Source: a bacterium (GTDB lineage Bacteria; Margulisbacteria; Marinamargulisbacteria; SXXA01). From it: a DNA stretch of 34,078 bases. Both the position numbers and the translations under genes were made by a program. Numbering within the stretch: the first letter of the stretch is position 1; each line of letters opens with the position of its first letter. The notes under the pieces were generated by a model. It did not search any database, was not told the origin of the DNA, and was given only the letters and a program-made list of their open reading frames with translations. The stretch is taken from the NCBI GenBank assembly GCA_947502965.1, contig CANNCG010000001.1:1-34078 (forward strand), given 5' to 3'. Positions 1-34,078 of this stretch are shown here, piece by piece.

Positions 1-2
1 AT

Positions 3-131
3 GGTGGAAAAAAATATTTAGAAGTGTTCAATAGTGAAAAAAATGGGGAAAAATTCCTGGTGACTGAGATAGATGATTTGTATCAGCATAAAGATAAAAT
101 AATTTCTTCCCTTCAGACATATCTTTCATAA
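3..131 (+). CDS. 3' end of an unidentified CDS entering from the left window edge
   Basis: Frame 3 is open from the first bases to TAA at 129-131 (...EVFNSEKNGEKFLVTEIDDLYQHKDKIISSLQTYLS*). No family is recognisable from this fragment. Confidence 0.25.
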   Translation, partial: GGKKYLEVFNSEKNGEKFLVTEIDDLYQHKDKIISSLQTYLS

Positions 132-162
132 GGTTTTGATCTAAAAACATAGCCATTTAATA

Positions 163-1041
163 ATGCACAAGAAAAAACTTCCTCCAGCACCCAATAACAC
201 CTTCAATGACTTCCTGCTCTACACCACGCCCAATGGGAAGGTGAAGATCGAAATATTCCTCCACAATGAAACCATCTGGCTGACGCAGGAAAAAATCTCC
301 CAGCTGTTTGGGGTCGATAGAACGGTGGTCACCAAGCACCTCAAAAATATCTTCAAAAACAACGAACTCCAGGAAGATTCAGTATGTGCAAAAATTGCAC
401 GTACTGCCACCGATGGCAAAAAATATCCGACAAAATACTACAACCTCGACGCCATCATATCCGTCGGCTATCGGGTCAACTCCACCCAGGCGACACAATT
501 TAGAATATGGGCAACAGAGCGGCTCAAAGAATACATTATCAAAGGGTTTACCATGGATGATGAGCGGCTAAAAAATCCCGACAACATCTTTGGAAAAGAT
601 TATTTTGATGAACAGCTTGAACGCATTCGGGATATCCGATCTAGCGAACGCCGGTTTTATCAGAAAATAACGGACATTCATGCCCAGTGTAGTTCGGATT
701 ACGACAAAAACAGCGAAGCAACACAGGCATTCTTCGCGACAGTACAAAATAAACTCCATTGGGCGATTTCCAGAAAAACCGCCGCAGAAATCATTGTTTC
801 CCGAGCAAATGCCAACAAAGACACCATGGGGCTAACCACATGGAAAAATGCACCGGCGGGCAATATCCGTAAGACGGATGTTAGTATTGCTAAAAATTAT
901 CTCAATGAAGATGAAATGGATCATCTGAACCGCATCGTGAGCATGTATCTGGACTATGCAGAGCTACAGGCAAAGAATAGTATGCGCAGTACAGAATTAT
1001 TCAAGACAGACGCATGGCGTCAGATTTTGATCAGCATATAA
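163..1041 (+). CDS. RhuM-family protein, 3' end apparently disrupted
   Basis: Family-typical blocks: YNLDAIISVGYRVNSTQATQFRIWATERLKEYIIKGFTMDDERLKN, ERIRDIRSSERRFYQKITDI and IAKNYLNEDEM...LDYAELQAK. The ORF stops about 20 codons after LDYAELQAK. The family's C-terminal motif (YRIIQDR..SDFD) is readable in another frame at 981-1073. Confidence 0.7.
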   Translation: MHKKKLPPAPNNTFNDFLLYTTPNGKVKIEIFLHNETIWLTQEKISQLFGVDRTVVTKHLKNIFKNNELQEDSVCAKIARTATDGKKYPTKYYNLDAIISVGYRVNSTQATQFRIWATERLKEYIIKGFTMDDERLKNPDNIFGKDYFDEQLERIRDIRSSERRFYQKITDIHAQCSSDYDKNSEATQAFFATVQNKLHWAISRKTAAEIIVSRANANKDTMGLTTWKNAPAGNIRKTDVSIAKNYLNEDEMDHLNRIVSMYLDYAELQAKNSMRSTELFKTDAWRQILISI

Positions 1042-1091
1042 AAGACCTGATAGCGAATGGGGATTCCCAATAAGTAACCCCGCGTCACTAG

Positions 1092-1241
1092 AAAAACGAC
1101 ACGTTGACGAAGCCCACCCACCACAGGGCCCGCTTCTGGAAACTTCTCGATGAAAAATATACCAACTGGGAAAAGGTCAAAGAAAGGCTTGCCATAATCG
1201 GCGCGGATGTTGGTCAGTGGGCGCTTGTCCCCGCATACTAA
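1092..1241 (+). pseudogene. Possible remnant of the nucleotidyltransferase half of a manC/cpsB-type mannose-1-phosphate guanylyltransferase
   Basis: Frame-3 fragment ...ARFWKLLDEKYTNWEKVKERLAIIGADVGQWALVPAY* resembles ManC segments (ASRYLEELRKF... and ...DAGWSDVGSWSSL). It is shortened, has no start codon and is out of frame with the downstream cupin ORF. Confidence 0.3.
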
Positions 1242-1347
1242 ACCCTACACATTCCCCAACCCATCCGGTATACTAAAACCCTTTGGAGACAGCGGTCCAT
1301 TTTCATCACGGCGCTTTTGCACAATGTGCCATCACAGGAGTTATTGG

Positions 1348-1689
1348 GTGACACGATCTACACCCCCTTGGGGATATTGGGAAGTTTTACTAGACGAGAG
1401 CTACTGCAAAGTAAAGCGCGTCGCCGTCATGCCCGGACACCGTCTTAGCTATCAAAAACACTTCAAACGCTATGAAACCTGGGTCATCGTAGCCGGAACG
1501 GCAACCGTCACACTCAATGGCATCTCGAGCCAACACCACGTAGGCGAAGTCGTACGCATCCCCATCGAAGCCGAGCACCGGGTTGCCAACCAAGGCACAG
1601 AACCCCTCATTTTGATCGAAGTCCAACAAGGGATTTATTTCGGAGAAGATGACATCGTCCGACTCGAAGACGACTACGCCAGATCGTGA
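1348..1689 (+). CDS. Stand-alone cupin, phosphomannose isomerase type II (ManC C-terminal) family
   Basis: PWGYWEVLLDESYCKVKRVAVMPGHRLSYQKHFKRYETWVIVAGTATV...EVQQGIYFGEDDIVRLEDDYAR matches the ManC C-terminal cupin pattern. AGGAG lies 7 nt before the in-frame GTG at 1348; the alternative start is ATG 1324. The stop overlaps the rfbD GTG. Confidence 0.7.
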   Translation: MTRSTPPWGYWEVLLDESYCKVKRVAVMPGHRLSYQKHFKRYETWVIVAGTATVTLNGISSQHHVGEVVRIPIEAEHRVANQGTEPLILIEVQQGIYFGEDDIVRLEDDYARS

Positions 1690-2552
1690 AACTGCTCATC
1701 ATCGGCACCGGTCTCATGGGAACGTCATTCAAAACGTTGTATCCGGAGGCCACTATACTGGGCGAACAGGACCTGGACATCACCCAGCCCGAGAGATTTC
1801 CAGCCGTCATAGATCCCATCGCACCAGATATGATCATCAACTGTGCCGCCTACACCCATGTCGACAAAGCCGAAACAGAGCCGGATAAAACCAATCTCAT
1901 TAACGGCACGGCAGTCGGTTATCTCGCGGCTTATGCCGCTTCACGTGACATCATTTTGGTTCATTTTTCAACCGATTATATCTTTGATGGCCAAGGCAGC
2001 CAGCCCTATGTGGAAGACGATGTCCCCTCCCCTATAAATGCCTATGGCTATTCCAAATGGCTCGGGGAAGTGGCCTTGGCCAAACATGGCAAAAATACCT
2101 ATATGTTTCGTATCCAGTGGATTTACGGAAAAAATGGGGGGAATTTTGTCGAAGCCATCCGAAAAAAAGCAAGGGAAACAGGCCATCTCGATGTCGTGAA
2201 TGACCAATGGGGAAGTCCCACGTGGAGTCTGGATCTGGCCCAAAAAATCGGGTATTTTCTACAACTATCCGCCACCAAAACCACAGAACGCCCTCCCTTC
2301 GGCATTTACCATGTTGCGGCAACAGGACAAACCAACTGGCATGACTTTGCCCGAGAAATCCTCGCACAAACAGGCATTGGGGCATCCCTATCTGCCATCT
2401 CATCTGAAGCCATGCCCAGACCTGCGAAACGCCCCACAAATGGGCGTCTCAACTGCGCCAAATTCGCCCAATATGCAGCCCTCCCCATGCCTTGGCAAGA
2501 CGGCTTACGCCACTATCTCAGGAGTCTTGCCCAAGACAGTCAAGAGGCATGA
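1686..2552 (+). CDS. rfbD: dTDP-4-dehydrorhamnose reductase
   Basis: N-terminal Rossmann GTGLMG, AAYTHVDKAETEPD, the YxxxK motif (NAYGYSKWLGE), and the length expected for RmlD. Confidence 0.85.
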   Translation: MKLLIIGTGLMGTSFKTLYPEATILGEQDLDITQPERFPAVIDPIAPDMIINCAAYTHVDKAETEPDKTNLINGTAVGYLAAYAASRDIILVHFSTDYIFDGQGSQPYVEDDVPSPINAYGYSKWLGEVALAKHGKNTYMFRIQWIYGKNGGNFVEAIRKKARETGHLDVVNDQWGSPTWSLDLAQKIGYFLQLSATKTTERPPFGIYHVAATGQTNWHDFAREILAQTGIGASLSAISSEAMPRPAKRPTNGRLNCAKFAQYAALPMPWQDGLRHYLRSLAQDSQEA

Positions 2553-3364
2553 CGTCTCTCAAAATCGCATTGATTCAATTTAATGCAAATGCCGATAAAA
2601 CAGACAATCTCAAGCGCGCTTTAAGCTATGCCCATCAGGCCATTGAACAACGGGCAAAGTTCATCTTGTTTCCCGAAAGCTTTAACCAACGTGGCACGCA
2701 TGCGGTCATGCGCAACGGTGCAGAAAGCATCCCCAATGGGCTCTCTGTCGCGCCCTTCATGGCCTTGGCCAAAGCCAAACGTGTCAGTATTCTGATTAAT
2801 TTTTGCCAAACACCCACAGATCCCACAGACAAGCTTTTGAATACCAGTCTCCTGATGCACCATGATGGCCGTATCGCCGCAGCGTACAACAAAATCCATC
2901 TCTTTGATGTGGACATTGCAGAGAAAAAGTTTCGAGAAAGCGACCTCTTCCTCTCTGGCACAACACCCGTCCTCACCACCGTTTCGGGTGTCAGTGTGGG
3001 CCTCTCTATTTGCTATGATCTGCGGTTTCCAGAGCTCTACAGACATTACGCCCAACACGGGGCAAAGATTCTCTGCATCCCTGCGTCATTTACAGCGCCC
3101 ACAGGCAAAGCCCATTGGGAGATATTGTTACGCGCACGTGCCATCGAAAATCAGTGTTTCGTACTCGCGCCCGCCCAAACAGGTCCAGGTGCAAACGGGG
3201 TACAAACCTACGGACATAGTATGGCCATAGACCCTTGGGGAAACATTCTCTGCGAAGGCAGTGAAGCGCAAGAAGACGTTCTCATCGCTAATTTGGATTT
3301 CCATGCCCAGGATCTCTTGCGCCGTCAGTTTCCGGTGTTGCAGCATACCAAAAGCTCTTTTTGA
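2549..3364 (+). CDS. Carbon-nitrogen hydrolase family protein (Nit/omega-amidase-like)
   Basis: E-K-C triad context: FPESF, YNKIHLFD and SICYDLRFPELYR. The ATG at 2549 overlaps the rfbD stop (ATGA). The longer ORF from 2492 has an implausible N-terminus. Confidence 0.8.
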   Translation: MTSLKIALIQFNANADKTDNLKRALSYAHQAIEQRAKFILFPESFNQRGTHAVMRNGAESIPNGLSVAPFMALAKAKRVSILINFCQTPTDPTDKLLNTSLLMHHDGRIAAAYNKIHLFDVDIAEKKFRESDLFLSGTTPVLTTVSGVSVGLSICYDLRFPELYRHYAQHGAKILCIPASFTAPTGKAHWEILLRARAIENQCFVLAPAQTGPGANGVQTYGHSMAIDPWGNILCEGSEAQEDVLIANLDFHAQDLLRRQFPVLQHTKSSF

Positions 3365-3406
3365 AGCTATTTTTCTTGGTGTTACCAAGAAAAATAGCTT
3401 CTTTTT
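3363..3406. terminator. Bidirectional rho-independent terminator between convergent genes
   Basis: Perfect 18-bp stem GAAGCTATTTTTCTTGGT / ACCAAGAAAAATAGCTTC with a 3-nt loop, followed by TTTTT. It lies between the hydrolase stop and the esterase stop. Confidence 0.7.
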
Positions 3407-4151
3407 ACCGCCCATCCTCCCTCCAAGTTCTCAAAACCCCTCTAAAAAATTCAGGGAAATTGGGCGGATAGACATGAAACGAATTGGGAAAGACATGTAG
3501 CTTTGTTGCGATCCCATTCTCTTTTAGCCGACGGTGAAACCCGGTCAAAGACGCTTCCGTCATATCCCCATAACCTGTGACCAAATAAAAATGAGACTGT
3601 CGGTACAGGTCTTTAGAAAGCCCTTCCTCAAAAATGGGGGTAGTTAAGCTGTTATAAAACCCATACAAACACATCACACGGGGGAACACCTCAGGGTATT
3701 TCAGCCCCAGTTCAATGGCATAATTTCCGCCACGTGAAAAACCGGCCACATAAACACGAGAGGGATCTACCCCATAACGGTTTACCATCTGGTCTCGCAA
3801 TTCACGGATACGCGCACGATCATCCACGGGTTCTCTGGTATACCCATGTTCATACGCATTGCCAGAAGGCACCAATACGATCAGATTCAGCCGCTCCGCA
3901 ACAGGCTGCCAAACCATCAGCGCATCCTCGGGCATTTGCCGAAGTCCGTGCAGCGCGATCACGAGCCCTCTATCGCCAAAAGAAACATCATAGCCTTCTG
4001 GCCAATAAATGCGCCCCGTAGCACCAGAAGGCAACGCCAGTCTATCGGGTACCGCCTCACCACTGAGCCCGACCAAAAGCCCGCCCAATAAAATCAAAAC
4101 GAGACTAAGAAACGTATACGTTATTCTGCGTCTGGTGCGGCTAGCGACCAT
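3405..4151 (-). CDS. Alpha/beta-hydrolase esterase (phospholipase/carboxylesterase or PHB-depolymerase-like), membrane-anchored or secreted
   Basis: N-terminal hydrophobic segment, nucleophile elbow VAGFSRGG, and an alpha/beta-fold sized product. Confidence 0.65.
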   Translation of the reverse strand: MVASRTRRRITYTFLSLVLILLGGLLVGLSGEAVPDRLALPSGATGRIYWPEGYDVSFGDRGLVIALHGLRQMPEDALMVWQPVAERLNLIVLVPSGNAYEHGYTREPVDDRARIRELRDQMVNRYGVDPSRVYVAGFSRGGNYAIELGLKYPEVFPRVMCLYGFYNSLTTPIFEEGLSKDLYRQSHFYLVTGYGDMTEASLTGFHRRLKENGIATKLHVFPNSFHVYPPNFPEFFRGVLRTWREDGR

Positions 4152-4651
4152 TCAAATACCCGTTCTTCAAGTTCAAAGATAGACAAACGCAAGGCCTTTG
4201 GAAAATGAGAAACAGTAAAGGTGAGTGTCCCTACTTTATTATATTCATCTTCGTCACGCAGATCCCACTCTACAGGCGAATAAGGGGTATCCTCCTCATC
4301 CAGCAACATGGTGGTTTCCAAGGGATTCATCCCCACACTTTCACTGTTTTGATATGAGGATAAGGTCACCACAAACTGAACTTGTTCATCAGAGACATGA
4401 ACCGGCTCCACTTCTATTTTCAGTTCATTTTCCACAGACACTTTTTTGGGTAAACGCACAGGATCCTTTTTTTTTAGCTCAAGACCTGCCACTTCTTGGT
4501 CCATATGTGCACCCTTTACGCCACCCGTATTCTGAGACAAAGAAGGCACTCCCAAAAAATAGGCCACGACTAACAATAGGACTGAGAGTCCACCAGCAAT
4601 GACCGTTATAAACCGACGTTTGTTTTTCAGGACTGCCATTTGATAGAGCAT
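4121..4651 (-). CDS. Hypothetical membrane-anchored protein
   Basis: One N-terminal TM helix (FITVIAGGLSVLLLVVAYFLGV) and an acidic beta-rich ectodomain. It overlaps both neighbours in the same operon. No family recognised. Confidence 0.5.
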   Translation of the reverse strand: MLYQMAVLKNKRRFITVIAGGLSVLLLVVAYFLGVPSLSQNTGGVKGAHMDQEVAGLELKKKDPVRLPKKVSVENELKIEVEPVHVSDEQVQFVVTLSSYQNSESVGMNPLETTMLLDEEDTPYSPVEWDLRDEDEYNKVGTLTFTVSHFPKALRLSIFELEERVFEWSLAAPDAE

Positions 4652-5178
4652 CCCATCGTGGCGTACTGCGTGGTGAGAGACGGCTCCCCCTCGATCAACG
4701 CATGAACCGCCATCTGTAATTCTTTGCGAGAAACATCGGCTTCGGACTTCCAGTTGTCATCCAAACGTCCGTGGTAAAACAAACGCCCCTCACCATCTAA
4801 CAAATAGATATCAGGCGTACACTGCGCCTGATACGCCCTCGCCACAGACTGGGTTTCGTCTACCAGATAGGGGAATAGGATTCCCCACTGATGGCTTTTT
4901 TCACGCATGCGGTCCGGCGAATCTTCGGGATAATTGGGATGGATATTGGGGTTGATGGCAACCGTGGCAACGCCCTCTTCTTCGGCCCAAGCCGCGAATC
5001 GGATCAGACGTGGCCATATCGCCAAAGCATAGGGACAATGATTACACGTAAACACTACCAACAAGCCCTTTTTTCCCATAAGCGATTTTTGGGTATACCG
5101 CTTTCCGTCAGGCGTAGCGAGTTCAAAATCAGGCATCATTTGCCCCATTTCCAGGGCCACAGATTCCACAAGCGCCAC
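4627..5178 (-). CDS. Thioredoxin-fold protein (redoxin/AhpC-TSA-like)
   Basis: LLVVFTCNHCPYALAIWPRL CxxC context, with the length and C-terminal GCSIKW typical of the ~180-aa thioredoxin-family group. Confidence 0.75.
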   Translation of the reverse strand: MALVESVALEMGQMMPDFELATPDGKRYTQKSLMGKKGLLVVFTCNHCPYALAIWPRLIRFAAWAEEEGVATVAINPNIHPNYPEDSPDRMREKSHQWGILFPYLVDETQSVARAYQAQCTPDIYLLDGEGRLFYHGRLDDNWKSEADVSRKELQMAVHALIEGEPSLTTQYATMGCSIKWQS

Positions 5179-5248
5179 GACAATCTCCTTTTCTTTATAT
5201 AGGGCTACCCCAAATAATAGTCACAGTAGGTAATCGTTACGCTACACG

Positions 5249-5336
5249 GGGGCTTGAGGGCATCAGCCCCAAAAAAACATTCTTGCGCGGCTTTGCCGCG
5301 CAAGAAAAAGGGATGCTGAAAAGGCTTCGCCCTTTC
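5249..5336. repeat. Cluster of three GC-rich stem-loops in a divergent intergenic region
   Basis: A: GGGGCTTGA-gggca-TCAGCCCC (5249-5270). B: TCTTGCGCGGC-ttt-GCCGCGCAAGA (5281-5305, perfect 11 bp). C: GAAAAGGC-ttc-GCCCTTTC (about 5318-5336, 1 mismatch). Confidence 0.5.
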
Positions 5337-5457
5337 GATCCCCCGCCCATAGCGCACCAATTATCTCCGTAGGGTAGTAGGTGATAGAACCAATGTAAAG
5401 ATCTATGCTAAAGTAACCCCCCATACCTTAGAAATTTCCCCTCAAAAAGGAGCATTT

Positions 5458-6171
5458 ATGACCCCGACATCTCCAAGTTACGCATTGCGGCCATCTGCAG
5501 AACGTGGCCACGCAGACCATGGCTGGCTCAAGGCCACCCATAGCTTTTCTTTCGCCAACTATCACGACCCAAAACACATGCATTTTCGGGCATTACGGGT
5601 ACTCAATCAGGACAAAGTGGCCCCCCATAGCGGCTTTGCCACACATCCCCATCAAGAAATGGAAATTGTCACGATTGTGCTCTCCGGCCGTCTCGAACAC
5701 AAAGACAGCACAGGCAATACCGGACAACTGGGAGCCGCCGATATTCAGGTCATGCACGCAGGCACAGGCCTCACCCATAGCGAAAAAAACCCTGGGGAAG
5801 ACTGGTTACATTTGCTCCAAATATGGCTGATACCGAAGACTAAAGGCGTCACCCCCAGCTGGGAACAAAAACAATTCGATATGACCGCCCCCCGCCATGA
5901 CGTATTCCTCTGCTCAGAACATGCGGAAAACGGCAGTTTGAAACTCTACCAAGATGCCGCTATTCGTTCCGTAGGTCTACCAGAAAACGCCGACTGGCAC
6001 TATGCCCTTAGTCCCTCACGACATGCATGGCTGCACTTGGTGTCAGGACAGATCCGCATCAATGACACACACACCCTCATCGCCGGCGACAGCATCGGCA
6101 TCTCCTATGTGGACACGGTTACCATTGTGGCCGCAGAGTCCGCACGATTTATTTGGTTCGACCTCGCGTAA
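5458..6171 (+). CDS. Pirin family protein
   Basis: [25 protein letters not shown]...[14 protein letters not shown] bicupin pattern. AAGGAG lies upstream of the ATG. Confidence 0.85.
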
Positions 6172-6181
6172 AGGAAATAAA

Positions 6182-7060
6182 ATGAAAGCCATTGTCTTAG
6201 CCGGAGGGTCTGGCAGCCGTCTGTATCCGCTCACCCGCGTCATCTCAAAGCAGCTGCTCCCGATCTATGACAAACCCATGATCTACTACCCCTTGTCCGT
6301 TCTCATGCTCGCAGGGATTCGTGAGGTTTTGATTATTTCAACGCCGCAAGACATTGGCCGCTTCGAGCAAGTGTTGGGGAATGGACAGCAATGGGGCATC
6401 CACCTCGAATACGCCGTACAAGACCACCCTGGAGGTATTTCACAAGCCTTTTTGGTAGGTGAGAAATTTATCAATGGCGAACCCTGCGCCCTGATTCTGG
6501 GAGACAACATTTTTTACGGACGTGGACTCAGCGGGATGCTCACAGAGGCCGTCGCGAGAAGTCATGATACCGCCACTGTGTTTGCCTATTACGTGCAAGA
6601 CCCCGAACGCTTTGGCGTCGTCAGTTTTGACGCAAACAAAAATGCCCTGGATATCGAAGAAAAACCCCAAAATCCAAAATCAAATTATGCCGTAACCGGG
6701 CTGTATTTCTACGACAACACCGTGGTCGAAAAAACCAAGGCCCTCGCCCCTTCCGCACGTGGCGAATTGGAAATCACCGATTTGAACCGACGCTATCTCA
6801 AAGAAAAAAAGCTCAAAGTGGAGCAACTAGGACGCGGGTTTGCATGGCTGGACACGGGCACACATGACAGTCTTTTAGAGGCCGGAAATTTCGTAGAAAC
6901 AATCGAAAAGCGTCAGGGATTAAAAATCGCATGCTTGGAAGAAATCGCCTACATCAAAGGATTTATCGACCAAGAGGCCCTCATCGCACTGGCAAAACCC
7001 ATGGCCAAAATTGAATATGGTCAATATTTACTCAAAATCAGTCAGGAGTCCCGTCTGTGA
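6182..7060 (+). CDS. rfbA: Glucose-1-phosphate thymidylyltransferase
   Basis: [18 protein letters not shown]..., LGDNIFYG and [21 protein letters not shown] lies before ATG 6182. The ORF-track extension back to 6002 overlaps pirin. Confidence 0.9.
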
Positions 7061-8091
7061 AAAACATTCTTGTCACGGGTGGCGCAGGGTTTATCGGCGC
7101 CAACTTTGTCCCCTATTTTCTCGAAAAAAACCCCGATTGCAGCATTATTACCCTAGACAAATTGACCTATGCCGGCAATCTCACGCATTTGGCAGATGTC
7201 ATCCATCACCCCAGACACAAATTCATCCAAGGGGATATTTGCAATGCAGAGATGGTGCAGCATATTTTCAAGGAATACCACATCCAAGGCGTGGTGCATT
7301 TTGCAGCAGAAAGCCATGTCGACAACTCCATTTCAGGACCCCGTGTTTTTGTTGAAACCAACGTAATGGGGACATTTGTTTTGCTCGAAACGGCCAGACA
7401 CGCATGGATGAATGGCCCTCATAAAATCAAAGACCATGCCTACTACAATCGGTTTCACCATGTCTCCACAGACGAGGTCTATGGGTCTCTTAGCCAAATA
7501 GGGGCCTTCACAGAGACAACCCCCTACGCCCCAAATTCCCCCTACAGTGCGACAAAGGCCAGCAGCGATTTCCTCGTACGAAGCTATTTCCACACCTACG
7601 GTCTGAATGTCGTGACCACCAACTGTTCCAACAACTTTGGGCCAAAACAACACAAAGAAAAACTGATTCCCACCATTATACGCAAGGCCTTGGCCAGCGA
7701 GCCCATTCCCATTTACGGCGATGGCAAAAATGTCCGCGACTGGCTCTACGTCCTAGACCACTGCGAAGCCATTGATCTGGTTTTTCATCAGGGAAAAACA
7801 GGAGAAACCTATAATATTGGTTCAGAAAATGAAGTTGAAAATCTCAAATTGGCCCAAAAAATCTGTCACATTCTAGACAGTTTACAGCCACGTACAGACG
7901 GAAACAGCTACACCTCGTTGATCACCTTTGTCCCGGATAGACCTGGGCATGACCACCGCTATGCCATCGATGCCACCAAAATTCAGGAAGCACTGGGATG
8001 GCGATCCGGCACCGCCTTTGCAGATAGCCTTCGAGATACCATTCAATGGTATCTGTCTACGCCCAACAAACCGTTAAGGACGGCAACTTAA
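7057..8091 (+). CDS. rfbB: dTDP-glucose 4,6-dehydratase
   Basis: [33 protein letters not shown] and [10 protein letters not shown]. The GTG start overlaps the rfbA stop. Confidence 0.9.
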
Positions 8092-8886
8092 CGGTTCTTT
8101 CCGAAACCAGTACATCTCACCCCCCCTCCCCGATGCTACTTCGGTGAGTTGGGGGTACCAAACCCCCAGATTAAAATACCCCATGGTATAGCCAATGTCT
8201 GTCAAAAATTGTAGCGTATCCTGTACATCAACCCCCGCACGACGGCTCATGTCAGGATCTATTTCAATCAACAGCACAGGACGACATCTCGTCAAAAAAG
8301 ACCGTGCACCACGCAGCACATAAAGCTCATGACCCTCCACATCAATTTTGACAAATCCACCAGAAACAAAAAAATCAGCATTCCCCATGAGCACCTCATC
8401 CAAAGGCAGCATGGCGATTGTATGCGTTACCTCTTTTTTTGACACACAGGCCTCACAAATATACGAAAGCCCTACTTGAGGTACGCCCCAGGTATCCACA
8501 GGGGTCACCATCGTCGTGGATACCGACGTGTCAGAAAGGGCCTCCGACATCACCCTCACATTGGCGATACCACAATAGCCCAAAACCAACCGCAAGATCG
8601 CCCGTGTATAGGGCACTGGTTCAAAGGCCCATATTTTCCCAGAGGGCCCCACTATTTGGGACAGATTGACACTGTATTGCCCCACATTGGCCCCAATGTC
8701 CAAACAGGCATCTCCAGGAGATAGAATACGCGCCAACTCCAAAAAAACAGGCGCATCATAGGCCTCTCGCCCTAACTTTTTAGACCAATACCACCCTTGT
8801 AAACCGGCAAAACGCTCTGCCCCCAAACAGACATACACCAGCCCTTTGAGGATAGACCACAACATAGGCAGCACTGTTTTTATCAT
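8074..8886 (-). CDS. FkbM-family SAM-dependent methyltransferase
   Basis: CLDIGANVGQYSV...AFEPVP...IDVEGHE pattern. It is convergent with rfbB and overlaps it by 18 nt. Confidence 0.7.
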   Translation of the reverse strand: MIKTVLPMLWSILKGLVYVCLGAERFAGLQGWYWSKKLGREAYDAPVFLELARILSPGDACLDIGANVGQYSVNLSQIVGPSGKIWAFEPVPYTRAILRLVLGYCGIANVRVMSEALSDTSVSTTMVTPVDTWGVPQVGLSYICEACVSKKEVTHTIAMLPLDEVLMGNADFFVSGGFVKIDVEGHELYVLRGARSFLTRCRPVLLIEIDPDMSRRAGVDVQDTLQFLTDIGYTMGYFNLGVWYPQLTEVASGRGGEMYWFRKEPLSCRP

Positions 8887-8913
8887 TCCCCTACCTTATC
8901 AATTCATTTTGTA

Positions 8914-8953
8914 TTTTGATAGGCCAGAGGATAACCCCTCCGGCCTATCAAAA
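8914..8953. promoter_or_regulatory. Strong stem-loop or operator-like inverted repeat in the FkbM/bolA divergent region
   Basis: TTTTGATAGGCCaGAGG-ataacc-CCTCcGGCCTATCAAAA: 12 perfect bp plus 4 more after one mismatch. There is no flanking T-run, so it is not a classical terminator. Confidence 0.4.
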
Positions 8954-8999
8954 TATAACGCATTGACGCCTAGCCATTTTTTCGGCATCGTTATGCCCT

Positions 9000-9257
9000 A
9001 TGATTACATTTATCAAAGAAACAATTTTATCGGCTATTCCAGATGCAGAGATTCATATTTCAGATCCCCATCAAGATGGCCAGCATTTTCAGGCATTGGT
9101 CATTAGCCCTAGCTTCCAAGGAATGCCACTCGTCAAGCAACACCACATGGTCATGAAGGCCATGCAAGCCGCGATGGAAACCTCTGTTCACGCACTCGCC
9201 CTCAAAACATTTACACCAGAAAAATGGCAACACGCCAAAAAGGACTATCTCCCATGA
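9000..9257 (+). CDS. bolA: BolA family protein
   Basis: About 85 aa, ...DGQHFQALVISPSFQGMPLVKQHHMVMKAM...VHALALKTFTPEKW. Confidence 0.8.
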   Translation: MITFIKETILSAIPDAEIHISDPHQDGQHFQALVISPSFQGMPLVKQHHMVMKAMQAAMETSVHALALKTFTPEKWQHAKKDYLP

Positions 9258-9577
9258 GCACAACTCTCGAAGACTCTCTCGCAAAAATCAAAGAAACAGT
9301 CACAAGCAACAAAGTTGTTCTCTATATGAAAGGAACACCCCATGCCCCTATGTGCGGATTTTCTGCACAAGTCGTCAATATCTTGGACCACCTGGGTGTC
9401 GAATTTTTAGGCCAAAATATTTTAGAAGATGAAGGCATTCGCCAAGCCATCAAAGTATACGCAGATTGGCCAACCTTGCCACAACTTTACATCGACGGTG
9501 AATTGGTAGGGGGGTGTGACATCACCACCGAAATGTTCCAGTCTGGCGAACTACAAACCTTGTTGGGACGCCAATAA
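9254..9577 (+). CDS. grxD: Monothiol glutaredoxin (Grx4 family)
   Basis: [17 protein letters not shown] active site and [22 protein letters not shown] 9254 overlaps the bolA stop (ATGA). Confidence 0.85.
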
Positions 9578-9581
9578 CGCC

Positions 9582-10106
9582 GTGGGCATTGTTGACCACG
9601 CTGCGCCTCCGCTTGTAGGCATTATTATGGGAAGTCGGTCTGACTTCCCCGTTATGCAAGACGCCTGTGCTATTTTAGCCGAGTTTAACATTCCCTTTGA
9701 AACAGCTGTTGTATCCGCACACCGCACACCAGAACGCATGGTGGCATATGCCAAAACAGCCTATTCCCGTGGCTTACGGGTCATTATTGCCGGTGCTGGC
9801 GGTGCTGCCCATTTACCGGGCATGGTAGCGTCATTAACCGCACTCCCCGTGATCGGCGTTCCTGTCAAAGCCGCACAATCTTTGGACGGCTGGGACTCCA
9901 TACTCTCTATTTTGCAAATGCCTGGTGGTGTCCCAGTCGCCACGGTTGCACTCAATAACGCCAAAAACGCAGGCCTGTTGGCATTGCAAATCTTGGCCAG
10001 TCATACCCCCGAGCTCTATGCCCGTTTAATGGACTTCAAATCCCATATGCGCGAAAAAATAGAAGGGGATGACAGTCCACTCACAGAGATCCCACCATCG
10101 CGATGA
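9582..10106 (+). CDS. purE: 5-(carboxyamino)imidazole ribonucleotide mutase
   Basis: [27 protein letters not shown] and [19 protein letters not shown] 9582 lies just after the grxD stop; the exact start is uncertain. Confidence 0.85.
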
Positions 10107-11314
10107 AATCGCTCCTTCTCAAATTTCTGCACAAGGTGGGAAAGCCTTCAGAAATTGAGCTTTTTTGGAACAAATTTCGCCAGATTCCCCGTATCCGTTT
10201 CGCACTTATTCGTATCGAATATGATGTATTGGAGGATTCAGTAGAAGAACTGGCCGAAAACATTTCCTATATGATTCATCTCAATATTTACCCCGTTTTA
10301 CTCCTAGATTTGAGCAGTAAGACCGATGATGAGGGACAACACCAACGTATCTCAGATGCACAAGCCAGCAAGCTTTTTCCCGTTTTAGCAGATCGTCTTA
10401 TCTCGGAAATGGCCAAACACAACTGTCCTGCGGAAGTGGTCTCAGAGGCTGCCGATGCGGAATCCAAGCGCCAACACCAATGGGACTTAGATATTGATAA
10501 AATACAAAGCACGTTAAACAAAGACCACACCCCCATTTTGTCCCCTTTTTCAAAACGCAAGAAACGACGGATTTATTTGGATCCCTCCGAACTATGCCGC
10601 CTCTATCTCACACGACTCACCCCCTTTAAATATATTCAGTTGATTGCAGAGGGGGGCATTTTAAACTGTCAGGAACGCATCATTCCTTTTCTCAATCTGT
10701 CACAGCGTAGTGAGTGGAAAGATGTCCATCCTGACATGAAACCGATAGTCAAAGAGGTTCGGCAACTCTTTAACACTGTGCCAGACTGTGCCGCCATTTT
10801 TACCTCGGCAGAACACCTTCTCCAAGAAATCTTTACCATCAAAGGTCGGGGCACCTATATCAAGATGCACCCCATTCTCTCTACCTCAAAAATGCGAGAT
10901 TTGGACATCACACGGCTTCGCGTTCTCTTGGAAGATGCCTTTTCCAAAAACCTTGTGGATGACTTTTTTAGCGAAAAATTTAAAATGATTTTCTATGAAA
11001 AAGATTATGAAGGTGTGGCCATCATTAAAAATCTCAAAGGCATTCCCTACCTCGACAAGCTTGCTGTCTCGCCGATTTCCGAAGGGACTGGTCTTGGGAA
11101 AAGCCTGTGGCTTGCCATGGCAAAGGCCTACCCCAAATTGATTTGGCGGGCCTCTCCCAAAAATCCTCTCAACAGCTTCTATTTACGTGAATGTCAGGGG
11201 TGTATGAAATTCCCAAAATGGCAAGTGTATTGGCGAAACTTAGACGAAGAAGAGATACTCCCCGCAGTGAAGCGGGTCCTAGAGATTCGCAGCACCATGA
11301 TCGAAATACGCTAA
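10103..11314 (+). CDS. N-acetylglutamate synthase-like protein (kinase-like N-domain plus C-terminal NAT/GNAT domain)
   Basis: The C-terminal [11 protein letters not shown]...[21 protein letters not shown] resembles the NAT domain of vertebrate-type NAGS/K. The N-terminus ([13 protein letters not shown]...[14 protein letters not shown]) resembles the NAGS start. The ATG overlaps the purE stop. Confidence 0.5.
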
Positions 11315-11379
11315 AACATACAGCAGGGGCACCCCTCGAAAGCGGAACCGAAAGGGCTAGCGCCCCCAAGCCCACCGAG

Positions 11380-12564
11380 TTAGGCTCTCACCCGAATCGT
11401 GGTGGTCACAACAATGGCCAAGAGGGTAAGCACCATAGACAAAACGCCCAACCACCCAAAATGAAGTAAGGCCCCGGTTTCCGTTGTTTGGAGTATATAG
11501 CCCGAAATCAATGCCGCCACACCCGCAGAGAGTTGCTGCACACAACTGTTAAAGGCCATAAAGCTGCCACGCTGTGAAGCAGGTACACATGAAGTCAAAA
11601 GGGCCACAACGGGCACAAAACGCCCCGAAACCAACATCATAAACAGAGAAGAAATCACAAAAACCATCCAGATAGAAGCAGAGACTATATGGGTGACCAT
11701 AAAAATAGGTACAAGGGATAGCAAGGCCACGATCACAAATACTTTTCGTTTTCCATAACGATCCGACCATATCCCTATTTGGCGAGAGGCAAAAAAGGTC
11801 AAAACACCACCTACCAAATAGATATACCCTAACCATGCTTCAGGAAATTTCAAATTACCCACAAAGAAAGGTGTCAAAAAAGGAATCACACTAAAGGCCG
11901 ATATTGTAATAATCCCAGAAAAAAACAAAGCCACCACCTGTTGGCTATCCGCAACCGTACGCGCAATGAGCCCGGTTGGTGATATTGGGACATAGGCTTC
12001 CAAATGCCCCACCATCTTTGGAAGACGAAAAAGCATGGCCAAGACCGGCAAACTGAGCAATACAATAAACATAAAGGGCGCACGCCAGGAATAGAGATGC
12101 GCCAACTGCAACCCAATGGGAATTCCAATAACCGATGCAATCGAAAAAGAAGCCATCACCGCACCCATGGCACGTCCCCGTTGCGACTCGGGAAAAACAT
12201 CCCCTATGACTGAAAAAATAACAGCGGTCAACAATCCCCCAAAAGCCCCGCTAAAAACACGTGCCGCCAACAGCATGCCATAGTTCGGCGCTATCGCACA
12301 CAAAATGGTCCCCAAAATAAAGCCCATGTATAAAAAAACGAGCCCCTTTTTACGGTCAAATCGGTCCAAGAAAAAAGCACCAAAAAAACCAAAAATTCCG
12401 GCACTAAAGGTGTACCCAGACACCAAAATGCCAAAAGCTTCGTTCGTAAGCGACAAATCCCGTATTAACTGAGTTCCCAAAGGCATCAAGACCACAAAAT
12501 CCAACACATGGGTGACCTGTAAAGCCGCCAGCAAAAGAACCAAGAAACGATAATGATTCTTCAT
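11380..12564 (-). CDS. MFS transporter
   Basis: About 12 hydrophobic segments and the loop motif LDRFDRKKGL between TM2 and TM3. Confidence 0.8.
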   Translation of the reverse strand: MKNHYRFLVLLLAALQVTHVLDFVVLMPLGTQLIRDLSLTNEAFGILVSGYTFSAGIFGFFGAFFLDRFDRKKGLVFLYMGFILGTILCAIAPNYGMLLAARVFSGAFGGLLTAVIFSVIGDVFPESQRGRAMGAVMASFSIASVIGIPIGLQLAHLYSWRAPFMFIVLLSLPVLAMLFRLPKMVGHLEAYVPISPTGLIARTVADSQQVVALFFSGIITISAFSVIPFLTPFFVGNLKFPEAWLGYIYLVGGVLTFFASRQIGIWSDRYGKRKVFVIVALLSLVPIFMVTHIVSASIWMVFVISSLFMMLVSGRFVPVVALLTSCVPASQRGSFMAFNSCVQQLSAGVAALISGYILQTTETGALLHFGWLGVLSMVLTLLAIVVTTTIRVRA

Positions 12565-12570
12565 CGTGTC

Positions 12571-13410
12571 TTAGGGAAAAACGATAGCGCCAACAGGCCC
12601 ATCCGGCAAAAAGAAATCTGGGTATTCGGAAAAGGTCAAACGCACGGTCTCTTCGTCCTCATCTGCCAAAGAAAAAAGCTTAAACAACGTCACCCCCACC
12701 GCATCTAAAATAAAAGGCTGGTTATAACAATTAAACGTAACACCCCCAGCCGCAACACCTCGGTAGTAGAGCTGTTCCAACACAAATGTCTCCAAAGACA
12801 TACAAGACGCTTCATCTGTTTTGACAATGTCACGCAAACGCAAAATAGTGCCCGCGGGAACACCCACCACCAGATTGTCTAAAAATTGCTTTTTCTCTGG
12901 AAAATCTTGGCGTATATCCAAACGAACACTCACGATATGGCGAGAAAAATAAGCAACATTCCCTTTGATTGTATAACGATACGCAGCCCCATCCTGAACA
13001 TTCTGGGTATTGACGTTGGCTTCCTTTACAAACAAAGAAAACCATTTTTCAACGCGGTTTCGAATGGCGTGATTAACCTGACTTTGGGATAAAACCAACC
13101 CGTAATACGTCACTTGAGGTATCTCCGCCTGAAGGGTCACCTCATGTCCATGAAAACCAGGAGCCTCAAATTTCATTTCTTCAGACACGACCACAAATCC
13201 AGAAGGCTCAAGCTTCTGCAATTCAGAAGACGTTAGCGATGACGCTCTAAACCGAAACCAAAGGGACTCAATAATCTTGCCATCCGTTGACCATACTTCG
13301 TATACAAGCTTCATGAGTACTAAAATTAAGAGGACTATAAGAAAACGTTGCCAATTACTTTTCTTTTTTTTTCGGGGTCTGAATTTTCGATTTGAAATTT
13401 TGTTAAACAT
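12571..13410 (-). CDS. Hypothetical membrane-anchored protein
   Basis: Basic N-terminus (RKFRPRKKKKSNWQR) followed by one TM helix, then an ectodomain without a recognisable motif. Located 6 nt upstream of the MFS gene. Confidence 0.5.
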   Translation of the reverse strand: MFNKISNRKFRPRKKKKSNWQRFLIVLLILVLMKLVYEVWSTDGKIIESLWFRFRASSLTSSELQKLEPSGFVVVSEEMKFEAPGFHGHEVTLQAEIPQVTYYGLVLSQSQVNHAIRNRVEKWFSLFVKEANVNTQNVQDGAAYRYTIKGNVAYFSRHIVSVRLDIRQDFPEKKQFLDNLVVGVPAGTILRLRDIVKTDEASCMSLETFVLEQLYYRGVAAGGVTFNCYNQPFILDAVGVTLFKLFSLADEDEETVRLTFSEYPDFFLPDGPVGAIVFP

Positions 13411-13738
13411 AGTCAGGGCATCCTATCAGAGCCCGTCATGTGCATCAATCATCAGAAAATATCAAAAAACAACAAAAATGTCGCACCACTACTACATACC
13501 TCTACCTAAAAAAACAACAAAATAACATTTTTGAATTATTTCCGCAGCACCAAGTCCTATGCGTTGCGCCTATTTTCAAGCAAGCCACACGGCTATAAGT
13601 CACTAATATTTTCAGGTTTAATATCGCTTTATTTTGGGAACCCCCTACTCAAAAGAGAAATAAAACAGGACAAAAGCATCTAAATTCAGAGATAAAAAAC
13701 AGCCCTTTTTCAGAAAAAAAGAAAGGTTGGTATGGTTT

Positions 13739-14224
13739 ATGCTAAAAACCCTCTTTACAATGAACAACATTATTACGCGTACCACATTTGGAATTCTTCT
13801 TTTTATCCTTTTAGGAACAATCCAAGTTTCTGCAATAGACGCAATCAAAGGGGTACAGCCACAAAAGCTTGCCAGAACCCTTTACAGCAGAGATATGGGT
13901 GCCGGCTATCAAGGAACCTTTTTTATTAAGAGCCCCGAATTAATTGAAATTGGAAACGTTATGCTCAAAAAGTCTGGAGTTCAGTACACCCTCACAAACG
14001 AGAATACCCGTGGCCGACTACCACATTATATAACAACTGAAGCAGCGGTCGCCGTTATCGATACAGAGGCACAATCAGAGGCCCTCAGATCCGTACATGC
14101 CCGTACAACCTCATTCTCTGAAGTAAATCAGCAAGTGCAGGCACAGCCAGAGAATGCCACAGCCGCCGCTATTCAGAGAAACGGGGCACTTTTCTCTGAT
14201 GTTTCAGATTTATTGCAACAATAA
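13739..14224 (+). CDS. Hypothetical small exported protein (paralogue 1)
   Basis: Signal-like N-terminus ...TTFGILLFILLGTIQVSA|IDAIKG. Start uncertain (TTG 13727, ATG 13739 or ATG 13760). Preceded by an AT-rich 0.3-kb intergenic region. Confidence 0.5.
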   Translation: MLKTLFTMNNIITRTTFGILLFILLGTIQVSAIDAIKGVQPQKLARTLYSRDMGAGYQGTFFIKSPELIEIGNVMLKKSGVQYTLTNENTRGRLPHYITTEAAVAVIDTEAQSEALRSVHARTTSFSEVNQQVQAQPENATAAAIQRNGALFSDVSDLLQQ

Positions 14225-14651
14225 ACCTCCTTTGGGTCGCTATATCTTTTGGATCCTGTTGCTTTTTGGGGGACCACTACTGTCTTCTTCCTGTATCTGG
14301 GGAATTGATGACATCAAGAAGATAAACAGTATGGATGTGGACAAAGTCAGGGAGGACCGTAGCAAGCTTATCATGATGGAGGGACATGGTGCGGTTATTC
14401 AGCATCTTCCCGCCATTGAAAGCCCCTTTTCTAGTCCACGACATCTCCTCAAAATTGCTGAAAAAGAGTACCCCGATCCTTGGCGAAACCCACGTCCACA
14501 AAAACGTATAGTCCCCATCCCAAGTGGTGCCATAGCCGTTGCCACAGAGACTGAAAACTTAGAAATCCGCCTACTCACCAAGCAACAAAGTGGCATGTTG
14601 TTGTTTACAAATATTGCCAACAAGGTGACTAACGAAGATACCCTGGAATAA
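14199..14651 (+). CDS. Hypothetical small lipoprotein (paralogue 2)
   Basis: Lipobox-like ...WILLLFGGPLLSSS|C. Start uncertain (ATG 14199 or TTG 14232). Shares the IDxIK and AxAVxxTExxxExxR blocks with the upstream ORF. Confidence 0.45.
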   Translation: MFQIYCNNKPPLGRYIFWILLLFGGPLLSSSCIWGIDDIKKINSMDVDKVREDRSKLIMMEGHGAVIQHLPAIESPFSSPRHLLKIAEKEYPDPWRNPRPQKRIVPIPSGAIAVATETENLEIRLLTKQQSGMLLFTNIANKVTNEDTLE

Positions 14652-14664
14652 GAGTAGCAATCCC

Positions 14665-15546
14665 CTAATAGCAGCGCTGATAAACCCTCAATTTAGCCGC
14701 TTTTGCACGGGAATTTTCCCGCAATTCTGATTGATCCGCAAGTACCACATGTTTGGTCATCATACGCCAGTGAGGGTAGGCGCGCATGCCATGTTTGACC
14801 AACCGGTCTTCCTGAGAATGAAACGTCAAAAAGGCAACACGGCCCTCTGCAGACATAACCTGATCCACACACTGAATCAGACGTTCTAATTCTTCAAATT
14901 CACGGTTAATCACAATACGCAACGCCTGAAAAACCTGAGCAAAGTGTCGCATCATAATCGGACGTTTCCCAAAATGGTAACTGGTTTTGATTAAGTCCCT
15001 GAGCTGGGCTGTTTCCACAATGGGGGTATGCCTTCTAACAGACAGAATATTTTGTACCAAAATCTTATTCTGGTGCAATTCTCCATAACGAAAAAAGATA
15101 TCTGAGAGATCTTGTGCTGAATAACGATTCAGAATATCCGCCGCTGAGATAGGATCCTCAGGATTCATGCGCATATCCAAGGGCCCATCGTGCAAATATC
15201 CAAAGCCCCGGCTAACATCGTCTAGCTGCATAGACGACATGCCCAAATCCACCAAAAGACGGTCTATCTTACGGGGATAGGCAGGTTCAGTGGCTACCGC
15301 CACGGTGGTCACAAAATCCGCATAGGTCATGGGATAGATAGACACCCGCGCATCCCCATTAAATCGGTCTTGCAAATGCGCTACCGCCACAGGGTCTCGA
15401 TCTGCGATATGCAGCTTCCCTGTCTCCAAACCAGCCAACATAGCCGCACTATGTCCCCCATACCCACCCGTTCCATCAAACAGGATATGATGGGATTCAA
15501 TCGCCAGTTGCGCCAAGATCTCATTCACTAAAATAGGGATATGCAT
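14665..15546 (-). CDS. rsmH: 16S rRNA (cytosine1402-N4)-methyltransferase
   Basis: HIPILVNEIL...FDGTGGYGGHSAAML, DRDP, DLGMSSMQLD and SQEDRLVK. Confidence 0.9.
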   Translation of the reverse strand: MHIPILVNEILAQLAIESHHILFDGTGGYGGHSAAMLAGLETGKLHIADRDPVAVAHLQDRFNGDARVSIYPMTYADFVTTVAVATEPAYPRKIDRLLVDLGMSSMQLDDVSRGFGYLHDGPLDMRMNPEDPISAADILNRYSAQDLSDIFFRYGELHQNKILVQNILSVRRHTPIVETAQLRDLIKTSYHFGKRPIMMRHFAQVFQALRIVINREFEELERLIQCVDQVMSAEGRVAFLTFHSQEDRLVKHGMRAYPHWRMMTKHVVLADQSELRENSRAKAAKLRVYQRCY

Positions 15547-16565
15547 GATAATTTCTCCTTTAACGCAAGGGTCACCCCGTTTTCTTTGCCCTCATTGGAT
15601 GTGACCAAAATATGACCAATACGCCCTTCCTGAGAAAGCGCCTTCCACAAACGGACGTACGCCTGCGGCGAAAACGGATCTACCCACACAGTACCCTCCG
15701 TGGCTGGAACGGATATTCCAAGCTGCATCTGAATGTCCAGATTTCGCAAACGAAACAACGCCAAGGGCGGATAAATGTCCCATATTTTAATACGGGGTTT
15801 ATAGAAAACGAAGTGATCTTGCCCGCTCAGGCAATAGAGCGTTACCCCTATGGATTTCAAGCGATAGGCCTGTCCACCAAAAAGATGACAAATATCTAGA
15901 AACATCAAGGCTTCCTGATTGCGATCCTCCCGGTATTCTGTCGCAATTCGGAATTCAGGCGGAATAGCAGGCTGCCAATCCCGCGATATTTCCCAAGTGG
16001 GACCTCCCACAGACGCCGTTTCCAAGCACGCATAAAAAGGGAACCCCATCACAGCAACATCTGGAATTCCGGCCTTGAGACGACAGAGTTGAATCACCAC
16101 ATCTGCAGAACCAGCGGCATAGTTACTCGTACCGTCTATGGGATCAATAATCCAGACAGAAGGGGCCGAAATCCCATCAGAAACAGCCGTTTGCGTATAG
16201 CCCCCTTCTTCTCCAATAATCTGATCTTCGGGAAAATGACGTGAAATCCACATCCGAAACAAGCCCTCTAAACCAAGATCCACCTCTGTGACAATATCCG
16301 CTGGGGACAACTTTGTTTGGAAGGTTGCGAGACTTTGACCTACGACCGCAAGCCGCATCAAAAAAGGCATCATGACCCGTAGTGCATGTTCAATCTGCGG
16401 CGCAGTATGTCCAGGCTCCGCATGCCATGCATGCCAAAAATCAGGCGTGACAGGGACATGTATGGTGGGGTGCGCCATAGGACGAACCTGATATCTGGAT
16501 TCATCCCAAACAGGCAAGCTCAAAACCAAGCCTGACTCTAAAAAAGGGTGTCTATTGAAATTCAT
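15528..16565 (-). CDS. Inositol monophosphatase family protein (extended N- and C-termini)
   Basis: IGEEGG, WIIDPIDGTSNY and WDIYPP motifs. The ATG overlaps the uvrB stop (ATGA) and the 3' end overlaps rsmH by 19 nt. Confidence 0.75.
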   Translation of the reverse strand: MNFNRHPFLESGLVLSLPVWDESRYQVRPMAHPTIHVPVTPDFWHAWHAEPGHTAPQIEHALRVMMPFLMRLAVVGQSLATFQTKLSPADIVTEVDLGLEGLFRMWISRHFPEDQIIGEEGGYTQTAVSDGISAPSVWIIDPIDGTSNYAAGSADVVIQLCRLKAGIPDVAVMGFPFYACLETASVGGPTWEISRDWQPAIPPEFRIATEYREDRNQEALMFLDICHLFGGQAYRLKSIGVTLYCLSGQDHFVFYKPRIKIWDIYPPLALFRLRNLDIQMQLGISVPATEGTVWVDPFSPQAYVRLWKALSQEGRIGHILVTSNEGKENGVTLALKEKLSCISLF

Positions 16566-18577
16566 CAGGCCCTCTCTTCTGACAAGCGTTGAAGCTGATC
16601 ACGCAACACAGCTGCACGCTCAAAATCCAAGGCGGCGGCGGCAGCATGCATGTCTTTTTCTAAGACACGCATCAAATCCGGCAAGGACGCCGGTGAGGCT
16701 TCTGAAATACGTTTTTCAATATCTAGGGTATCCGTTTTTTCTGCTCGCAATTCAACCCCTTTGCGTAAGGTGCTTTTAGGCACAATCCCGTGGGTCTGAT
16801 TATGCGCAAGTTGTTTGATACGACGACGGTTTGTCTCTGAAATAGCCGCCACCATCGAAGGCGTCATCTTATCTGCATACAAAATAACTTTTCCATTCAC
16901 ATTCCGTGCTGCACGGCCTATGGTTTGAATGAGAGAGCGTTCATTACGCAGAAAGCCTTCTTTGTCCGCATCTAAAATAATGACCAATGAGACTTCTGGC
17001 AAATCCAATCCTTCACGCAGCAAATTAACGCCCACCAGCACATCGATTTTACCGGAACGCAGCTGTTTCAAGATATCCAAACGATCCAAGGTATGAATTT
17101 CAGAGTGTAAGTATGTCACTTTCACCCCTTTTCCATCCAGAAACTGGGACAACTCTTCAGACATTTGTTTGGTTAAAGTGGTAACCAAGGTTCGCTCATT
17201 TTTGGCACGAACTCGGTGAATTTCATTTAAGACATCGTCAATTTGACCCAATGTTTCTCTCACCTCTATTTCAGGATCTACCAAGCCTGTAGGTCGGATA
17301 ATTTGCTCAATGACACCCGTCCCCTCCCATCTAGATTCAGAAGGTTTGGTCATATCCACCCCACACACGGTCATTTCGTAGGGACCCGGCGTTGCAGAGA
17401 CATAAATTCTAGCACCCAACCGTTCCTCAAACTCTTCAAAACGCAAAGGTCTGTTATCCACCGCCGATGGCAGTCGAAAGCCATGGTCTACCAATACCGT
17501 TTTGCGGGATAAATCGCCAGCAAACATCCCGCGAACTTGCGGCAGGGACGCGTGAGACTCATCAATAAAGGTGATGGCGTCTTTCGGAAAAAAGTCCAAC
17601 AACACCCCTGATGGTTCACCAGGATCCCGATTGGACAAATGGCGTGAATAGTTCTCGATGCCTTTGCAATACCCCATCTCAGCAATCATTTCCAGATCAT
17701 AGCGGGTACGTTGCTCCAAACGTTGGGACTCCAAAACCTTGTCTTTGGCAAGAAAATCAGCCACGCTGGCGTCCATTTCTTGTTTGATCGCCTGCATGGC
17801 CCTGTCCATGTTGTCATGCAGCACATAGTGCGTCGCAGGAAAAATATCTATGGCCGGAAATGTATTTAAAATAGTACCAGAGACCGGATGAAATTCTAGA
17901 ATACGCTCCAATTCATCTCCAAAAAACTCCATGCGAAGCGCCATTTCACTCCACGATGGAAAAAGATCGATAACGTCCCCTTTGACGCGGTATCGTCCAG
18001 GCGAGAATTCAACATCGTTACGCTGATACTGCACCTTGTCCAAATTCAGTAAAAAGTCACGCCGTGATATCACCTCCCCCACTTTGAGGGAAATAATCGC
18101 CCGCGCATAGTCTTCGGGAATCCCCAGGCCATAAATACAGGAAACAGAGGCCACAATGATCACATCACGTCGCGTCAAAAGAGACCGCGTAGCGGCATGG
18201 CGTAGTCGCTCTATTTCAACATTGATTTGGGCTTCTTTTTCAATATATACATCGCGCCCAGGAATATAGGCCTCTGGCTGATAAAAATCGTAATAAGAAA
18301 TGAAATACTCTACTGCATTGTTTGGAAAAAAAGCCCGAAATTCGCCACAAAGTTGCGCAGCCAACGTCTTATTGTGGGCCAAAACCAGCGCAGGTCTATT
18401 GAGGTTTGCGATCACGTTCGCCATCGTAAAGGTCTTTCCAGACCCTGTAACTCCCAGAAGAATTTGGTCTTTTTGGCCGGCCAAGACACCCGCGGTTAAT
18501 GCCGAAATCGCAGCGGGCTGATCCCCAGAAGGTGTATAATCACTCACCAGCTCAAATTTAGTATCAAAAAACTGCAT
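16565..18577 (-). CDS. uvrB: Excinuclease ABC subunit B
   Basis: FELVSDYTPSGDQPAAI, GVTGSGKTF, YFISYYDFYQPEAY, DESH and the C-terminal UVR domain (LDFERAAVLRDQL). ATG 18577 is preferred over GTG 18595. Confidence 0.95.
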   Translation of the reverse strand: MQFFDTKFELVSDYTPSGDQPAAISALTAGVLAGQKDQILLGVTGSGKTFTMANVIANLNRPALVLAHNKTLAAQLCGEFRAFFPNNAVEYFISYYDFYQPEAYIPGRDVYIEKEAQINVEIERLRHAATRSLLTRRDVIIVASVSCIYGLGIPEDYARAIISLKVGEVISRRDFLLNLDKVQYQRNDVEFSPGRYRVKGDVIDLFPSWSEMALRMEFFGDELERILEFHPVSGTILNTFPAIDIFPATHYVLHDNMDRAMQAIKQEMDASVADFLAKDKVLESQRLEQRTRYDLEMIAEMGYCKGIENYSRHLSNRDPGEPSGVLLDFFPKDAITFIDESHASLPQVRGMFAGDLSRKTVLVDHGFRLPSAVDNRPLRFEEFEERLGARIYVSATPGPYEMTVCGVDMTKPSESRWEGTGVIEQIIRPTGLVDPEIEVRETLGQIDDVLNEIHRVRAKNERTLVTTLTKQMSEELSQFLDGKGVKVTYLHSEIHTLDRLDILKQLRSGKIDVLVGVNLLREGLDLPEVSLVIILDADKEGFLRNERSLIQTIGRAARNVNGKVILYADKMTPSMVAAISETNRRRIKQLAHNQTHGIVPKSTLRKGVELRAEKTDTLDIEKRISEASPASLPDLMRVLEKDMHAAAAALDFERAAVLRDQLQRLSEERA

Positions 18578-18616
18578 AGATCCCCACTCTATCACTGGCG
18601 CGGGTTTCCGTCATGA

Positions 18617-18740
18617 ATCCTATACCCGTTCCAAAATGAAACCCGGATTTCGAATCGTGGCGGGAGCCTATTCTTATAGGTGACCAGAGCGATTTGGAAA
18701 GGCCTCCGCTCCCGGTTTCATTTTGGGATGGGTATACGCT
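18617..18740. mobile_element. MITE-like element: inverted pair of a ~27-30 nt repeat flanking ~60 nt
   Basis: Left arm TATACCCGTTCCAAAATGAAACCCGG (18621-18646). Right arm 18711-18740 is the reverse complement of AGCGTATACCCATCCCAAAATGAAACCGGG. Inner GCGGGAGCC/GGCCTCCGC also pair. The same sequence recurs at 33901-33930. Confidence 0.6.
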
Positions 18741-18790
18741 TTTTCCAGGGTCTACGCCACCAGACTCCACCGTATAAAGATACGCCTCAT

Positions 18791-18831
18791 AATGTAGCCC
18801 CATTCCAAAATTTTTGGGATGGGGCTACATT
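18791..18831. repeat. 41-bp near-perfect palindrome related to the repeat tips, abutting the ABC gene start
   Basis: AATGTAGCCCCATTCCAAAA-T-TTTTGGGATGGGGCTACATT (20-bp arms, 1 mismatch). Each arm is about 16/21 identical to AGCGTATACCCATCCCAAAAT. Confidence 0.6.
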
Positions 18832-20697
18832 ATGGGCATGACACACACACCCTCTGCACCTGATCCTTTTTCTTTTTCCAAATTCAAGTCTGGGCTAAAG
18901 GCCAGCGTTGGTCATATTGCACCTAGCTTTCGCTTGGCCTATCGGTCAGCGCCCAAGCTCTGTATAGGCATCACAGCGGTAACCTTGCTGTCGGCGGTGA
19001 TGCCACTGGGAATTGCTTATATGGGCAAGATGATCGTCGATGCCATTGTGGCTAAAAACATGGCTGACACCCTGTATTTCGTCGGAATTGAAGCCGCTTT
19101 AATTTTGATACAAAGCTTAATTTTACGCGTGTTGTTTTTACTACAATCCTTGCTTGGGGCCAAGCTGGGCGCAGATGTTAATTGTCTCATTTTGGAAAAA
19201 GCAGTGACACTGGAACTACGTCATTTCGAAGATTCTGAGATTTATGACAAACTCACGAATGCCCGACGCTATGCCTCGACCCGACCGGTTGCGATGGTAA
19301 CCGACTTATTACAGTTGATCCAAAATTCGCTCACATTTTTGGGCTACATTGGGTTGCTTTTGGCCTTTAATGCGTGGATTGTTCTGGCATTGATACTGGC
19401 CGCTATTCCTGCGGCTATTTCGGAAATGCGGTTTTCCAATGCTACGTTTCGGTTGCGTAATTGGCGCTCTCCAGACACAAGAAGGCTCAACTATTTGGAA
19501 TGGATTTTGGCCACGGACGAGCATGTCAAAGAGGTCAAAATTCTGGGACTATCCACCTTGTTTCTCGGACGTTACAAACAACTTGCCAATCAGTTTTATC
19601 TGGAAGATAAAAAGCTCATGATGCGTCGTTCTATTTGGGCCTATTGTCTATCGATTTTAGCGACATGTACCTTTTATATAGCTTATGGGCTCATGGCTAT
19701 TGCAGCTGCCTTGGGGCGTATGAGTTTGGGAGATTTGACCATGTATGTCATGGCCTTTCGCCAGGGCCAACAGGCCTTTCAGAGCTGCCTAACGGCAATA
19801 GGCAATATGTACGAAGGCAATCTCTACATGTCCAATCTCTTTGATTTTTTGGCCATCGAAACACGGGAAGTATCGCCAGCCTTGCCACAAGAAACAGCAG
19901 GGATAACACCCGCAGGATCCAAGCCCCCATCACCGTTCTTAGAAGAAGGTCTTCGTTTTGAGAACGTAGGCTTTTGTTACGCGGGCAAAACCACATGGGC
20001 CCTGCGTCATATCACACTGTTTATACCCAAGGGAGAGAGTTTGGCGCTGGTGGGGCATAATGGGGCTGGAAAATCGACCTTTATCAAGTTGCTTTGTCGA
20101 CTCTACGAACCCACTGAAGGGCGGATCCTTTTGGACGGCAAAGATATTCAGGACTGGAGCTTGACCCTTTTACGCCAACGAATGGGGGTTGTTTTTCAAG
20201 ATTTTAATCAGTATCAACTTTCTTTTCGTGAAAATGTGGGACTGGGAAATGTAAACCAGATGGGCGATGAATCACGTATCTTGAAATCCGTAGATGAAGG
20301 TGGGGCCTCCGATGTTTTGGCAAGCATGACAAAAGGATTGGATACCTCTCTAGGCCGTTGGTTCAATGCCGGAGTGGAGCTGTCTGGTGGTCAATGGCAA
20401 AAAGTAGCCTTGTCCCGAGGCTTTATGCGCGAAGATGCTGACATTTTAATTTTGGATGAACCCACAGCCTCCCTAGATGCCGTGGCGGAACACGCTATTT
20501 TTGAACGTTTTCAGGCCCTAACACGTGGCAAAACAAGCATTCTGATTTCCCATCGATTTCCGACCGTGCGCATGGCCGACAGAATTGTGGTCATTGAGCA
20601 AGGACGCATTGTGGAAGAGGGCACTCACAGCGATTTACTGGCCCATGCAGGACGCTATGCCCACTTGTTTTCGCTGCAAGCAAAAGGGTATGCCTAA
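18832..20697 (+). CDS. ABC exporter, fused permease/ATPase (MsbA-like type I)
   Basis: Six N-terminal TM segments, Walker A GHNGAGKST, signature LSGGQWQKVALSRG and Walker B ILILDEPTASLD. ATG 18832 is preferred over the TTG inside the palindrome. Confidence 0.85.
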   Translation: MGMTHTPSAPDPFSFSKFKSGLKASVGHIAPSFRLAYRSAPKLCIGITAVTLLSAVMPLGIAYMGKMIVDAIVAKNMADTLYFVGIEAALILIQSLILRVLFLLQSLLGAKLGADVNCLILEKAVTLELRHFEDSEIYDKLTNARRYASTRPVAMVTDLLQLIQNSLTFLGYIGLLLAFNAWIVLALILAAIPAAISEMRFSNATFRLRNWRSPDTRRLNYLEWILATDEHVKEVKILGLSTLFLGRYKQLANQFYLEDKKLMMRRSIWAYCLSILATCTFYIAYGLMAIAAALGRMSLGDLTMYVMAFRQGQQAFQSCLTAIGNMYEGNLYMSNLFDFLAIETREVSPALPQETAGITPAGSKPPSPFLEEGLRFENVGFCYAGKTTWALRHITLFIPKGESLALVGHNGAGKSTFIKLLCRLYEPTEGRILLDGKDIQDWSLTLLRQRMGVVFQDFNQYQLSFRENVGLGNVNQMGDESRILKSVDEGGASDVLASMTKGLDTSLGRWFNAGVELSGGQWQKVALSRGFMREDADILILDEPTASLDAVAEHAIFERFQALTRGKTSILISHRFPTVRMADRIVVIEQGRIVEEGTHSDLLAHAGRYAHLFSLQAKGYA

Positions 20698-20831
20698 ACC
20701 CAAAGGGCAAAGCTACTTGAATGTCCTTTTTTTGCTCGGCAAAACCGATCAATCTTGGTTTTTTTGGGAACTTTCGCCCCCGATACCCCCGCTGCTTCGC
20801 ATAGCCATTACTACGCTACCGCAATTAACAA

Positions 20832-20890
20832 TTGACTTATGATTTAAAAAAAACAAATAATGACGCGATATATAAAATATCGCGATTATT
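20832..20890 (+). promoter_or_regulatory. Putative sigma70 promoter with overlapping operator-like palindrome upstream of the prepilin gene
   Basis: TTGACT (20832-20837), N18, AATAAT (20856-20861). The palindrome AATAAT-ga-CGCGATAT-ataaa-ATATCGCG-ATTATT spans 20856-20890. Confidence 0.35.
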
Positions 20891-20919
20891 CTAGGGGTTT
20901 TACAAAAAGGAGTATCGTC

Positions 20920-21318
20920 ATGAATCAGTCAGGGTTTAGTCTTATCGAATTGGTTATTGTTATCGCCATTATGGGATTGTTGGGGATGGCCGCTGTACCC
21001 AGTTTTAGTGCCATACAAAACAAAACCAAAAACACGTCTTTCAAATCTACCGCACATACCATTGAAATGGCCCTAGAGACCTATGTATTGGACAAGGGCG
21101 CGTATCCTAGTGGTCAAAACGTCAGTGCCTCAGCATTGGTCGAAACACTTATGACGGCAGGACTACTCACTACCGTCCCAATAAATCCATTCACAGGGAA
21201 GGCTATCGCAGAAACAGATGCCAAAGGGCGGTTATCCTATAGTCAGACCGAGTCCGGATACACACTCACTGTCTATGGCAGCGATACAGACACCCCGATT
21301 GCGACCTTGGTGCGATAA
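20920..21318 (+). CDS. Prepilin-type N-terminal cleavage/methylation domain protein (PulG/ComGC-like pseudopilin or type IV pilin)
   Basis: MNQSG|FSLIELVIVIAIMGLLGMAAVP class III signal. AGGAG lies 8 nt upstream of ATG 20920. Confidence 0.8.
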   Translation: MNQSGFSLIELVIVIAIMGLLGMAAVPSFSAIQNKTKNTSFKSTAHTIEMALETYVLDKGAYPSGQNVSASALVETLMTAGLLTTVPINPFTGKAIAETDAKGRLSYSQTESGYTLTVYGSDTDTPIATLVR

Positions 21319-21352
21319 GGTCCCTCCCCAGAGAGGGGCCTTATTTTTTTTC
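21318..21352 (+). terminator. Rho-independent terminator of the prepilin gene
   Basis: AAGGTCCCTC-cccaga-GAGGGGCCTT followed by ATTTTTTTT. A second hairpin, TTGAGGAT...ATCCTCAA (21354-21386), lies between it and the fliA stop. Confidence 0.7.
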
Positions 21353-21404
21353 TTTGAGGATTTACTGCTGCGCAGCTCATCCTCAAGCCCCTAAAAAAAG
21401 ATCC

Positions 21405-22046
21405 TCATCCATCTATCATTGGCTGACTCAATGTCGCCAGCTTAGGGCCACCAATGACTTTTCTGAGCTTCTCTATGGCTTTTTTATAGATACGCGATAT
21501 TTGAGATTCGGACACCCCTATGAGTTCACCTATTTGTTTAAAGGTTAAATCATCTTTGGTATGGGACAGCACTATTTTTCGCTCACGCATCGACAATACT
21601 TTCATCGCTTCTTGCAATTGAACACCTGTTTCAATTTCATTTTCAAAATCGGCCCTGTCTTGAATGGCCATCAAAATATAGGCAGCATCTGTCACCCAAT
21701 CGTACAAGCGTGAGGGATCTGCACGCGTAATAAAGCGAATATGGTCTTTCATCGCACCAACAATACGGGCCCTCGCCAGCGGCCAAATATCGGGGCAGCG
21801 GCTAGGAACCCAGACCTTTACCGTCTCCAAAAACTCCAAATGGGCCACCGTTTTGAGGTCATCTATTTCGCTATCCACCACATGGTAGGGCAAATGACGA
21901 CTATAACGACGTACAATGGCATTTACTTTTGGCTGAAAGCGGATTAAGACCGCATTCACATGTTTAGACAACAATTGAACTTTTAGCTGATTCAAAACAG
22001 GCAATTCCAATTTTTCCCACAACACGGTCAATGTGTCTGACATCAA
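21405..22046 (-). CDS. fliA: Sigma-70 family sigma factor, FliA/sigma-28-like
   Basis: Region 4 HTH: LSMRERKIVLSHTKDDLTFKQIGELIGVSESQISRIYKKAIEKLR. Last gene of the flagellar operon, as in Pseudomonas/Vibrio. The ATG overlaps the upstream stop. Confidence 0.7.
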   Translation of the reverse strand: MMSDTLTVLWEKLELPVLNQLKVQLLSKHVNAVLIRFQPKVNAIVRRYSRHLPYHVVDSEIDDLKTVAHLEFLETVKVWVPSRCPDIWPLARARIVGAMKDHIRFITRADPSRLYDWVTDAAYILMAIQDRADFENEIETGVQLQEAMKVLSMRERKIVLSHTKDDLTFKQIGELIGVSESQISRIYKKAIEKLRKVIGGPKLATLSQPMIDG

Positions 22047-22312
22047 GAAATGCGAAGCTCCGCGAGCACCAATGTCCAGTACGCATTCTCACATTCTTTG
22101 TCCGCCAATTCTTGCGGGAGCAGTACTTGGGCCAACATTTCAGCCAAAGACTTTACCTTATCTGAAATCCACAGTTTGTCTTCGTCCGACAATCCCGCCA
22201 AATTTTCCAAACGAATATCCACATAATTGGGACCGGTTGCCCTATGACGCACACGCCGGTAGTCACTTTGGGGAATATGCTCTAGAAAAAAACGGCGGTC
22301 GTCATCACTCAT
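22043..22312 (-). CDS. Hypothetical 89-aa acidic protein, translationally coupled between flhA and fliA
   Basis: ATGA overlaps at both ends. No recognisable family. Occupies the position where flhF/flhG normally lie. Confidence 0.55.
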   Translation of the reverse strand: MSDDDRRFFLEHIPQSDYRRVRHRATGPNYVDIRLENLAGLSDEDKLWISDKVKSLAEMLAQVLLPQELADKECENAYWTLVLAELRIS

Positions 22313-24384
22313 TCGCTGATCATTCCAATAGATTGGACCTTGATTTGCGGCACAATCTCATTGTACGAGAGCACCGACAACTGGGGGAAATTCCTCTCCG
22401 AGAACCGCTTTAAATGGACCCGAAGACGGGGAGAACAGAGCGAAACAGGGGCCTTTTCCATTTTTCGAAAGTTGGCCATATGCTCCCCAATCTGACTCAA
22501 TACCTGCTCTCCCAGTTGTGGATCCAAAGCCAGAAATGAGCCATATTCCGATTGATGCACAGAATTAATCATGAGCTCTTCTAAACGCGGATCAATCGTA
22601 AACACAGTCAGGACGTCATCCGTATCCACATAGCCTGTACAAATCTGACGTGCCAAGGCTTGACGCACATATTCTGACAGCAAATTGGTATCACGAGACA
22701 CATGCGCATAGTCTGCCAAACGCTCCAAAATAGTAGACAAATCACGAATCGACACACGCTCCCGAACAAGAGATTGCAACACTTTGTGCACCTGCCCCAA
22801 AGAGAGCATATCGGGAACCAATTCTCTCACGATAGCCGCATTCGAATTTTTGACAAGCTCCAACAGGGATTGGACGTTTTGACGGGTCATAATCTCATCC
22901 GCATGCTGCTTGATGGCATCCGAAAAATGATTGGCAATAAAGTCTGTAATATTTTGTGCCGGGATCAGGTTGTCTTGCAAAGCCTCCAACTGATCCTCAG
23001 ACACCCATGCGCCTGGAAAAGCCGTGATCGGGTCTGTCGCCTCGATGCTATCAATGCCCTTGCGCTTGAGTTCAGCGGACGATTTTGGCACAAAGAAGTG
23101 GCCAGGTAACGCCTCCCCCACCGCGATTTTGGTACCCCGAATATCGATTTGATAGTGATTGGGCGGCAAGCTCAAATCGTCCATCACCCGCACCCCAGGA
23201 ATAACAAACCCCAATTCCTGTCCAATGTGATACCGCACCAAGGTAATCCGTTCCAGTAGTGGCCCATTTTGACTGGGGTCAATCAACGGCACCAAATTGC
23301 GCCCCGTTTTGAGACTAATAGGATCCAAGCCCAATGTGTTGAGCAAATTCTCTGGCTTTTTGAGCGCATCTTTGGCCGCTTCTTGGGTAGAATCTGTCGC
23401 CATTTCATCTTCTTGGCGCTGGGTTTTCATAATAAAGGCAGCCAAAGCACCCATCCCTACACCACAGGCCAAAAAAGGAACAGTCGGCATACCTGGAATA
23501 ATACCAAACAACATGAGCACCACAGACGTCACCGCAAAGGCCTTGGGCTGTGAAAAAATCTGGGCAGATACATCGGAGCCCAGACTCGCATCAGACGCCG
23601 ATTTTGTCACGACCAAACCTGTTGCGATCGAAATCAACAAAGCCGGAATCTGTGCCACCAAACCATCCCCAATGGTGAGGGTGGTGTAAAGGGTCATCGC
23701 CTCCCCTATTGCCAGATCTTTCTGGAAACGGCCAATAATAATACCACCGATGATGTTTACAAAAACAATAATAATACCGGCAATGGCGTCCCCTTTGACG
23801 AATTTATTCGCACCATCCATAGACCCAAAAAACGTGGATTCGCGCTCCAGTTTTTTACGACGCTCTCGGGCCTGTTCCGCATCGATCAAGCCTGCGTTCA
23901 TATCCGCATCAATACTCATCTGCTTACCAGGCAAGGCATCCAAAGTAAAACGCGCAGCAACCTCAGCAACACGCTCAGACCCTTTTGTAACCACCAAAAA
24001 TTGGACAAGGGTAATAATAGCAAAGGCCACAATCCCCACCACAAAATTGCCACGGGTGACAAATCCGGCAAAAGCCGCGACCATATGTCCGTCAAAGTCA
24101 GGGCCCAATGACAAAATCAATTTGGTCGACGCCACGTTAATCGAGAGACGAAACAGCGTTGTAATGAGCAACAAAGAGGGGAAGGCGGCAAAATCCAAAG
24201 GCTGTTTCAAATACATAGAGACCAAAAGAATGGCCACAGAAATAGCCAGATTGATTACCATCAAATAATCCAACATAATGGTTGGAATAGGCATGATCAT
24301 GACGCCGATGATCAGGATAACAATCGTCGCCAACAAGACGTCTGCTAAACTAAAAAGTTCTCTTAATTGTCTGAAACCAAACAT
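22309..24384 (-). CDS. flhA: Flagellar-type T3SS export gate protein FlhA (FHIPEP family)
   Basis: N-terminal polytopic domain (IMPIPTIMLDYLMVINLAISV..., FVKGDAIAGIIIVFVNIIGGIIIG) plus a large cytoplasmic domain. ATG 24384 lies 4 nt after the flhB stop and is preferred over 24438. Confidence 0.9.
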   Translation of the reverse strand: MFGFRQLRELFSLADVLLATIVILIIGVMIMPIPTIMLDYLMVINLAISVAILLVSMYLKQPLDFAAFPSLLLITTLFRLSINVASTKLILSLGPDFDGHMVAAFAGFVTRGNFVVGIVAFAIITLVQFLVVTKGSERVAEVAARFTLDALPGKQMSIDADMNAGLIDAEQARERRKKLERESTFFGSMDGANKFVKGDAIAGIIIVFVNIIGGIIIGRFQKDLAIGEAMTLYTTLTIGDGLVAQIPALLISIATGLVVTKSASDASLGSDVSAQIFSQPKAFAVTSVVLMLFGIIPGMPTVPFLACGVGMGALAAFIMKTQRQEDEMATDSTQEAAKDALKKPENLLNTLGLDPISLKTGRNLVPLIDPSQNGPLLERITLVRYHIGQELGFVIPGVRVMDDLSLPPNHYQIDIRGTKIAVGEALPGHFFVPKSSAELKRKGIDSIEATDPITAFPGAWVSEDQLEALQDNLIPAQNITDFIANHFSDAIKQHADEIMTRQNVQSLLELVKNSNAAIVRELVPDMLSLGQVHKVLQSLVRERVSIRDLSTILERLADYAHVSRDTNLLSEYVRQALARQICTGYVDTDDVLTVFTIDPRLEELMINSVHQSEYGSFLALDPQLGEQVLSQIGEHMANFRKMEKAPVSLCSPRLRVHLKRFSERNFPQLSVLSYNEIVPQIKVQSIGMISE

Positions 24385-24388
24385 AGGG

Positions 24389-25468
24389 TTATAGGGTATC
24401 CTGTCGATGTCCGCGCTTTTTGCGCAAATTATACACAAAGGCCAATATTTGAGCTACCGCCTTATAGTATTGCGGCGGCACTTCCGTGTCCACCTCCACT
24501 ACAGGGAACAAGGCTCTGGCAAGCGCCACATTTTCTACAATGACAATATTATTCTCTGAGGCAATACGCTTTATGGTTTCCGCAATTAATAACTTCCCTT
24601 TGGCCACCACCACAGGGGCTTTCATCTTGTCCGGTTTGTAGGCCAATGCAATGGCAATATGCGTGGGGTTTGTCACCACCACATCAGCCCCTGGCACAGC
24701 CCCCATTTGTCTCCCCATAGACATCTGCCTTGCCGCTTCTTTTTGACGCTGCTTGATTTGAGGATCTCCTTCGAGACGCTTGTATTCATCTTTGATTTCT
24801 TTTTTGGTCATTTTCATAGACTTCAAATGCTCATGTTGTTGATAAAAATAATCAAAAATAGCAACTGCAATATAAAACATACCGACCCGAACAACTACTT
24901 TCATCACCAAATTCCCGGTAAAAGACATGCCCTGCCATGGATCCAAACTTTGTGACAAGATCACAATGGGAAACTCTTCCACAACAACCCCGTAAATCAA
25001 CCATATGATCACTATCATTTTAATCGTTGACTTGACCAATTCTACATATTGTTTGAGGGCAAAAAACTTCTTAAACCCCTCAATGGGGTTCAGTTTTTCT
25101 AATTTAGGGGCAATGGAGGACATTGAAAAAAGAAATCCCGTTTGCAGCGATTCGATAATCAAAGCCGTCATAAATGTCGCAAAAAACAAAGGCGCCATAG
25201 CAAATAAAAAAGAATACACCGTATCTTTTAGCAAATTCCCCACAACGCTTTCAGAAAACACCAAAGGAATATAACCAAAAGAATTCCTTAAAATGATTTC
25301 CATTTCTGCCCAAAGATGACCGACAGAGGATTTCAAGGTAAAGAAAGAGACAAAAATCATCGTGACGGAGGTGATATCTTTGCTCTTGGCAATTTGCCCT
25401 TTTTCCCTGGATTCCCTCAATTTATGGGGGGTAGGTTCCTCTGTTTTATCCCCAGAATCCTCACCCAT
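24389..25468 (-). CDS. flhB: Flagellar-type T3SS substrate-specificity switch protein FlhB
   Basis: GDKTEEPTPHKLRESREKGQIAKSKD start, four TM segments and the NPTH autocleavage site (VVVTNPTHIAIALAY). Confidence 0.9.
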   Translation of the reverse strand: MGEDSGDKTEEPTPHKLRESREKGQIAKSKDITSVTMIFVSFFTLKSSVGHLWAEMEIILRNSFGYIPLVFSESVVGNLLKDTVYSFLFAMAPLFFATFMTALIIESLQTGFLFSMSSIAPKLEKLNPIEGFKKFFALKQYVELVKSTIKMIVIIWLIYGVVVEEFPIVILSQSLDPWQGMSFTGNLVMKVVVRVGMFYIAVAIFDYFYQQHEHLKSMKMTKKEIKDEYKRLEGDPQIKQRQKEAARQMSMGRQMGAVPGADVVVTNPTHIAIALAYKPDKMKAPVVVAKGKLLIAETIKRIASENNIVIVENVALARALFPVVEVDTEVPPQYYKAVAQILAFVYNLRKKRGHRQDTL

Positions 25469-26242
25469 TTATGTGGTCCCCAAATAAAAAAATACGCGCA
25501 ACAAGTGTTCTGAAATGGCTTCCATAATGGTGTAAATCTGAGAGACTAAACCTGGCGCAATGGCCCAAAAAACCAATACACTGACCATGGGTTTGATTTG
25601 AAATCCCATTTGAAACACATTGATTTGTTCTGCCACTTTGTTGAGCATGCCAAACCCAAAATCTACCATGAATACCACCAACAAAATTGGGGCAGACAGC
25701 TGTACCGCCAATCCAAAAATATAGGTCCCTAGCTGGGCAAGATACAGCATTCCTGCGCCAAAGTTGGGAATCTTTCCTACCGGCAACAGATTAAAGCTCT
25801 GCATCAAGGCGGACAAAACCAAATGATGCCCATCAATGGCCAAAAACATCATCGTCGCCGTCCACTTGAGCAACAAAGACAACAATGACATGGAACGTCC
25901 ACTAGACGGGTCCAAAAGAGAGGCCACACTCAAACCCGCCTGCGTGTCCATGAGACTGCCGGCAAATTCCATCCCCGTGACCAACAGATCGGTCACAAAA
26001 CCGATCATTGCACCAATGAGCAATTCAGAAAAAAAAGCAAAACCAAAGGTTAACACATTGTCTGGGACGTCTTGTGAAACCGGTACCAAAAAAATAAAAA
26101 GCCCCGAAATCCAAAACATCAGCATGACCTTGGGCAACAGGGGCAATTCTTTTCTACTCAATACAGGCGCCGTAATAAACAGACCTATGAGACGGGTCAT
26201 AATGAGAAAAAAAACAGTGACAACCTGAAGGTTAATAAACAT
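25469..26242 (-). CDS. fliR: Flagellar-type T3SS export gate protein FliR
   Basis: 257-aa polytopic protein between fliQ and flhB, with a FliR-like N-terminus (FFLIMTRLIGLFITAPV). Confidence 0.85.
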   Translation of the reverse strand: MFINLQVVTVFFLIMTRLIGLFITAPVLSRKELPLLPKVMLMFWISGLFIFLVPVSQDVPDNVLTFGFAFFSELLIGAMIGFVTDLLVTGMEFAGSLMDTQAGLSVASLLDPSSGRSMSLLSLLLKWTATMMFLAIDGHHLVLSALMQSFNLLPVGKIPNFGAGMLYLAQLGTYIFGLAVQLSAPILLVVFMVDFGFGMLNKVAEQINVFQMGFQIKPMVSVLVFWAIAPGLVSQIYTIMEAISEHLLRVFFYLGTT

Positions 26243-26245
26243 AAA

Positions 26246-26515
26246 CTACCGAGAATACAACGGAATGTTACGCCAAAGCTCCAACGTCATTTCCATGACA
26301 ATTCTGGCCACCCAAGGAAAGGTAGCCACTACCACTAGCAAAACAACCACCATTTTAGGAACAAAAGTCAGAGTTTGCTCTTGCACCTGTGTCACCGCCT
26401 GTAAAAGCGCAATCACCAAACCAATCAACAAACCTACGCCCACACTGGGCAAACTTGCCAATAAGATGACCTGAACGGCAGAATTTAGTATACCGGTTAC
26501 AATATCAATGTCCAT
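26246..26515 (-). CDS. fliQ: Flagellar-type T3SS export gate protein FliQ
   Basis: 89-aa two-TM protein with ...GLLIGLVIALLQAVTQVQEQTLTFVPK, characteristic of FliQ/SctS. Confidence 0.9.
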   Translation of the reverse strand: MDIDIVTGILNSAVQVILLASLPSVGVGLLIGLVIALLQAVTQVQEQTLTFVPKMVVVLLVVVATFPWVARIVMEMTLELWRNIPLYSR

Positions 26516-26518
26516 AAT

Positions 26519-27559
26519 TCACGACCTCCTCAGCTTCTGTGTTATGATTGTCTCTTGCACCCAGCTATCCGTCTTATTAGCAAGAGGCATTTCTACTGTA
26601 GCCGGTCCATCTGATCGGAATACCAAATGAACAGGATAATAGCTACCAGATTGCGGAATGATCTCAAGAACCATATTTTTTTTACTCTGCGGGGGCAAGT
26701 TTAGACTAAGGAGCTCCACAATAGCCGGAAATCCTGTTCCCCCAACATTCCCAGTCTGGAGCACTTGGGTGCCATTAAGACGTACCACTGCCCTCGCAAT
26801 ACCTCCCACTGGCGAAAAAAACAACATCACACGCCTAGCAACACGGTCTGGATTTTCCAGATTAGCATGAATTTTATAGGTTACCCCATAGTTCCCTTTT
26901 AAAGGGTATTCTGATAGAGGATTTCGCACAAAGGGCAGTCCGCCTATGGGAATCTCACTCACAATATCCCCAATCCTGTAAAAAACATCCCTTACCATAG
27001 TAGGGGAAAGATACACCATCGGCGTGACATCTCTCGCCATGACCGCATAGGAAGCATCTGGATACTCAGGATCGATGACACGGGATTCAAACACGGTGTC
27101 CACATCGGACTCACATTCAAAAATACCAGAAACAATCTCATCTGGCTTGATCAGCACATCCAAGAGCATGCTTTCCTGCGTACTAAGGGACCACATAGCC
27201 TTTGTTTTGGGCACTTGATTCCAGTATCTGGAAACCGCCTTATGTCCTGCAAAGACCTCATCTAAAACAGGTCCCGCCGCCGCCAATAAAGCCCCCATTT
27301 TTCCAGAGCCAGCTGTTGCTTTTACGGTAATGATAAATCTCAAGGGAATCGATGTCACATTTTTATGATGGTACAGCAGACGTAGTGACTTCCTTGCAGG
27401 CACGGGATAGATAAACAAGGATGCAGGCTCTGAAAGACGTTCTGGACTATTGCTCACGACCAATAGGTCAACAGCAGACACCGTCAACGACAACCATCCC
27501 CAGAAAAAAAGAATACTGCTTTTAAAAAAAAAGAAGCTGAGAGGTCGCCCCACACTCAT
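26519..27559 (-). CDS. Hypothetical secreted/periplasmic protein embedded between fliP and fliQ
   Basis: The ATG overlaps the fliP stop (ATGA), and the stop lies 3 nt before the fliQ start. Signal-like N-terminus ...ILFFWGWLSLTVSA|VD. The remaining ~320 aa have no recognisable family. Confidence 0.65.
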   Translation of the reverse strand: MSVGRPLSFFFFKSSILFFWGWLSLTVSAVDLLVVSNSPERLSEPASLFIYPVPARKSLRLLYHHKNVTSIPLRFIITVKATAGSGKMGALLAAAGPVLDEVFAGHKAVSRYWNQVPKTKAMWSLSTQESMLLDVLIKPDEIVSGIFECESDVDTVFESRVIDPEYPDASYAVMARDVTPMVYLSPTMVRDVFYRIGDIVSEIPIGGLPFVRNPLSEYPLKGNYGVTYKIHANLENPDRVARRVMLFFSPVGGIARAVVRLNGTQVLQTGNVGGTGFPAIVELLSLNLPPQSKKNMVLEIIPQSGSYYPVHLVFRSDGPATVEMPLANKTDSWVQETIITQKLRRS

Positions 27560-28302
27560 CGGTAGCTAACCAAAAGCCCCTGTATAATCAGATTCCACCC
27601 ATCCGTTAGCACAAAAAGCAATATTTTAAAGGGCAAGGAAATCATAGCCGGAGATAACATAAACATTCCCAAAGACAATAAAATATTAGAAACAATCAAA
27701 TCAATGACAATAAAGGGAATAAACAACAAAAAGCCCACTTGAAATGCCGTTTTGAGTTCTGAAATAATAAAGGCAGGAATCAACACAAAAAAAGGCACTT
27801 CTTCATAATCCATCGTATACGGCACTTTTGAAAATTCCAAAAACAAAGCCAAATCTTTTTCTCTCGTGTACTTCAACATAAAAATCTTGAGGGGTTTAGA
27901 GGCTTCATCAAGGGCCTGCATCTGAGAAAGTGTCCCTTCTTGATAGGGCTTAATCGCGTTATTGCTCACCTGATCCCAAACAGGGGTCATGACAAATACG
28001 CTCAAGAATAGGGCCAAGGACACAATAACCATATTGGGAGGCGCCTGCTGGGTACCAATGGCCTGACGAACCATACTCAAGACAATCACTATACGCAAAA
28101 AGCAAGTCGTGGACATCAGAAAAAAAGGAATCAGACCAATTGCAGACAAAAAGAAAAGAAGATTAAGGGTTCTGCTAAAATTTTGGGGCGTTGCCAATGC
28201 ATCTTGGACACCCAAATTTAAAAAGCCAGGGTCTTGTTGTGCATACACTGTCACAGGAACCAGCACCAAAAACCCCACAAAAACCCAAAACAATCGCTTC
28301 AT
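27556..28302 (-). CDS. fliP: Flagellar-type T3SS export gate protein FliP
   Basis: Signal peptide plus SAIGLIPFFLMSTTCFLRIVIVLSMVRQAIGTQQAPPN and LIPAFIISELKTAFQVGFLLFIPFIVIDLIVSNILLSLGM, hallmark FliP/SctR blocks. Confidence 0.95.
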   Translation of the reverse strand: MKRLFWVFVGFLVLVPVTVYAQQDPGFLNLGVQDALATPQNFSRTLNLLFFLSAIGLIPFFLMSTTCFLRIVIVLSMVRQAIGTQQAPPNMVIVSLALFLSVFVMTPVWDQVSNNAIKPYQEGTLSQMQALDEASKPLKIFMLKYTREKDLALFLEFSKVPYTMDYEEVPFFVLIPAFIISELKTAFQVGFLLFIPFIVIDLIVSNILLSLGMFMLSPAMISLPFKILLFVLTDGWNLIIQGLLVSYR

Positions 28303-28538
28303 TTTAGCTTATCCAAGACCTTTATTTCTTTTGCATTAATACCCAACAAAAACTCATGATCTCTCACCGAAACCAACATCAATGAAATACCCTGATCCAA
28401 GCCTTTGCGATCTAAAACTTTAATTTCTTCTGTAAAGGGGTGCTTTTGAGCACGTTTTGCCATTTTCGAAAACACAAACAACGCGCCCCCCAACAAGGTC
28501 AAAGAAAAAAGAACCTGAAGGGAGTACCCGATCGTCAT
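28299..28538 (-). CDS. fliO: FliO-like single-pass membrane protein
   Basis: 79 aa with one TM helix, then ...ISLMLVSVRDHEFLLGINAKEIKVLDKL. Immediately upstream of fliP and overlapping it. Confidence 0.7.
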   Translation of the reverse strand: MTIGYSLQVLFSLTLLGGALFVFSKMAKRAQKHPFTEEIKVLDRKGLDQGISLMLVSVRDHEFLLGINAKEIKVLDKLK

Positions 28539-28541
28539 ATA

Positions 28542-29054
28542 TTAGGTGTTCGGGGCTGATTTAATAGCCGTAATACGAAGTCCATAATTGTTATCCACAG
28601 CAACCACCTCACCTTGGGCGATAACCTGTCCATTTACAACCAAATCCAATGGTTCTCCCACCAGACGATCCAGCTCCACAATGGCACCATCAGACAGCTC
28701 AAATACATCTTTAAGAGACACCTGACAACGACCAAGCTCTACAGACACAGTAACAGGAATGCGGTTAAACACATCTTCCTCCAATTTTTGGCCACTCGTA
28801 TTGGCACTGGGCGTCAATACCGGAAATTCAACATCTGCCACTGCAGGGCGCGACGAAGACGCCAAGTCTGGAGACGGAGTGTCCCAAGAAAAGGAAGGGG
28901 CATCGGAGGCCGTTTCTTTAATCTTGGTCTCAGCCTTTGTTTTTGGATCGGCCTTGGGCTCACGACTGACAGGGAACCCATCTCCTCCAAAGGCATCTTT
29001 TAAAACAGGATCAATACCGTGTAAGGGATCATCAAATACTTTTTTCTTAGCCAT
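28542..29054 (-). CDS. fliN: Flagellar motor switch protein FliN (SpoA domain)
   Basis: C-terminal IPVTVSVELGRCQVSLKDVFELSDGAIVELDRLVGEPLDLVVNGQVIAQGEVVAVDNNYGLRITAI. ATG 29054 (MAKKKVF) overlaps the parA-like stop by 8 nt. Confidence 0.85.
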   Translation of the reverse strand: MAKKKVFDDPLHGIDPVLKDAFGGDGFPVSREPKADPKTKAETKIKETASDAPSFSWDTPSPDLASSSRPAVADVEFPVLTPSANTSGQKLEEDVFNRIPVTVSVELGRCQVSLKDVFELSDGAIVELDRLVGEPLDLVVNGQVIAQGEVVAVDNNYGLRITAIKSAPNT

Positions 29055-29787
29055 GCGAAAGCACCTCATTAATTAACCGTCGATAGTCATCAGCAGCACT
29101 AGAACGTGGGGAAAATTCAAAAATTGTTTGTCTATAACCTGGAGACTCAGACAGACCTACGCTTAGCCGAATGGGCGATGAAAGTTGCCCGGGGAATACA
29201 CGCTCAAGACTGTCCATGATATGGGCTGTTTTACGATTACGCTTATCATAAAACGTTGGTACAATTTTACAAATACGGATTTCCTTTCCGAGGATTTTAT
29301 TCACGATATCAATATTATTCAATAGCTGCTTAATTCCAACCAAAGACAAATATTCCATGGACACTGGCAATAAAAGTTCATCCGAAAAAATAAGAGAATT
29401 TTGATTCATCAAATTCATCGACGGCGCACAATCAACAATAATAAAATCATATCCCGTTAGAGATGCCAAGCGACGACTCAAGACATGCTCTCTGCCTTTT
29501 TCTGTTGCCAAGCGCATCTCTGCTGGGAAAAGTCGTTCATTTGCACAAATAATATCCAAATTGGGCCTAGCAGAAACGATGCATTCGGATACAGGTCTGA
29601 GGCCCATGACCACGTCATAAACCGTAACATCTGATTCCACACCCAAGTAATATCCGGCAGACCCTTGGGGATCTGTGTCCACGATCAAAACGCGTTTACC
29701 AAGAAGGGCCAGACCGTGGGCCATATTGACAACTGTACTGGTTTTACCGGTCCCACCTTTGTAATTAATGACTGCCAACTTACGCAT
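29047..29787 (-). CDS. ParA/Soj-type P-loop ATPase encoded between fliM and fliN
   Basis: Deviant Walker A AVINYKGGTGKTSTVVN, then LIVDTDPQGS and IIVDCAPS. There is no parB-like neighbour. Confidence 0.85.
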   Translation of the reverse strand: MRKLAVINYKGGTGKTSTVVNMAHGLALLGKRVLIVDTDPQGSAGYYLGVESDVTVYDVVMGLRPVSECIVSARPNLDIICANERLFPAEMRLATEKGREHVLSRRLASLTGYDFIIVDCAPSMNLMNQNSLIFSDELLLPVSMEYLSLVGIKQLLNNIDIVNKILGKEIRICKIVPTFYDKRNRKTAHIMDSLERVFPGQLSSPIRLSVGLSESPGYRQTIFEFSPRSSAADDYRRLINEVLSHG

Positions 29788-29801
29788 AATTTGTCACTTT
29801 A

Positions 29802-31226
29802 TTACAATTCATCGTCGAGGTCATCCCAAGAAAATTCACTATCATCGGCATCACCATGAACCTCTTCTTGCCCATGTGTTTCGGCATTTTCAGACGCTTC
29901 ATCTTCATCTTCTGAAAAATCAAAAAGCGCATCTGAAGAGTCTGTCTGCGCATCGTCGTGATCGTCTTCGTAATCCAATTCATCTTCAATTTCAAATTCA
30001 TGATCGTCTACCACTGGCTCATGTAAAAAATCTTCCTCAAGCAACGTTTCCTCCTCAGGTATGATAGACGGGGACGCCACAGCTACAGCCGCCGCCACAG
30101 CACCCAGCATGGCACCCGGAACAGCCACCGGCACAGACATTGGACGCACATACACTTCTTCTTTGAGAGAAGATAGGCTGTCTTCAATTTTAACAGAAGG
30201 GGCAACCTCTATGGGTTGTCGAGACGCAGGATTTTTCTCCACAACAGGCTTCTTCTCCGGCGGGAGACTCACACCCTTCTGCCCAAAACGGTGCAATTGA
30301 ATCGACAGTTTACGCGATGGCGAAACCCCAGGATATCCAAGCCATGGCTCAGAATCGGCCCCGAAATAAACCTTCAAGGGCTGATCTGTAACCGTATCCA
30401 AAACAATCACATCCCCCACACGAAGTTGGCGCAATTCCGACATTGTCAGAGAAGCAGTCCCAAGAGAAACAGAAACATTCACCTTCAAGGCATGAAGGGT
30501 TTGCTTAGAAAAATTAACCTGCTTCTCTTTTTTCGGCTTATTGATTTGCGACTGATGCACCAATTCCCGCAACAGTGTATTGGGGTACGCAATCACAAAC
30601 TTACGCAGTTCTTGTTGCCCAAAAACCAAATAAAAACCAAATTGGACATAGGCCTCTCGAAAAGAAATCTTAGGATTTCTACGATACGGCCCCACAGCAA
30701 AATCAATTACGGCGTGCGCAGGCGGAATACGCCACGTTTTAGCGACTTCGGGCAACAAAGCTTCGATTTGCGCCTTGAGTATACTCGTTTCCATGGACGT
30801 AAAGGAATCTGAATGCCCCACACTCCCAGATCCGCCAACCAAACGATTGATCATCATATCTGCCAAATCCCAATCAAAAAGCAAATTAATTTTATGCCCC
30901 GCAGAAAAAACGACATCGGCCTGGACAACTTTTTCTTTCGCATTCTCTAAAAATTCTTTATAGCTCATTTGTGTGGCAAGGACAGTATGCAGTTCAACCT
31001 TAATGTCCATATCCGTAGAGAATTTCACACAAAGACGTTCTGCAAGACGGTAATGCAAATAATGCAAAAAACGCAATTGCTCACGTGTTAAACTGTCAAA
31101 ATTACTGGTACGAATCGGGTGGATCTCAATAGCATCTACGGACTCCCGTTGATGCACCGTTGTCCAATCCCCAATGGCAGGAGCAAGTTTAATCGTTCTA
31201 TGAAACTTTGGGCTATACTTTTGCAC
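29802..31226 (-). CDS. fliM: Flagellar motor switch protein FliM with atypical termini
   Basis: IRTSNFDSLTREQLRFLHYLHYRLAERL, INRLVGGSGS and a C-terminal SpoA domain (SLTMSELRQLRVGDVIVLD...) match FliM. There is no LSQxEIDxLL motif in residues 1-37. A 159-aa extension follows residue ~315. Confidence 0.85.
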   Translation of the reverse strand: MQKYSPKFHRTIKLAPAIGDWTTVHQRESVDAIEIHPIRTSNFDSLTREQLRFLHYLHYRLAERLCVKFSTDMDIKVELHTVLATQMSYKEFLENAKEKVVQADVVFSAGHKINLLFDWDLADMMINRLVGGSGSVGHSDSFTSMETSILKAQIEALLPEVAKTWRIPPAHAVIDFAVGPYRRNPKISFREAYVQFGFYLVFGQQELRKFVIAYPNTLLRELVHQSQINKPKKEKQVNFSKQTLHALKVNVSVSLGTASLTMSELRQLRVGDVIVLDTVTDQPLKVYFGADSEPWLGYPGVSPSRKLSIQLHRFGQKGVSLPPEKKPVVEKNPASRQPIEVAPSVKIEDSLSSLKEEVYVRPMSVPVAVPGAMLGAVAAAVAVASPSIIPEEETLLEEDFLHEPVVDDHEFEIEDELDYEDDHDDAQTDSSDALFDFSEDEDEASENAETHGQEEVHGDADDSEFSWDDLDDEL

Positions 31227-31919
31227 CTAGATTCGCTCCAATCTCATTTTTAATGGGGTTCCATCAGACAATAAGGGAGACCCTTTGTAGATAACGACTT
31301 CTAAACGTTCGCGCTTCCCCGTCCCAATGTCCGAGACAAGAACAAGCTCCCCATCTGGATAGGGGACGACCACGGGGTCATCGAATATCGTAGCAAGGGC
31401 AGCCGAGGAACCTGTTTCCCCACTGATTAGAGGAGAGAGACTAACACTCAACTGTTTTTCTGCTTCATAGGTCCGTTTCCGTTTCATTTCTGTGGCGAGT
31501 TCCAACTCCCGACGTTTTACCGTAGGACCTGTACCAGCGGCACCTTCAAATACAACCCGGAGAAGTACCATAGATTTGAGGAGAGTATCATACACGCTGA
31601 CCTCATAGCCGTCATCCTGTTTAACAATACTCTGCACAGGCCCCCTCCCTATAACAGCACCGGAAGAATCCGAATACCAAACCATAGCCCCCAGTAATTT
31701 TGACTTCAAAAAATAATCCACGCGCATCCCGACAGTCAGGGAAGATTTCTGCTCCCCAACCTGTTTTTTTACCTCAGATTCTACCCATTCCTTCATCAAC
31801 GGAGAGTCAAAATTCATATTCATATCTACGGACATGAGAGGACAAGAAAGAACAAGTAGCAAAAAGAAAAAGAGAAAGCAGATTCTACCCAACATCCCAC
31901 AAAAGCGTATTTTAGACAT
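31227..31919 (-). CDS. Putative lipoprotein at the position normally occupied by fliL
   Basis: MSKIRFCGMLGRICFLFFFLLLVLS|C lipobox-like signal. Start at ATG 31919, overlapping the upstream stop by 8 nt. No recognisable FliL motif; placement is by synteny only. Confidence 0.55.
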   Translation of the reverse strand: MSKIRFCGMLGRICFLFFFLLLVLSCPLMSVDMNMNFDSPLMKEWVESEVKKQVGEQKSSLTVGMRVDYFLKSKLLGAMVWYSDSSGAVIGRGPVQSIVKQDDGYEVSVYDTLLKSMVLLRVVFEGAAGTGPTVKRRELELATEMKRKRTYEAEKQLSVSLSPLISGETGSSAALATIFDDPVVVPYPDGELVLVSDIGTGKRERLEVVIYKGSPLLSDGTPLKMRLERI

Positions 31920-32577
31920 AAAAAAATATCTGATCCCCCTCTGAGAGCGCATCTAGGGAAGCCTGCGACTCGTGCGGATTATCTTGTTGCTGACGCCCCT
32001 GTTGAAATCCAGAGTGGGAAGGGAACTCGTCAAACGCCAGGTCAACTTCACCCATTTGCACAAAACGCACCAGCACAGAGCGGTCTAGGATATCGGACAA
32101 ACGGGTCTGCAAGACGGATTTTTGATCCTGCGCTTTTGCAAACAAATCCTCGCCAGCGAGCTGCACCACGATGACGAGACCCTGCGCATTTTTTTCAAAC
32201 CGAACACGTATCATTAAGGGCGCTTCTTTGGGCATCACCACAGGCATACCCAGGATGGATCGCACTTCCTGAAGAATACTGACAGAGAGATCCGGCAATT
32301 GATCCATGCCAAAGGCAGGCCCAGCAACCATCCCCTGCAACAACTGTGTCCCTAACTGAAGGTCAGACATACTAGACTCAGAGGCCAAGCGCCCCTCTAT
32401 ATCATCCTCCGCAGACCCCATGAGGAAGCTACCATCTTCCTGCGCGATCATGCGAACACCCGCGTCTTCTTTACTGGCCTGCTGAAACATAGAACCAAAG
32501 GGCATGTCGCTGCCGGGCGTTTCAGCCCCACGAGACACCCCCCCAGAAAAAAACGGTGGCAGAGACTCTAACCGCAT
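31912..32577 (-). CDS. Hypothetical protein at the fliK position, weakly FliK/T3S4-like C-terminal region
   Basis: Synteny (first gene, before the fliL position and fliM). The segment PLMIRVRFEKNAQGLVIVVQLAGEDLFAKAQDQKSVLQTRLSDILDRS... followed by a Q-rich tail loosely resembles the Flg_hook/T3S4 pattern. 221 aa is short for FliK. Confidence 0.35.
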   Translation of the reverse strand: MRLESLPPFFSGGVSRGAETPGSDMPFGSMFQQASKEDAGVRMIAQEDGSFLMGSAEDDIEGRLASESSMSDLQLGTQLLQGMVAGPAFGMDQLPDLSVSILQEVRSILGMPVVMPKEAPLMIRVRFEKNAQGLVIVVQLAGEDLFAKAQDQKSVLQTRLSDILDRSVLVRFVQMGEVDLAFDEFPSHSGFQQGRQQQDNPHESQASLDALSEGDQIFFYV

Positions 32578-32589
32578 TGCATACCGCGC

Positions 32590-33651
32590 CTACGCTGCAG
32601 CCTTTGGCTTTTCTTGCAATTCTTTTTTAATTTTATACCGATAGCCATCGAGAAGCTGTCCTAATTTTTTGGAATACCGACCTTGTTTAATAAATGATTT
32701 CTTAATAGGCAAACGTTGATGCAAACGCAGTCCGTTCCGCTCCGCAATTTCGATCAACTGGGAAATAGAGAGTGCCTGATTACGCCCATACGATGGGTTT
32801 CGTCCTACGTAAATCCGGCCTAAGTCGCGAACACCCGCTTGAATAAAAGGCTCAATATCTGGGTTCAACTCCAAGGGAACCGTCACAGCAATATCTGAAG
32901 GTAACAAATTTTTTGCGACCTCCAAAGCCGCCAACATATCTTTTTTCGACGTTGGGGAGTGCCCCTCAAACTTTGTGCCAGGTTCAGGGGTGAAATTCTG
33001 AAGCGTAAACTCATGGATATGCCCATACTGTTTGTGAAGGGAGGCGATTTCTTTCATGACATCCCTGCGATGAGAGGCCGATTCACCAATACCCACCATA
33101 ATCCCTGTATTAATAGGAAACCCCAATTTTCCTGCCCACTCCACCACTTTGAGCCGCAATTCCAACCGTTTCCCTGGAGATTCAGGATAGATTTTGGCGA
33201 CATGGGCCTCATCCACAGAATCCAACATAATCCGACATACGGCCGCAACTTCATACAGACGTTTGAGCTCTACAGGACTCAAAAAACCCAGTTCCACCAC
33301 AGGAATAAAGCCCTCTAAAAAACCCAACTCACTAATGGTATACACGTAGTCCACATAAGACTCAAATCCCCACAAATCCAACAGCGCCCGCACATGCGGA
33401 AATTTATCAGGTCGCTCACCAGAGATATACAGCACCTCTCTCGCGCCTTCAGCTCTGGCTTGCTTGCACAACTTAATGGTGGAATAAGGAACCATCAGGC
33501 TATCTCTTTTACGAAACCCACAATAAGGACAATGGTTACGACATAACCGAGACAAAGACATCGGCAACGCCAAAGAGTAAGTCAACGCATCCGGCGCGTC
33601 CTCTAATGACAACTGAATATCGTCTTCCACGCTTTTGGTTACTTGCTCCAC
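32590..33651 (-). CDS. cofG: Radical SAM protein, CofG-like (FO synthase subunit 1 family)
   Basis: LTYSLALPMSLSRLCRNHCPYCGFRK (CxxxCxxC in CofG context), LYISGERPD and GFLSPVELKRLYEVAAVCRIMLDSV. GTG 33651 has AGGAG 8 nt upstream; the ORF-track start is 33657. Confidence 0.6.
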   Translation of the reverse strand: MEQVTKSVEDDIQLSLEDAPDALTYSLALPMSLSRLCRNHCPYCGFRKRDSLMVPYSTIKLCKQARAEGAREVLYISGERPDKFPHVRALLDLWGFESYVDYVYTISELGFLEGFIPVVELGFLSPVELKRLYEVAAVCRIMLDSVDEAHVAKIYPESPGKRLELRLKVVEWAGKLGFPINTGIMVGIGESASHRRDVMKEIASLHKQYGHIHEFTLQNFTPEPGTKFEGHSPTSKKDMLAALEVAKNLLPSDIAVTVPLELNPDIEPFIQAGVRDLGRIYVGRNPSYGRNQALSISQLIEIAERNGLRLHQRLPIKKSFIKQGRYSKKLGQLLDGYRYKIKKELQEKPKAAA

Positions 33652-33900
33652 AAACACAACTCCTAATTTAACATTTTTGTTACTACTTAAGCATCTTCAC
33701 ACATTCATGTAAAAAAATACGTCAACTAAATAAATCCAACTATTTTTCGAGATACAGAAAAAAAAATCTTATACGCCCTACCTAGCAATGGCCTATAAGG
33801 GCATTGAAAGTGCCATCATAACATTCTTTTTATAGAATACCAGCCTATGGATCGCACTTGAATTTACAGCAAACGGCCCCCCAGAAATACATTAAGCGTC

Positions 33901-34078
33901 AGCGTATACCCATCCCAAAATGAAACCCGGATTTTCAAGGTGAATGAAGGAGATGCAGGTCCAAGCCAATAAACAGGCGGAGCTCTGCCTTGAATTCGAG
34001 GGAATCGTTTGAGAAAAAAGCCAAAATGGCGCGTTTAAAATCGGGGTAACTATCTAGCCCCCTCAAAAACGAGTGACT
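33901..34078 (-). mobile_element. Terminal part of a putative insertion sequence (terminal repeat plus 3' end of its ORF), truncated by the window edge
   Basis: AGCGTATACCCATCCCAAAATGAAACCCGG (33901-33930) matches 26 consecutive nt of the arm at 18711-18740. It starts 4 nt beyond the stop codon of an ORF running in from the right edge. Confidence 0.45.
33935..34078 (-). CDS. 3' end of a CDS entering from the right edge (possible transposase C-terminus)
   Basis: 47 open codons ...SHSFLRGLDSYPDFKRAILAFFSNDSLEFKAELRLFIGLDLHLLHSP* ending at TGA (33935-33937). The function is inferred only from adjacency to the terminal repeat. Confidence 0.3.
   Translation of the reverse strand, partial: SHSFLRGLDSYPDFKRAILAFFSNDSLEFKAELRLFIGLDLHLLHSP

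Follow-up and report, generated by a model that had tools for sequence, protein, structure and literature searches.

A probable flagellar C-ring and export-gate operon of Marinamargulisbacteria with a Soj/ParA-type ATPase between fliM and fliN

In most non-enteric bacteria the number and placement of flagella are explained by the FlhF/FlhG pair. FlhG, a MinD-like ATPase, determines how many flagella form and where, by binding the EIDAL peptide of FliM or FliY. The Margulisbacteria are the sister phylum of the Cyanobacteria, and the Marinamargulisbacteria are an uncultured group without any cultured member. A high-quality genome has been described for 'Candidatus Ruthmannia eludens', a Marinamargulisbacteria intracellular symbiont of Trichoplax H2 (PMC6784892). 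Its flagellar genes are tabulated and never discussed in that paper; they include the cluster described here, at peg.1248-1262, whose genes are transcribed (PMC6784892, supplement 3). The shared order is a CofG-like gene, two hypotheticals, FliM, FliN, a hypothetical, FliP, hypotheticals, FliQ, FliR, FlhB, FlhA and two hypotheticals. The R. eludens table differs in listing FliN straight after FliM, with no gene between them, that is, no ParA (PMC6784892).

Here we describe the cluster in a stretch of 34,078 nt (GCA_947502965.1 CANNCG010000001.1:1-34078; the window), where it occupies 21405-32577 on the minus strand. On sequence comparison the window is of Margulisbacteria origin, class Marinamargulisbacteria; its closest GTDB genome is M30B43 (p__Margulisbacteria;c__Marinamargulisbacteria), and the closest relatives of the cluster ParA (54-99% identity) include some bearing the name Marinamargulisbacteria. 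An earlier note on this DNA had described 14 minus-strand ORFs that follow one another from 32577 down to 21405, no gap exceeding 14 nt, and its coordinates and strand are reproduced. The features are as follows, with model scores set against their cut-offs where two values are given.

33813..33842, minus strand: promoter-like block, TGGTATTCTATAAAAAGAATGTTATGATGG, with an extended -10 TGnTATGAT, 156 nt upstream of the CofG-like start
32590..33657, minus strand: CofG-like radical-SAM homolog (NCBIfam NF004884 CofG), probable first gene of the operon
31912..32577, minus strand: 221-aa protein at the place of FliK, a candidate for a short T3S4-like protein of hook-length control or substrate switching
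31227..31952, minus strand: 241-aa protein in the FliL position, with an N-terminal hydrophobic helix, possible lipoprotein or anchor
29802..31226, minus strand: divergent FliM, 474 aa (Pfam FliM 39.4 vs 27 bits, FliMN_C 45.3 vs 23.8 bits)
29047..29787, minus strand: orphan Soj/ParA-type deviant Walker-A ATPase, 246 aa (Pfam AAA_31, 154.7 bits)
28542..29069, minus strand: FliN (TIGR02480 fliN, 94.2 vs 84 bits)
28299..28538, minus strand: FliO (Pfam FliO, 29.4 vs 22 bits)
27556..28302, minus strand: FliP (TIGR01103, 249.6 vs 217.45 bits)
26519..27559, minus strand: 346-aa predicted secreted protein of two beta-sandwich (jelly-roll-like) domains, with an N-terminal hydrophobic leader (...TVSA/VD)
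26246..26515, minus strand: FliQ (Pfam Bac_export_3, 77.9 bits; TIGR01402, 83.9 vs 88.9 bits, slightly under the cut-off)
25469..26242, minus strand: FliR (TIGR01400, 174.5 vs 168.6 bits)
24389..25468, minus strand: FlhB (TIGR00328, 364.3 vs 349.25 bits) with the NPTH autocleavage motif, VVTNPTHIAIAL
22309..24384, minus strand: FlhA, 691 aa from the ATG at 24384 (TIGR01398, 786 vs 772.1 bits)
22043..22312, minus strand: 89-aa acidic protein with 4-nt overlaps at both ends
21405..22046, minus strand: divergent sigma-70-family factor with regions 2 and 4 (TIGR02937, 56.1 vs 42.9 bits)
21314..21345, no strand assigned: G+C-rich hairpin with a 13-bp stem, from a terminator-like scan, between the convergent sigma and pilin-like genes

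The genes are tightly packed. From the 221-aa gene onwards the junctions measure -41 nt (221-aa to 241-aa), 0 (to FliM), +14 (to ParA), -23 (to FliN), +3 (to FliO), -4 (to FliP), -4 (to the 346-aa gene), +3 (to FliQ), +3 (to FliR) and 0 (to FlhB), and then -4 from FlhA to the 89-aa gene and -4 from there to the sigma gene. All six overlapping junctions named earlier are found in this recount, and a seventh, FlhB/FlhA (-50), exists only if FlhA uses an extended TTG start. The mechanical FlhA ORF reaches 24438 with that start; gene calls in the related L015 and L016 use the 691-aa form. Gene callers place the FliN start at 29054, giving 170 aa. The identities previously given to FliM, FliN, FliO, FliP, FliQ, FliR, FlhB with NPTH, and FlhA are borne out by Pfam and NCBIfam. 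Pfam matches above the gathering score are to FliM and FliMN_C, AAA_31/CbiA (the ParA-type protein), FliMN_C (FliN), FliO, FliP, Bac_export_3/1/2, FHIPEP and Sigma70_r4. The 221-, 241-, 346- and 89-aa ORFs are assigned no Pfam or NCBIfam family.

Three genes had been said to break the flagellar order. They are present, but a CofG-like gene has to be added as a fourth that is not flagellar, so three is an undercount. The CofG-like ORF lies 12 nt upstream of the next ORF, and most relatives have it in synteny; the earlier start coordinate was therefore probably one gene short, and the transcription unit probably comprises 15 genes, the CofG-like radical-SAM homolog included. This gene stands first in the window, L001, L002, L019, L020, L024, L025, the P0092 contig and R. 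eludens (peg.1248). The core of the promoter-like block is identical in L001, L002, L003, L015 and L016, and the surrounding intergenic DNA has diverged. From this conservation we infer that the block is a promoter, with transcription probably starting at the extended -10 upstream of the CofG-like gene. The hairpin likely marks the end of the unit.

This layout turns up again in no fewer than 10 independent assemblies (it is seen in L001, L002/L003, L005, L015/L016, L019, L020, L021, L024, L025, L030 and the P0092 contig) and persists at identities of 74% for FlhA, 57% for ParA, 42% for FliM and 28% for the 346-aa protein. The layout is therefore not an artefact. The same order appears in NCBI, ENA, JGI and Logan assemblies from different samples, including contigs of 1.92 Mb and 114 kb, which refutes misassembly, misbinning or a chimeric contig; nothing was found in favour of such an origin, and its probability is negligible. 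The architecture is genuine and conserved across deep divergence inside Margulisbacteria. The operon combines FliM/FliN (C-ring or sorting platform), FliO-P-Q-R-FlhB-FlhA (type III export gate) and a sigma-70-family factor, with lineage-specific genes translationally coupled to the flagellar ones and syntenic across the class. We consider it reasonably probable that the region is a 'C-ring plus export-gate' operon of a Marinamargulisbacteria flagellum in which the inserts have the roles proposed below. Flagellar genes are scattered in this class, and no other block is as large as this operon.

FliM falls below the TIGR01397 equivalog cut-off (72.7 vs 219.6) and is colinear with E. coli FliM residues 34-302. 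The GGXG FliG-binding motif is kept: RLVGGSGS is invariant in five of five sequences and aligns to E. coli NLFGGDG. The protein does lack, as had been noted, the CheY-P docking peptide LSQxEIDALL of E. coli FliM; its N-terminus is MQKYSPKFHRTIKLAPAIGDWTT, with homology from E. coli residue 34. At its other end is a long acidic tail ending FSWDDLDDEL, a motif kept in seven of eight relatives. FliN carries an N-terminal peptide, FDDPLxGIDP(I/V)(M/L), that is invariant in all nine sequences compared. Judged by eye this peptide is EIDAL-like and might offer CheY a substitute docking site.

The ATPase between fliM and fliN is, by its sequence, of the Soj/ParA type and not FlhG. Its best PDB matches are ParA/Soj proteins (8RAY, 1.8e-37; Thermus Soj, 4e-34, full length), and the FlhG structure 4RZ2 is matched at E=2.9e-6 only. 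The deviant Walker A motif KGGTGKT occupies residues 10-16, and residues 2-244 align to Thermus Soj 7-244. Of the two DNA-binding arginines of Soj, only one aligns to an arginine in the cluster ParA, so nucleoid binding by the latter is uncertain. The hallmarks of FlhG are an N-terminal DQAxxLR helix, a C-terminal amphipathic membrane-targeting helix and closest kinship in MinD/FlhG (PMC12826062). FlhG was rejected as an identity for the cluster protein, whose start, MRKLAVINYKGGTGKT, is unextended and has no DQA, whose end, DYRRLINEVLSHG, is Soj-like, and which is far closer to Soj than to 4RZ2. Checked against known flagellar families, the 346-aa and 89-aa proteins likewise match none. The reported lack of flhF and flhG in the cluster also stands: no SRP54-type GTPase and no MinD-type gene was found there, and the R. 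eludens table has no FlhF entry (PMC6784892).

ParA is the most constant of the inserts, lying between fliM and fliN wherever DNA or gene calls were examined, and its class-wide conservation (57%) exceeds that of FliM and FliN. No ParB-like gene is present in any of the clusters examined. We propose that the ATPase would do the job of the MinD-type FlhG (with FlhF), governing the site and number of basal bodies through ATP-dependent binding to C-ring proteins. Candidate docking sites are the FliN peptide and/or the acidic FliM tail; L024 has ParA but no FSWDDL tail, so the docking idea is not tightly correlated. Because the ATPase has no membrane-targeting helix, it would probably act from the nucleoid or cytoplasm rather than the membrane. 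No ParA-type ATPase with a basal body or C-ring as cargo was found in the literature searched, including a review of FlhF/FlhG (PMC12826062).

The window CofG-like protein passes the CofG model NF004884 (245.5 bits, cut-off 209) and keeps the CxxxCxxC motif (CRNHCPYC). Its orthologs in L019, L020 and L024 have lost all three Fe-S cysteines and retain about 40% identity. CofH was not found within the 34-kb window, and the R. eludens table has a single 'deazariboflavin' entry (subunit 1) and none for CofH (PMC6784892). The protein may have acquired a new role in this flagellar system, one that would not need radical-SAM chemistry, because three clades lost the Fe-S cysteines yet keep the protein.

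The AF2 model of the 346-aa protein (pLDDT 85.9, pTM 0.81) is nearly all beta, and Foldseek returns generic tandem beta-sandwich matches alone (TM about 0.2); a weak Pfam match is to DUF3370 (E=0.024). Homologs occupy the fliP/fliQ position in L001, L002, L019, L021 and L025, and the P0092 contig has a 334-aa protein without a Pfam match there. More distant homologs are found in lipid-A/outer-membrane gene clusters, with lpxD on one side and fabZ/lpxA on the other. The protein may be an accessory or assembly factor of the periplasm or of the vicinity of the outer membrane, perhaps recruited from a family otherwise tied to lipid-A/outer-membrane biogenesis clusters.

The 221-aa window protein itself has no family match. 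One of eight members of its family matches Pfam Flg_hook (PF02120) weakly (E=0.062), and in hhalign the C-terminal domain of the family falls on residues 240-316 of E. coli FliK (E=0.022, probability 2%). These alignments are no more than suggestive of FliK/T3S4 kinship; the protein could be a short FliK/T3S4-like substrate-specificity switch. The 241-aa protein has syntenic homologs at nine other loci. None of ten members has a Pfam match, no PDB sequence match was found, and the family shows no similarity to E. coli FliL (hhalign E=0.21). Its low-confidence AF2 model (pLDDT 62.7) has a helix at 14-35 and, beyond it, a small beta domain, then a long helix and, at the C-terminus, a beta unit; it finds no fold match.

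Syntenic homologs of the 89-aa protein are present in L001, L002, L019 and L024. L030 and the P0092 contig lack a separate small ORF and have a sigma factor of about 290-298 aa, whose N-terminus (about 90 residues) is colinear with the 89-aa protein in MAFFT, with F8, Q15, S16 and D32 kept. BLAST between the two is not significant. Since its counterpart appears to be fused to the sigma N-terminus elsewhere, the 89-aa protein is probably a sigma module and not a substitute for FlhF/FlhG, and its description as an ORF replacing flhF/flhG was probably a misreading. It is probably the detached N-terminal module, or a partner, of the downstream sigma factor, which it would modulate. FlgM was rejected as its identity: Pfam gave no match even with E allowed to reach 10, and hhalign to the E. 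coli protein gave E=0.22. FlgV, a two-TM flagellar protein with an intramembrane arginine reported in Margulisbacteria superoperons (PMC11607428), was rejected as well, the 89-aa protein being acidic and without any hydrophobic segment. The gene called fliA does encode a sigma-70-family factor but fails the FliA models, reaching neither the FliA/WhiG cut-off (TIGR02479, 57.7 vs 189.6 bits) nor NF005413 (59.7 vs 201). It is 30-33% identical to E. coli FliA in regions 2 and 4, and region 4 is FliA-like. In R. eludens a separate 'sigma factor for flagellar operon' is listed at another locus, peg 520 (PMC6784892).

The earlier note had considered a secretion-dedicated derivative. A hook-basal-body-like export machine, or some use other than swimming, with no filament under chemotactic steering, would fit the R. 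eludens table, which has no flagellin, FlgK, FliS, FlgD, FliH, hook-associated, chemotaxis or FlhF entries (PMC6784892), and would fit an intracellular symbiont that still keeps and transcribes the cluster, as well as a FliM without the CheY-P peptide. FliP, FliR, FlhB and FlhA pass flagellar NCBIfam equivalog cut-offs, although by narrow margins, and FliQ narrowly misses. Injectisome (Sct) models nevertheless score lower than the flagellar ones and all stay under their own cut-offs. An injectisome identity was rejected, as the cluster has FliO and no secretin SctC, SctJ ring or needle/translocon domains; secretin, needle and translocon genes occur in none of the clusters. For the rest of the flagellum we rely on one relative of the same class. 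R. eludens encodes, outside the cluster, FliI (peg 232), FlgI (304), FlgH (305), FlgG (307), FlgF (308), FliG (420), MotA (421), MotB (422), FliF (514), FlgC (518) and FlgE (763) (PMC6784892), so that motor, rod, L/P rings and hook, together with the GGXG of FliM, describe an envelope-crossing rotary motor. RAST may miss flagellin-like or che genes in a divergent phylum, a flagellin survey counts 'Candidatus Margulisbacteria' among the flagellin-bearing phyla (PMC7018530), and CheY docking could have passed to the FliN peptide. A secretion-dedicated or filament-less machine is thus unlikely, and a secretion-only derivative is not supported. The suggestion that the apparatus is positioned or regulated differently is reasonable, given the conserved architecture, the non-FlhG ParA, the 346- and 89-aa proteins of no family and the FliM without CheY-P peptide. 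What the evidence supports is a flagellum that is positioned and regulated differently and may be non-chemotactic: a lineage-specific variant with no sign of repurposing as a secretion machine.

The inserts could instead be passengers sharing a transcript, with ParA partitioning the chromosome or other cargo, the CofG-like protein making the deazaflavin FO and the 346-aa protein serving envelope biogenesis. Each is missing somewhere: ParA from the R. eludens table, the 346-aa gene from L024 and L030, and the CofG-like, 221-aa and 241-aa genes from L030. All inserts are therefore dispensable in some lineage, and both the intact CofG signature in the window and the lipid-A neighbourhood of the 346-aa relatives suit this explanation. 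Against it, synteny holds at FliM identities of 34-42% and genes overlap by 4 nt; ParA is better conserved than its C-ring neighbours and has no ParB, R. eludens possessing its own ParA-ParB pair (peg.501-502; PMC6784892); and the CofG-like protein outlives its cysteines in three lineages, with no CofH listed in R. eludens. We regard passengers as improbable. The full joint reading is itself tentative and, taken whole, rather doubtful: Soj/ParA on the C-ring, through the FliN peptide and/or FliM tail, would place and count flagella without FlhF/FlhG, and a CofG radical-SAM enzyme (working even cysteine-less) and a periplasmic beta-sandwich protein would be co-opted as new flagellar components.

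Marinamargulisbacteria keep a nucleoid-partition-type ATPase between fliM and fliN instead of FlhF/FlhG. If the proposal is true, ParA placement is an independent solution to the problem of flagellar number and placement, and the ParA positioning family gains a new cargo. Candidate new flagellar parts are the CofG-derived protein that survives Fe-S loss, the periplasmic beta-sandwich protein and the split sigma factor. The operon also bears on the use of a transcribed flagellar apparatus, with no flagellin annotated, by the intracellular animal symbiont R. eludens.

With the fliK-to-fliA block of Pseudomonas, Vibrio and Legionella and the fla/che operon of Bacillus, the window cluster shares the order fliM, N, O, P, Q, R, flhB, flhA and terminal sigma, the flagellar-type export gate and an embedded ParA/MinD-superfamily P-loop ATPase. 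It differs from them in having no flhF, in a Soj/ParA-type ATPase placed between fliM and fliN, in the CofG-like gene at its head and in a beta-sandwich protein between fliP and fliQ. Its sigma factor is under the FliA cut-off and has a detached 90-aa N-terminal module (elsewhere fused), its FliK- and FliL-position proteins are unrecognisable or weakly FliK-like, and its FliM has an acidic tail in addition to lacking the CheY-P peptide. PpfA/ParC of chemoreceptor arrays and McdA of carboxysomes are likewise small ParA proteins without ParB, encoded beside presumed cargo genes; here the cargo would be the basal body or C-ring, and no McdB/TlpT-like adaptor was identified. Compared with FlhG (FleN/YlxH/MotR), the cluster ATPase is without the FlhF-activating N-terminal helix, the amphipathic C-terminal helix and an FlhF partner in the cluster. 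The two share the deviant Walker A superfamily, a gene inside the flagellar export operon beside C-ring genes, and neighbouring C-ring proteins with conserved N- or C-terminal peptides, and a similar logic is plausible.

The cluster is a translationally coupled operon, conserved across the class, that combines flagellar C-ring, export-gate, sigma-factor and accessory genes. The unbroken minus-strand chain of 14 ORFs from 32577 to 21405 described in the earlier note is borne out: computed junction gaps are all 14 nt or shorter, and the six overlaps it named are all found. A seventh overlap, FlhB/FlhA, appears only with the longest (TTG) FlhA start; gene callers on identical contigs instead choose the ATG at position 24384, so that FlhA has 691 aa. 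The proposed upstream limit of the operon probably leaves out one gene: just 12 nt further upstream is a 15th ORF, encoding a CofG-like protein, that forms part of this syntenic block.

Features of the window
33813-33842, minus strand: conserved 29-30-nt block
32590-33657, minus strand: CofG-like gene
29047-29787, minus strand: Soj/ParA-type ATPase, between fliM and fliN
26519-27559, minus strand: 346-aa protein, between fliP and fliQ
22043-22312, minus strand: 89-aa ORF, between flhA and the sigma gene
20860-21318, plus strand: type IV pilin-like gene

Pfam and NCBIfam matches support the claimed assignments of FliM (FliM and FliMN_C domains), FliN, FliO, FliP, FliQ, FliR, FlhB (which carries NPTH) and FlhA, and the ATPase is indeed of the ParA type (AAA_31, 155 bits). 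The terminal gene, called fliA in the earlier note, does encode a sigma-70-family protein, but it misses the FliA/WhiG cut-off (57.7 versus 189.6 bits), and its regions 2 and 4 are only 30-33% identical to those of E. coli FliA. No Pfam or NCBIfam model matched the 221-, 241-, 346- or 89-aa ORFs, including when E values as high as 10 were allowed. The window contains neither Rfam families nor tRNAs.

The FliP of the window has one exact copy on NCBI GCA_964202675.1 (CAXNJR010000012) and another on an ENA contig of 34 kb, where the gene order also matches. Among species-representative genomes with the 346-aa gene, 'Bacterium isolate M30B43' is the closest; the GTDB table of its authors assigns it to p__Margulisbacteria; c__Marinamargulisbacteria; o__SXXA01, and its G+C of 47% resembles that of the window (PMC8382752). 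Proteins named 'Candidatus Marinamargulisbacteria' are among the nearest relatives of the ATPase (54-99% identical). Within the window, G+C falls to 0.39-0.42 at 1-1000 and 13001-14000, the rest being at about 0.47-0.50. Judged by eye, the first ORF (163-1041) resembles a RhuM/Fic-associated type protein.

The earlier note had proposed a search for the layout in related genomes, and the gene order recurs in many independent assemblies. A metagenome scan with FliM gave 6 loci only.

Related loci with the same gene order
L001-L003: ENA contigs of 114 kb and 43 kb and one JGI contig
L019: 1.92-Mb ENA contig
L020: single-cell Marinamargulisbacteria genome
L021-L026: marine and lake metagenome contigs
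L030: Logan assembly
P0092 context: 137-kb JGI contig (3300072015)

Between the window and L019 the order is unchanged despite partial protein identity (FlhA 74%, FliP 63%, sigma 60%, ParA 57%, FlhB 57%, FliN 47%, FliM 42%, CofG-like 40%, 346-aa protein 28%). Because the order recurs in independent and diverged assemblies, an assembly artefact is ruled out.

The export-gate proteins are of the flagellar type. FliP, FliR, FlhB and FlhA narrowly clear the flagellar equivalog cut-offs and FliQ falls 5 bits short, while the injectisome (Sct) models all score lower, each below its own cut-off. FliO is found in the cluster, which contains no secretin, SctJ or needle gene. FliM is colinear with residues 34-302 of E. 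coli FliM, and its GGXG motif is intact (RLVGGSGS, identical in 5/5 sequences).

The clusters are flanked by housekeeping genes (L001-L003, L015/L016, L019, L020, L024, L025, L030 and the P0092 contig), and the flanks examined hold no additional flagellar genes within 10 kb; any others must therefore be located elsewhere. A view of these comes from 'Ca. Ruthmannia eludens', a Trichoplax H2 symbiont belonging to the Marinamargulisbacteria with a published high-quality genome (PMC6784892). Its gene table lists peg.1248 CofG-like, 1249-1250 hypothetical, 1251 FliM, 1252 FliN, 1253 hypothetical, 1254 FliP, 1255-1256 hypothetical, 1257 FliQ, 1258 FliR, 1259 FlhB, 1260 FlhA and 1261-1262 hypothetical. 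Other loci carry FliI (232), FlgI (304), FlgH (305), FlgG (307), FlgF (308), FliG-MotA-MotB (420-422), FliF (514), FlgC (518), FlgE (763) and, separately, a 'sigma factor for flagellar operon' (520). The table has no flagellin, FlgK, FliS, FlgD, FliH, chemotaxis or FlhF entry (PMC6784892). FliM, FliN, FliI, FlgI and FliG are transcribed, as is the hypothetical peg.1249, which is among the higher values (PMC6784892 supplementary file 3). That paper does not comment on the flagellar genes of R. eludens; its flagellum section concerns the other symbiont. Flagellar genes are thus dispersed in Marinamargulisbacteria: the window supplies the C-ring/export-gate module, and the R. eludens table indicates that the machine is completed by an MS ring, rod, L/P rings, hook and stators.

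Thermus Soj and other ParA/Soj structures align with the entire length of the ATPase between fliM and fliN (E 1e-37 to 1e-28), against only 3e-6 for FlhG (4RZ2), and the ATPase has the deviant Walker A KGGTGKT. Hallmarks of FlhG include an N-terminal DQAxxLR helix and a C-terminal membrane-targeting helix (PMC12826062), and unlike FlhG the cluster ParA lacks both. No ParB lies beside it; in R. eludens a ParA-ParB pair is encoded separately (PMC6784892). Its position is constant in all contexts with DNA or gene calls examined, the sole context without it being the R. eludens table, and it is better conserved than FliM or FliN. Its Soj-type sequence, constant slot, high conservation and lack of a ParB neighbour thus mark it as an orphan ParA tied to the C-ring genes. 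We propose that it stands in for FlhG (and FlhF), and that it would exert spatial and numerical control of basal-body assembly through binding of C-ring peptides.

Candidate peptides occur in both C-ring proteins. FliM and FliY use an EIDALL docking motif for CheY-P and FlhG. FliN has an invariant N-terminal peptide at residues about 10-27, FDDPLxGIDP(I/V)(M/L)xxAF (FIDPLEEIDPIM in L030), the core of which, judged by eye, appears to resemble EIDALL and is a lead. The N-terminus of FliM has an invariant F..IKL..A.GDWT instead, and its long acidic tail carries FSWDDL(D/E)D in 7/8 sequences (window FliM residues 465-474). A weaker SFSWD lies inside FliN in the window's clade. In the window's clade only, FliM has a hydrophobic Ala/Val-rich stretch, VPVAVPGAMLGAVAAAVAVASPSII (residues about 362-388), which follows the SpoA domain and precedes the acidic tail.

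The 346-aa protein has a hydrophobic leader (…TVSA/VD) and two beta-sandwich domains in a confident AlphaFold prediction (pLDDT 85.9, pTM 0.81). Foldseek matched the model only to generic tandem beta-sandwich proteins (TM about 0.2), its profile gave only noise against PDB sequences, and a match to DUF3370 (Pfam) is below threshold. Close homologues (51-99% identical) fall within the window's own clade, and wherever their context was examined they too fill the slot between fliP and fliQ (L001-L003, L005, L017). Diverged homologues (28-31%) hold this slot in L019, L021 and L025; the gene is missing from L024 and L030, where fliP and fliQ abut. Distant homologues of 416-600 aa (23-31% identity) are found in Eremiobacterota-type, Armatimonadota and other genomes, and those of about 600 aa lie between lpxD and (lpxC-)fabZ-lpxA, adjoining bamA/skp, in three unrelated genomes.

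Distant homologues of the 346-aa protein
L004: 9096-10895
L006: about 4735-6333
L010: about 9227-10861

These distant relatives are an uncharacterised family associated with outer-membrane biogenesis. The 346-aa protein would work in the periplasm, close to the outer membrane.

The CofG-like protein matches NF004884 (245.5 bits, cut-off 209), and in most lineages its gene is first in the cluster. The radical-SAM CxxxCxxC is kept in the window's clade and L025. In three other loci all three cysteines are gone and the remainder is conserved (about 40% identity).

Cysteine-less CofG-like homologues
L019: 6031-7068
L020: 5836-6879
L024: 140-1195

A basic C-terminal tail, YSKKLGQxxDxY(R/K)YK(I/L)KK, is conserved in the CofG-like proteins, including the cysteine-less ones, and the R. 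eludens table has no CofH entry (PMC6784892). Retention of the protein after cysteine loss, together with the lack of CofH in R. eludens, argues for a role independent of FO synthesis. The flagellar system may have recruited the protein as a pseudoenzyme, in which case it would have a non-catalytic or new role there. The conserved block TGGTATTCnnnAAAAAnAATGTTATGATG, with an extended -10-like TGTTATGAT, lies 150-185 nt upstream of this gene and persists in L001, L002, L003, L015 and L016 amid otherwise diverged spacer DNA. It is consistent with one transcript starting here, the block being the putative operon promoter; a generic promoter scan of the window gave chance level. A strong hairpin lies 3' of the sigma gene. 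Convergent to the sigma gene is the type IV pilin-like gene (N-terminal GFSLIELVIV), whose synteny extends to close relatives and to some distant ones; in L030 and the P0092 contig a T2SSF gene follows it.

The 89-aa ORF overlaps both flhA and the sigma gene by 4 nt, and its syntenic homologues have F8, Q15-S16, Y18-R19 and D32 in common. It is not FlgM-like, and the two-transmembrane FlgV reported for Margulisbacteria (PMC11607428) was likewise tested and rejected. L030 (16854-17726) and the JGI 3300072015 contig have no separate small ORF, and their sigma factor is 290-298 aa versus about 200-213 aa elsewhere. The extra N-terminal ~90 residues are colinear with the 89-aa protein and keep F8, Q15, S16 and D32; by BLAST the two are not significantly similar. 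This colinearity suggests, as a moderate Rosetta-stone type argument, that the 89-aa protein represents a sigma-factor module that has become detached and would modulate the sigma factor. An RsbW-like HATPase_c_2 gene lies 3' of the sigma gene in L024 (11389-11883), and L001 (3334-3666) and L002 (2306-2635) have a STAS (anti-anti-sigma-like) gene ahead of the cluster; the window carries neither. From these neighbours, the sigma factor may be under partner-switching control.

At the FliK position, the 221-aa family resembles the C-terminal (T3S4) domain of FliK only weakly, in a region that fits by position. A full-library phmmer search with this protein gave 6 matches, one of them, P0169 (509 aa), spurious (cupredoxin/DUF7282). 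At the FliL position, the 241-aa family has an N-terminal hydrophobic helix, no detectable relative outside the family and no fold match. Its AF2 model is of low confidence, it has 9 close homologues only, and identity with FliL was tested and rejected.

Taken together, a flagellar C-ring/export-gate operon in which the ParA, 346-aa, 89-aa and CofG-like proteins have the roles proposed here is the reading we consider probable, each specific role being less certain than the whole. A filament-less machine, or a secretion-only one as the earlier note had entertained, is unlikely: one complete relative, R. eludens, has no flagellin or che entry and yet retains the cluster and transcribes it inside host cells, but stator, rod, ring and hook genes exist in its table and flagellins are on record for the phylum (PMC7018530). 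That the inserted non-flagellar genes are passengers seems quite improbable; although every insert can be dispensed with in one lineage or another, this idea is weakened by the deep synteny and 4-nt overlaps, by the separate ParAB pair of R. eludens and by the conservation of a cysteine-less CofG homologue.

The operon, read as a flagellar module with its own accessory proteins, gives a clear and testable lead towards flagellar patterning that does not depend on FlhF/FlhG, in a phylum described as sister to Cyanobacteria (PMC6784892). Its value is limited in that the group is uncultured and the remaining flagellar gene set is inferred via a relative. In the literature searched, this cluster is not discussed, nor is its accessory combination described: a Soj-type ATPase between fliM and fliN, a CofG-like head, a beta-sandwich protein between fliP and fliQ, and a split sigma factor. 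The core that carries these additions is a known kind of system.

Follow-up and report, generated by a model that had tools for sequence, protein, structure and literature searches.

A predicted exported, beta-rich protein encoded between fliP and fliQ in Margulisbacteria, with a possible accessory role for the flagellum at the cell envelope

Few gene neighbors in flagellar and injectisome loci are as invariant as the export-gate genes fliP, fliQ, and fliR, and the literature that we searched does not describe a gene lying between fliP and fliQ. That literature likewise contained nothing relevant on the flagella of Margulisbacteria, with no mention in the Margulisbacteria genomics papers that it covered. 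Here we describe a gene, called X below, that occupies this position in a contig from this group.

The described proteins closest to X in general character are the periplasmic flagellar accessory and P/L-ring proteins of diderm bacteria (FlgP, FlgT, FlgO, PflA/PflB, MotX/MotY, and FlgI/FlgH/FlgA). They are Sec-exported proteins of the periplasm, mostly rich in beta structure, whose genes accompany those of the flagellum, traits that X appears to share, and their occurrence is patchy among lineages, as is that of X. Their genes, however, sit with rod, ring, or motor genes, whereas homologues of X lie mostly outside flagellar loci, and we know of no accessory or P/L-ring gene inside fliP-fliQ. 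FlgJ, SltF, and PleA offer a shared concept, that of an envelope-remodeling factor letting the rod cross the wall, but in Pfam searches X has no glucosaminidase, lytic transglycosylase, SLT, or rod-binding domain, and its modeled fold is a jelly-roll sandwich rather than the lysozyme-like fold of FlgJ-type hydrolases. A further point of comparison, found in diderm Terrabacteria, is their outer-membrane gene cluster (BamA-Skp-LpxD-LpxC/FabZ-LpxA-LpxB), in which X homologues are often embedded; the copy described here differs in lying in a flagellar export operon and in lacking the N-terminal modules of those paralogues. In diderm Firmicutes, the outer-membrane gene cluster contains motility genes, flgH, flgI, and flgA stand in a separate conserved six-gene cluster, and uncharacterized genes have been noted together with flagellar genes inside outer-membrane clusters (Antunes et al. 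2016, PMC5007114). Our literature search did not find the X family as a named or studied component of such clusters.

In the window (the whole 34,078-nucleotide stretch of DNA that was analyzed), gene X and its surroundings are laid out as follows.

26519..27559, minus strand: gene X, predicted 346-aa exported protein, ATG start, stop codon included (open reading frame listing and sequence)
27556..27559, minus strand: ATGA in which the fliP stop and the X start codon overlap (sequence context cgATGAgt)
26519-26521, minus strand: X stop codon TGA; the fliQ ATG is at 26515, after a 3-nt spacer (ATT)
26525..26529, minus strand: GGAGG Shine-Dalgarno sequence of fliQ, 9 nt upstream of its ATG and within the 3' end of X
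27556..28302, minus strand: fliP (PF00813, E 2e-78)
26246..26515, minus strand: fliQ (PF01313, E 5.6e-22)
25469..26242, minus strand: fliR (PF01311, E 5.7e-57)
28299..28538, minus strand: fliO (PF04347, E 9e-7; TIGR03500 match under its cutoff)
21405..31226, minus strand: codirectional flagellar operon around X (Pfam and NCBIfam matches)

The operon runs fliM, a ParA/FlhG-like gene, fliN, fliO, fliP, X, fliQ, fliR, flhB, flhA, orf89, and a gene for a FliA-like sigma factor, an order that is identical in three related loci (L001 to L003). The first-pass annotation, made from the letters alone, had placed the X start in an overlap with the fliP stop and the X stop 3 nt ahead of fliQ; both junctions read as it described, and the Pfam matches identify the flanking genes as true fliP and fliQ. 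As X overlaps or abuts both neighbors, it is probably cotranscribed with them and translationally coupled to FliP. Neither terminators nor promoters above chance were found inside the operon, and the composition and codon usage of X are like those of its neighbors and host. For these reasons, X is a long-standing resident of the genome, and recent horizontal insertion was rejected on the fit of composition and codon usage. X is also a real gene under selection and not a chance reading frame, given its 29 homologues in the protein database, its match to the family hidden Markov model (E 1.5e-79), and a dN/dS of ~0.15 (against L001, L002, and L081).

The arrangement is not peculiar to this contig. 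The order fliP-X-fliQ recurs in 39 loci (L001-L003, L006, L010, L011, L015, L026, L081, and L085, plus 29 metagenome loci) that belong to one FliP clade, apparently Margulisbacteria, and the survey of other genomes proposed in the first-pass annotation thus finds X tightly placed on both sides. As to the host lineage, the closest named relatives by UvrB are Margulisiibacteriota/Marinamargulisbacteria, at 60-68% identity. Across these loci FliP falls to 53-76% identity and X to 25-31%. The 4-nt ATGA overlap with fliP is present in at least 20 of the 39, the X start lies between -14 and +18 nt from the fliP stop in 36 of the 39, and in 27 of 31 the fliQ start lies within 11 nt of the end of X. 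Where the operon has split (L103, L106, and L107), X remains with fliP while fliQ and fliR are encoded elsewhere.

X is nevertheless not present wherever the gate genes occur: in 13 related loci, nested inside the X-bearing clade, fliP and fliQ are adjacent without it, outgroup loci lack it as well, and within the clade X has been lost at least 4 to 5 times. It also evolves differently from the gate. Between the window and L001 or L002, FliP, FliQ, and FliR are 91-99% identical, against 58-64% for X, and in the comparison that gave ~0.15 for X, the dN/dS values of FliP/Q/R and FlhA are 0.01-0.04, with values for FliN against L002 and FliR against L081 left out as alignment artifacts. The dN/dS of X is thus 4 to 14 times that of FliP/Q/R. 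Such repeated loss among related lineages makes it unlikely that X is a subunit or plug of the FliPQR gate.

The protein divides into four parts.

27473..27559, minus strand: predicted signal peptide, residues 1-29, with n, h, and c regions and predicted cleavage between VSA and VD; AxA-type site conserved in relatives
27032..27472, minus strand: modeled beta-sandwich domain 1, residues ~30-176 (full model pLDDT 85.9, domain model pLDDT 93.6)
26591..27031, minus strand: predicted beta-sandwich domain 2, residues ~177-323 (model and conservation)
26519..26590, minus strand: disordered, nonconserved C-terminal tail, residues 324-346 plus stop (pLDDT <50); its DNA contains the fliQ ribosome-binding site

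The signal peptide was called by inspection and hydropathy. R5 and K13 are followed by the h-region SSILFFWGWLSLTV and then by VSA and VD, which satisfy the -3/-1 rule, so that X has the charged n-region, the 10-15-residue h-region, and the small residues at -3/-1 of a signal peptidase I substrate. Relatives show corresponding sites (between MSA and DL, or between ALA and AD), and an equivalent n/h/c layout is found in 39 of 39 flagellar-locus copies. The signal-like N-terminus noted in the first-pass annotation therefore stands, and X is predicted to be a Sec-exported protein of ~32 kDa once the signal peptide is removed.

In the AlphaFold model of the full protein (pLDDT 85.9), residues 1-26 are disordered (pLDDT <50) and the remainder is beta-rich, forming two beta domains; the fold is all-beta and soluble, and the N-terminal leader is its only hydrophobic segment. 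Conserved residues in domain 1 are S36, N37, P39, E40, R60, H64, H65, and N67, together with a helix at 101-115; those in domain 2 are G222-N-Y224-G225, Y228, N236, P302, G305, Y308, and P309. The C-terminal tails of relatives vary in length and frame. A recurring 'QEVVNNGY' tail was considered as an interaction peptide and rejected, as it is the fliQ ribosome-binding site and ATG read in the X frame.

This agrees with the description of X as a beta-rich product of no assignable family, there being no Pfam match above threshold. The NCBIfam search gave no match at E up to 10, the PDB sequence search returned only transthyretin noise (E of 0.1 or above), and the PDB profile search returned only uricase and xylose isomerase noise (E ~0.5). 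The gate-subunit profiles PF00813, PF01313, PF01311, and PF04347 had no match in X in the Pfam search, nor did the FlgA, FlgH, FlgI, FlgP, FlgT, MotX/Y, or PflA/B profiles at E up to 0.1 in Pfam and up to 10 in NCBIfam. Foldseek, which had been suggested as a check on the AlphaFold model, gave generic tandem jelly-roll or carbohydrate-binding-module (CBM)-like folds for the full model against PDB and viral structures (TM 0.2-0.4), and for domain 1 against PDB nothing beyond generic CBM and jelly-roll folds (best E 2e-3, TM of at most 0.40); no specific structural relative appeared in either search. The best 50 PDB matches of the full model and of domain 1 included none of the known ring or scaffold proteins of flagella, and as the folds matched were generic, a known flagellar ring protein was rejected as the identity of X.

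The best fold-level resemblance is to botulinum HA70, C-CPE, CBM4/6/16/22/61, Cry domain III, and the SIDT ectodomain. The CBM and jelly-roll domains are, like X, beta-sandwiches, and they carry ligand-binding faces, but the similarity amounts to TM values of 0.2-0.4 at 4-13% identity, with an E value for domain 1 no better than 2e-3. On the model, then, the resemblance is one of generic fold class that assigns no family, and HA70, CPE, SIDT, CUB, and any CBM family were rejected as identities for X on the same TM range. A polysaccharide-lyase-like R/H/Y catalytic set was also dropped, as nothing spoke in its favor. The first-pass annotation had held that clear homology to a known, unrelated enzyme would count against a new component; none surfaced, because the family to which X belongs is itself uncharacterized.

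That family is large (1,720 clusters at 50% identity in a profile search), and it is mainly nonflagellar: most members occur at loci that lack flagellar genes within 4-6 kb. X matches the family profile significantly over both core domains, and a close relative that is 75% identical (P0002) aligns at profile positions 123-418. Hosts include Armatimonadota, Vulcanimicrobiota, Margulisiibacteriota, and many metagenome-assembled genomes that are unclassified or labeled Bacillota. At 34 of 74 nonflagellar loci the homologue lies within the order BamA-Skp-LpxD-[X]-LpxC-LpxA-LpxB, codirectional with the cluster genes and with neighbors confirmed by Pfam; such lpxD/lpxC-cluster members occur in Armatimonadota, Margulisiibacteriota, 'Zipacnadia', 'Fervidifonticultor', and unclassified genomes. 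About half of the nonflagellar homologues lie away from outer-membrane genes, so the association is a tendency rather than a rule. No lpx or bam gene was found anywhere in the 34-kb window.

All of the family-invariant residues are present in the window copy, namely S-N-x-P-E, R60, H64/H65, N67, G-N-Y-G, Y228, N236, and P-x-x-G-x-x-Y-P, and the sole family residue that is changed is N81, here A. The polar family residues are retained throughout the flagellar clade, and residues specific to that clade are few (P45, D163, and P250). What sets the flagellar copies apart is their length upstream of the core: 28-69 residues precede SNxPE in 29 of 32 flagellar copies, against at least 102 in 64 of 64 nonflagellar ones. 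In the window copy the 35 residues before SNxPE amount to the signal peptide alone, with no N-terminal accessory module. X is thus a stripped-down, core-only paralogue within its family. In a neighbor-joining tree (Poisson distances, highly diverged sequences), the flagellar copies and L018, a locus labeled Margulisiibacteriota that is the nearest nonflagellar relative and adjoins LpxC, make up one bipartition with a transfer bootstrap of 0.93, while the exact bootstrap for a single origin of the flagellar copies is 36%; the flagellar copies thus appear, with moderate support, to form one clade.

The outer-membrane gene context of its relatives suggests that X assists the flagellum in an accessory capacity at the cell envelope rather than as part of the export gate. 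The account that we favor, tentatively and at a little short of an even chance, is that X is a periplasmic accessory that handles the envelope and is produced along with the gate. Such a role fits better than an integral one, given a mostly nonflagellar family, 13 related loci that do without X, and a dN/dS well above that of FliP/Q/R. In an ancestor of a Margulisbacteria-like lineage, one family copy appears to have been placed between fliP and fliQ. The coupling of X to gate genes makes it probable that the protein is synthesized just as flagellum assembly begins and at the low level that gate proteins typically have, and it would then act in the periplasm above the nascent gate. There, judging from conservation, the polar set E40, R60, H64/H65, N67, Y224, Y228, N236, and Y308 might bind, and possibly process, an envelope glycan or glycolipid, with peptidoglycan and LPS as candidate ligands, and X could thereby ease the passage of the rod across the wall and outer membrane or attach the basal body to these layers.

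A bolder and somewhat unlikely extension of this account is that the whole family, encoded between lpxD and lpxC, serves outer-membrane/LPS biogenesis in diderm Terrabacteria as a periplasmic component that has gone unrecognized. The Margulisbacteria duplicate, placed inside fliPQR, would then have become dedicated to the flagellum and be incorporated at the export-gate stage, where it would make an opening or a tether for the rod in the wall and outer membrane as a functional analogue, not a homologue, of FlgJ or of the P/L rings.

It is also possible, although we consider it unlikely, that X is a structural component of the basal body, forming a ring, collar, or bushing peculiar to its lineage that polymerizes about the rod in the space from the inner to the outer membrane, in the manner of FlgP, FlgT, PflA/B, or the P and L rings. 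Many lineage-specific flagellar scaffolds, such as those of the Vibrio and Campylobacter motors, are beta-rich and periplasmic, and X is a predicted periplasmic beta-sandwich protein of a core flagellar operon whose family is linked to outer-membrane biogenesis. The motility genes of the diderm Firmicutes outer-membrane cluster and the separate flgH/flgI/flgA cluster (PMC5007114) point the same way. X is, however, coupled to the lowest-copy flagellar proteins, whereas a ring would presumably need tens of copies, and its invariant E, R, H, H, Y, Y, and N look more like a putative ligand or active site than a polymerization interface. The absence of a Pfam match, or of a ring or scaffold protein among the best 50 fold matches, and the repeated loss of X within the clade also argue against a structural part.

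Repeated loss would likewise be seen for a functionless passenger, and X could be a general envelope or outer-membrane housekeeping protein that rides in the flagellar operon for its expression, with no role specific to the flagellum. The predominantly nonflagellar, outer-membrane-linked family, the relatively fast evolution of X, and its retention of general family residues are all compatible with this. We nonetheless think it quite unlikely, as the insertion point and tight coupling have been kept in 39 loci despite divergence of FliP to ~53-60% identity, and the flagellar copies appear to form a clade of their own with a distinct core-only architecture. That a Margulisiibacteriota genome (L018) has a separate paralogue in the outer-membrane cluster speaks for the flagellar copy being a specialized duplicate, and flagellar, FliA-linked regulation would poorly serve a housekeeping envelope gene.

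The first-pass annotation had itself proposed a gate-assembly factor, a periplasmic cap or rod substitute, or a plug. Its description of an exported, beta-rich, unassigned protein in a conserved fliP-X-fliQ arrangement holds up; the gate-specific role does not, an obligatory one being unlikely in view of the 13 loci without X and its dN/dS. That X might sit on the periplasmic face of FliP5Q4R1 as an assembly factor (for example, a chaperone of the FliP periplasmic domain, alongside FliO), plug, or cap would suit the ATGA coupling to fliP, the abutment on fliQ, the persistence beside fliP where fliQ and fliR have moved away, and the clade-specific P45, D163, and P250, but it is quite improbable: a tight partner of the gate surface should be more conserved than X is beside FliP/Q/R, the same gate genes occur without X in related loci, and the conserved residues of X are those common to nonflagellar paralogues. 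Nor does X look like an invention specific to the gate, coming as it does from a family of ~1,700 clusters that is mostly nonflagellar and often found in the outer-membrane cluster.

A conserved, translationally coupled gene inside fliP-fliQ is unusual, and none is described in the literature searched. Margulisbacteria are poorly known, and the finding draws attention to a candidate flagellar accessory protein specific to their lineage. Perhaps weightier is its pointer to an unnamed family often encoded between lpxD and lpxC, in lineages from which, to our knowledge, many BAM, LPT, and tethering accessory proteins of Proteobacteria are missing. Should the family prove to be an envelope-assembly factor, it would be a new component of Terrabacteria outer-membrane biogenesis, and X would be an example of its co-option for getting the flagellum through the envelope.

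The sole curated family to give any signal with X was DUF3370 (PF11850), which we take to be a domain of unknown function found mainly in cyanobacteria and of which the literature searched makes no mention. Residues 211-248 of X match it at E 0.024 and 13.9 bits over profile positions 294-331. Membership would call for at least 25 bits, the gathering cutoff, over most of the 422-position profile, whereas all scores fall below that cutoff and the match covers ~30-40 positions. DUF3370 matches were seen in 7 of 28 family members, the best of them (E 2.8e-5) still local, and in every case the motif matched was 'GNYGV.Y' (profile positions ~294-331). Since Cyanobacteria are the sister group of Margulisbacteria, a distant relationship between the X family and DUF3370 is plausible.

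The flagellar operon of the window is co-directional on the minus strand and runs fliM, a ParA/FlhG-like ATPase gene, fliN, fliO, fliP, X, fliQ, fliR, flhB, flhA, an 89-aa open reading frame (ORF) and the gene for a FliA-like sigma factor, with strong Pfam matches backing the genes that flank X. The coordinates given for X (a 346-aa protein) in the first-pass annotation are all right, as judged by the ORF listing and the sequence:

29802-31226, minus strand, fliM
29047-29787, minus strand, ParA/FlhG-like ATPase
27556-28302, minus strand, fliP
26519-27559, minus strand, X
26246-26515, minus strand, fliQ

The fliP stop and the X ATG share 4 nt (cgATGAgt), 3 nt separate the X TGA stop from the fliQ ATG, and the fliQ GGAGG is contained in the last codons of X. 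Within the operon, terminator-like and promoter-like sites do not exceed shuffled expectation.

X is a real gene and a long-standing resident. Its GC content (0.463) and GC3 (0.447) match the window average (0.466), and its codon usage is close to that of the neighboring genes. Of its 29 homologues in the database, nine are close (51-99% identity) and twenty distant (23-31%). Purifying selection acts on it, with a dN/dS of ~0.15 against three relatives, a ratio that is approximate because dS is saturated; the values for FliP, FliQ, FliR, and FlhA are 0.01-0.04, so that X evolves at a rate 4 to 14 times higher.

The product is an exported two-domain beta-sandwich protein. At its N terminus, a charged n-region (R5, K13) leads into a hydrophobic core of 14 residues and then a VSA|VD site, for which relatives have MSA|DL and ALA|AD, and a hydrophobic leader opens all 39 flagellar-locus copies. 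An AlphaFold2 model built on a 28-sequence alignment (pLDDT 85.9, pTM 0.81) has two beta-sandwich domains at residues ~30-176 and ~177-323, flanked by disorder at residues 1-26 and 324-346; domain 1 modeled by itself reached a pLDDT of 93.6. Among the matches listed, Foldseek against the PDB and BFVD gave only generic tandem jelly-roll/CBM-like proteins at TM-scores of 0.2-0.4, including SIDT ectodomains, botulinum HA70, C-CPE, CBM4/6/16/22/61, Cry domain III, and phage tail proteins. Sequence and profile searches of the PDB with X gave only noise, NCBIfam gave no match, and the lone Pfam match was a local, sub-threshold one to DUF3370 on the 'GNYGV.Y' motif. The C-terminal tail varies among relatives, and the 'QEVVNNGY' seen there was rejected as a protein motif, since it arises where the ribosome-binding site and start codon of fliQ are translated in the frame of X.

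The fliP-X-fliQ order is kept in close relatives (loci L001-L003 and L081) and in distant ones (L006, L010, L011, L015, L026, and L085), where X is 25-31% and FliP 58-71% identical. A metagenome scan seeded with the window FliP returned 52 loci, 29 of which carry an X-family ORF right after fliP (HMM E values of 1e-11 to 1e-81). X starts -14 to +18 nt from the fliP stop in 36 of the 39 X-bearing loci, with the 4-nt overlap in at least 20, and in 27 of 31 the fliQ start lies no further than 11 nt from the X stop. Three loci of one marine or lake sub-lineage (L103, L106, and L107) have split operons, with fliO-fliP-X as the last genes and a convergent uvrB next to them; in these, fliQ, fliR, flhB, and flhA must lie at another site, and X thus travels with fliP. 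The arrangement that had drawn the attention of the first-pass annotation recurs within one lineage but is not universal, since 13 related loci lack X and have adjacent fliP and fliQ (gaps of -1 to 56 nt). The FliP proteins of these X-less loci are 56-72% identical to that of the window over most of its length, except for short partial matches in L135 (69%) and L137 (90%). In a neighbor-joining (NJ) tree of FliP, the deepest branches of the clade belong to X-bearing loci, X-less loci are nested at no fewer than 4-5 separate points, and the outgroups (FliP 43-50% identical) are without X. X has been maintained between fliP and fliQ over a deep lineage, yet lost several times, and the simplest history is a single insertion in the ancestor and repeated loss thereafter. 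The window UvrB is nearest to proteins labeled Candidatus Margulisiibacteriota or Marinamargulisbacteria (60-68% identity), which puts the lineage within or close to that phylum.

Searching 1.84 billion representative proteins with a profile extended the X family to 1,720 clusters at E ≤ 1e-3, 684 of them at E ≤ 1e-30. Typical members are ~415 or ~600 aa long, and a window-type protein spans only profile positions ~123-418 of 419, as judged from P0002, a close relative 75% identical. Among species-representative genomes, its members are found in metagenome-assembled genomes labeled Armatimonadota, Vulcanimicrobiota, Bacillota, 'Zipacnadia', 'Fervidifonticultor', and Margulisiibacteriota, with many labeled just 'bacterium'. 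About 68 of the 76 loci in these genomes lack any flagellar gene within 6 kb, and five metagenome homologues examined one by one were likewise without a nearby flagellar gene. Neighbor clustering recovered a recurrent co-directional order, BamA > Skp/OmpH > (unknown) > LpxD > [X] > LpxC > LpxA > LpxB, in 34 of 74 non-flagellar loci, with each partner confirmed by Pfam. Outer-membrane clusters of this kind, with LPS, BAM, tethering, and motility genes and hypothetical proteins, have been described in diderm Firmicutes (Antunes et al., PMC5007114); our literature search found no paper naming the X family. Two more conserved proteins with no Pfam match are repeatedly encoded between Skp and LpxD in the clusters with X homologues, one of ~400 aa (unk401; L012, L019, L021, L023, L031, L037-L041, L046, L049, and L057) and one of ~428 aa (unk428; L017, L027, L034, L050, L062, L065, L071, L076, and L080), and in about 10 loci X is followed by a FecR-domain protein in divergent orientation. 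These may be additional unstudied envelope components.

Outside flagellar loci, the closest relative of the flagellar clade is in L018 (labeled Margulisiibacteriota), flanked by a putative outer-membrane beta-barrel protein and LpxC. In NJ trees a single bipartition unites L018 with the flagellar copies (exact bootstrap 36/100; transfer bootstrap expectation 0.93), and a single origin of the flagellar copies has moderate support from these sequence comparisons. Only a leader of 28-69 residues precedes the family-invariant SNxPE motif (S36-N37-x-P39-E40) in 29 of 32 flagellar copies, whereas in 64 of 64 non-flagellar members the extra N-terminal modules amount to 102 residues or more. The flagellar copies keep S36, N37, P39, E40, R60, H64/H65, N67, the G-N-Y-G motif, Y228, N236, P302, G305, Y308, and P309, with minor departures (H64Y in three copies; N81 lost in the window's subclade), while P45, D163, and P250 are specific to them. 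A further change specific to the flagellar clade is S306C: the family-conserved Ser of the 'PQ(S/A)G(S/C)(Y/F)YP' motif is Cys in 22 of 32 flagellar-locus copies and remains Ser in the window (S306, nt 26642-26644). X is a specialized, core-only paralogue of an uncharacterized family preferentially encoded in an outer-membrane/LPS biogenesis cluster.

Its coupling to the gate genes makes it probable that X is made early and in low copy number. Because it retains the polar constellation of the family, X would probably act chemically as its relatives in the outer-membrane cluster do, with the binding or processing of an envelope glycan or glycolipid at the site of the nascent flagellum as the most plausible activity. 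The low-copy genomic context and the candidate conserved polar site count slightly against X being a large structural ring. The first-pass annotation was correct in its observation, and its interpretation has partial support; its plug, like a gate subunit or an obligatory chaperone, is disfavored by the repeated loss and fast evolution of X. Nor is X likely to be a mere passenger, given its long-conserved position, the distinct architecture of the flagellar copies and the separate existence of an lpx-linked paralogue. X is best placed among the lineage-specific periplasmic flagellar accessory proteins, its own peculiarities being its unusual location and interesting pedigree.

Other features of the operon deserve mention. 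The window FliM is long (474 aa), with a C-terminal extension of ~140 residues beyond the FliM and FliN-C domains that is strongly acidic (D/E-rich) near its end. The ParA/MinD-type ATPase gene overlaps the fliN start by 23 nt, and a homologue holds the same fliM-fliN place in most related loci; NCBIfam gave it only generic ParA-family matches below their cutoffs, and the customary FlhF-FlhG pair after flhA is absent. The 89-aa ORF (22043-22312, minus strand), which overlaps flhA and the sigma factor gene by 4 nt each, has the same length in L001 and L002 and no family match; it is a candidate small regulator, e.g., an anti-sigma or FlhF/FlhG-related factor. As mechanically listed, flhA (22309-24438, minus strand) has a TTG start, a 50-nt overlap with flhB and 709 aa; FlhA has 691 aa in relatives, which makes a downstream codon near 24384 the probable true start. 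Just upstream of fliM, two minus-strand ORFs that lack Pfam and NCBIfam matches and keep their place in L001-L003 may be further lineage-specific flagellar proteins: 31227-31952 (241 aa, with an N-terminal hydrophobic segment) and 31912-32577 (221 aa, acidic and of low complexity). A type IV pilin-like gene with an N-methylation motif (20860-21318, plus strand), likewise present in L001-L003, converges on the operon end, and between them lies the sole strong terminator hairpin of the region (21314-21345; 13-bp stem plus T-run), which may work bidirectionally. At the opposite end of the window, a gene of the RhuM family and a set of sugar-nucleotide genes (163-1041 and 1207-8091; RmlD-, NTP-transferase-, and dTDP-glucose dehydratase-like genes and cupin-domain genes, with an FkbM methyltransferase close by) look like a surface-polysaccharide locus unconnected with X.

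What the first reader, a model, noticed from the sequence alone, without database searches (positions are those of the whole stretch)
29047..29787. ParA/Soj-type ATPase inserted between C-ring genes fliM and fliN
The 246-aa protein has the deviant Walker A KGGTGKT, DTDPQGS and a ParA-like overall layout, with no parB neighbour. It lies 14 nt after fliM and overlaps the fliN start by 8 nt, whereas fliM and fliN are normally adjacent. The usual flagellar MinD/ParA-type regulator FlhG (FleN) is encoded after flhA-flhF, and that slot is empty here. It is established that FlhG binds FliM/FliY through their N-terminal EIDAL-type motif and controls flagellar number and placement, and that ParA-like ParC/PpfA position chemotaxis arrays. 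I infer a relocated or independently recruited C-ring positioning or assembly ATPase. The novel acidic tail of FliM, encoded just upstream, is a possible partner.
Basis: partly seen in the sequence, partly recalled or inferred. Interest (0 to 1): 0.7.

Follow-up and report, generated by a model that had tools for sequence, protein, structure and literature searches.

The report
Partition-type ATPase fixed between flagellar switch genes
A well-conserved ATPase of the type that normally segregates chromosomes sits between the flagellar switch genes fliM and fliN across a whole group of uncultured marine bacteria, where it probably helps place or build the flagellar base, although this has not been tested.

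Summary
A 246-aa ORF lies on the minus strand at 29047-29787. It starts 14 nt after fliM and overlaps the fliN start by 8 nt. There is no parB in the window, and no flhF or flhG follows flhA.

The protein is not a relocated FlhG. Sequence and predicted fold place it with Soj-type ParA (TM-score 0.92-0.96). FlhG, FleN and MinD are far more distant. It lacks FlhG's C-terminal membrane helix and its N-terminal DQAxxLR motif.

The fliM-parA-fliN order holds in every relative of this ParA whose context I could read, down to 38% identity. All of them belong to the Marinamargulisbacteria-like clade. The ParA is as conserved as FliP and FlhB, and its ATPase residues are invariant. One nested lineage has lost it. 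About 40 more distant Margulisbacteria-like operons and 77 operons from other phyla never have it.

An FSWDDL motif at the C-terminus of FliM occurs only where the ParA is present.

My best reading (about 0.5) is an independently recruited, flagellum-dedicated ParA that positions or helps assemble the basal body. The main rival is that it is the lineage's own chromosomal ParA. I could not check whether a separate parAB pair exists elsewhere in these genomes. I rate it a new variant of a known kind.

The parts
29047..29787 (-). Soj-type ParA ATPase gene (246 aa). Deviant Walker A KGGTGKT at residues 10-16, DTDPQ at 37-41, Walker B Asp119.
   Evidence: ORF. Pfam AAA_31, E = 3.2e-45. Best solved-structure matches are ParA/Soj, E = 1e-37 to 1e-28. 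AF2 model pLDDT 91.7. Foldseek TM-score 0.92-0.96 to Soj/ParA. Catalytic residues are invariant in 121 family members.
29802..31226 (-). fliM (474 aa), directly upstream. Its stop codon lies 14 nt before the ParA start.
   Evidence: Pfam FliM and FliMN_C; TIGR01397. Spacing read.
29805..30059 (-). Acidic, low-complexity C-terminal tail of FliM, about 85 aa. The last 120 residues are 36% Asp+Glu.
   Evidence: Acidic tails are also present in relatives that lack the ParA (L006, L096), so the tail alone does not depend on the ParA.
29817..29834 (-). FSWDDL motif, four residues from the FliM C-terminus (...DADDSEFSWDDLDDEL*). Candidate docking motif.
   Evidence: Found in 17 ParA-containing loci, including the most divergent ones (L170, L173, L174). 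Found in 0 of 42 loci without the ParA. Missing in three ParA-containing sublineages. Correlation only.
28542..29054 (-). fliN (170 aa from the MAKKK start). It sits where parB sits in a parAB operon, and its start overlaps the ParA stop by 8 nt.
   Evidence: Pfam FliMN_C; TIGR02480 fliN above its cut-off. Overlap read.
28983..29054 (-). FliN N-terminal peptide MAKKKVFDDPLHGIDPVLKDAFGG: a basic start followed by a conserved F(D/E)DPLxxIDP(I/V)MxxAF motif.
   Evidence: Conserved across the marine clade, including the lineage without the ParA. Absent from the 96-aa FliN of more distant relatives. The start resembles ParB N-terminal ParA-activating peptides such as MAKNKVLGRG (PMC11229316).
21405..24438 (-). 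flhA (22309-24438), an 89-aa ORF (22043-22312) and a FliA-like sigma factor (21405-22046). This is the position where flhF-flhG normally lie, and it is empty.
   Evidence: Relatives show the same order. In 38 of 77 control operons from other phyla a MinD/FlhG-like gene lies downstream of fliP, after flhA where flhA was detected.
24389..28538 (-). Rest of the operon downstream of fliN: fliO, fliP, an unknown 346-aa gene, fliQ, fliR and flhB.
   Evidence: The order is conserved in relatives.

Best explanation
This is a real, selected ParA ATPase of the Soj type, which is the nucleoid-associated partition type and not the membrane-bound MinD/FlhG type. It was inserted between fliM and fliN in the common ancestor of a marine Margulisbacteria clade (Marinamargulisbacteria-like). 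Since then it has been kept as part of the C-ring and export operon, translationally coupled to both neighbours.

Shown: its family and fold, intact ATP-binding, hydrolysis and dimerisation residues, the absence of a membrane-targeting helix, deep conservation of the gene order, strong purifying selection, and one secondary loss.

Inferred: it works like other orphan ParA/MinD ATPases that are encoded next to their cargo. ATP-bound dimers would bind a matrix, probably the nucleoid, and a peptide on the cargo would engage them. Here the cargo would be the C-ring itself. The engaging peptide could be the N-terminal peptide of FliN, which is encoded in the parB position, or the FSWDDL end of the acidic FliM tail, or both. 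The outcome would be control of where, how many, or whether basal bodies assemble. This would take the place of the FlhF/FlhG pair that is missing from the operon.
For: Family and fold:
- Pfam AAA_31 scores 154 bits. NCBIfam ParA_partition and RepA score about 85 bits, against 37 bits for bacterial MinD.
- Solved-structure sequence search: ParA/Soj E = 1e-37 to 1e-28 over residues 2-244; FlhG 3e-6; FleN 2e-5; E. coli MinD 2e-4.
- The AF2 model has pLDDT 91.7 and its last helix ends at residue 244 of 246.
- Foldseek: Soj/ParA TM-score 0.92-0.96, rmsd 1.4-1.8 A; FleN/FlhG TM-score 0.74-0.78, rmsd about 4 A.

Active enzyme:
- K10, G11, G12, K15, T16, D37, D39, Q41 and D119 are invariant in 120-121 of 121 family members.

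Synteny:
- The order fliM-parA-fliN is seen in the window and in L001, L003/L004, L005, L086, L087, L089, L091, L093, L095, L097-L102, L104, L105, L109, L110, L115 and L116.
- It also holds in the most divergent members: L174 (51% identity), L173 (44%) and L170 (38%).
- These synteny-defined members form one clade in a neighbour-joining tree (bootstrap 60%). FlhG sequences form a separate clade (100%).

Selection:
- ParA identity to the window protein is 55-68%. This is comparable to FliP (58-77%) and FlhB (51-69%), and far above FliM (27-42%).

Specificity:
- 0 of 77 flagellar operons from other phyla have a ParA/MinD-like gene upstream of fliP; 38 have one downstream of it, in the FlhG position.
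- About 40 more distant Margulisbacteria-like operons have fliM and fliN adjacent.

Cargo logic:
- ParA/MinD genes are usually encoded near their cargo, and partner proteins act through a charged N-terminus (PMC10241942).
- FliN starts with MAKKK and sits in the parB position.
- The FliM FSWDDL motif occurs only with the ParA: 17 ParA-containing loci against 0 of 42 without.
Against: - There is no direct evidence of any interaction or localisation.
- I could not search the rest of any of these genomes. A separate canonical parAB pair, and flhF, flhG or minD elsewhere, are neither shown nor excluded.
- The lineage L006/L096 lost the gene without other visible changes to the operon, so the gene is dispensable there.
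- One of the two best-documented DNA-binding arginines of Soj (BsSoj R218, CcParA R224) is Ser, Ala or Gly in 100 of 121 members. Nucleoid binding is therefore uncertain (PMC6393308; PMC7229837).
- The candidate partner motifs are imperfect. FSWDDL is missing in three ParA-containing sublineages. The FliN motif also exists without the ParA, and the basic residues at the FliN start are not conserved everywhere.
- These organisms are uncultured, and their flagellation pattern is unknown.
Confidence: 0.5

Rival explanations
1. It is the lineage's ordinary chromosome-partition ParA (Soj), which happens to be transcribed within the flagellar operon. ParB and parS would be encoded elsewhere. The linkage would at most couple expression to the cell cycle.
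For: By sequence and fold it is a full-length Soj-type ParA with all catalytic residues. It retains the equivalents of BsSoj R189 (R183, 115 of 121 members) and R215 (R207, 102 of 121). I could not show that a second ParA exists in these genomes.
Against: No parB lies in the window or in the flanks (about 1-10 kb, as the contigs allow) of eleven relatives' loci. No parS-like site is in the window.

More than 150 cluster representatives score 158-277 bits against the protein. The nearest ones outside the family are non-canonical ParA-likes with a KGGTGKT Walker A, not solved Soj proteins, which score 105-132 bits.

The Soj R218 equivalent is lost in most members. The gene is translationally coupled to fliM and fliN, and this order has been kept down to 38% identity, which a housekeeping gene would have no reason to do. 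One nested lineage dropped it from the operon and left no remnant.
Confidence: 0.2
2. It is a ParA-like positioning ATPase for a different cargo, and is only co-expressed with the C-ring genes. Candidates are chemoreceptor arrays (as with ParC and PpfA), type IV pili or the division site.
For: ParA-like ATPases position chemotaxis arrays, and FlhG can affect cell division (PMC11407121, PMC12826062). Pilin-like and T2SSF genes lie just beyond the sigma factor gene in the window and in relatives.
Against: ParC and PpfA are encoded inside chemotaxis clusters next to their partners. No che genes appear in the window or in the flanks I examined. The pilus genes are on the other strand and outside the operon. 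The only neighbours that never change are fliM and fliN.
Confidence: 0.1
3. It is a relocated FlhG (FleN/YlxH), that is, the usual MinD-type regulator of flagellar number moved from the flhA-flhF-flhG position.
For: It has a flagellar gene context, and the usual flhF/flhG slot is empty.
Against: The mean Kimura distance to ten FlhG sequences taken from control operons is 2.58, against 1.40 to TtSoj. Those FlhG sequences form their own clade with 100% bootstrap. They carry an N-terminal DQAxxLR motif and a 25-30-aa C-terminal amphipathic extension. This protein has only 9 residues before the Walker A and ends 2 residues after the last core helix. Solved-structure E-values are 1e-6 to 1e-4 for FlhG, FleN and MinD.
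Confidence: 0.02
4. It is a decaying or selfish insertion, such as a remnant of a plasmid or mobile-element partition gene, with no role for the cell.
For: Its sister group in the tree includes small ParAs from mobile-element contexts; P0162, for example, lies next to an integrase. One lineage has lost the gene.
Against: Catalytic residues are invariant in 121 sequences. Identity is as high as for FliP and FlhB. Start and stop coupling to the neighbours is tight and conserved, and the gene is present in every other sampled lineage of the clade.
Confidence: 0.03

Closest known systems
Soj / chromosomal ParA (type Ib partition ATPase; e.g. Thermus thermophilus Soj 1WCV/2BEK, Helicobacter pylori Soj 6IUB, ParA 8RAY)
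   Same: Full-length match in sequence and fold (E = 1e-37 to 1e-28; TM-score 0.92-0.96). It has the deviant Walker A with the signature lysine and the same size, with no extra domains. Equivalents of BsSoj R189 and R215 are retained.
   Different: No parB is adjacent; fliN sits in that position. The gene lies between fliM and fliN. The Walker A reads KGGTGKT rather than KGGVGKT. The equivalent of BsSoj R218 / CcParA R224 is Ser, Ala or Gly in most members. Many non-canonical ParA-likes score higher against it than the solved Soj proteins do.
FlhG (FleN, YlxH, MinD2): MinD-type ATPase that sets flagellar number and place and binds FliM/FliY
   Same: It is a ParA/MinD-superfamily ATPase encoded with flagellar genes. 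The FliN and FliM motifs here have a similar character.
   Different: It belongs to a different subfamily. It has no C-terminal membrane-targeting helix, no N-terminal DQAxxLR helix and no FlhF partner. It lies between fliM and fliN rather than after flhA-flhF.
ParC/ParP (Vibrio) and PpfA/TlpT (Rhodobacter): ParA-like ATPases that position chemoreceptor arrays
   Same: These are orphan ParA-type ATPases without ParB that are encoded inside the operon of their protein cargo, and a cargo-associated protein acts as the partner.
   Different: They sit in chemotaxis clusters, not in the C-ring operon. I had no reference sequences for these clades, so relatedness was not tested.
McdA/McdB: carboxysome positioning on the nucleoid
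   Same: A ParA-type ATPase encoded next to a protein-organelle operon, with the gene directly downstream encoding the partner that acts through its N-terminus. The fold is similar (TM-score 0.84-0.89).
   Different: Sequence similarity is low (47 bits, E = 2e-11). The cargo is a microcompartment.
MinD4 of Haloferax volcanii: positions the archaellum and chemotaxis arrays
   Same: Another case in which a ParA/MinD-family ATPase other than FlhG places a motility machine (bioRxiv 10.1101/2020.04.03.021790; PMC11407121).
   Different: It is archaeal, of the MinD type, and is not encoded inside the motor operon.

Membership tests
FlhG / FleN (MinD-type flagellar regulator) | Sequence and fold closest to MinD | tested here: not met
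   Solved-structure E-values: FlhG 4RZ2 2.9e-6, FleN 1.8e-5, E. coli MinD 1.8e-4, against Soj 4e-34. TM-score 0.74-0.78 against 0.92-0.96 for Soj. Ten FlhG sequences from control operons form a separate clade with 100% bootstrap.
FlhG / FleN (MinD-type flagellar regulator) | C-terminal amphipathic membrane-targeting helix beyond the ATPase core | tested here: not met
   The protein ends 2 residues after the last core helix (H230-244 of 246). That helix aligns with the last helix of TtSoj. Reference FlhG sequences carry a 25-30-aa extension such as GFFEKILSF or HLEFFVERLVQ.
FlhG / FleN (MinD-type flagellar regulator) | N-terminal helix with the DQAxxLR motif that activates FlhF (PMC12826062) | tested here: not met
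   Only 9 residues (MRKLAVINY) precede the Walker A lysine. Reference FlhG sequences show MDQAQSLR, SDQAQTLR and similar, with 15-47 residues before the Walker A.
FlhG / FleN (MinD-type flagellar regulator) | Encoded with flhF, downstream of flhA | tested here: not met
   flhA is followed by an 89-aa ORF and a sigma factor gene. Relatives show the same order. Whether flhF lies elsewhere in the genome could not be checked.
ParA/Soj (type Ib partition ATPase) | Deviant Walker A KGGxGK[ST] with the signature lysine, Walker A' and Walker B aspartates | tested here: met
   K10, G11, G12, K15, T16, D37, D39 and D119 are invariant in 120-121 of 121 family members.
ParA/Soj (type Ib partition ATPase) | Soj-like fold over the full length, without extra domains | tested here: met
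   AF2 model pLDDT 91.7. Top Foldseek hits are B. subtilis Soj model 9A6N, ParA 8RAY, TtSoj and HpSoj, with TM-score 0.92-0.96.
ParA/Soj (type Ib partition ATPase) | Cognate parB directly downstream, and parS sites | tested here: not met
   fliN is the downstream gene. No ORF I scanned in the window matches ParB, and none is recorded in the relatives' flanks. No parS-like match with up to 3 mismatches. The rest of the genome was not searched.
ParA/Soj (type Ib partition ATPase) | Basic patch for non-specific DNA binding (BsSoj R189, K201, R215, R218; PMC6393308, PMC7229837) | tested here: inconclusive
   The R189 equivalent R183 is kept in 115 of 121 members and the R215 equivalent R207 in 102 of 121. 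The R218 equivalent (position 211) is S, A or G in 100 of 121 and K or R in only 11. The mean net charge of residues 175 to the end is +1.8, against +2 for TtSoj.
ParA/Soj (type Ib partition ATPase) | Located near oriC and required for chromosome segregation | not testable with these tools
   The window and the loci are fragments, and there is no genetics.
ParC / PpfA (chemotaxis-array ParA-like) | Encoded in a chemotaxis cluster next to ParP or TlpT | tested here: not met
   No che genes appear in the window or in the flanks examined.
ParC / PpfA (chemotaxis-array ParA-like) | Groups phylogenetically with ParC or PpfA | not tested

The most novel reading that the evidence does not exclude
The flagellar C-ring is itself the cargo of a ParABS-like system. 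FliN is encoded in the parB position and has a basic, disordered N-terminal peptide, so it would act as the ParB-like activator. The long acidic FliM tail ending in FSWDDL would dock onto the basic face of the ParA dimer, or mimic DNA on it. ParA would then space or count basal bodies by a nucleoid-based ratchet. That would be a mechanism for flagellar placement that needs neither FlhF/FlhG nor the membrane.
Probability: 0.25. Interest if true: 0.8.

Novelty: new variant of a known kind. Interest (0 to 1): 0.6.

Why it matters
The only well-studied ParA/MinD-family regulators of bacterial flagella are FlhG proteins. These are membrane-bound, MinD-like and work with FlhF. How bacteria without FlhF/FlhG place and count their flagella is largely open.

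Here a whole uncultured marine clade has wired a nucleoid-type ParA directly between two C-ring genes and has kept it under strong selection. If it acts on the C-ring, it would add flagella to the cargo list of true ParA-type ATPases. It would also be a second, independent case of this ATPase superfamily being recruited to flagellar assembly.

The system is small enough to test. It needs one ATPase, two peptides, and a comparison between natural lineages that have the ParA and the lineage that lost it.

Tried and rejected
- parS search in the window (TGTTNCACGTGAAACA, up to 3 mismatches): nothing found.
- FliP-anchored scan of reference genomes: flooded by other phyla, so only three relatives were recovered (L006-L008). 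The other 77 loci were reused as a negative control.
- Naming the nearest ParA-likes outside the family through their cluster members: almost none carry names or organisms. Their contexts are not flagellar (L088, L171, L172).
- Extending the family with the most divergent member, P0183: only a handful of unnamed relatives were found.
- First bootstrap test of family monophyly gave low values (9-22%). Two sequences I had labelled as outsiders, P0127 and P0183, nested inside the family. Their contexts then showed that they are true members lying between fliM and fliN. The redefined family has 60% neighbour-joining bootstrap support. I made no maximum-likelihood tree.
- The 89-aa ORF after flhA as FlgV: rejected. 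FlgV has two transmembrane helices (PMC11607428) and I see no hydrophobic stretch in this ORF's sequence (read by eye).
- The basic FliN start as a ParA-specific feature: rejected as a strict rule. L087 and L091 lack basic residues, and the ParA-less L006 and L096 have them.
- The acidic FliM tail as ParA-specific: rejected, because L006 and L096 keep it. Only the terminal FSWDDL motif tracks the ParA.
- Finding a second parA, a parB, or flhF/flhG elsewhere in these genomes: not possible with the tools and caps available.
- Literature searches for a ParA between fliM and fliN, or for flagella of Marinamargulisbacteria: no description found in the held library.
Full report
**What is in the window**

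The minus strand carries one long flagellar operon. In order it holds:
- a radical-SAM gene (32590-33657);
- two genes with no Pfam match (31912-32577 and 31227-31952);
- fliM (29802-31226);
- the ParA-like ORF (29047-29787);
- fliN (28542-29054), fliO and fliP;
- an unknown 346-aa gene (26519-27559);
- fliQ, fliR, flhB and flhA (22309-24438);
- an 89-aa ORF (22043-22312);
- a FliA-like sigma factor gene (21405-22046).

The ParA-like ORF encodes 246 aa with KGGTGKT at residues 10-16 and DTDPQGS at 37-43. It starts 14 nt after the fliM stop codon. Its own stop codon overlaps the fliN ATG by 8 nt (ATGGCTAA). None of the other ORFs I scanned (all those of 100 aa or more that are not shadow ORFs inside a larger gene) matches ParB or a second ParA/MinD protein. 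There is no parS-like site. The one thing to add is that everything lies on the minus strand.

**What kind of ATPase it is**

All profile and structure comparisons agree that it is a Soj-type ParA and not a MinD or FlhG.
- Pfam AAA_31 scores 154.7 bits. NCBIfam ParA_partition and RepA score about 85 bits, against 36.7 bits for bacterial MinD.
- Against solved structures, the best matches are ParA 8RAY (E = 1.8e-37), Thermus Soj (4e-34) and Helicobacter Soj (3e-29), each aligned over residues 2-244. McdA scores 2e-11, FlhG 4RZ2 2.9e-6, FleN 1.8e-5 and E. coli MinD 1.8e-4.
- An AlphaFold2 model built on 32 orthologues has a mean pLDDT of 91.7. Its last helix spans residues 230-244 of 246.
- Foldseek ranks Soj/ParA structures first (TM-score 0.92-0.96, rmsd 1.4-1.8 A). 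McdA follows at 0.84-0.89, and MinD, FleN and FlhG score 0.74-0.82.

I took ten genuine FlhG sequences from control operons. These show the two hallmarks described in the FlhG review PMC12826062: an N-terminal DQAxxLR helix, and a C-terminal amphipathic extension of 25-30 aa. The protein here has neither. Only nine residues precede its Walker A lysine, and it ends two residues after the last core helix, which aligns with the last helix of Soj. The 'relocated FlhG' reading is therefore excluded.

**Whether it is an active enzyme, and whether it can still bind DNA**

In 121 family members, the signature lysine K10, the P-loop residues G11, G12, K15 and T16, D37 and D39 of DTDPQ, Q41 and the Walker B D119 are each invariant in 120-121 sequences. 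This argues for an enzyme that binds ATP, dimerises and hydrolyses ATP.

The DNA-binding patch of Soj is defined as BsSoj R189, K201, R215 and R218 (PMC6393308). CcParA R195 and R224 are the two widely conserved residues (PMC7229837). Here:
- the R189 equivalent, R183, is kept in 115 of 121 members;
- the R215 equivalent, R207, is kept in 102 of 121;
- the R218/R224 equivalent, position 211, is Ser, Ala or Gly in 100 of 121 and Lys or Arg in only 11.

DNA binding is therefore possible but not assured.

**How widely the gene order is kept**

A word-indexed search found more than 120 clusters of orthologues at 54-99% identity. The few that carry names come from Candidatus Marinamargulisbacteria single-cell genomes and MAGs.

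I read the context in three ways: by looking up contigs for individual hits, by a FliP-anchored scan of reference genomes, and by a FliM-anchored scan of metagenomes.
- Every member of this ParA family whose surroundings could be read lies between fliM and fliN. This holds for the window and for L001, L003/L004, L005, L086, L087, L089, L091, L093, L095, L097-L102, L104, L105, L109, L110, L115 and L116.
- An exhaustive HMMER search of 1.84 billion cluster representatives shows a compact family, followed by a drop in score.
- The three most divergent members lie in the same place: P0121 (51% identity, L174), P0127 (44%, L173) and P0183 (38%, L170).
- In a neighbour-joining tree these synteny-defined members form one clade (60% bootstrap). 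FlhG sequences form a separate clade (100%).
- The nearest proteins outside the family are ParA-likes with a KGGTGKTTT Walker A and long N-terminal extensions that contain a weak zinc-finger match, together with small ParAs from mobile-element contexts. Their contexts are not flagellar.
- These outside proteins score 158-249 bits against the query, well above the solved chromosomal Soj proteins (105-132 bits).

**Evolutionary history**

In a tree of concatenated FliP, FliQ, FliR and FlhB (939 columns), the marine clade is monophyletic in 100% of bootstraps. This clade is recognisable by the radical-SAM gene at the head of the operon. Most of its members also carry the extra gene between fliP and fliQ.

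Two loci in this clade lack the ParA: L006 (MAG Bpl_23) and L096. They group together (100% bootstrap) and are nested among lineages that have it. In 0 of 300 bootstraps did the ParA-containing lineages form a group that excludes these two. In L006 the space between fliM and fliN is 355 nt of AT-rich non-coding DNA with no ParA remnant. The simplest history is one ancient insertion followed by one loss.

About 40 more distant operons have fliM and fliN adjacent and no ParA. Their FliM is 24-30% identical to the window's. One related reference-genome locus of this type, L007, is labelled Candidatus Margulisiibacteriota.

Among 77 flagellar operons from other phyla, none has a ParA/MinD-like gene upstream of fliP. 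Thirty-eight have one downstream of fliP, after flhA where flhA was detected, which is the FlhG position.

Within the clade the ParA is 55-68% identical to the window protein. FliP is 58-77% identical and FlhB 51-69%. FliM is only 27-42% identical. The ParA is therefore as constrained as the core export proteins.

**Leads on a partner**

Work on ParA/MinD ATPases shows two regularities. These genes are usually encoded near their cargo. Their partners act through a charged, disordered N-terminus and are often encoded just downstream (PMC10241942). Here the downstream, translationally coupled gene is fliN.

*FliN N-terminus.* Across the marine clade FliN has gained an N-terminal extension. It begins, in the window, MAKKKVFDDPLHGIDPVLKDAFGG and carries a conserved F(D/E)DPLxxIDP(I/V)MxxAF motif. 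The 96-aa FliN of the distant group lacks this extension. The basic start resembles ParB N-terminal peptides such as Helicobacter MAKNKVLGRG, which bind ParA (PMC11229316). However, the basic residues are not conserved in all ParA-containing lineages, and the motif is also present in the two ParA-less loci. The evidence is therefore suggestive only.

*FliM C-terminus.* The acidic FliM tail ends in (D/E)(D/E)FSW(D/E)D(L), which reads ...DADDSEFSWDDLDDEL* in the window.
- The motif is present in 17 ParA-containing loci, including the most divergent (L170, L173, L174).
- It is absent from all 42 loci without the ParA. These include L006 and L096, which still have a long acidic tail.
- It is also absent from three ParA-containing sublineages.
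- The nominal Fisher p-value of 1e-9 is not corrected for shared ancestry. In effect the motif has one origin with the ParA and one joint loss.
- The motif could equally be a site for CheY, or for the FliN/FliM SpoA domains. From my own knowledge, FliH binds FliN through conserved N-terminal tryptophans.

**Most likely mechanism, and its rivals**

I commit to the following as most likely (about 0.5). This is an independently recruited ParA dedicated to the flagellum. Its ATP-bound dimer engages C-ring subunits, through FliN, the FliM tail, or both. By doing so it controls where, how many, or whether basal bodies assemble. This would be the role that FlhF/FlhG play elsewhere and that is missing from this operon. 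The family assignment, enzyme integrity, gene order, selection and evolutionary history are shown. The matrix it binds, its partner and the cellular outcome are inferred.

The main rival (about 0.2) is that it is simply the clade's chromosomal ParA. I could not test this, because no tool let me search the rest of any genome of the clade for parB or a second parA. Arguing against it are:
- the absence of parB in every flank examined;
- the closer similarity to non-canonical ParA-likes than to the solved Soj proteins;
- the lost Soj arginine;
- the very long retention of tight coupling to fliM and fliN.

A different cargo (about 0.1), a relocated FlhG (about 0.02) and a functionless insertion (about 0.03) are less likely.

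**Comparison with what is known, and novelty**

The protein works most like the orphan ParA systems that are encoded with their cargo, namely ParC/ParP, PpfA/TlpT and McdA/McdB. In biological role it may parallel FlhG, or archaeal MinD4. By membership it belongs to the ParA/Soj structural family, but it fails the parB-adjacency criterion of a partition system and fails all FlhG criteria.

Searches of the held literature found no description of a ParA between fliM and fliN, and none of flagella in Marinamargulisbacteria. Public records call these proteins only 'ParA family protein' or 'chromosome partitioning protein'. I rate it a new variant of a known kind. The interest is moderate to high, limited by the lack of any functional evidence and by the organisms being uncultured.

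Noticed in passing
window 29817-29834 (- strand), C-terminus of FliM; also L170, L173 and L174: A conserved FSWDDL-type motif ends the acidic FliM tail. It is present only in operons that carry the ParA and was lost together with the ParA in the L006/L096 lineage. Three ParA-containing sublineages also lack it.
   Followed up: partly
window 28983-29054 (- strand), N-terminus of FliN: FliN of the marine clade has an N-terminal extension with a conserved F(D/E)DPLxxIDP(I/V)MxxAF motif, often starting MAKKK. It resembles both the EIDAL-type CheY/FlhG-binding peptides and ParB N-terminal peptides. More distant relatives have a bare 96-aa FliN.
   Followed up: partly
window 31160-31226 (- strand), N-terminus of FliM; alignment A2: FliM lacks the classical N-terminal LSQxEIDALL CheY-binding motif. 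Instead it has a conserved LxPA(I/L)GDWT motif that is shared by near and distant Margulisbacteria-like FliM proteins.
   Followed up: no
window 26519-27559 (- strand): A 346-aa gene with no Pfam match is inserted between fliP and fliQ. A relative shows only a faint DUF3370 hit. It is conserved in most of the marine clade but absent from L086, L093, L095, L101 and all distant relatives.
   Followed up: no
window 32590-33657 (- strand): A radical-SAM gene heads the operon upstream of fliM in nearly all members of the marine clade. Its role in a flagellar operon is unknown.
   Followed up: no
window 22043-22312 (- strand): An 89-aa ORF between flhA and the sigma factor gene is conserved in relatives, where it is 88-93 aa. 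I see no hydrophobic stretch in its sequence, so it does not look like the two-transmembrane-helix FlgV that occupies a similar position in other phyla (PMC11607428).
   Followed up: partly
L088 8001-9836; proteins P0123-P0161: The nearest ParA-likes outside the family share the KGGTGKTTT Walker A. They carry N-terminal extensions of 100-300 aa with a weak zf-FCS-like zinc-finger match. In L088 a small ORF of 102 aa follows. This looks like an uncharacterised orphan ParA group.
   Followed up: partly
L174 1030-2305: A Terminase_6N-like ORF lies directly upstream of a truncated FliM (158 aa) in one metagenomic contig. It could be an assembly chimera or a phage insertion into fliM.
   Followed up: no
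L003 6401-7997 versus L004 6411-7997: Two assemblies of the same organism differ in the repetitive acidic FliM tail: a 447-aa ORF plus a 101-aa ORF in one, and a single 528-aa ORF in the other. The tail is either error-prone to assemble or variable in length.
   Followed up: no
window 163-1041 (+ strand): A RhuM-family virulence-protein gene lies in a low-GC stretch (0.42) at the start of the window, next to sugar-nucleotide biosynthesis genes. It may be a mobile or island-like segment.
   Followed up: no

What the first reader, a model, noticed from the sequence alone, without database searches (positions are those of the whole stretch)
29805..30281. 159-aa C-terminal extension on FliM: Ala/Val hydrophobic stretch followed by a hyper-acidic tail
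After the SpoA domain (ending near residue 315) the ORF continues uninterrupted. It first has a Pro/Lys-rich linker. A 26-residue hydrophobic run follows (SVPVAVPGAMLGAVAAAVAVASPSII, 30063-30140). The last 86 residues (29805-30062) contain 41 D/E by my count and no K or R (…DDHEFEIEDELDYEDDHDDAQTDSSDALFDFSEDEDEASENAE…SEFSWDDLDDEL). Canonical FliM ends shortly after the SpoA domain. A TM-like segment on a cytoplasmic C-ring protein is unexpected. The acidic tail could be a docking site for a basic partner (the ParA-like ATPase or export chaperones) or an electrostatic element.
Basis: seen in the sequence. Interest (0 to 1): 0.65.

Follow-up and report, generated by a model that had tools for sequence, protein, structure and literature searches.

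The report
Acidic docking tail on FliM
The switch protein FliM of these uncultured marine Margulisbacteria carries a real, conserved, floppy, strongly negatively charged tail that ends in a near-invariant short peptide (D-F-S-W-D-D-L-D). The tail probably acts as a tether that recruits a partner, most likely the ParA-type ATPase encoded next door, to the base of an unusual flagellum-like machine that has no filament protein and no chemotaxis genes.

Summary
FliM (29802-31226, minus strand, 474 aa) continues 159 residues past its SpoA domain. The last 86 residues hold 41 D/E and no K/R.

It is not a fusion artefact. Eight independent assemblies give 473-475 aa, and about 137 of 146 non-redundant relatives carry an acidic tail of at least 60 aa.

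The Ala/Val run is not a membrane anchor. It is genus-specific, scores as non-inserting, and AlphaFold2 gives it no helix.

It is as conserved as the FliM core, even at 23% identity, while the linker varies freely. That is a disordered tether ending in a short linear motif.

The strict motif co-occurs with the ParA-type ATPase between fliM and fliN: 34/35 loci with ParA against 2/35 without.

Tail-bearing FliM is confined to Margulisbacteria/Saganbacteria. It has replaced the CheY-docking N-terminus, and it sits in genomes lacking flagellin and CheW.

Best reading (about 0.4): the tail is a docking arm for ParA. The partner is inferred, not shown.

The parts
29802..31226 (-). fliM ORF, 474 aa plus stop (GTG start; ends TAA TAA)
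   Evidence: Pfam FliM scores 39.4 bits and FliMN_C 45.3 bits, both above their cut-offs. The NCBIfam FliM equivalog scores only 72.7 against a cut-off of 219.6, so this is a divergent FliM.
31158..31190 (-). N-terminal motif K-L-A-P-A-I-G-D-W-T-T (residues 13-23). It stands where canonical FliM has the LSQxEIDALL CheY-P docking peptide.
   Evidence: L14, P16, A17, G19, D20, W21 and T22 are invariant in 37 sequences. The pattern [IL][KR]LxPA[IV]GDW retrieves only Margulisbacteria/Saganbacteria from 185,579 species genomes.
30537..31097 (-). FliM middle (CheC-like) domain, residues 44-230, including the GGXG-type loop LVGGSGS (129-135)
   Evidence: Pfam. PDB FliM middle-domain hits have E = 3e-5. 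pLDDT is 80-93. G131, G132 and G134 are conserved.
30282..30500 (-). SpoA (FliMN_C) domain, residues 243-315
30141..30281 (-). Proximal linker, residues 316-362. It is Pro/Lys/Val-rich and poorly conserved.
   Evidence: Mean pairwise identity is 0.31 within the genus, against 0.82 for the core. pLDDT is below 45.
30063..30140 (-). Ala/Val/Gly/Pro hydrophobic run, residues 363-388. It is genus-specific and not a predicted TM helix.
29841..30062 (-). Polyanionic disordered segment, residues 389-462. It contains genus-conserved acidic-aromatic blocks (DDHEFEIEDELDYEDD, ALFDFSED).
29805..29840 (-). Terminal short linear motif, residues 463-474 (DDSEFSWDDLDDEL). The core is F465-S466-W467-D468-D469-L470.
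   Evidence: Identity is 0.98 within the genus. F, S, W and L are at least 90% conserved and D468 is invariant in 37 sequences. In the logo from 32 class sequences, W and D+1 are 32/32 and F is 30/32. AlphaFold2 puts a short helix on W-D-D-L-D in two models.
29047..29787 (-). ParA/Soj-type ATPase gene. It starts 14 nt after the fliM stop codon, overlaps fliN, and is the candidate partner of the tail.
   Evidence: Pfam AAA_31, 3e-45. Synteny is conserved in 35 loci. Net charge is +2 to +16 in 28/31 orthologues, against -6 for the chromosomal Soj of G003.
28989..29033 (-). FliN N-terminal peptide DDPLHGIDPVLKDAF (residues 13-27). It is EIDAL-like and is a second candidate ParA docking site on the same ring.
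   Evidence: It is conserved as DPLxxIDPx[ML]ExAF across the class. It is absent from the ~96-aa FliN of the ParA-less classes.

Best explanation
The 159-residue extension is a conserved, intrinsically disordered, polyanionic tether. It hangs from the SpoA domain at the cytoplasmic rim of the C ring and ends in a short linear docking motif, D-[DE]-F-S-W-D-D-L-[DE].

Each FliM copy in the ring would present one such arm. The arms together would form a multivalent acidic fringe whose tips capture a partner by fly-casting and concentrate it at the base of the machine.

The most likely partner is the positively charged ParA/Soj-type ATPase encoded immediately downstream. It would be held at the ring by the FliM tip, and probably also by the EIDAL-like peptide at the FliN N-terminus. 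This is analogous to the MinD-type ATPase FlhG docking on EIDAL peptides of FliM or FliY, and to ParA1, ParC and FlhG docking on the acidic modules of HubP.

Shown here: the tail's existence, its disorder, the conservation pattern (variable linker, near-invariant tip), the phylogenetic distribution, and the co-occurrence of the strict motif with ParA.

Inferred: that the tip is a binding site, and that ParA is what it binds.

My odds: tether plus linear motif about 0.85. ParA as the partner about 0.4.
For: 1. Conservation pattern typical of a tethered motif.
- Within the genus, identity is 0.31 in the linker and 0.98 in the last 12 residues, against 0.82 in the core.
- In 37 class-level sequences F465, S466, W467 and L470 are at least 90% conserved and D468 is invariant. 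Tail length ranges from 89 to 321 aa.
- The motif survives at 23% FliM identity.

2. Disorder. Two AlphaFold2 models give pLDDT below 50 for the whole tail. A short helix sits on W-D-D-L-D.

3. Breadth. Of 146 non-redundant full-length relatives, 137 have an acidic tail of at least 60 aa, and 91 have Phi-x-W-[DE] in the last 25 residues.

4. Link to ParA.
- The strict motif Phi-x-W-D-x-Phi is present in 34/35 loci where parA lies between fliM and fliN, and in 2/35 without it (Fisher 4e-16, not corrected for phylogeny).
- Inside the class there were four independent ParA losses. Two of them have a decayed or lost motif, against 1/35 where ParA is kept (p = 0.023).
- Variants outside the class lack the hydrophobic +3 residue: FTWDID, FVWEEE, FSWDED, FSWDIN, LSWDDE.

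5. Charge complement. The flagellar ParA orthologues are net positive, while the chromosomal Soj is -6.

6. Gene layout. parA starts 14 nt after the fliM stop and overlaps fliN.

7. Precedents. HubP partners bind its highly acidic modules (PMC8789113). FlhG binds the FliM N-terminus or FliY (PMC12826062).

8. Sequence resemblance. The motif S-W-D-D-L-D shares the S-x-x-[DE]-[IL]-D pattern of S-Q-x-E-I-D in EIDAL. This is my reading of the sequence.
Against: - No binding was tested.
- Acidic tails, and in six loci a looser F-x-W-[DE] tip, occur in other classes of the phylum that have no ParA. The tail therefore predates ParA and must have, or have had, another role.
- Two ParA-less genomes (G013, G015) keep an intact motif.
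- One locus with ParA (L085) lacks the tryptophan.
- The FliN N-terminal EIDAL-like peptide also co-occurs with ParA and is the more conventional docking site.
- Known partner peptides that activate ParA/MinD ATPases are basic, not acidic (general knowledge).
- The class-level correlation is largely one phylogenetic event.
Confidence: 0.4

Rival explanations
1. The tail is a recruitment arm for the export side of the machine. The tip would bind the FliH-FliI ATPase complex, an export chaperone or a substrate, so that the C ring works as a sorting platform with built-in 'fishing lines'. ParA would be unrelated to the tail.
For: - Acidic tails exist phylum-wide without ParA.
- The machine lacks flagellin and chemotaxis genes, so export or sorting may be the ring's main task.
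- The FliH N-terminus in this clade is hydrophobic-basic (MAILKR...), which is complementary in charge.
- In Salmonella, the FliH N-terminal tryptophans dock on FliN (general knowledge; cited in the references of PMC6946799).
Against: - There is no co-variation evidence.
- FliH is present in all 26 genomes tested whatever the motif state.
- The hydrophobic +3 position tracks ParA, not FliH.
- No other protein in the own genome carries a similar acidic F-x-W-D-D-L end that would compete for one receptor.
Confidence: 0.2
2. The tail works mainly by bulk physics. It would be a polyanionic entropic or electrostatic brush on the cytoplasmic face of the ring. It would repel nucleoid and ribosomes, keep subunits soluble or spaced, or set ring stoichiometry, with no specific partner.
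For: - The feature that is universal across the phylum is charge, not sequence. The distal third averages 44-50% D/E and 3-5% K/R, with very variable length.
- These are small cells with 1-2.5 Mb genomes.
Against: - A brush does not explain a tip that is more conserved than the protein core and always sits within about 8 residues of the end.
- It also does not explain the recurring acidic-aromatic clusters, seen in 112/137 tails.
Confidence: 0.15
3. The tip folds back onto the ring itself, onto the FliM/FliN SpoA hydrophobic patch or the FliM N-terminal GDW motif. It would act as an auto-inhibitory or ring-stabilising latch.
For: - The invariant N-terminal PAIGDWT motif and the acidic tail always occur together.
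- Trp/Phe plus acidic residues resemble peptides that bind SpoA patches (general knowledge).
Against: - Two AlphaFold2 monomer models do not dock the tip (pLDDT 47-58).
- FliH of this clade has no Trp-based N-terminus to be mimicked.
- The FliN N-terminal linker is not consistently basic.
Confidence: 0.1
4. One reading: the Ala/Val run is a membrane-spanning or membrane-dipping segment, so that the acidic tail lies at or beyond the membrane.
For: The Kyte-Doolittle 19-residue mean is 2.08. The run is moderately conserved within the genus, at 0.59.
Against: - The Hessa scale gives +3.2 kcal/mol.
- There is no helix, and pLDDT is 31-39.
- Only 2/63 tails have such a window.
- Strains differ by indels inside it.
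- The SpoA domain sits at the membrane-distal rim of the C ring (general knowledge).
Confidence: 0.03
5. The tip is a relocated CheY-P docking peptide.
For: The canonical N-terminal LSQxEIDALL is missing. The tip has an S-x-x-[DE]-[IL]-D pattern.
Against: CheW/CheA domains are absent from 39/41 related genomes, including 0/18 high-quality ones. Only about 7 of 91 tail-FliM genomes in the phylum have them.
Confidence: 0.03

Closest known systems
Canonical FliM (E. coli/Salmonella, Thermotoga maritima; Pfam PF02154 + PF01052)
   Same: It has the CheC-like middle domain with a GGXG-type loop and a C-terminal SpoA domain. It sits in the operon before fliN-fliO-fliP.
   Different: It has no N-terminal LSQxEIDALL and carries an invariant KLxPAIGDWTT instead. 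It adds 159 disordered acidic residues and a terminal F-S-W-D-D-L motif. It scores far below NCBI's FliM equivalog cut-off. Canonical FliMs in the same phylum are 320-371 aa and have no tail.
EIDAL peptide of FliM/FliY as docking site for CheY-P and the MinD-type ATPase FlhG (PMC12826062, PMC6946799)
   Same: Both are short acidic-hydrophobic, helix-forming peptides on a flexible arm of a C-ring protein. Both dock a deviant-Walker-A ATPase. The S-x-x-[DE]-[IL]-D pattern is shared.
   Different: This peptide is at the C-terminus, not the N-terminus. It has a tryptophan core and lacks the A-L-L half. The ATPase is Soj/ParA-type (NYKGGTGKT), not FlhG, and no FlhF is present. No binding has been shown.
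HubP/FimV polar landmark proteins (PMC8789113, PMC12918733)
   Same: Both have a large, highly acidic D/E-rich cytoplasmic region that serves as a docking platform for ParA-like ATPases (ParA1, ParC, FlhG).
   Different: HubP is a LysM-TM-repeat-TPR membrane protein. Here the acidic region is an appendage of the C-ring subunit itself. There is no homology.
Tethered C-terminal peptides: chemoreceptor NWETF pentapeptide (binds CheR/CheB), SSB C-terminal DDDIPF tip, FtsZ C-terminal linker plus conserved peptide (general knowledge, not tested here)
   Same: The architecture matches: a variable disordered linker, then a short conserved acidic/aromatic tip that recruits partners to a large assembly.
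   Different: The proteins and partners are unrelated. The tail here is much more acidic and is displayed in many copies on a ring.
Other acidic or multi-motif arms on switch proteins noted in this scan (alphaproteobacterial FliM N-terminal acidic tails with a conserved Trp motif; planctomycete FliN with five EIDAL copies). These are AI notes and unchecked.
   Same: They are disordered acidic arms with short conserved motifs on C-ring proteins.
   Different: The terminus, the motif and the lineage all differ. Those systems keep CheY docking.

Membership tests
FliM (flagellar switch protein) | CheC-like middle domain (PF02154) | tested here: met
   39.4 bits against a cut-off of 27, residues 44-166. 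PDB FliM middle domains hit at E = 3e-5.
FliM (flagellar switch protein) | C-terminal SpoA / FliMN_C domain | tested here: met
   45.3 bits against a cut-off of 23.8, residues 243-289.
FliM (flagellar switch protein) | N-terminal LSQxEIDALL CheY-P docking peptide | tested here: not met
   The N-terminus is MQKYSPKFHRTIKLAPAIGDWTT. No EIDAL-like match was found in the first 40 residues of any tail-bearing relative. The canonical relatives P0038, P0179 and P0180 do have it.
FliM (flagellar switch protein) | NCBIfam equivalog score (TIGR01397) | tested here: not met
   72.7 bits against a cut-off of 219.6. This is a divergent subfamily.
FliM (flagellar switch protein) | Position in a flagellar export operon next to fliN/fliO/fliP | tested here: met
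Integral or anchored membrane protein | A hydrophobic helix predicted to insert, conserved among relatives | tested here: not met
   Hessa sum is +3.2 kcal/mol. AlphaFold2 gives no helix. Only 2/63 tails have KD19 above 1.6.
Disordered tether with C-terminal short linear motif | Linker variable in length and sequence, predicted disordered | tested here: met
   Tails are 89-321 aa. Linker identity is 0.31. pLDDT is below 50.
Disordered tether with C-terminal short linear motif | Short terminal peptide conserved above background | tested here: met
   Identity is 0.98 in the last 12 residues, against 0.82 in the core. See also the logo.
Disordered tether with C-terminal short linear motif | A demonstrated binding partner | not testable with these tools
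   Only single-chain structure prediction is available, and there is no experiment.
FlhG/ParA docking peptide (EIDAL type) | Consensus [LS]-S-Q-x-E-I-D-A-L-L | tested here: inconclusive
   The tip shares S-x-x-[DE]-[IL]-D but lacks A-L-L. The FliN N-terminus D-I-D-P-[IV]-[ML] is a closer match.
FlhG/ParA docking peptide (EIDAL type) | Co-occurrence with a deviant-Walker-A ATPase in the flagellar locus | tested here: met
   34/35 against 2/35.
HubP/FimV-like acidic hub | LysM domain, TM helix, C-terminal TPR/FimV domain | tested here: not met
   Pfam finds only FliM and FliMN_C.

The most novel reading that the evidence does not exclude
The strict F-S-W-D-D-L tip, together with the EIDAL-like peptide on FliN, forms a previously undescribed two-site receptor. 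This receptor captures a dedicated, positively charged ParA-type ATPase onto the C ring of a filament-less, chemotaxis-less flagellum-derived machine. The roughly 40-charge polyanionic arm would act as a DNA mimic that pulls ParA-ATP off the nucleoid. That would make a new kind of ParA cargo adaptor, built into the cargo itself and acidic where known adaptors are basic.
Probability: 0.2. Interest if true: 0.8.

Novelty: new variant of a known kind. Interest (0 to 1): 0.62.

Why it matters
FliM is one of the best-studied proteins of the bacterial flagellum. I found no paper describing a conserved C-terminal disordered arm with its own docking motif.

The arm marks a whole lineage of flagellum-derived machines in Margulisbacteria/Saganbacteria, the sister groups of Cyanobacteria. 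These machines have lost flagellin, chemotaxis and the CheY-docking peptide. They keep the rod, the rings, the export gate and the C ring.

If the tip docks the adjacent ParA ATPase, three things would follow:
- It would be a new, acidic type of ParA adaptor.
- It would give a defined peptide-protein pair that can be tested in vitro without culturing the organism.
- It would give a handle on what this filament-less apparatus does.

Tried and rejected
- FliH mimicry. FliH N-termini in 10 relatives and in the own genome read MA(I/V)(I/L)K(R/K) with no tryptophan. There is no sequence support.
- FliN 'FSWD' as a second copy of the motif. It occurs only in the genus (L001, L002).
- Charge pairing between the FliM tail and a basic FliN linker. 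FliN N-extensions are net negative in most lineages.
- CheY docking. There is no CheW/CheA.
- TM segment.
- Fusion artefact.
- Apparent exception P0033 (447 aa, no motif). The rest of the tail, ending DDDDDFSWDDLDDEDEE, lies in another frame just downstream in a polished long-read contig. This is a frameshift in that assembly, not a true loss. L006/G024 and L085 have no hidden motif in any frame.
- Other proteins with the same acidic tip in the own, 55% complete genome. None were found.
- AlphaFold2 on a relative with a shorter tail (P0016), to look for self-docking. None was seen.
- Literature searches on Margulisbacteria/Saganbacteria flagella and on FliM C-terminal extensions. Nothing relevant was found.

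Full report
**What is there.**
The minus-strand ORF 29802-31226 encodes a 474-aa protein. Pfam finds a FliM middle domain at residues 44-166 and a SpoA/FliMN_C domain at 243-289. It lies in a flagellar-type export operon with this order: 221-aa ORF, 241-aa ORF, fliM, ParA-type ATPase, fliN, fliO, fliP, 346-aa ORF, fliR, flhB, flhA, sigma factor.

The last 86 residues contain 21 D and 20 E and no K or R, for a net charge of -41. Given the composition of the core, that is far beyond chance (P = 1e-18).

**It is not an artefact.**
The 90%-identity cluster of this protein has eight members of 473-475 aa from ENA, JGI, NCBI and Logan assemblies. Their acidic tails are identical. The only differences are 1-2 residue indels in the Ala run and one extra ED. 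The gene ends in TAA TAA, and the ATG of parA follows 11 nt later. There is no DNA tandem repeat of note.

**The tail across relatives.**
- Homologues of 420-640 aa occur in 36 of 41 related genomes.
- Record titles identify the group as Candidatus Marinamargulisbacteria.
- In a library of 1.84 billion representative proteins, 146 non-redundant full-length relatives were recovered. Of these, 137 carry an acidic tail of at least 60 aa.
- Within the genus, mean pairwise identity is 0.82 in the core, 0.31 in the proximal linker, 0.59 in the Ala/Val run, 0.56 in the acidic stretch and 0.98 in the last 12 residues.
- Across 37 class-level sequences, F465, S466, W467 and L470 are at least 90% conserved and D468 is invariant, although the tails cannot otherwise be aligned.
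- A logo from 32 unique class sequences reads D-[DE]-F-S-W-D-D-L-[DE]-[DE]. W and the following D are 32/32 and F is 30/32. The motif is nearly always 1-8 residues from the end.
- It persists in FliMs only 23-27% identical to the query.
- Two AlphaFold2 runs, on the window's protein and on a relative with a 103-aa tail, give pLDDT below 50 for the whole tail and a short helix on W-D-D-L-D. They give no sign that the tip docks on the protein's own domains.

This is the signature of a disordered tether that ends in a short linear motif.

**The Ala/Val run.**
Its Kyte-Doolittle score is TM-like (2.08). Three results argue against a membrane segment:
- The Hessa biological scale gives +3.2 kcal/mol.
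- AlphaFold2 gives coil.
- Only 2 of 63 tails contain any such window.

What recurs instead is a Pro/Ala/Val-enriched proximal third and an acidic distal third. I reject the membrane-segment reading.

**Context 1: ParA.**
A Soj/ParA-type ATPase (NYKGGTGKT Walker A) lies between fliM and fliN in 30 of 34 class loci. It also does so in five further metagenomic loci. It is 44-67% identical across the class, which is more conserved than FliM.

Four class genomes have lost it and keep only the chromosomal Soj, at 33-36% identity. Of these four, two keep the motif (G013, G015), one has a decayed motif (G016, DFKWDED) and one has none (G024).

In the other classes of the phylum (Saganbacteria/WOR-1 and others) FliM is also tail-bearing, but there is no ParA. 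There the tip is either repeated [DE][DE]F-type clusters or a looser F-x-W-[DE] that lacks the hydrophobic +3 residue.

Counts for the strict motif are 34/35 loci with ParA and 2/35 without (4e-16). Inside the class the counts are 34/35 against 2/4 (p = 0.023). Neither test is corrected for phylogeny.

The flagellar ParA orthologues are net positive (+2 to +16 in 28/31). The chromosomal Soj of G003 is -6.

**Context 2: what has been lost.**
- Tail-bearing FliMs have an invariant N-terminal KLxPAIGDWTT in place of LSQxEIDALL. A pattern search of 185,579 species genomes finds this N-terminus only in Margulisbacteria/Saganbacteria records, plus one MAG labelled Actinomycetota.
- Thirteen genomes of the phylum (G057-G069) have canonical FliM instead: 320-371 aa, LTQEEIDALL, no tail. 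All thirteen have CheW/CheA and flagellin.
- Of about 91 genomes with tail-FliM, only 7 have a CheW domain and 1 has flagellin.
- Rod, L/P-ring, MS-ring, FliH/FliI and export-gate genes are present.

The tail therefore belongs to a flagellum-derived machine without a filament protein and without chemotaxis.

**Mechanism.**
I read the extension as a multivalent docking arm on the cytoplasmic rim of the C ring.

The partner most consistent with the data is the adjacent ParA-type ATPase. Published precedent exists for both elements. MinD-type FlhG docks on the flexible EIDAL peptide of FliM or FliY (PMC12826062; PMC6946799). ParA1, ParC/ParP and FlhG dock on the highly acidic modules of HubP (PMC8789113). 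The tip shares S-x-x-[DE]-[IL]-D with EIDAL.

A caveat is that FliN in this class has its own, better EIDAL-like N-terminal peptide (DPLxxIDPx[ML]ExAF). That peptide also tracks ParA, so the FliM tip may be a second site or may serve another partner.

Acidic tails also predate ParA in the phylum. The generic polyanionic arm must therefore have an older function, such as an electrostatic brush or capture of export factors.

My odds:
- Tether with linear motif: 0.85.
- ParA as partner: 0.4.
- Export-side partner: 0.2.
- Brush only: 0.15.
- Self-latch: 0.1.
- TM segment or CheY docking: about 0.03 each.

**Novelty.**
Pfam, NCBIfam and PDB have nothing for the tail. No paper I could find describes it. 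It is a new variant of a known protein kind, sitting in an undescribed reduced flagellar-type apparatus.

Noticed in passing
phylum-wide; own genome G000 contigs C1, C9, C57: There is a clean split in the phylum. Thirteen genomes with canonical FliM have flagellin and CheW. About 91 genomes with tail-FliM have rod, L/P-ring, MS-ring, FliH/I and export-gate genes, but no Flagellin_N (1 exception) and mostly no CheW. No hook-sized FlgE was seen. This is a filament-less, chemotaxis-less flagellum-derived apparatus.
   Followed up: partly
G000 C9:569-1246(-) and C9:12245-13738(-); G003 C21 (L076, L110): The FliG next to FliF is only 225-240 aa (FliG_N + FliG_M, no FliG_C). A separate protein of about 495 aa has N-terminal hydrophobic segments, a Gly/Ser linker and a C-terminal FliG_C domain (57 bits). 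In G003 it is followed by MotA (258 aa) and a 606-aa MotB (plug + OmpA). The FliG_C-like/MotB adjacency recurs in more than 25 genomes of the class.
   Followed up: partly
e.g. G016 C61:29860-34253, G008 C22:11063-14450, G043 C69, G052 C47, G034 C47: Several genomes of the class carry a second module: a FliG-like protein (350-385 aa), a MotB, and a FliM-middle-domain-like protein of about 180 aa.
   Followed up: no
window 28989-29033 (-), FliN residues 13-27: FliN of the class has a conserved N-terminal peptide MAKKKxFDDPLxxIDPx[ML]ExAFS that resembles EIDAL, although the genomes lack chemotaxis genes. FliN in the ParA-less classes is about 96 aa and lacks it. G016, which lost ParA, also lacks it.
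   Followed up: partly
window 28881-28892 (-), FliN residues 60-63: The FliN linker contains F-S-W-D (SFSWDTPSPDL), echoing the FliM tip. It occurs only in this genus (L001, L002).
   Followed up: yes
L111:3501-5100: In a polished long-read contig of 1.9 Mb, fliM is called as 447 aa without the motif. The rest of the tail (...DDDDDFSWDDLDDEDEE) lies in another frame and overlaps the end. This is probably a frameshift error in a GAT/GAA-rich stretch.
   Followed up: yes
L085 (PBBE01000058.1): A MAG labelled Actinomycetota carries the Marinamargulisbacteria-type fliM-parA-fliN locus. It is probably mislabelled or mis-binned. Its FliM tip lacks the tryptophan (DDDDFEDLEDE).
   Followed up: no
window 29047-29787 (-): The flagellar ParA orthologues are net positive (+2 to +16 in 28/31), unlike the chromosomal Soj of G003 (-6). 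NCBIfam places the window's ParA below every equivalog cut-off.
   Followed up: partly
G000 C9:9644-10012(-) and 10009-11295(-): A stand-alone 122-aa FlhB-C-terminal-domain protein and a 428-aa protein with a weak FliK (Flg_hook) match lie in the rod-gene cluster.
   Followed up: no
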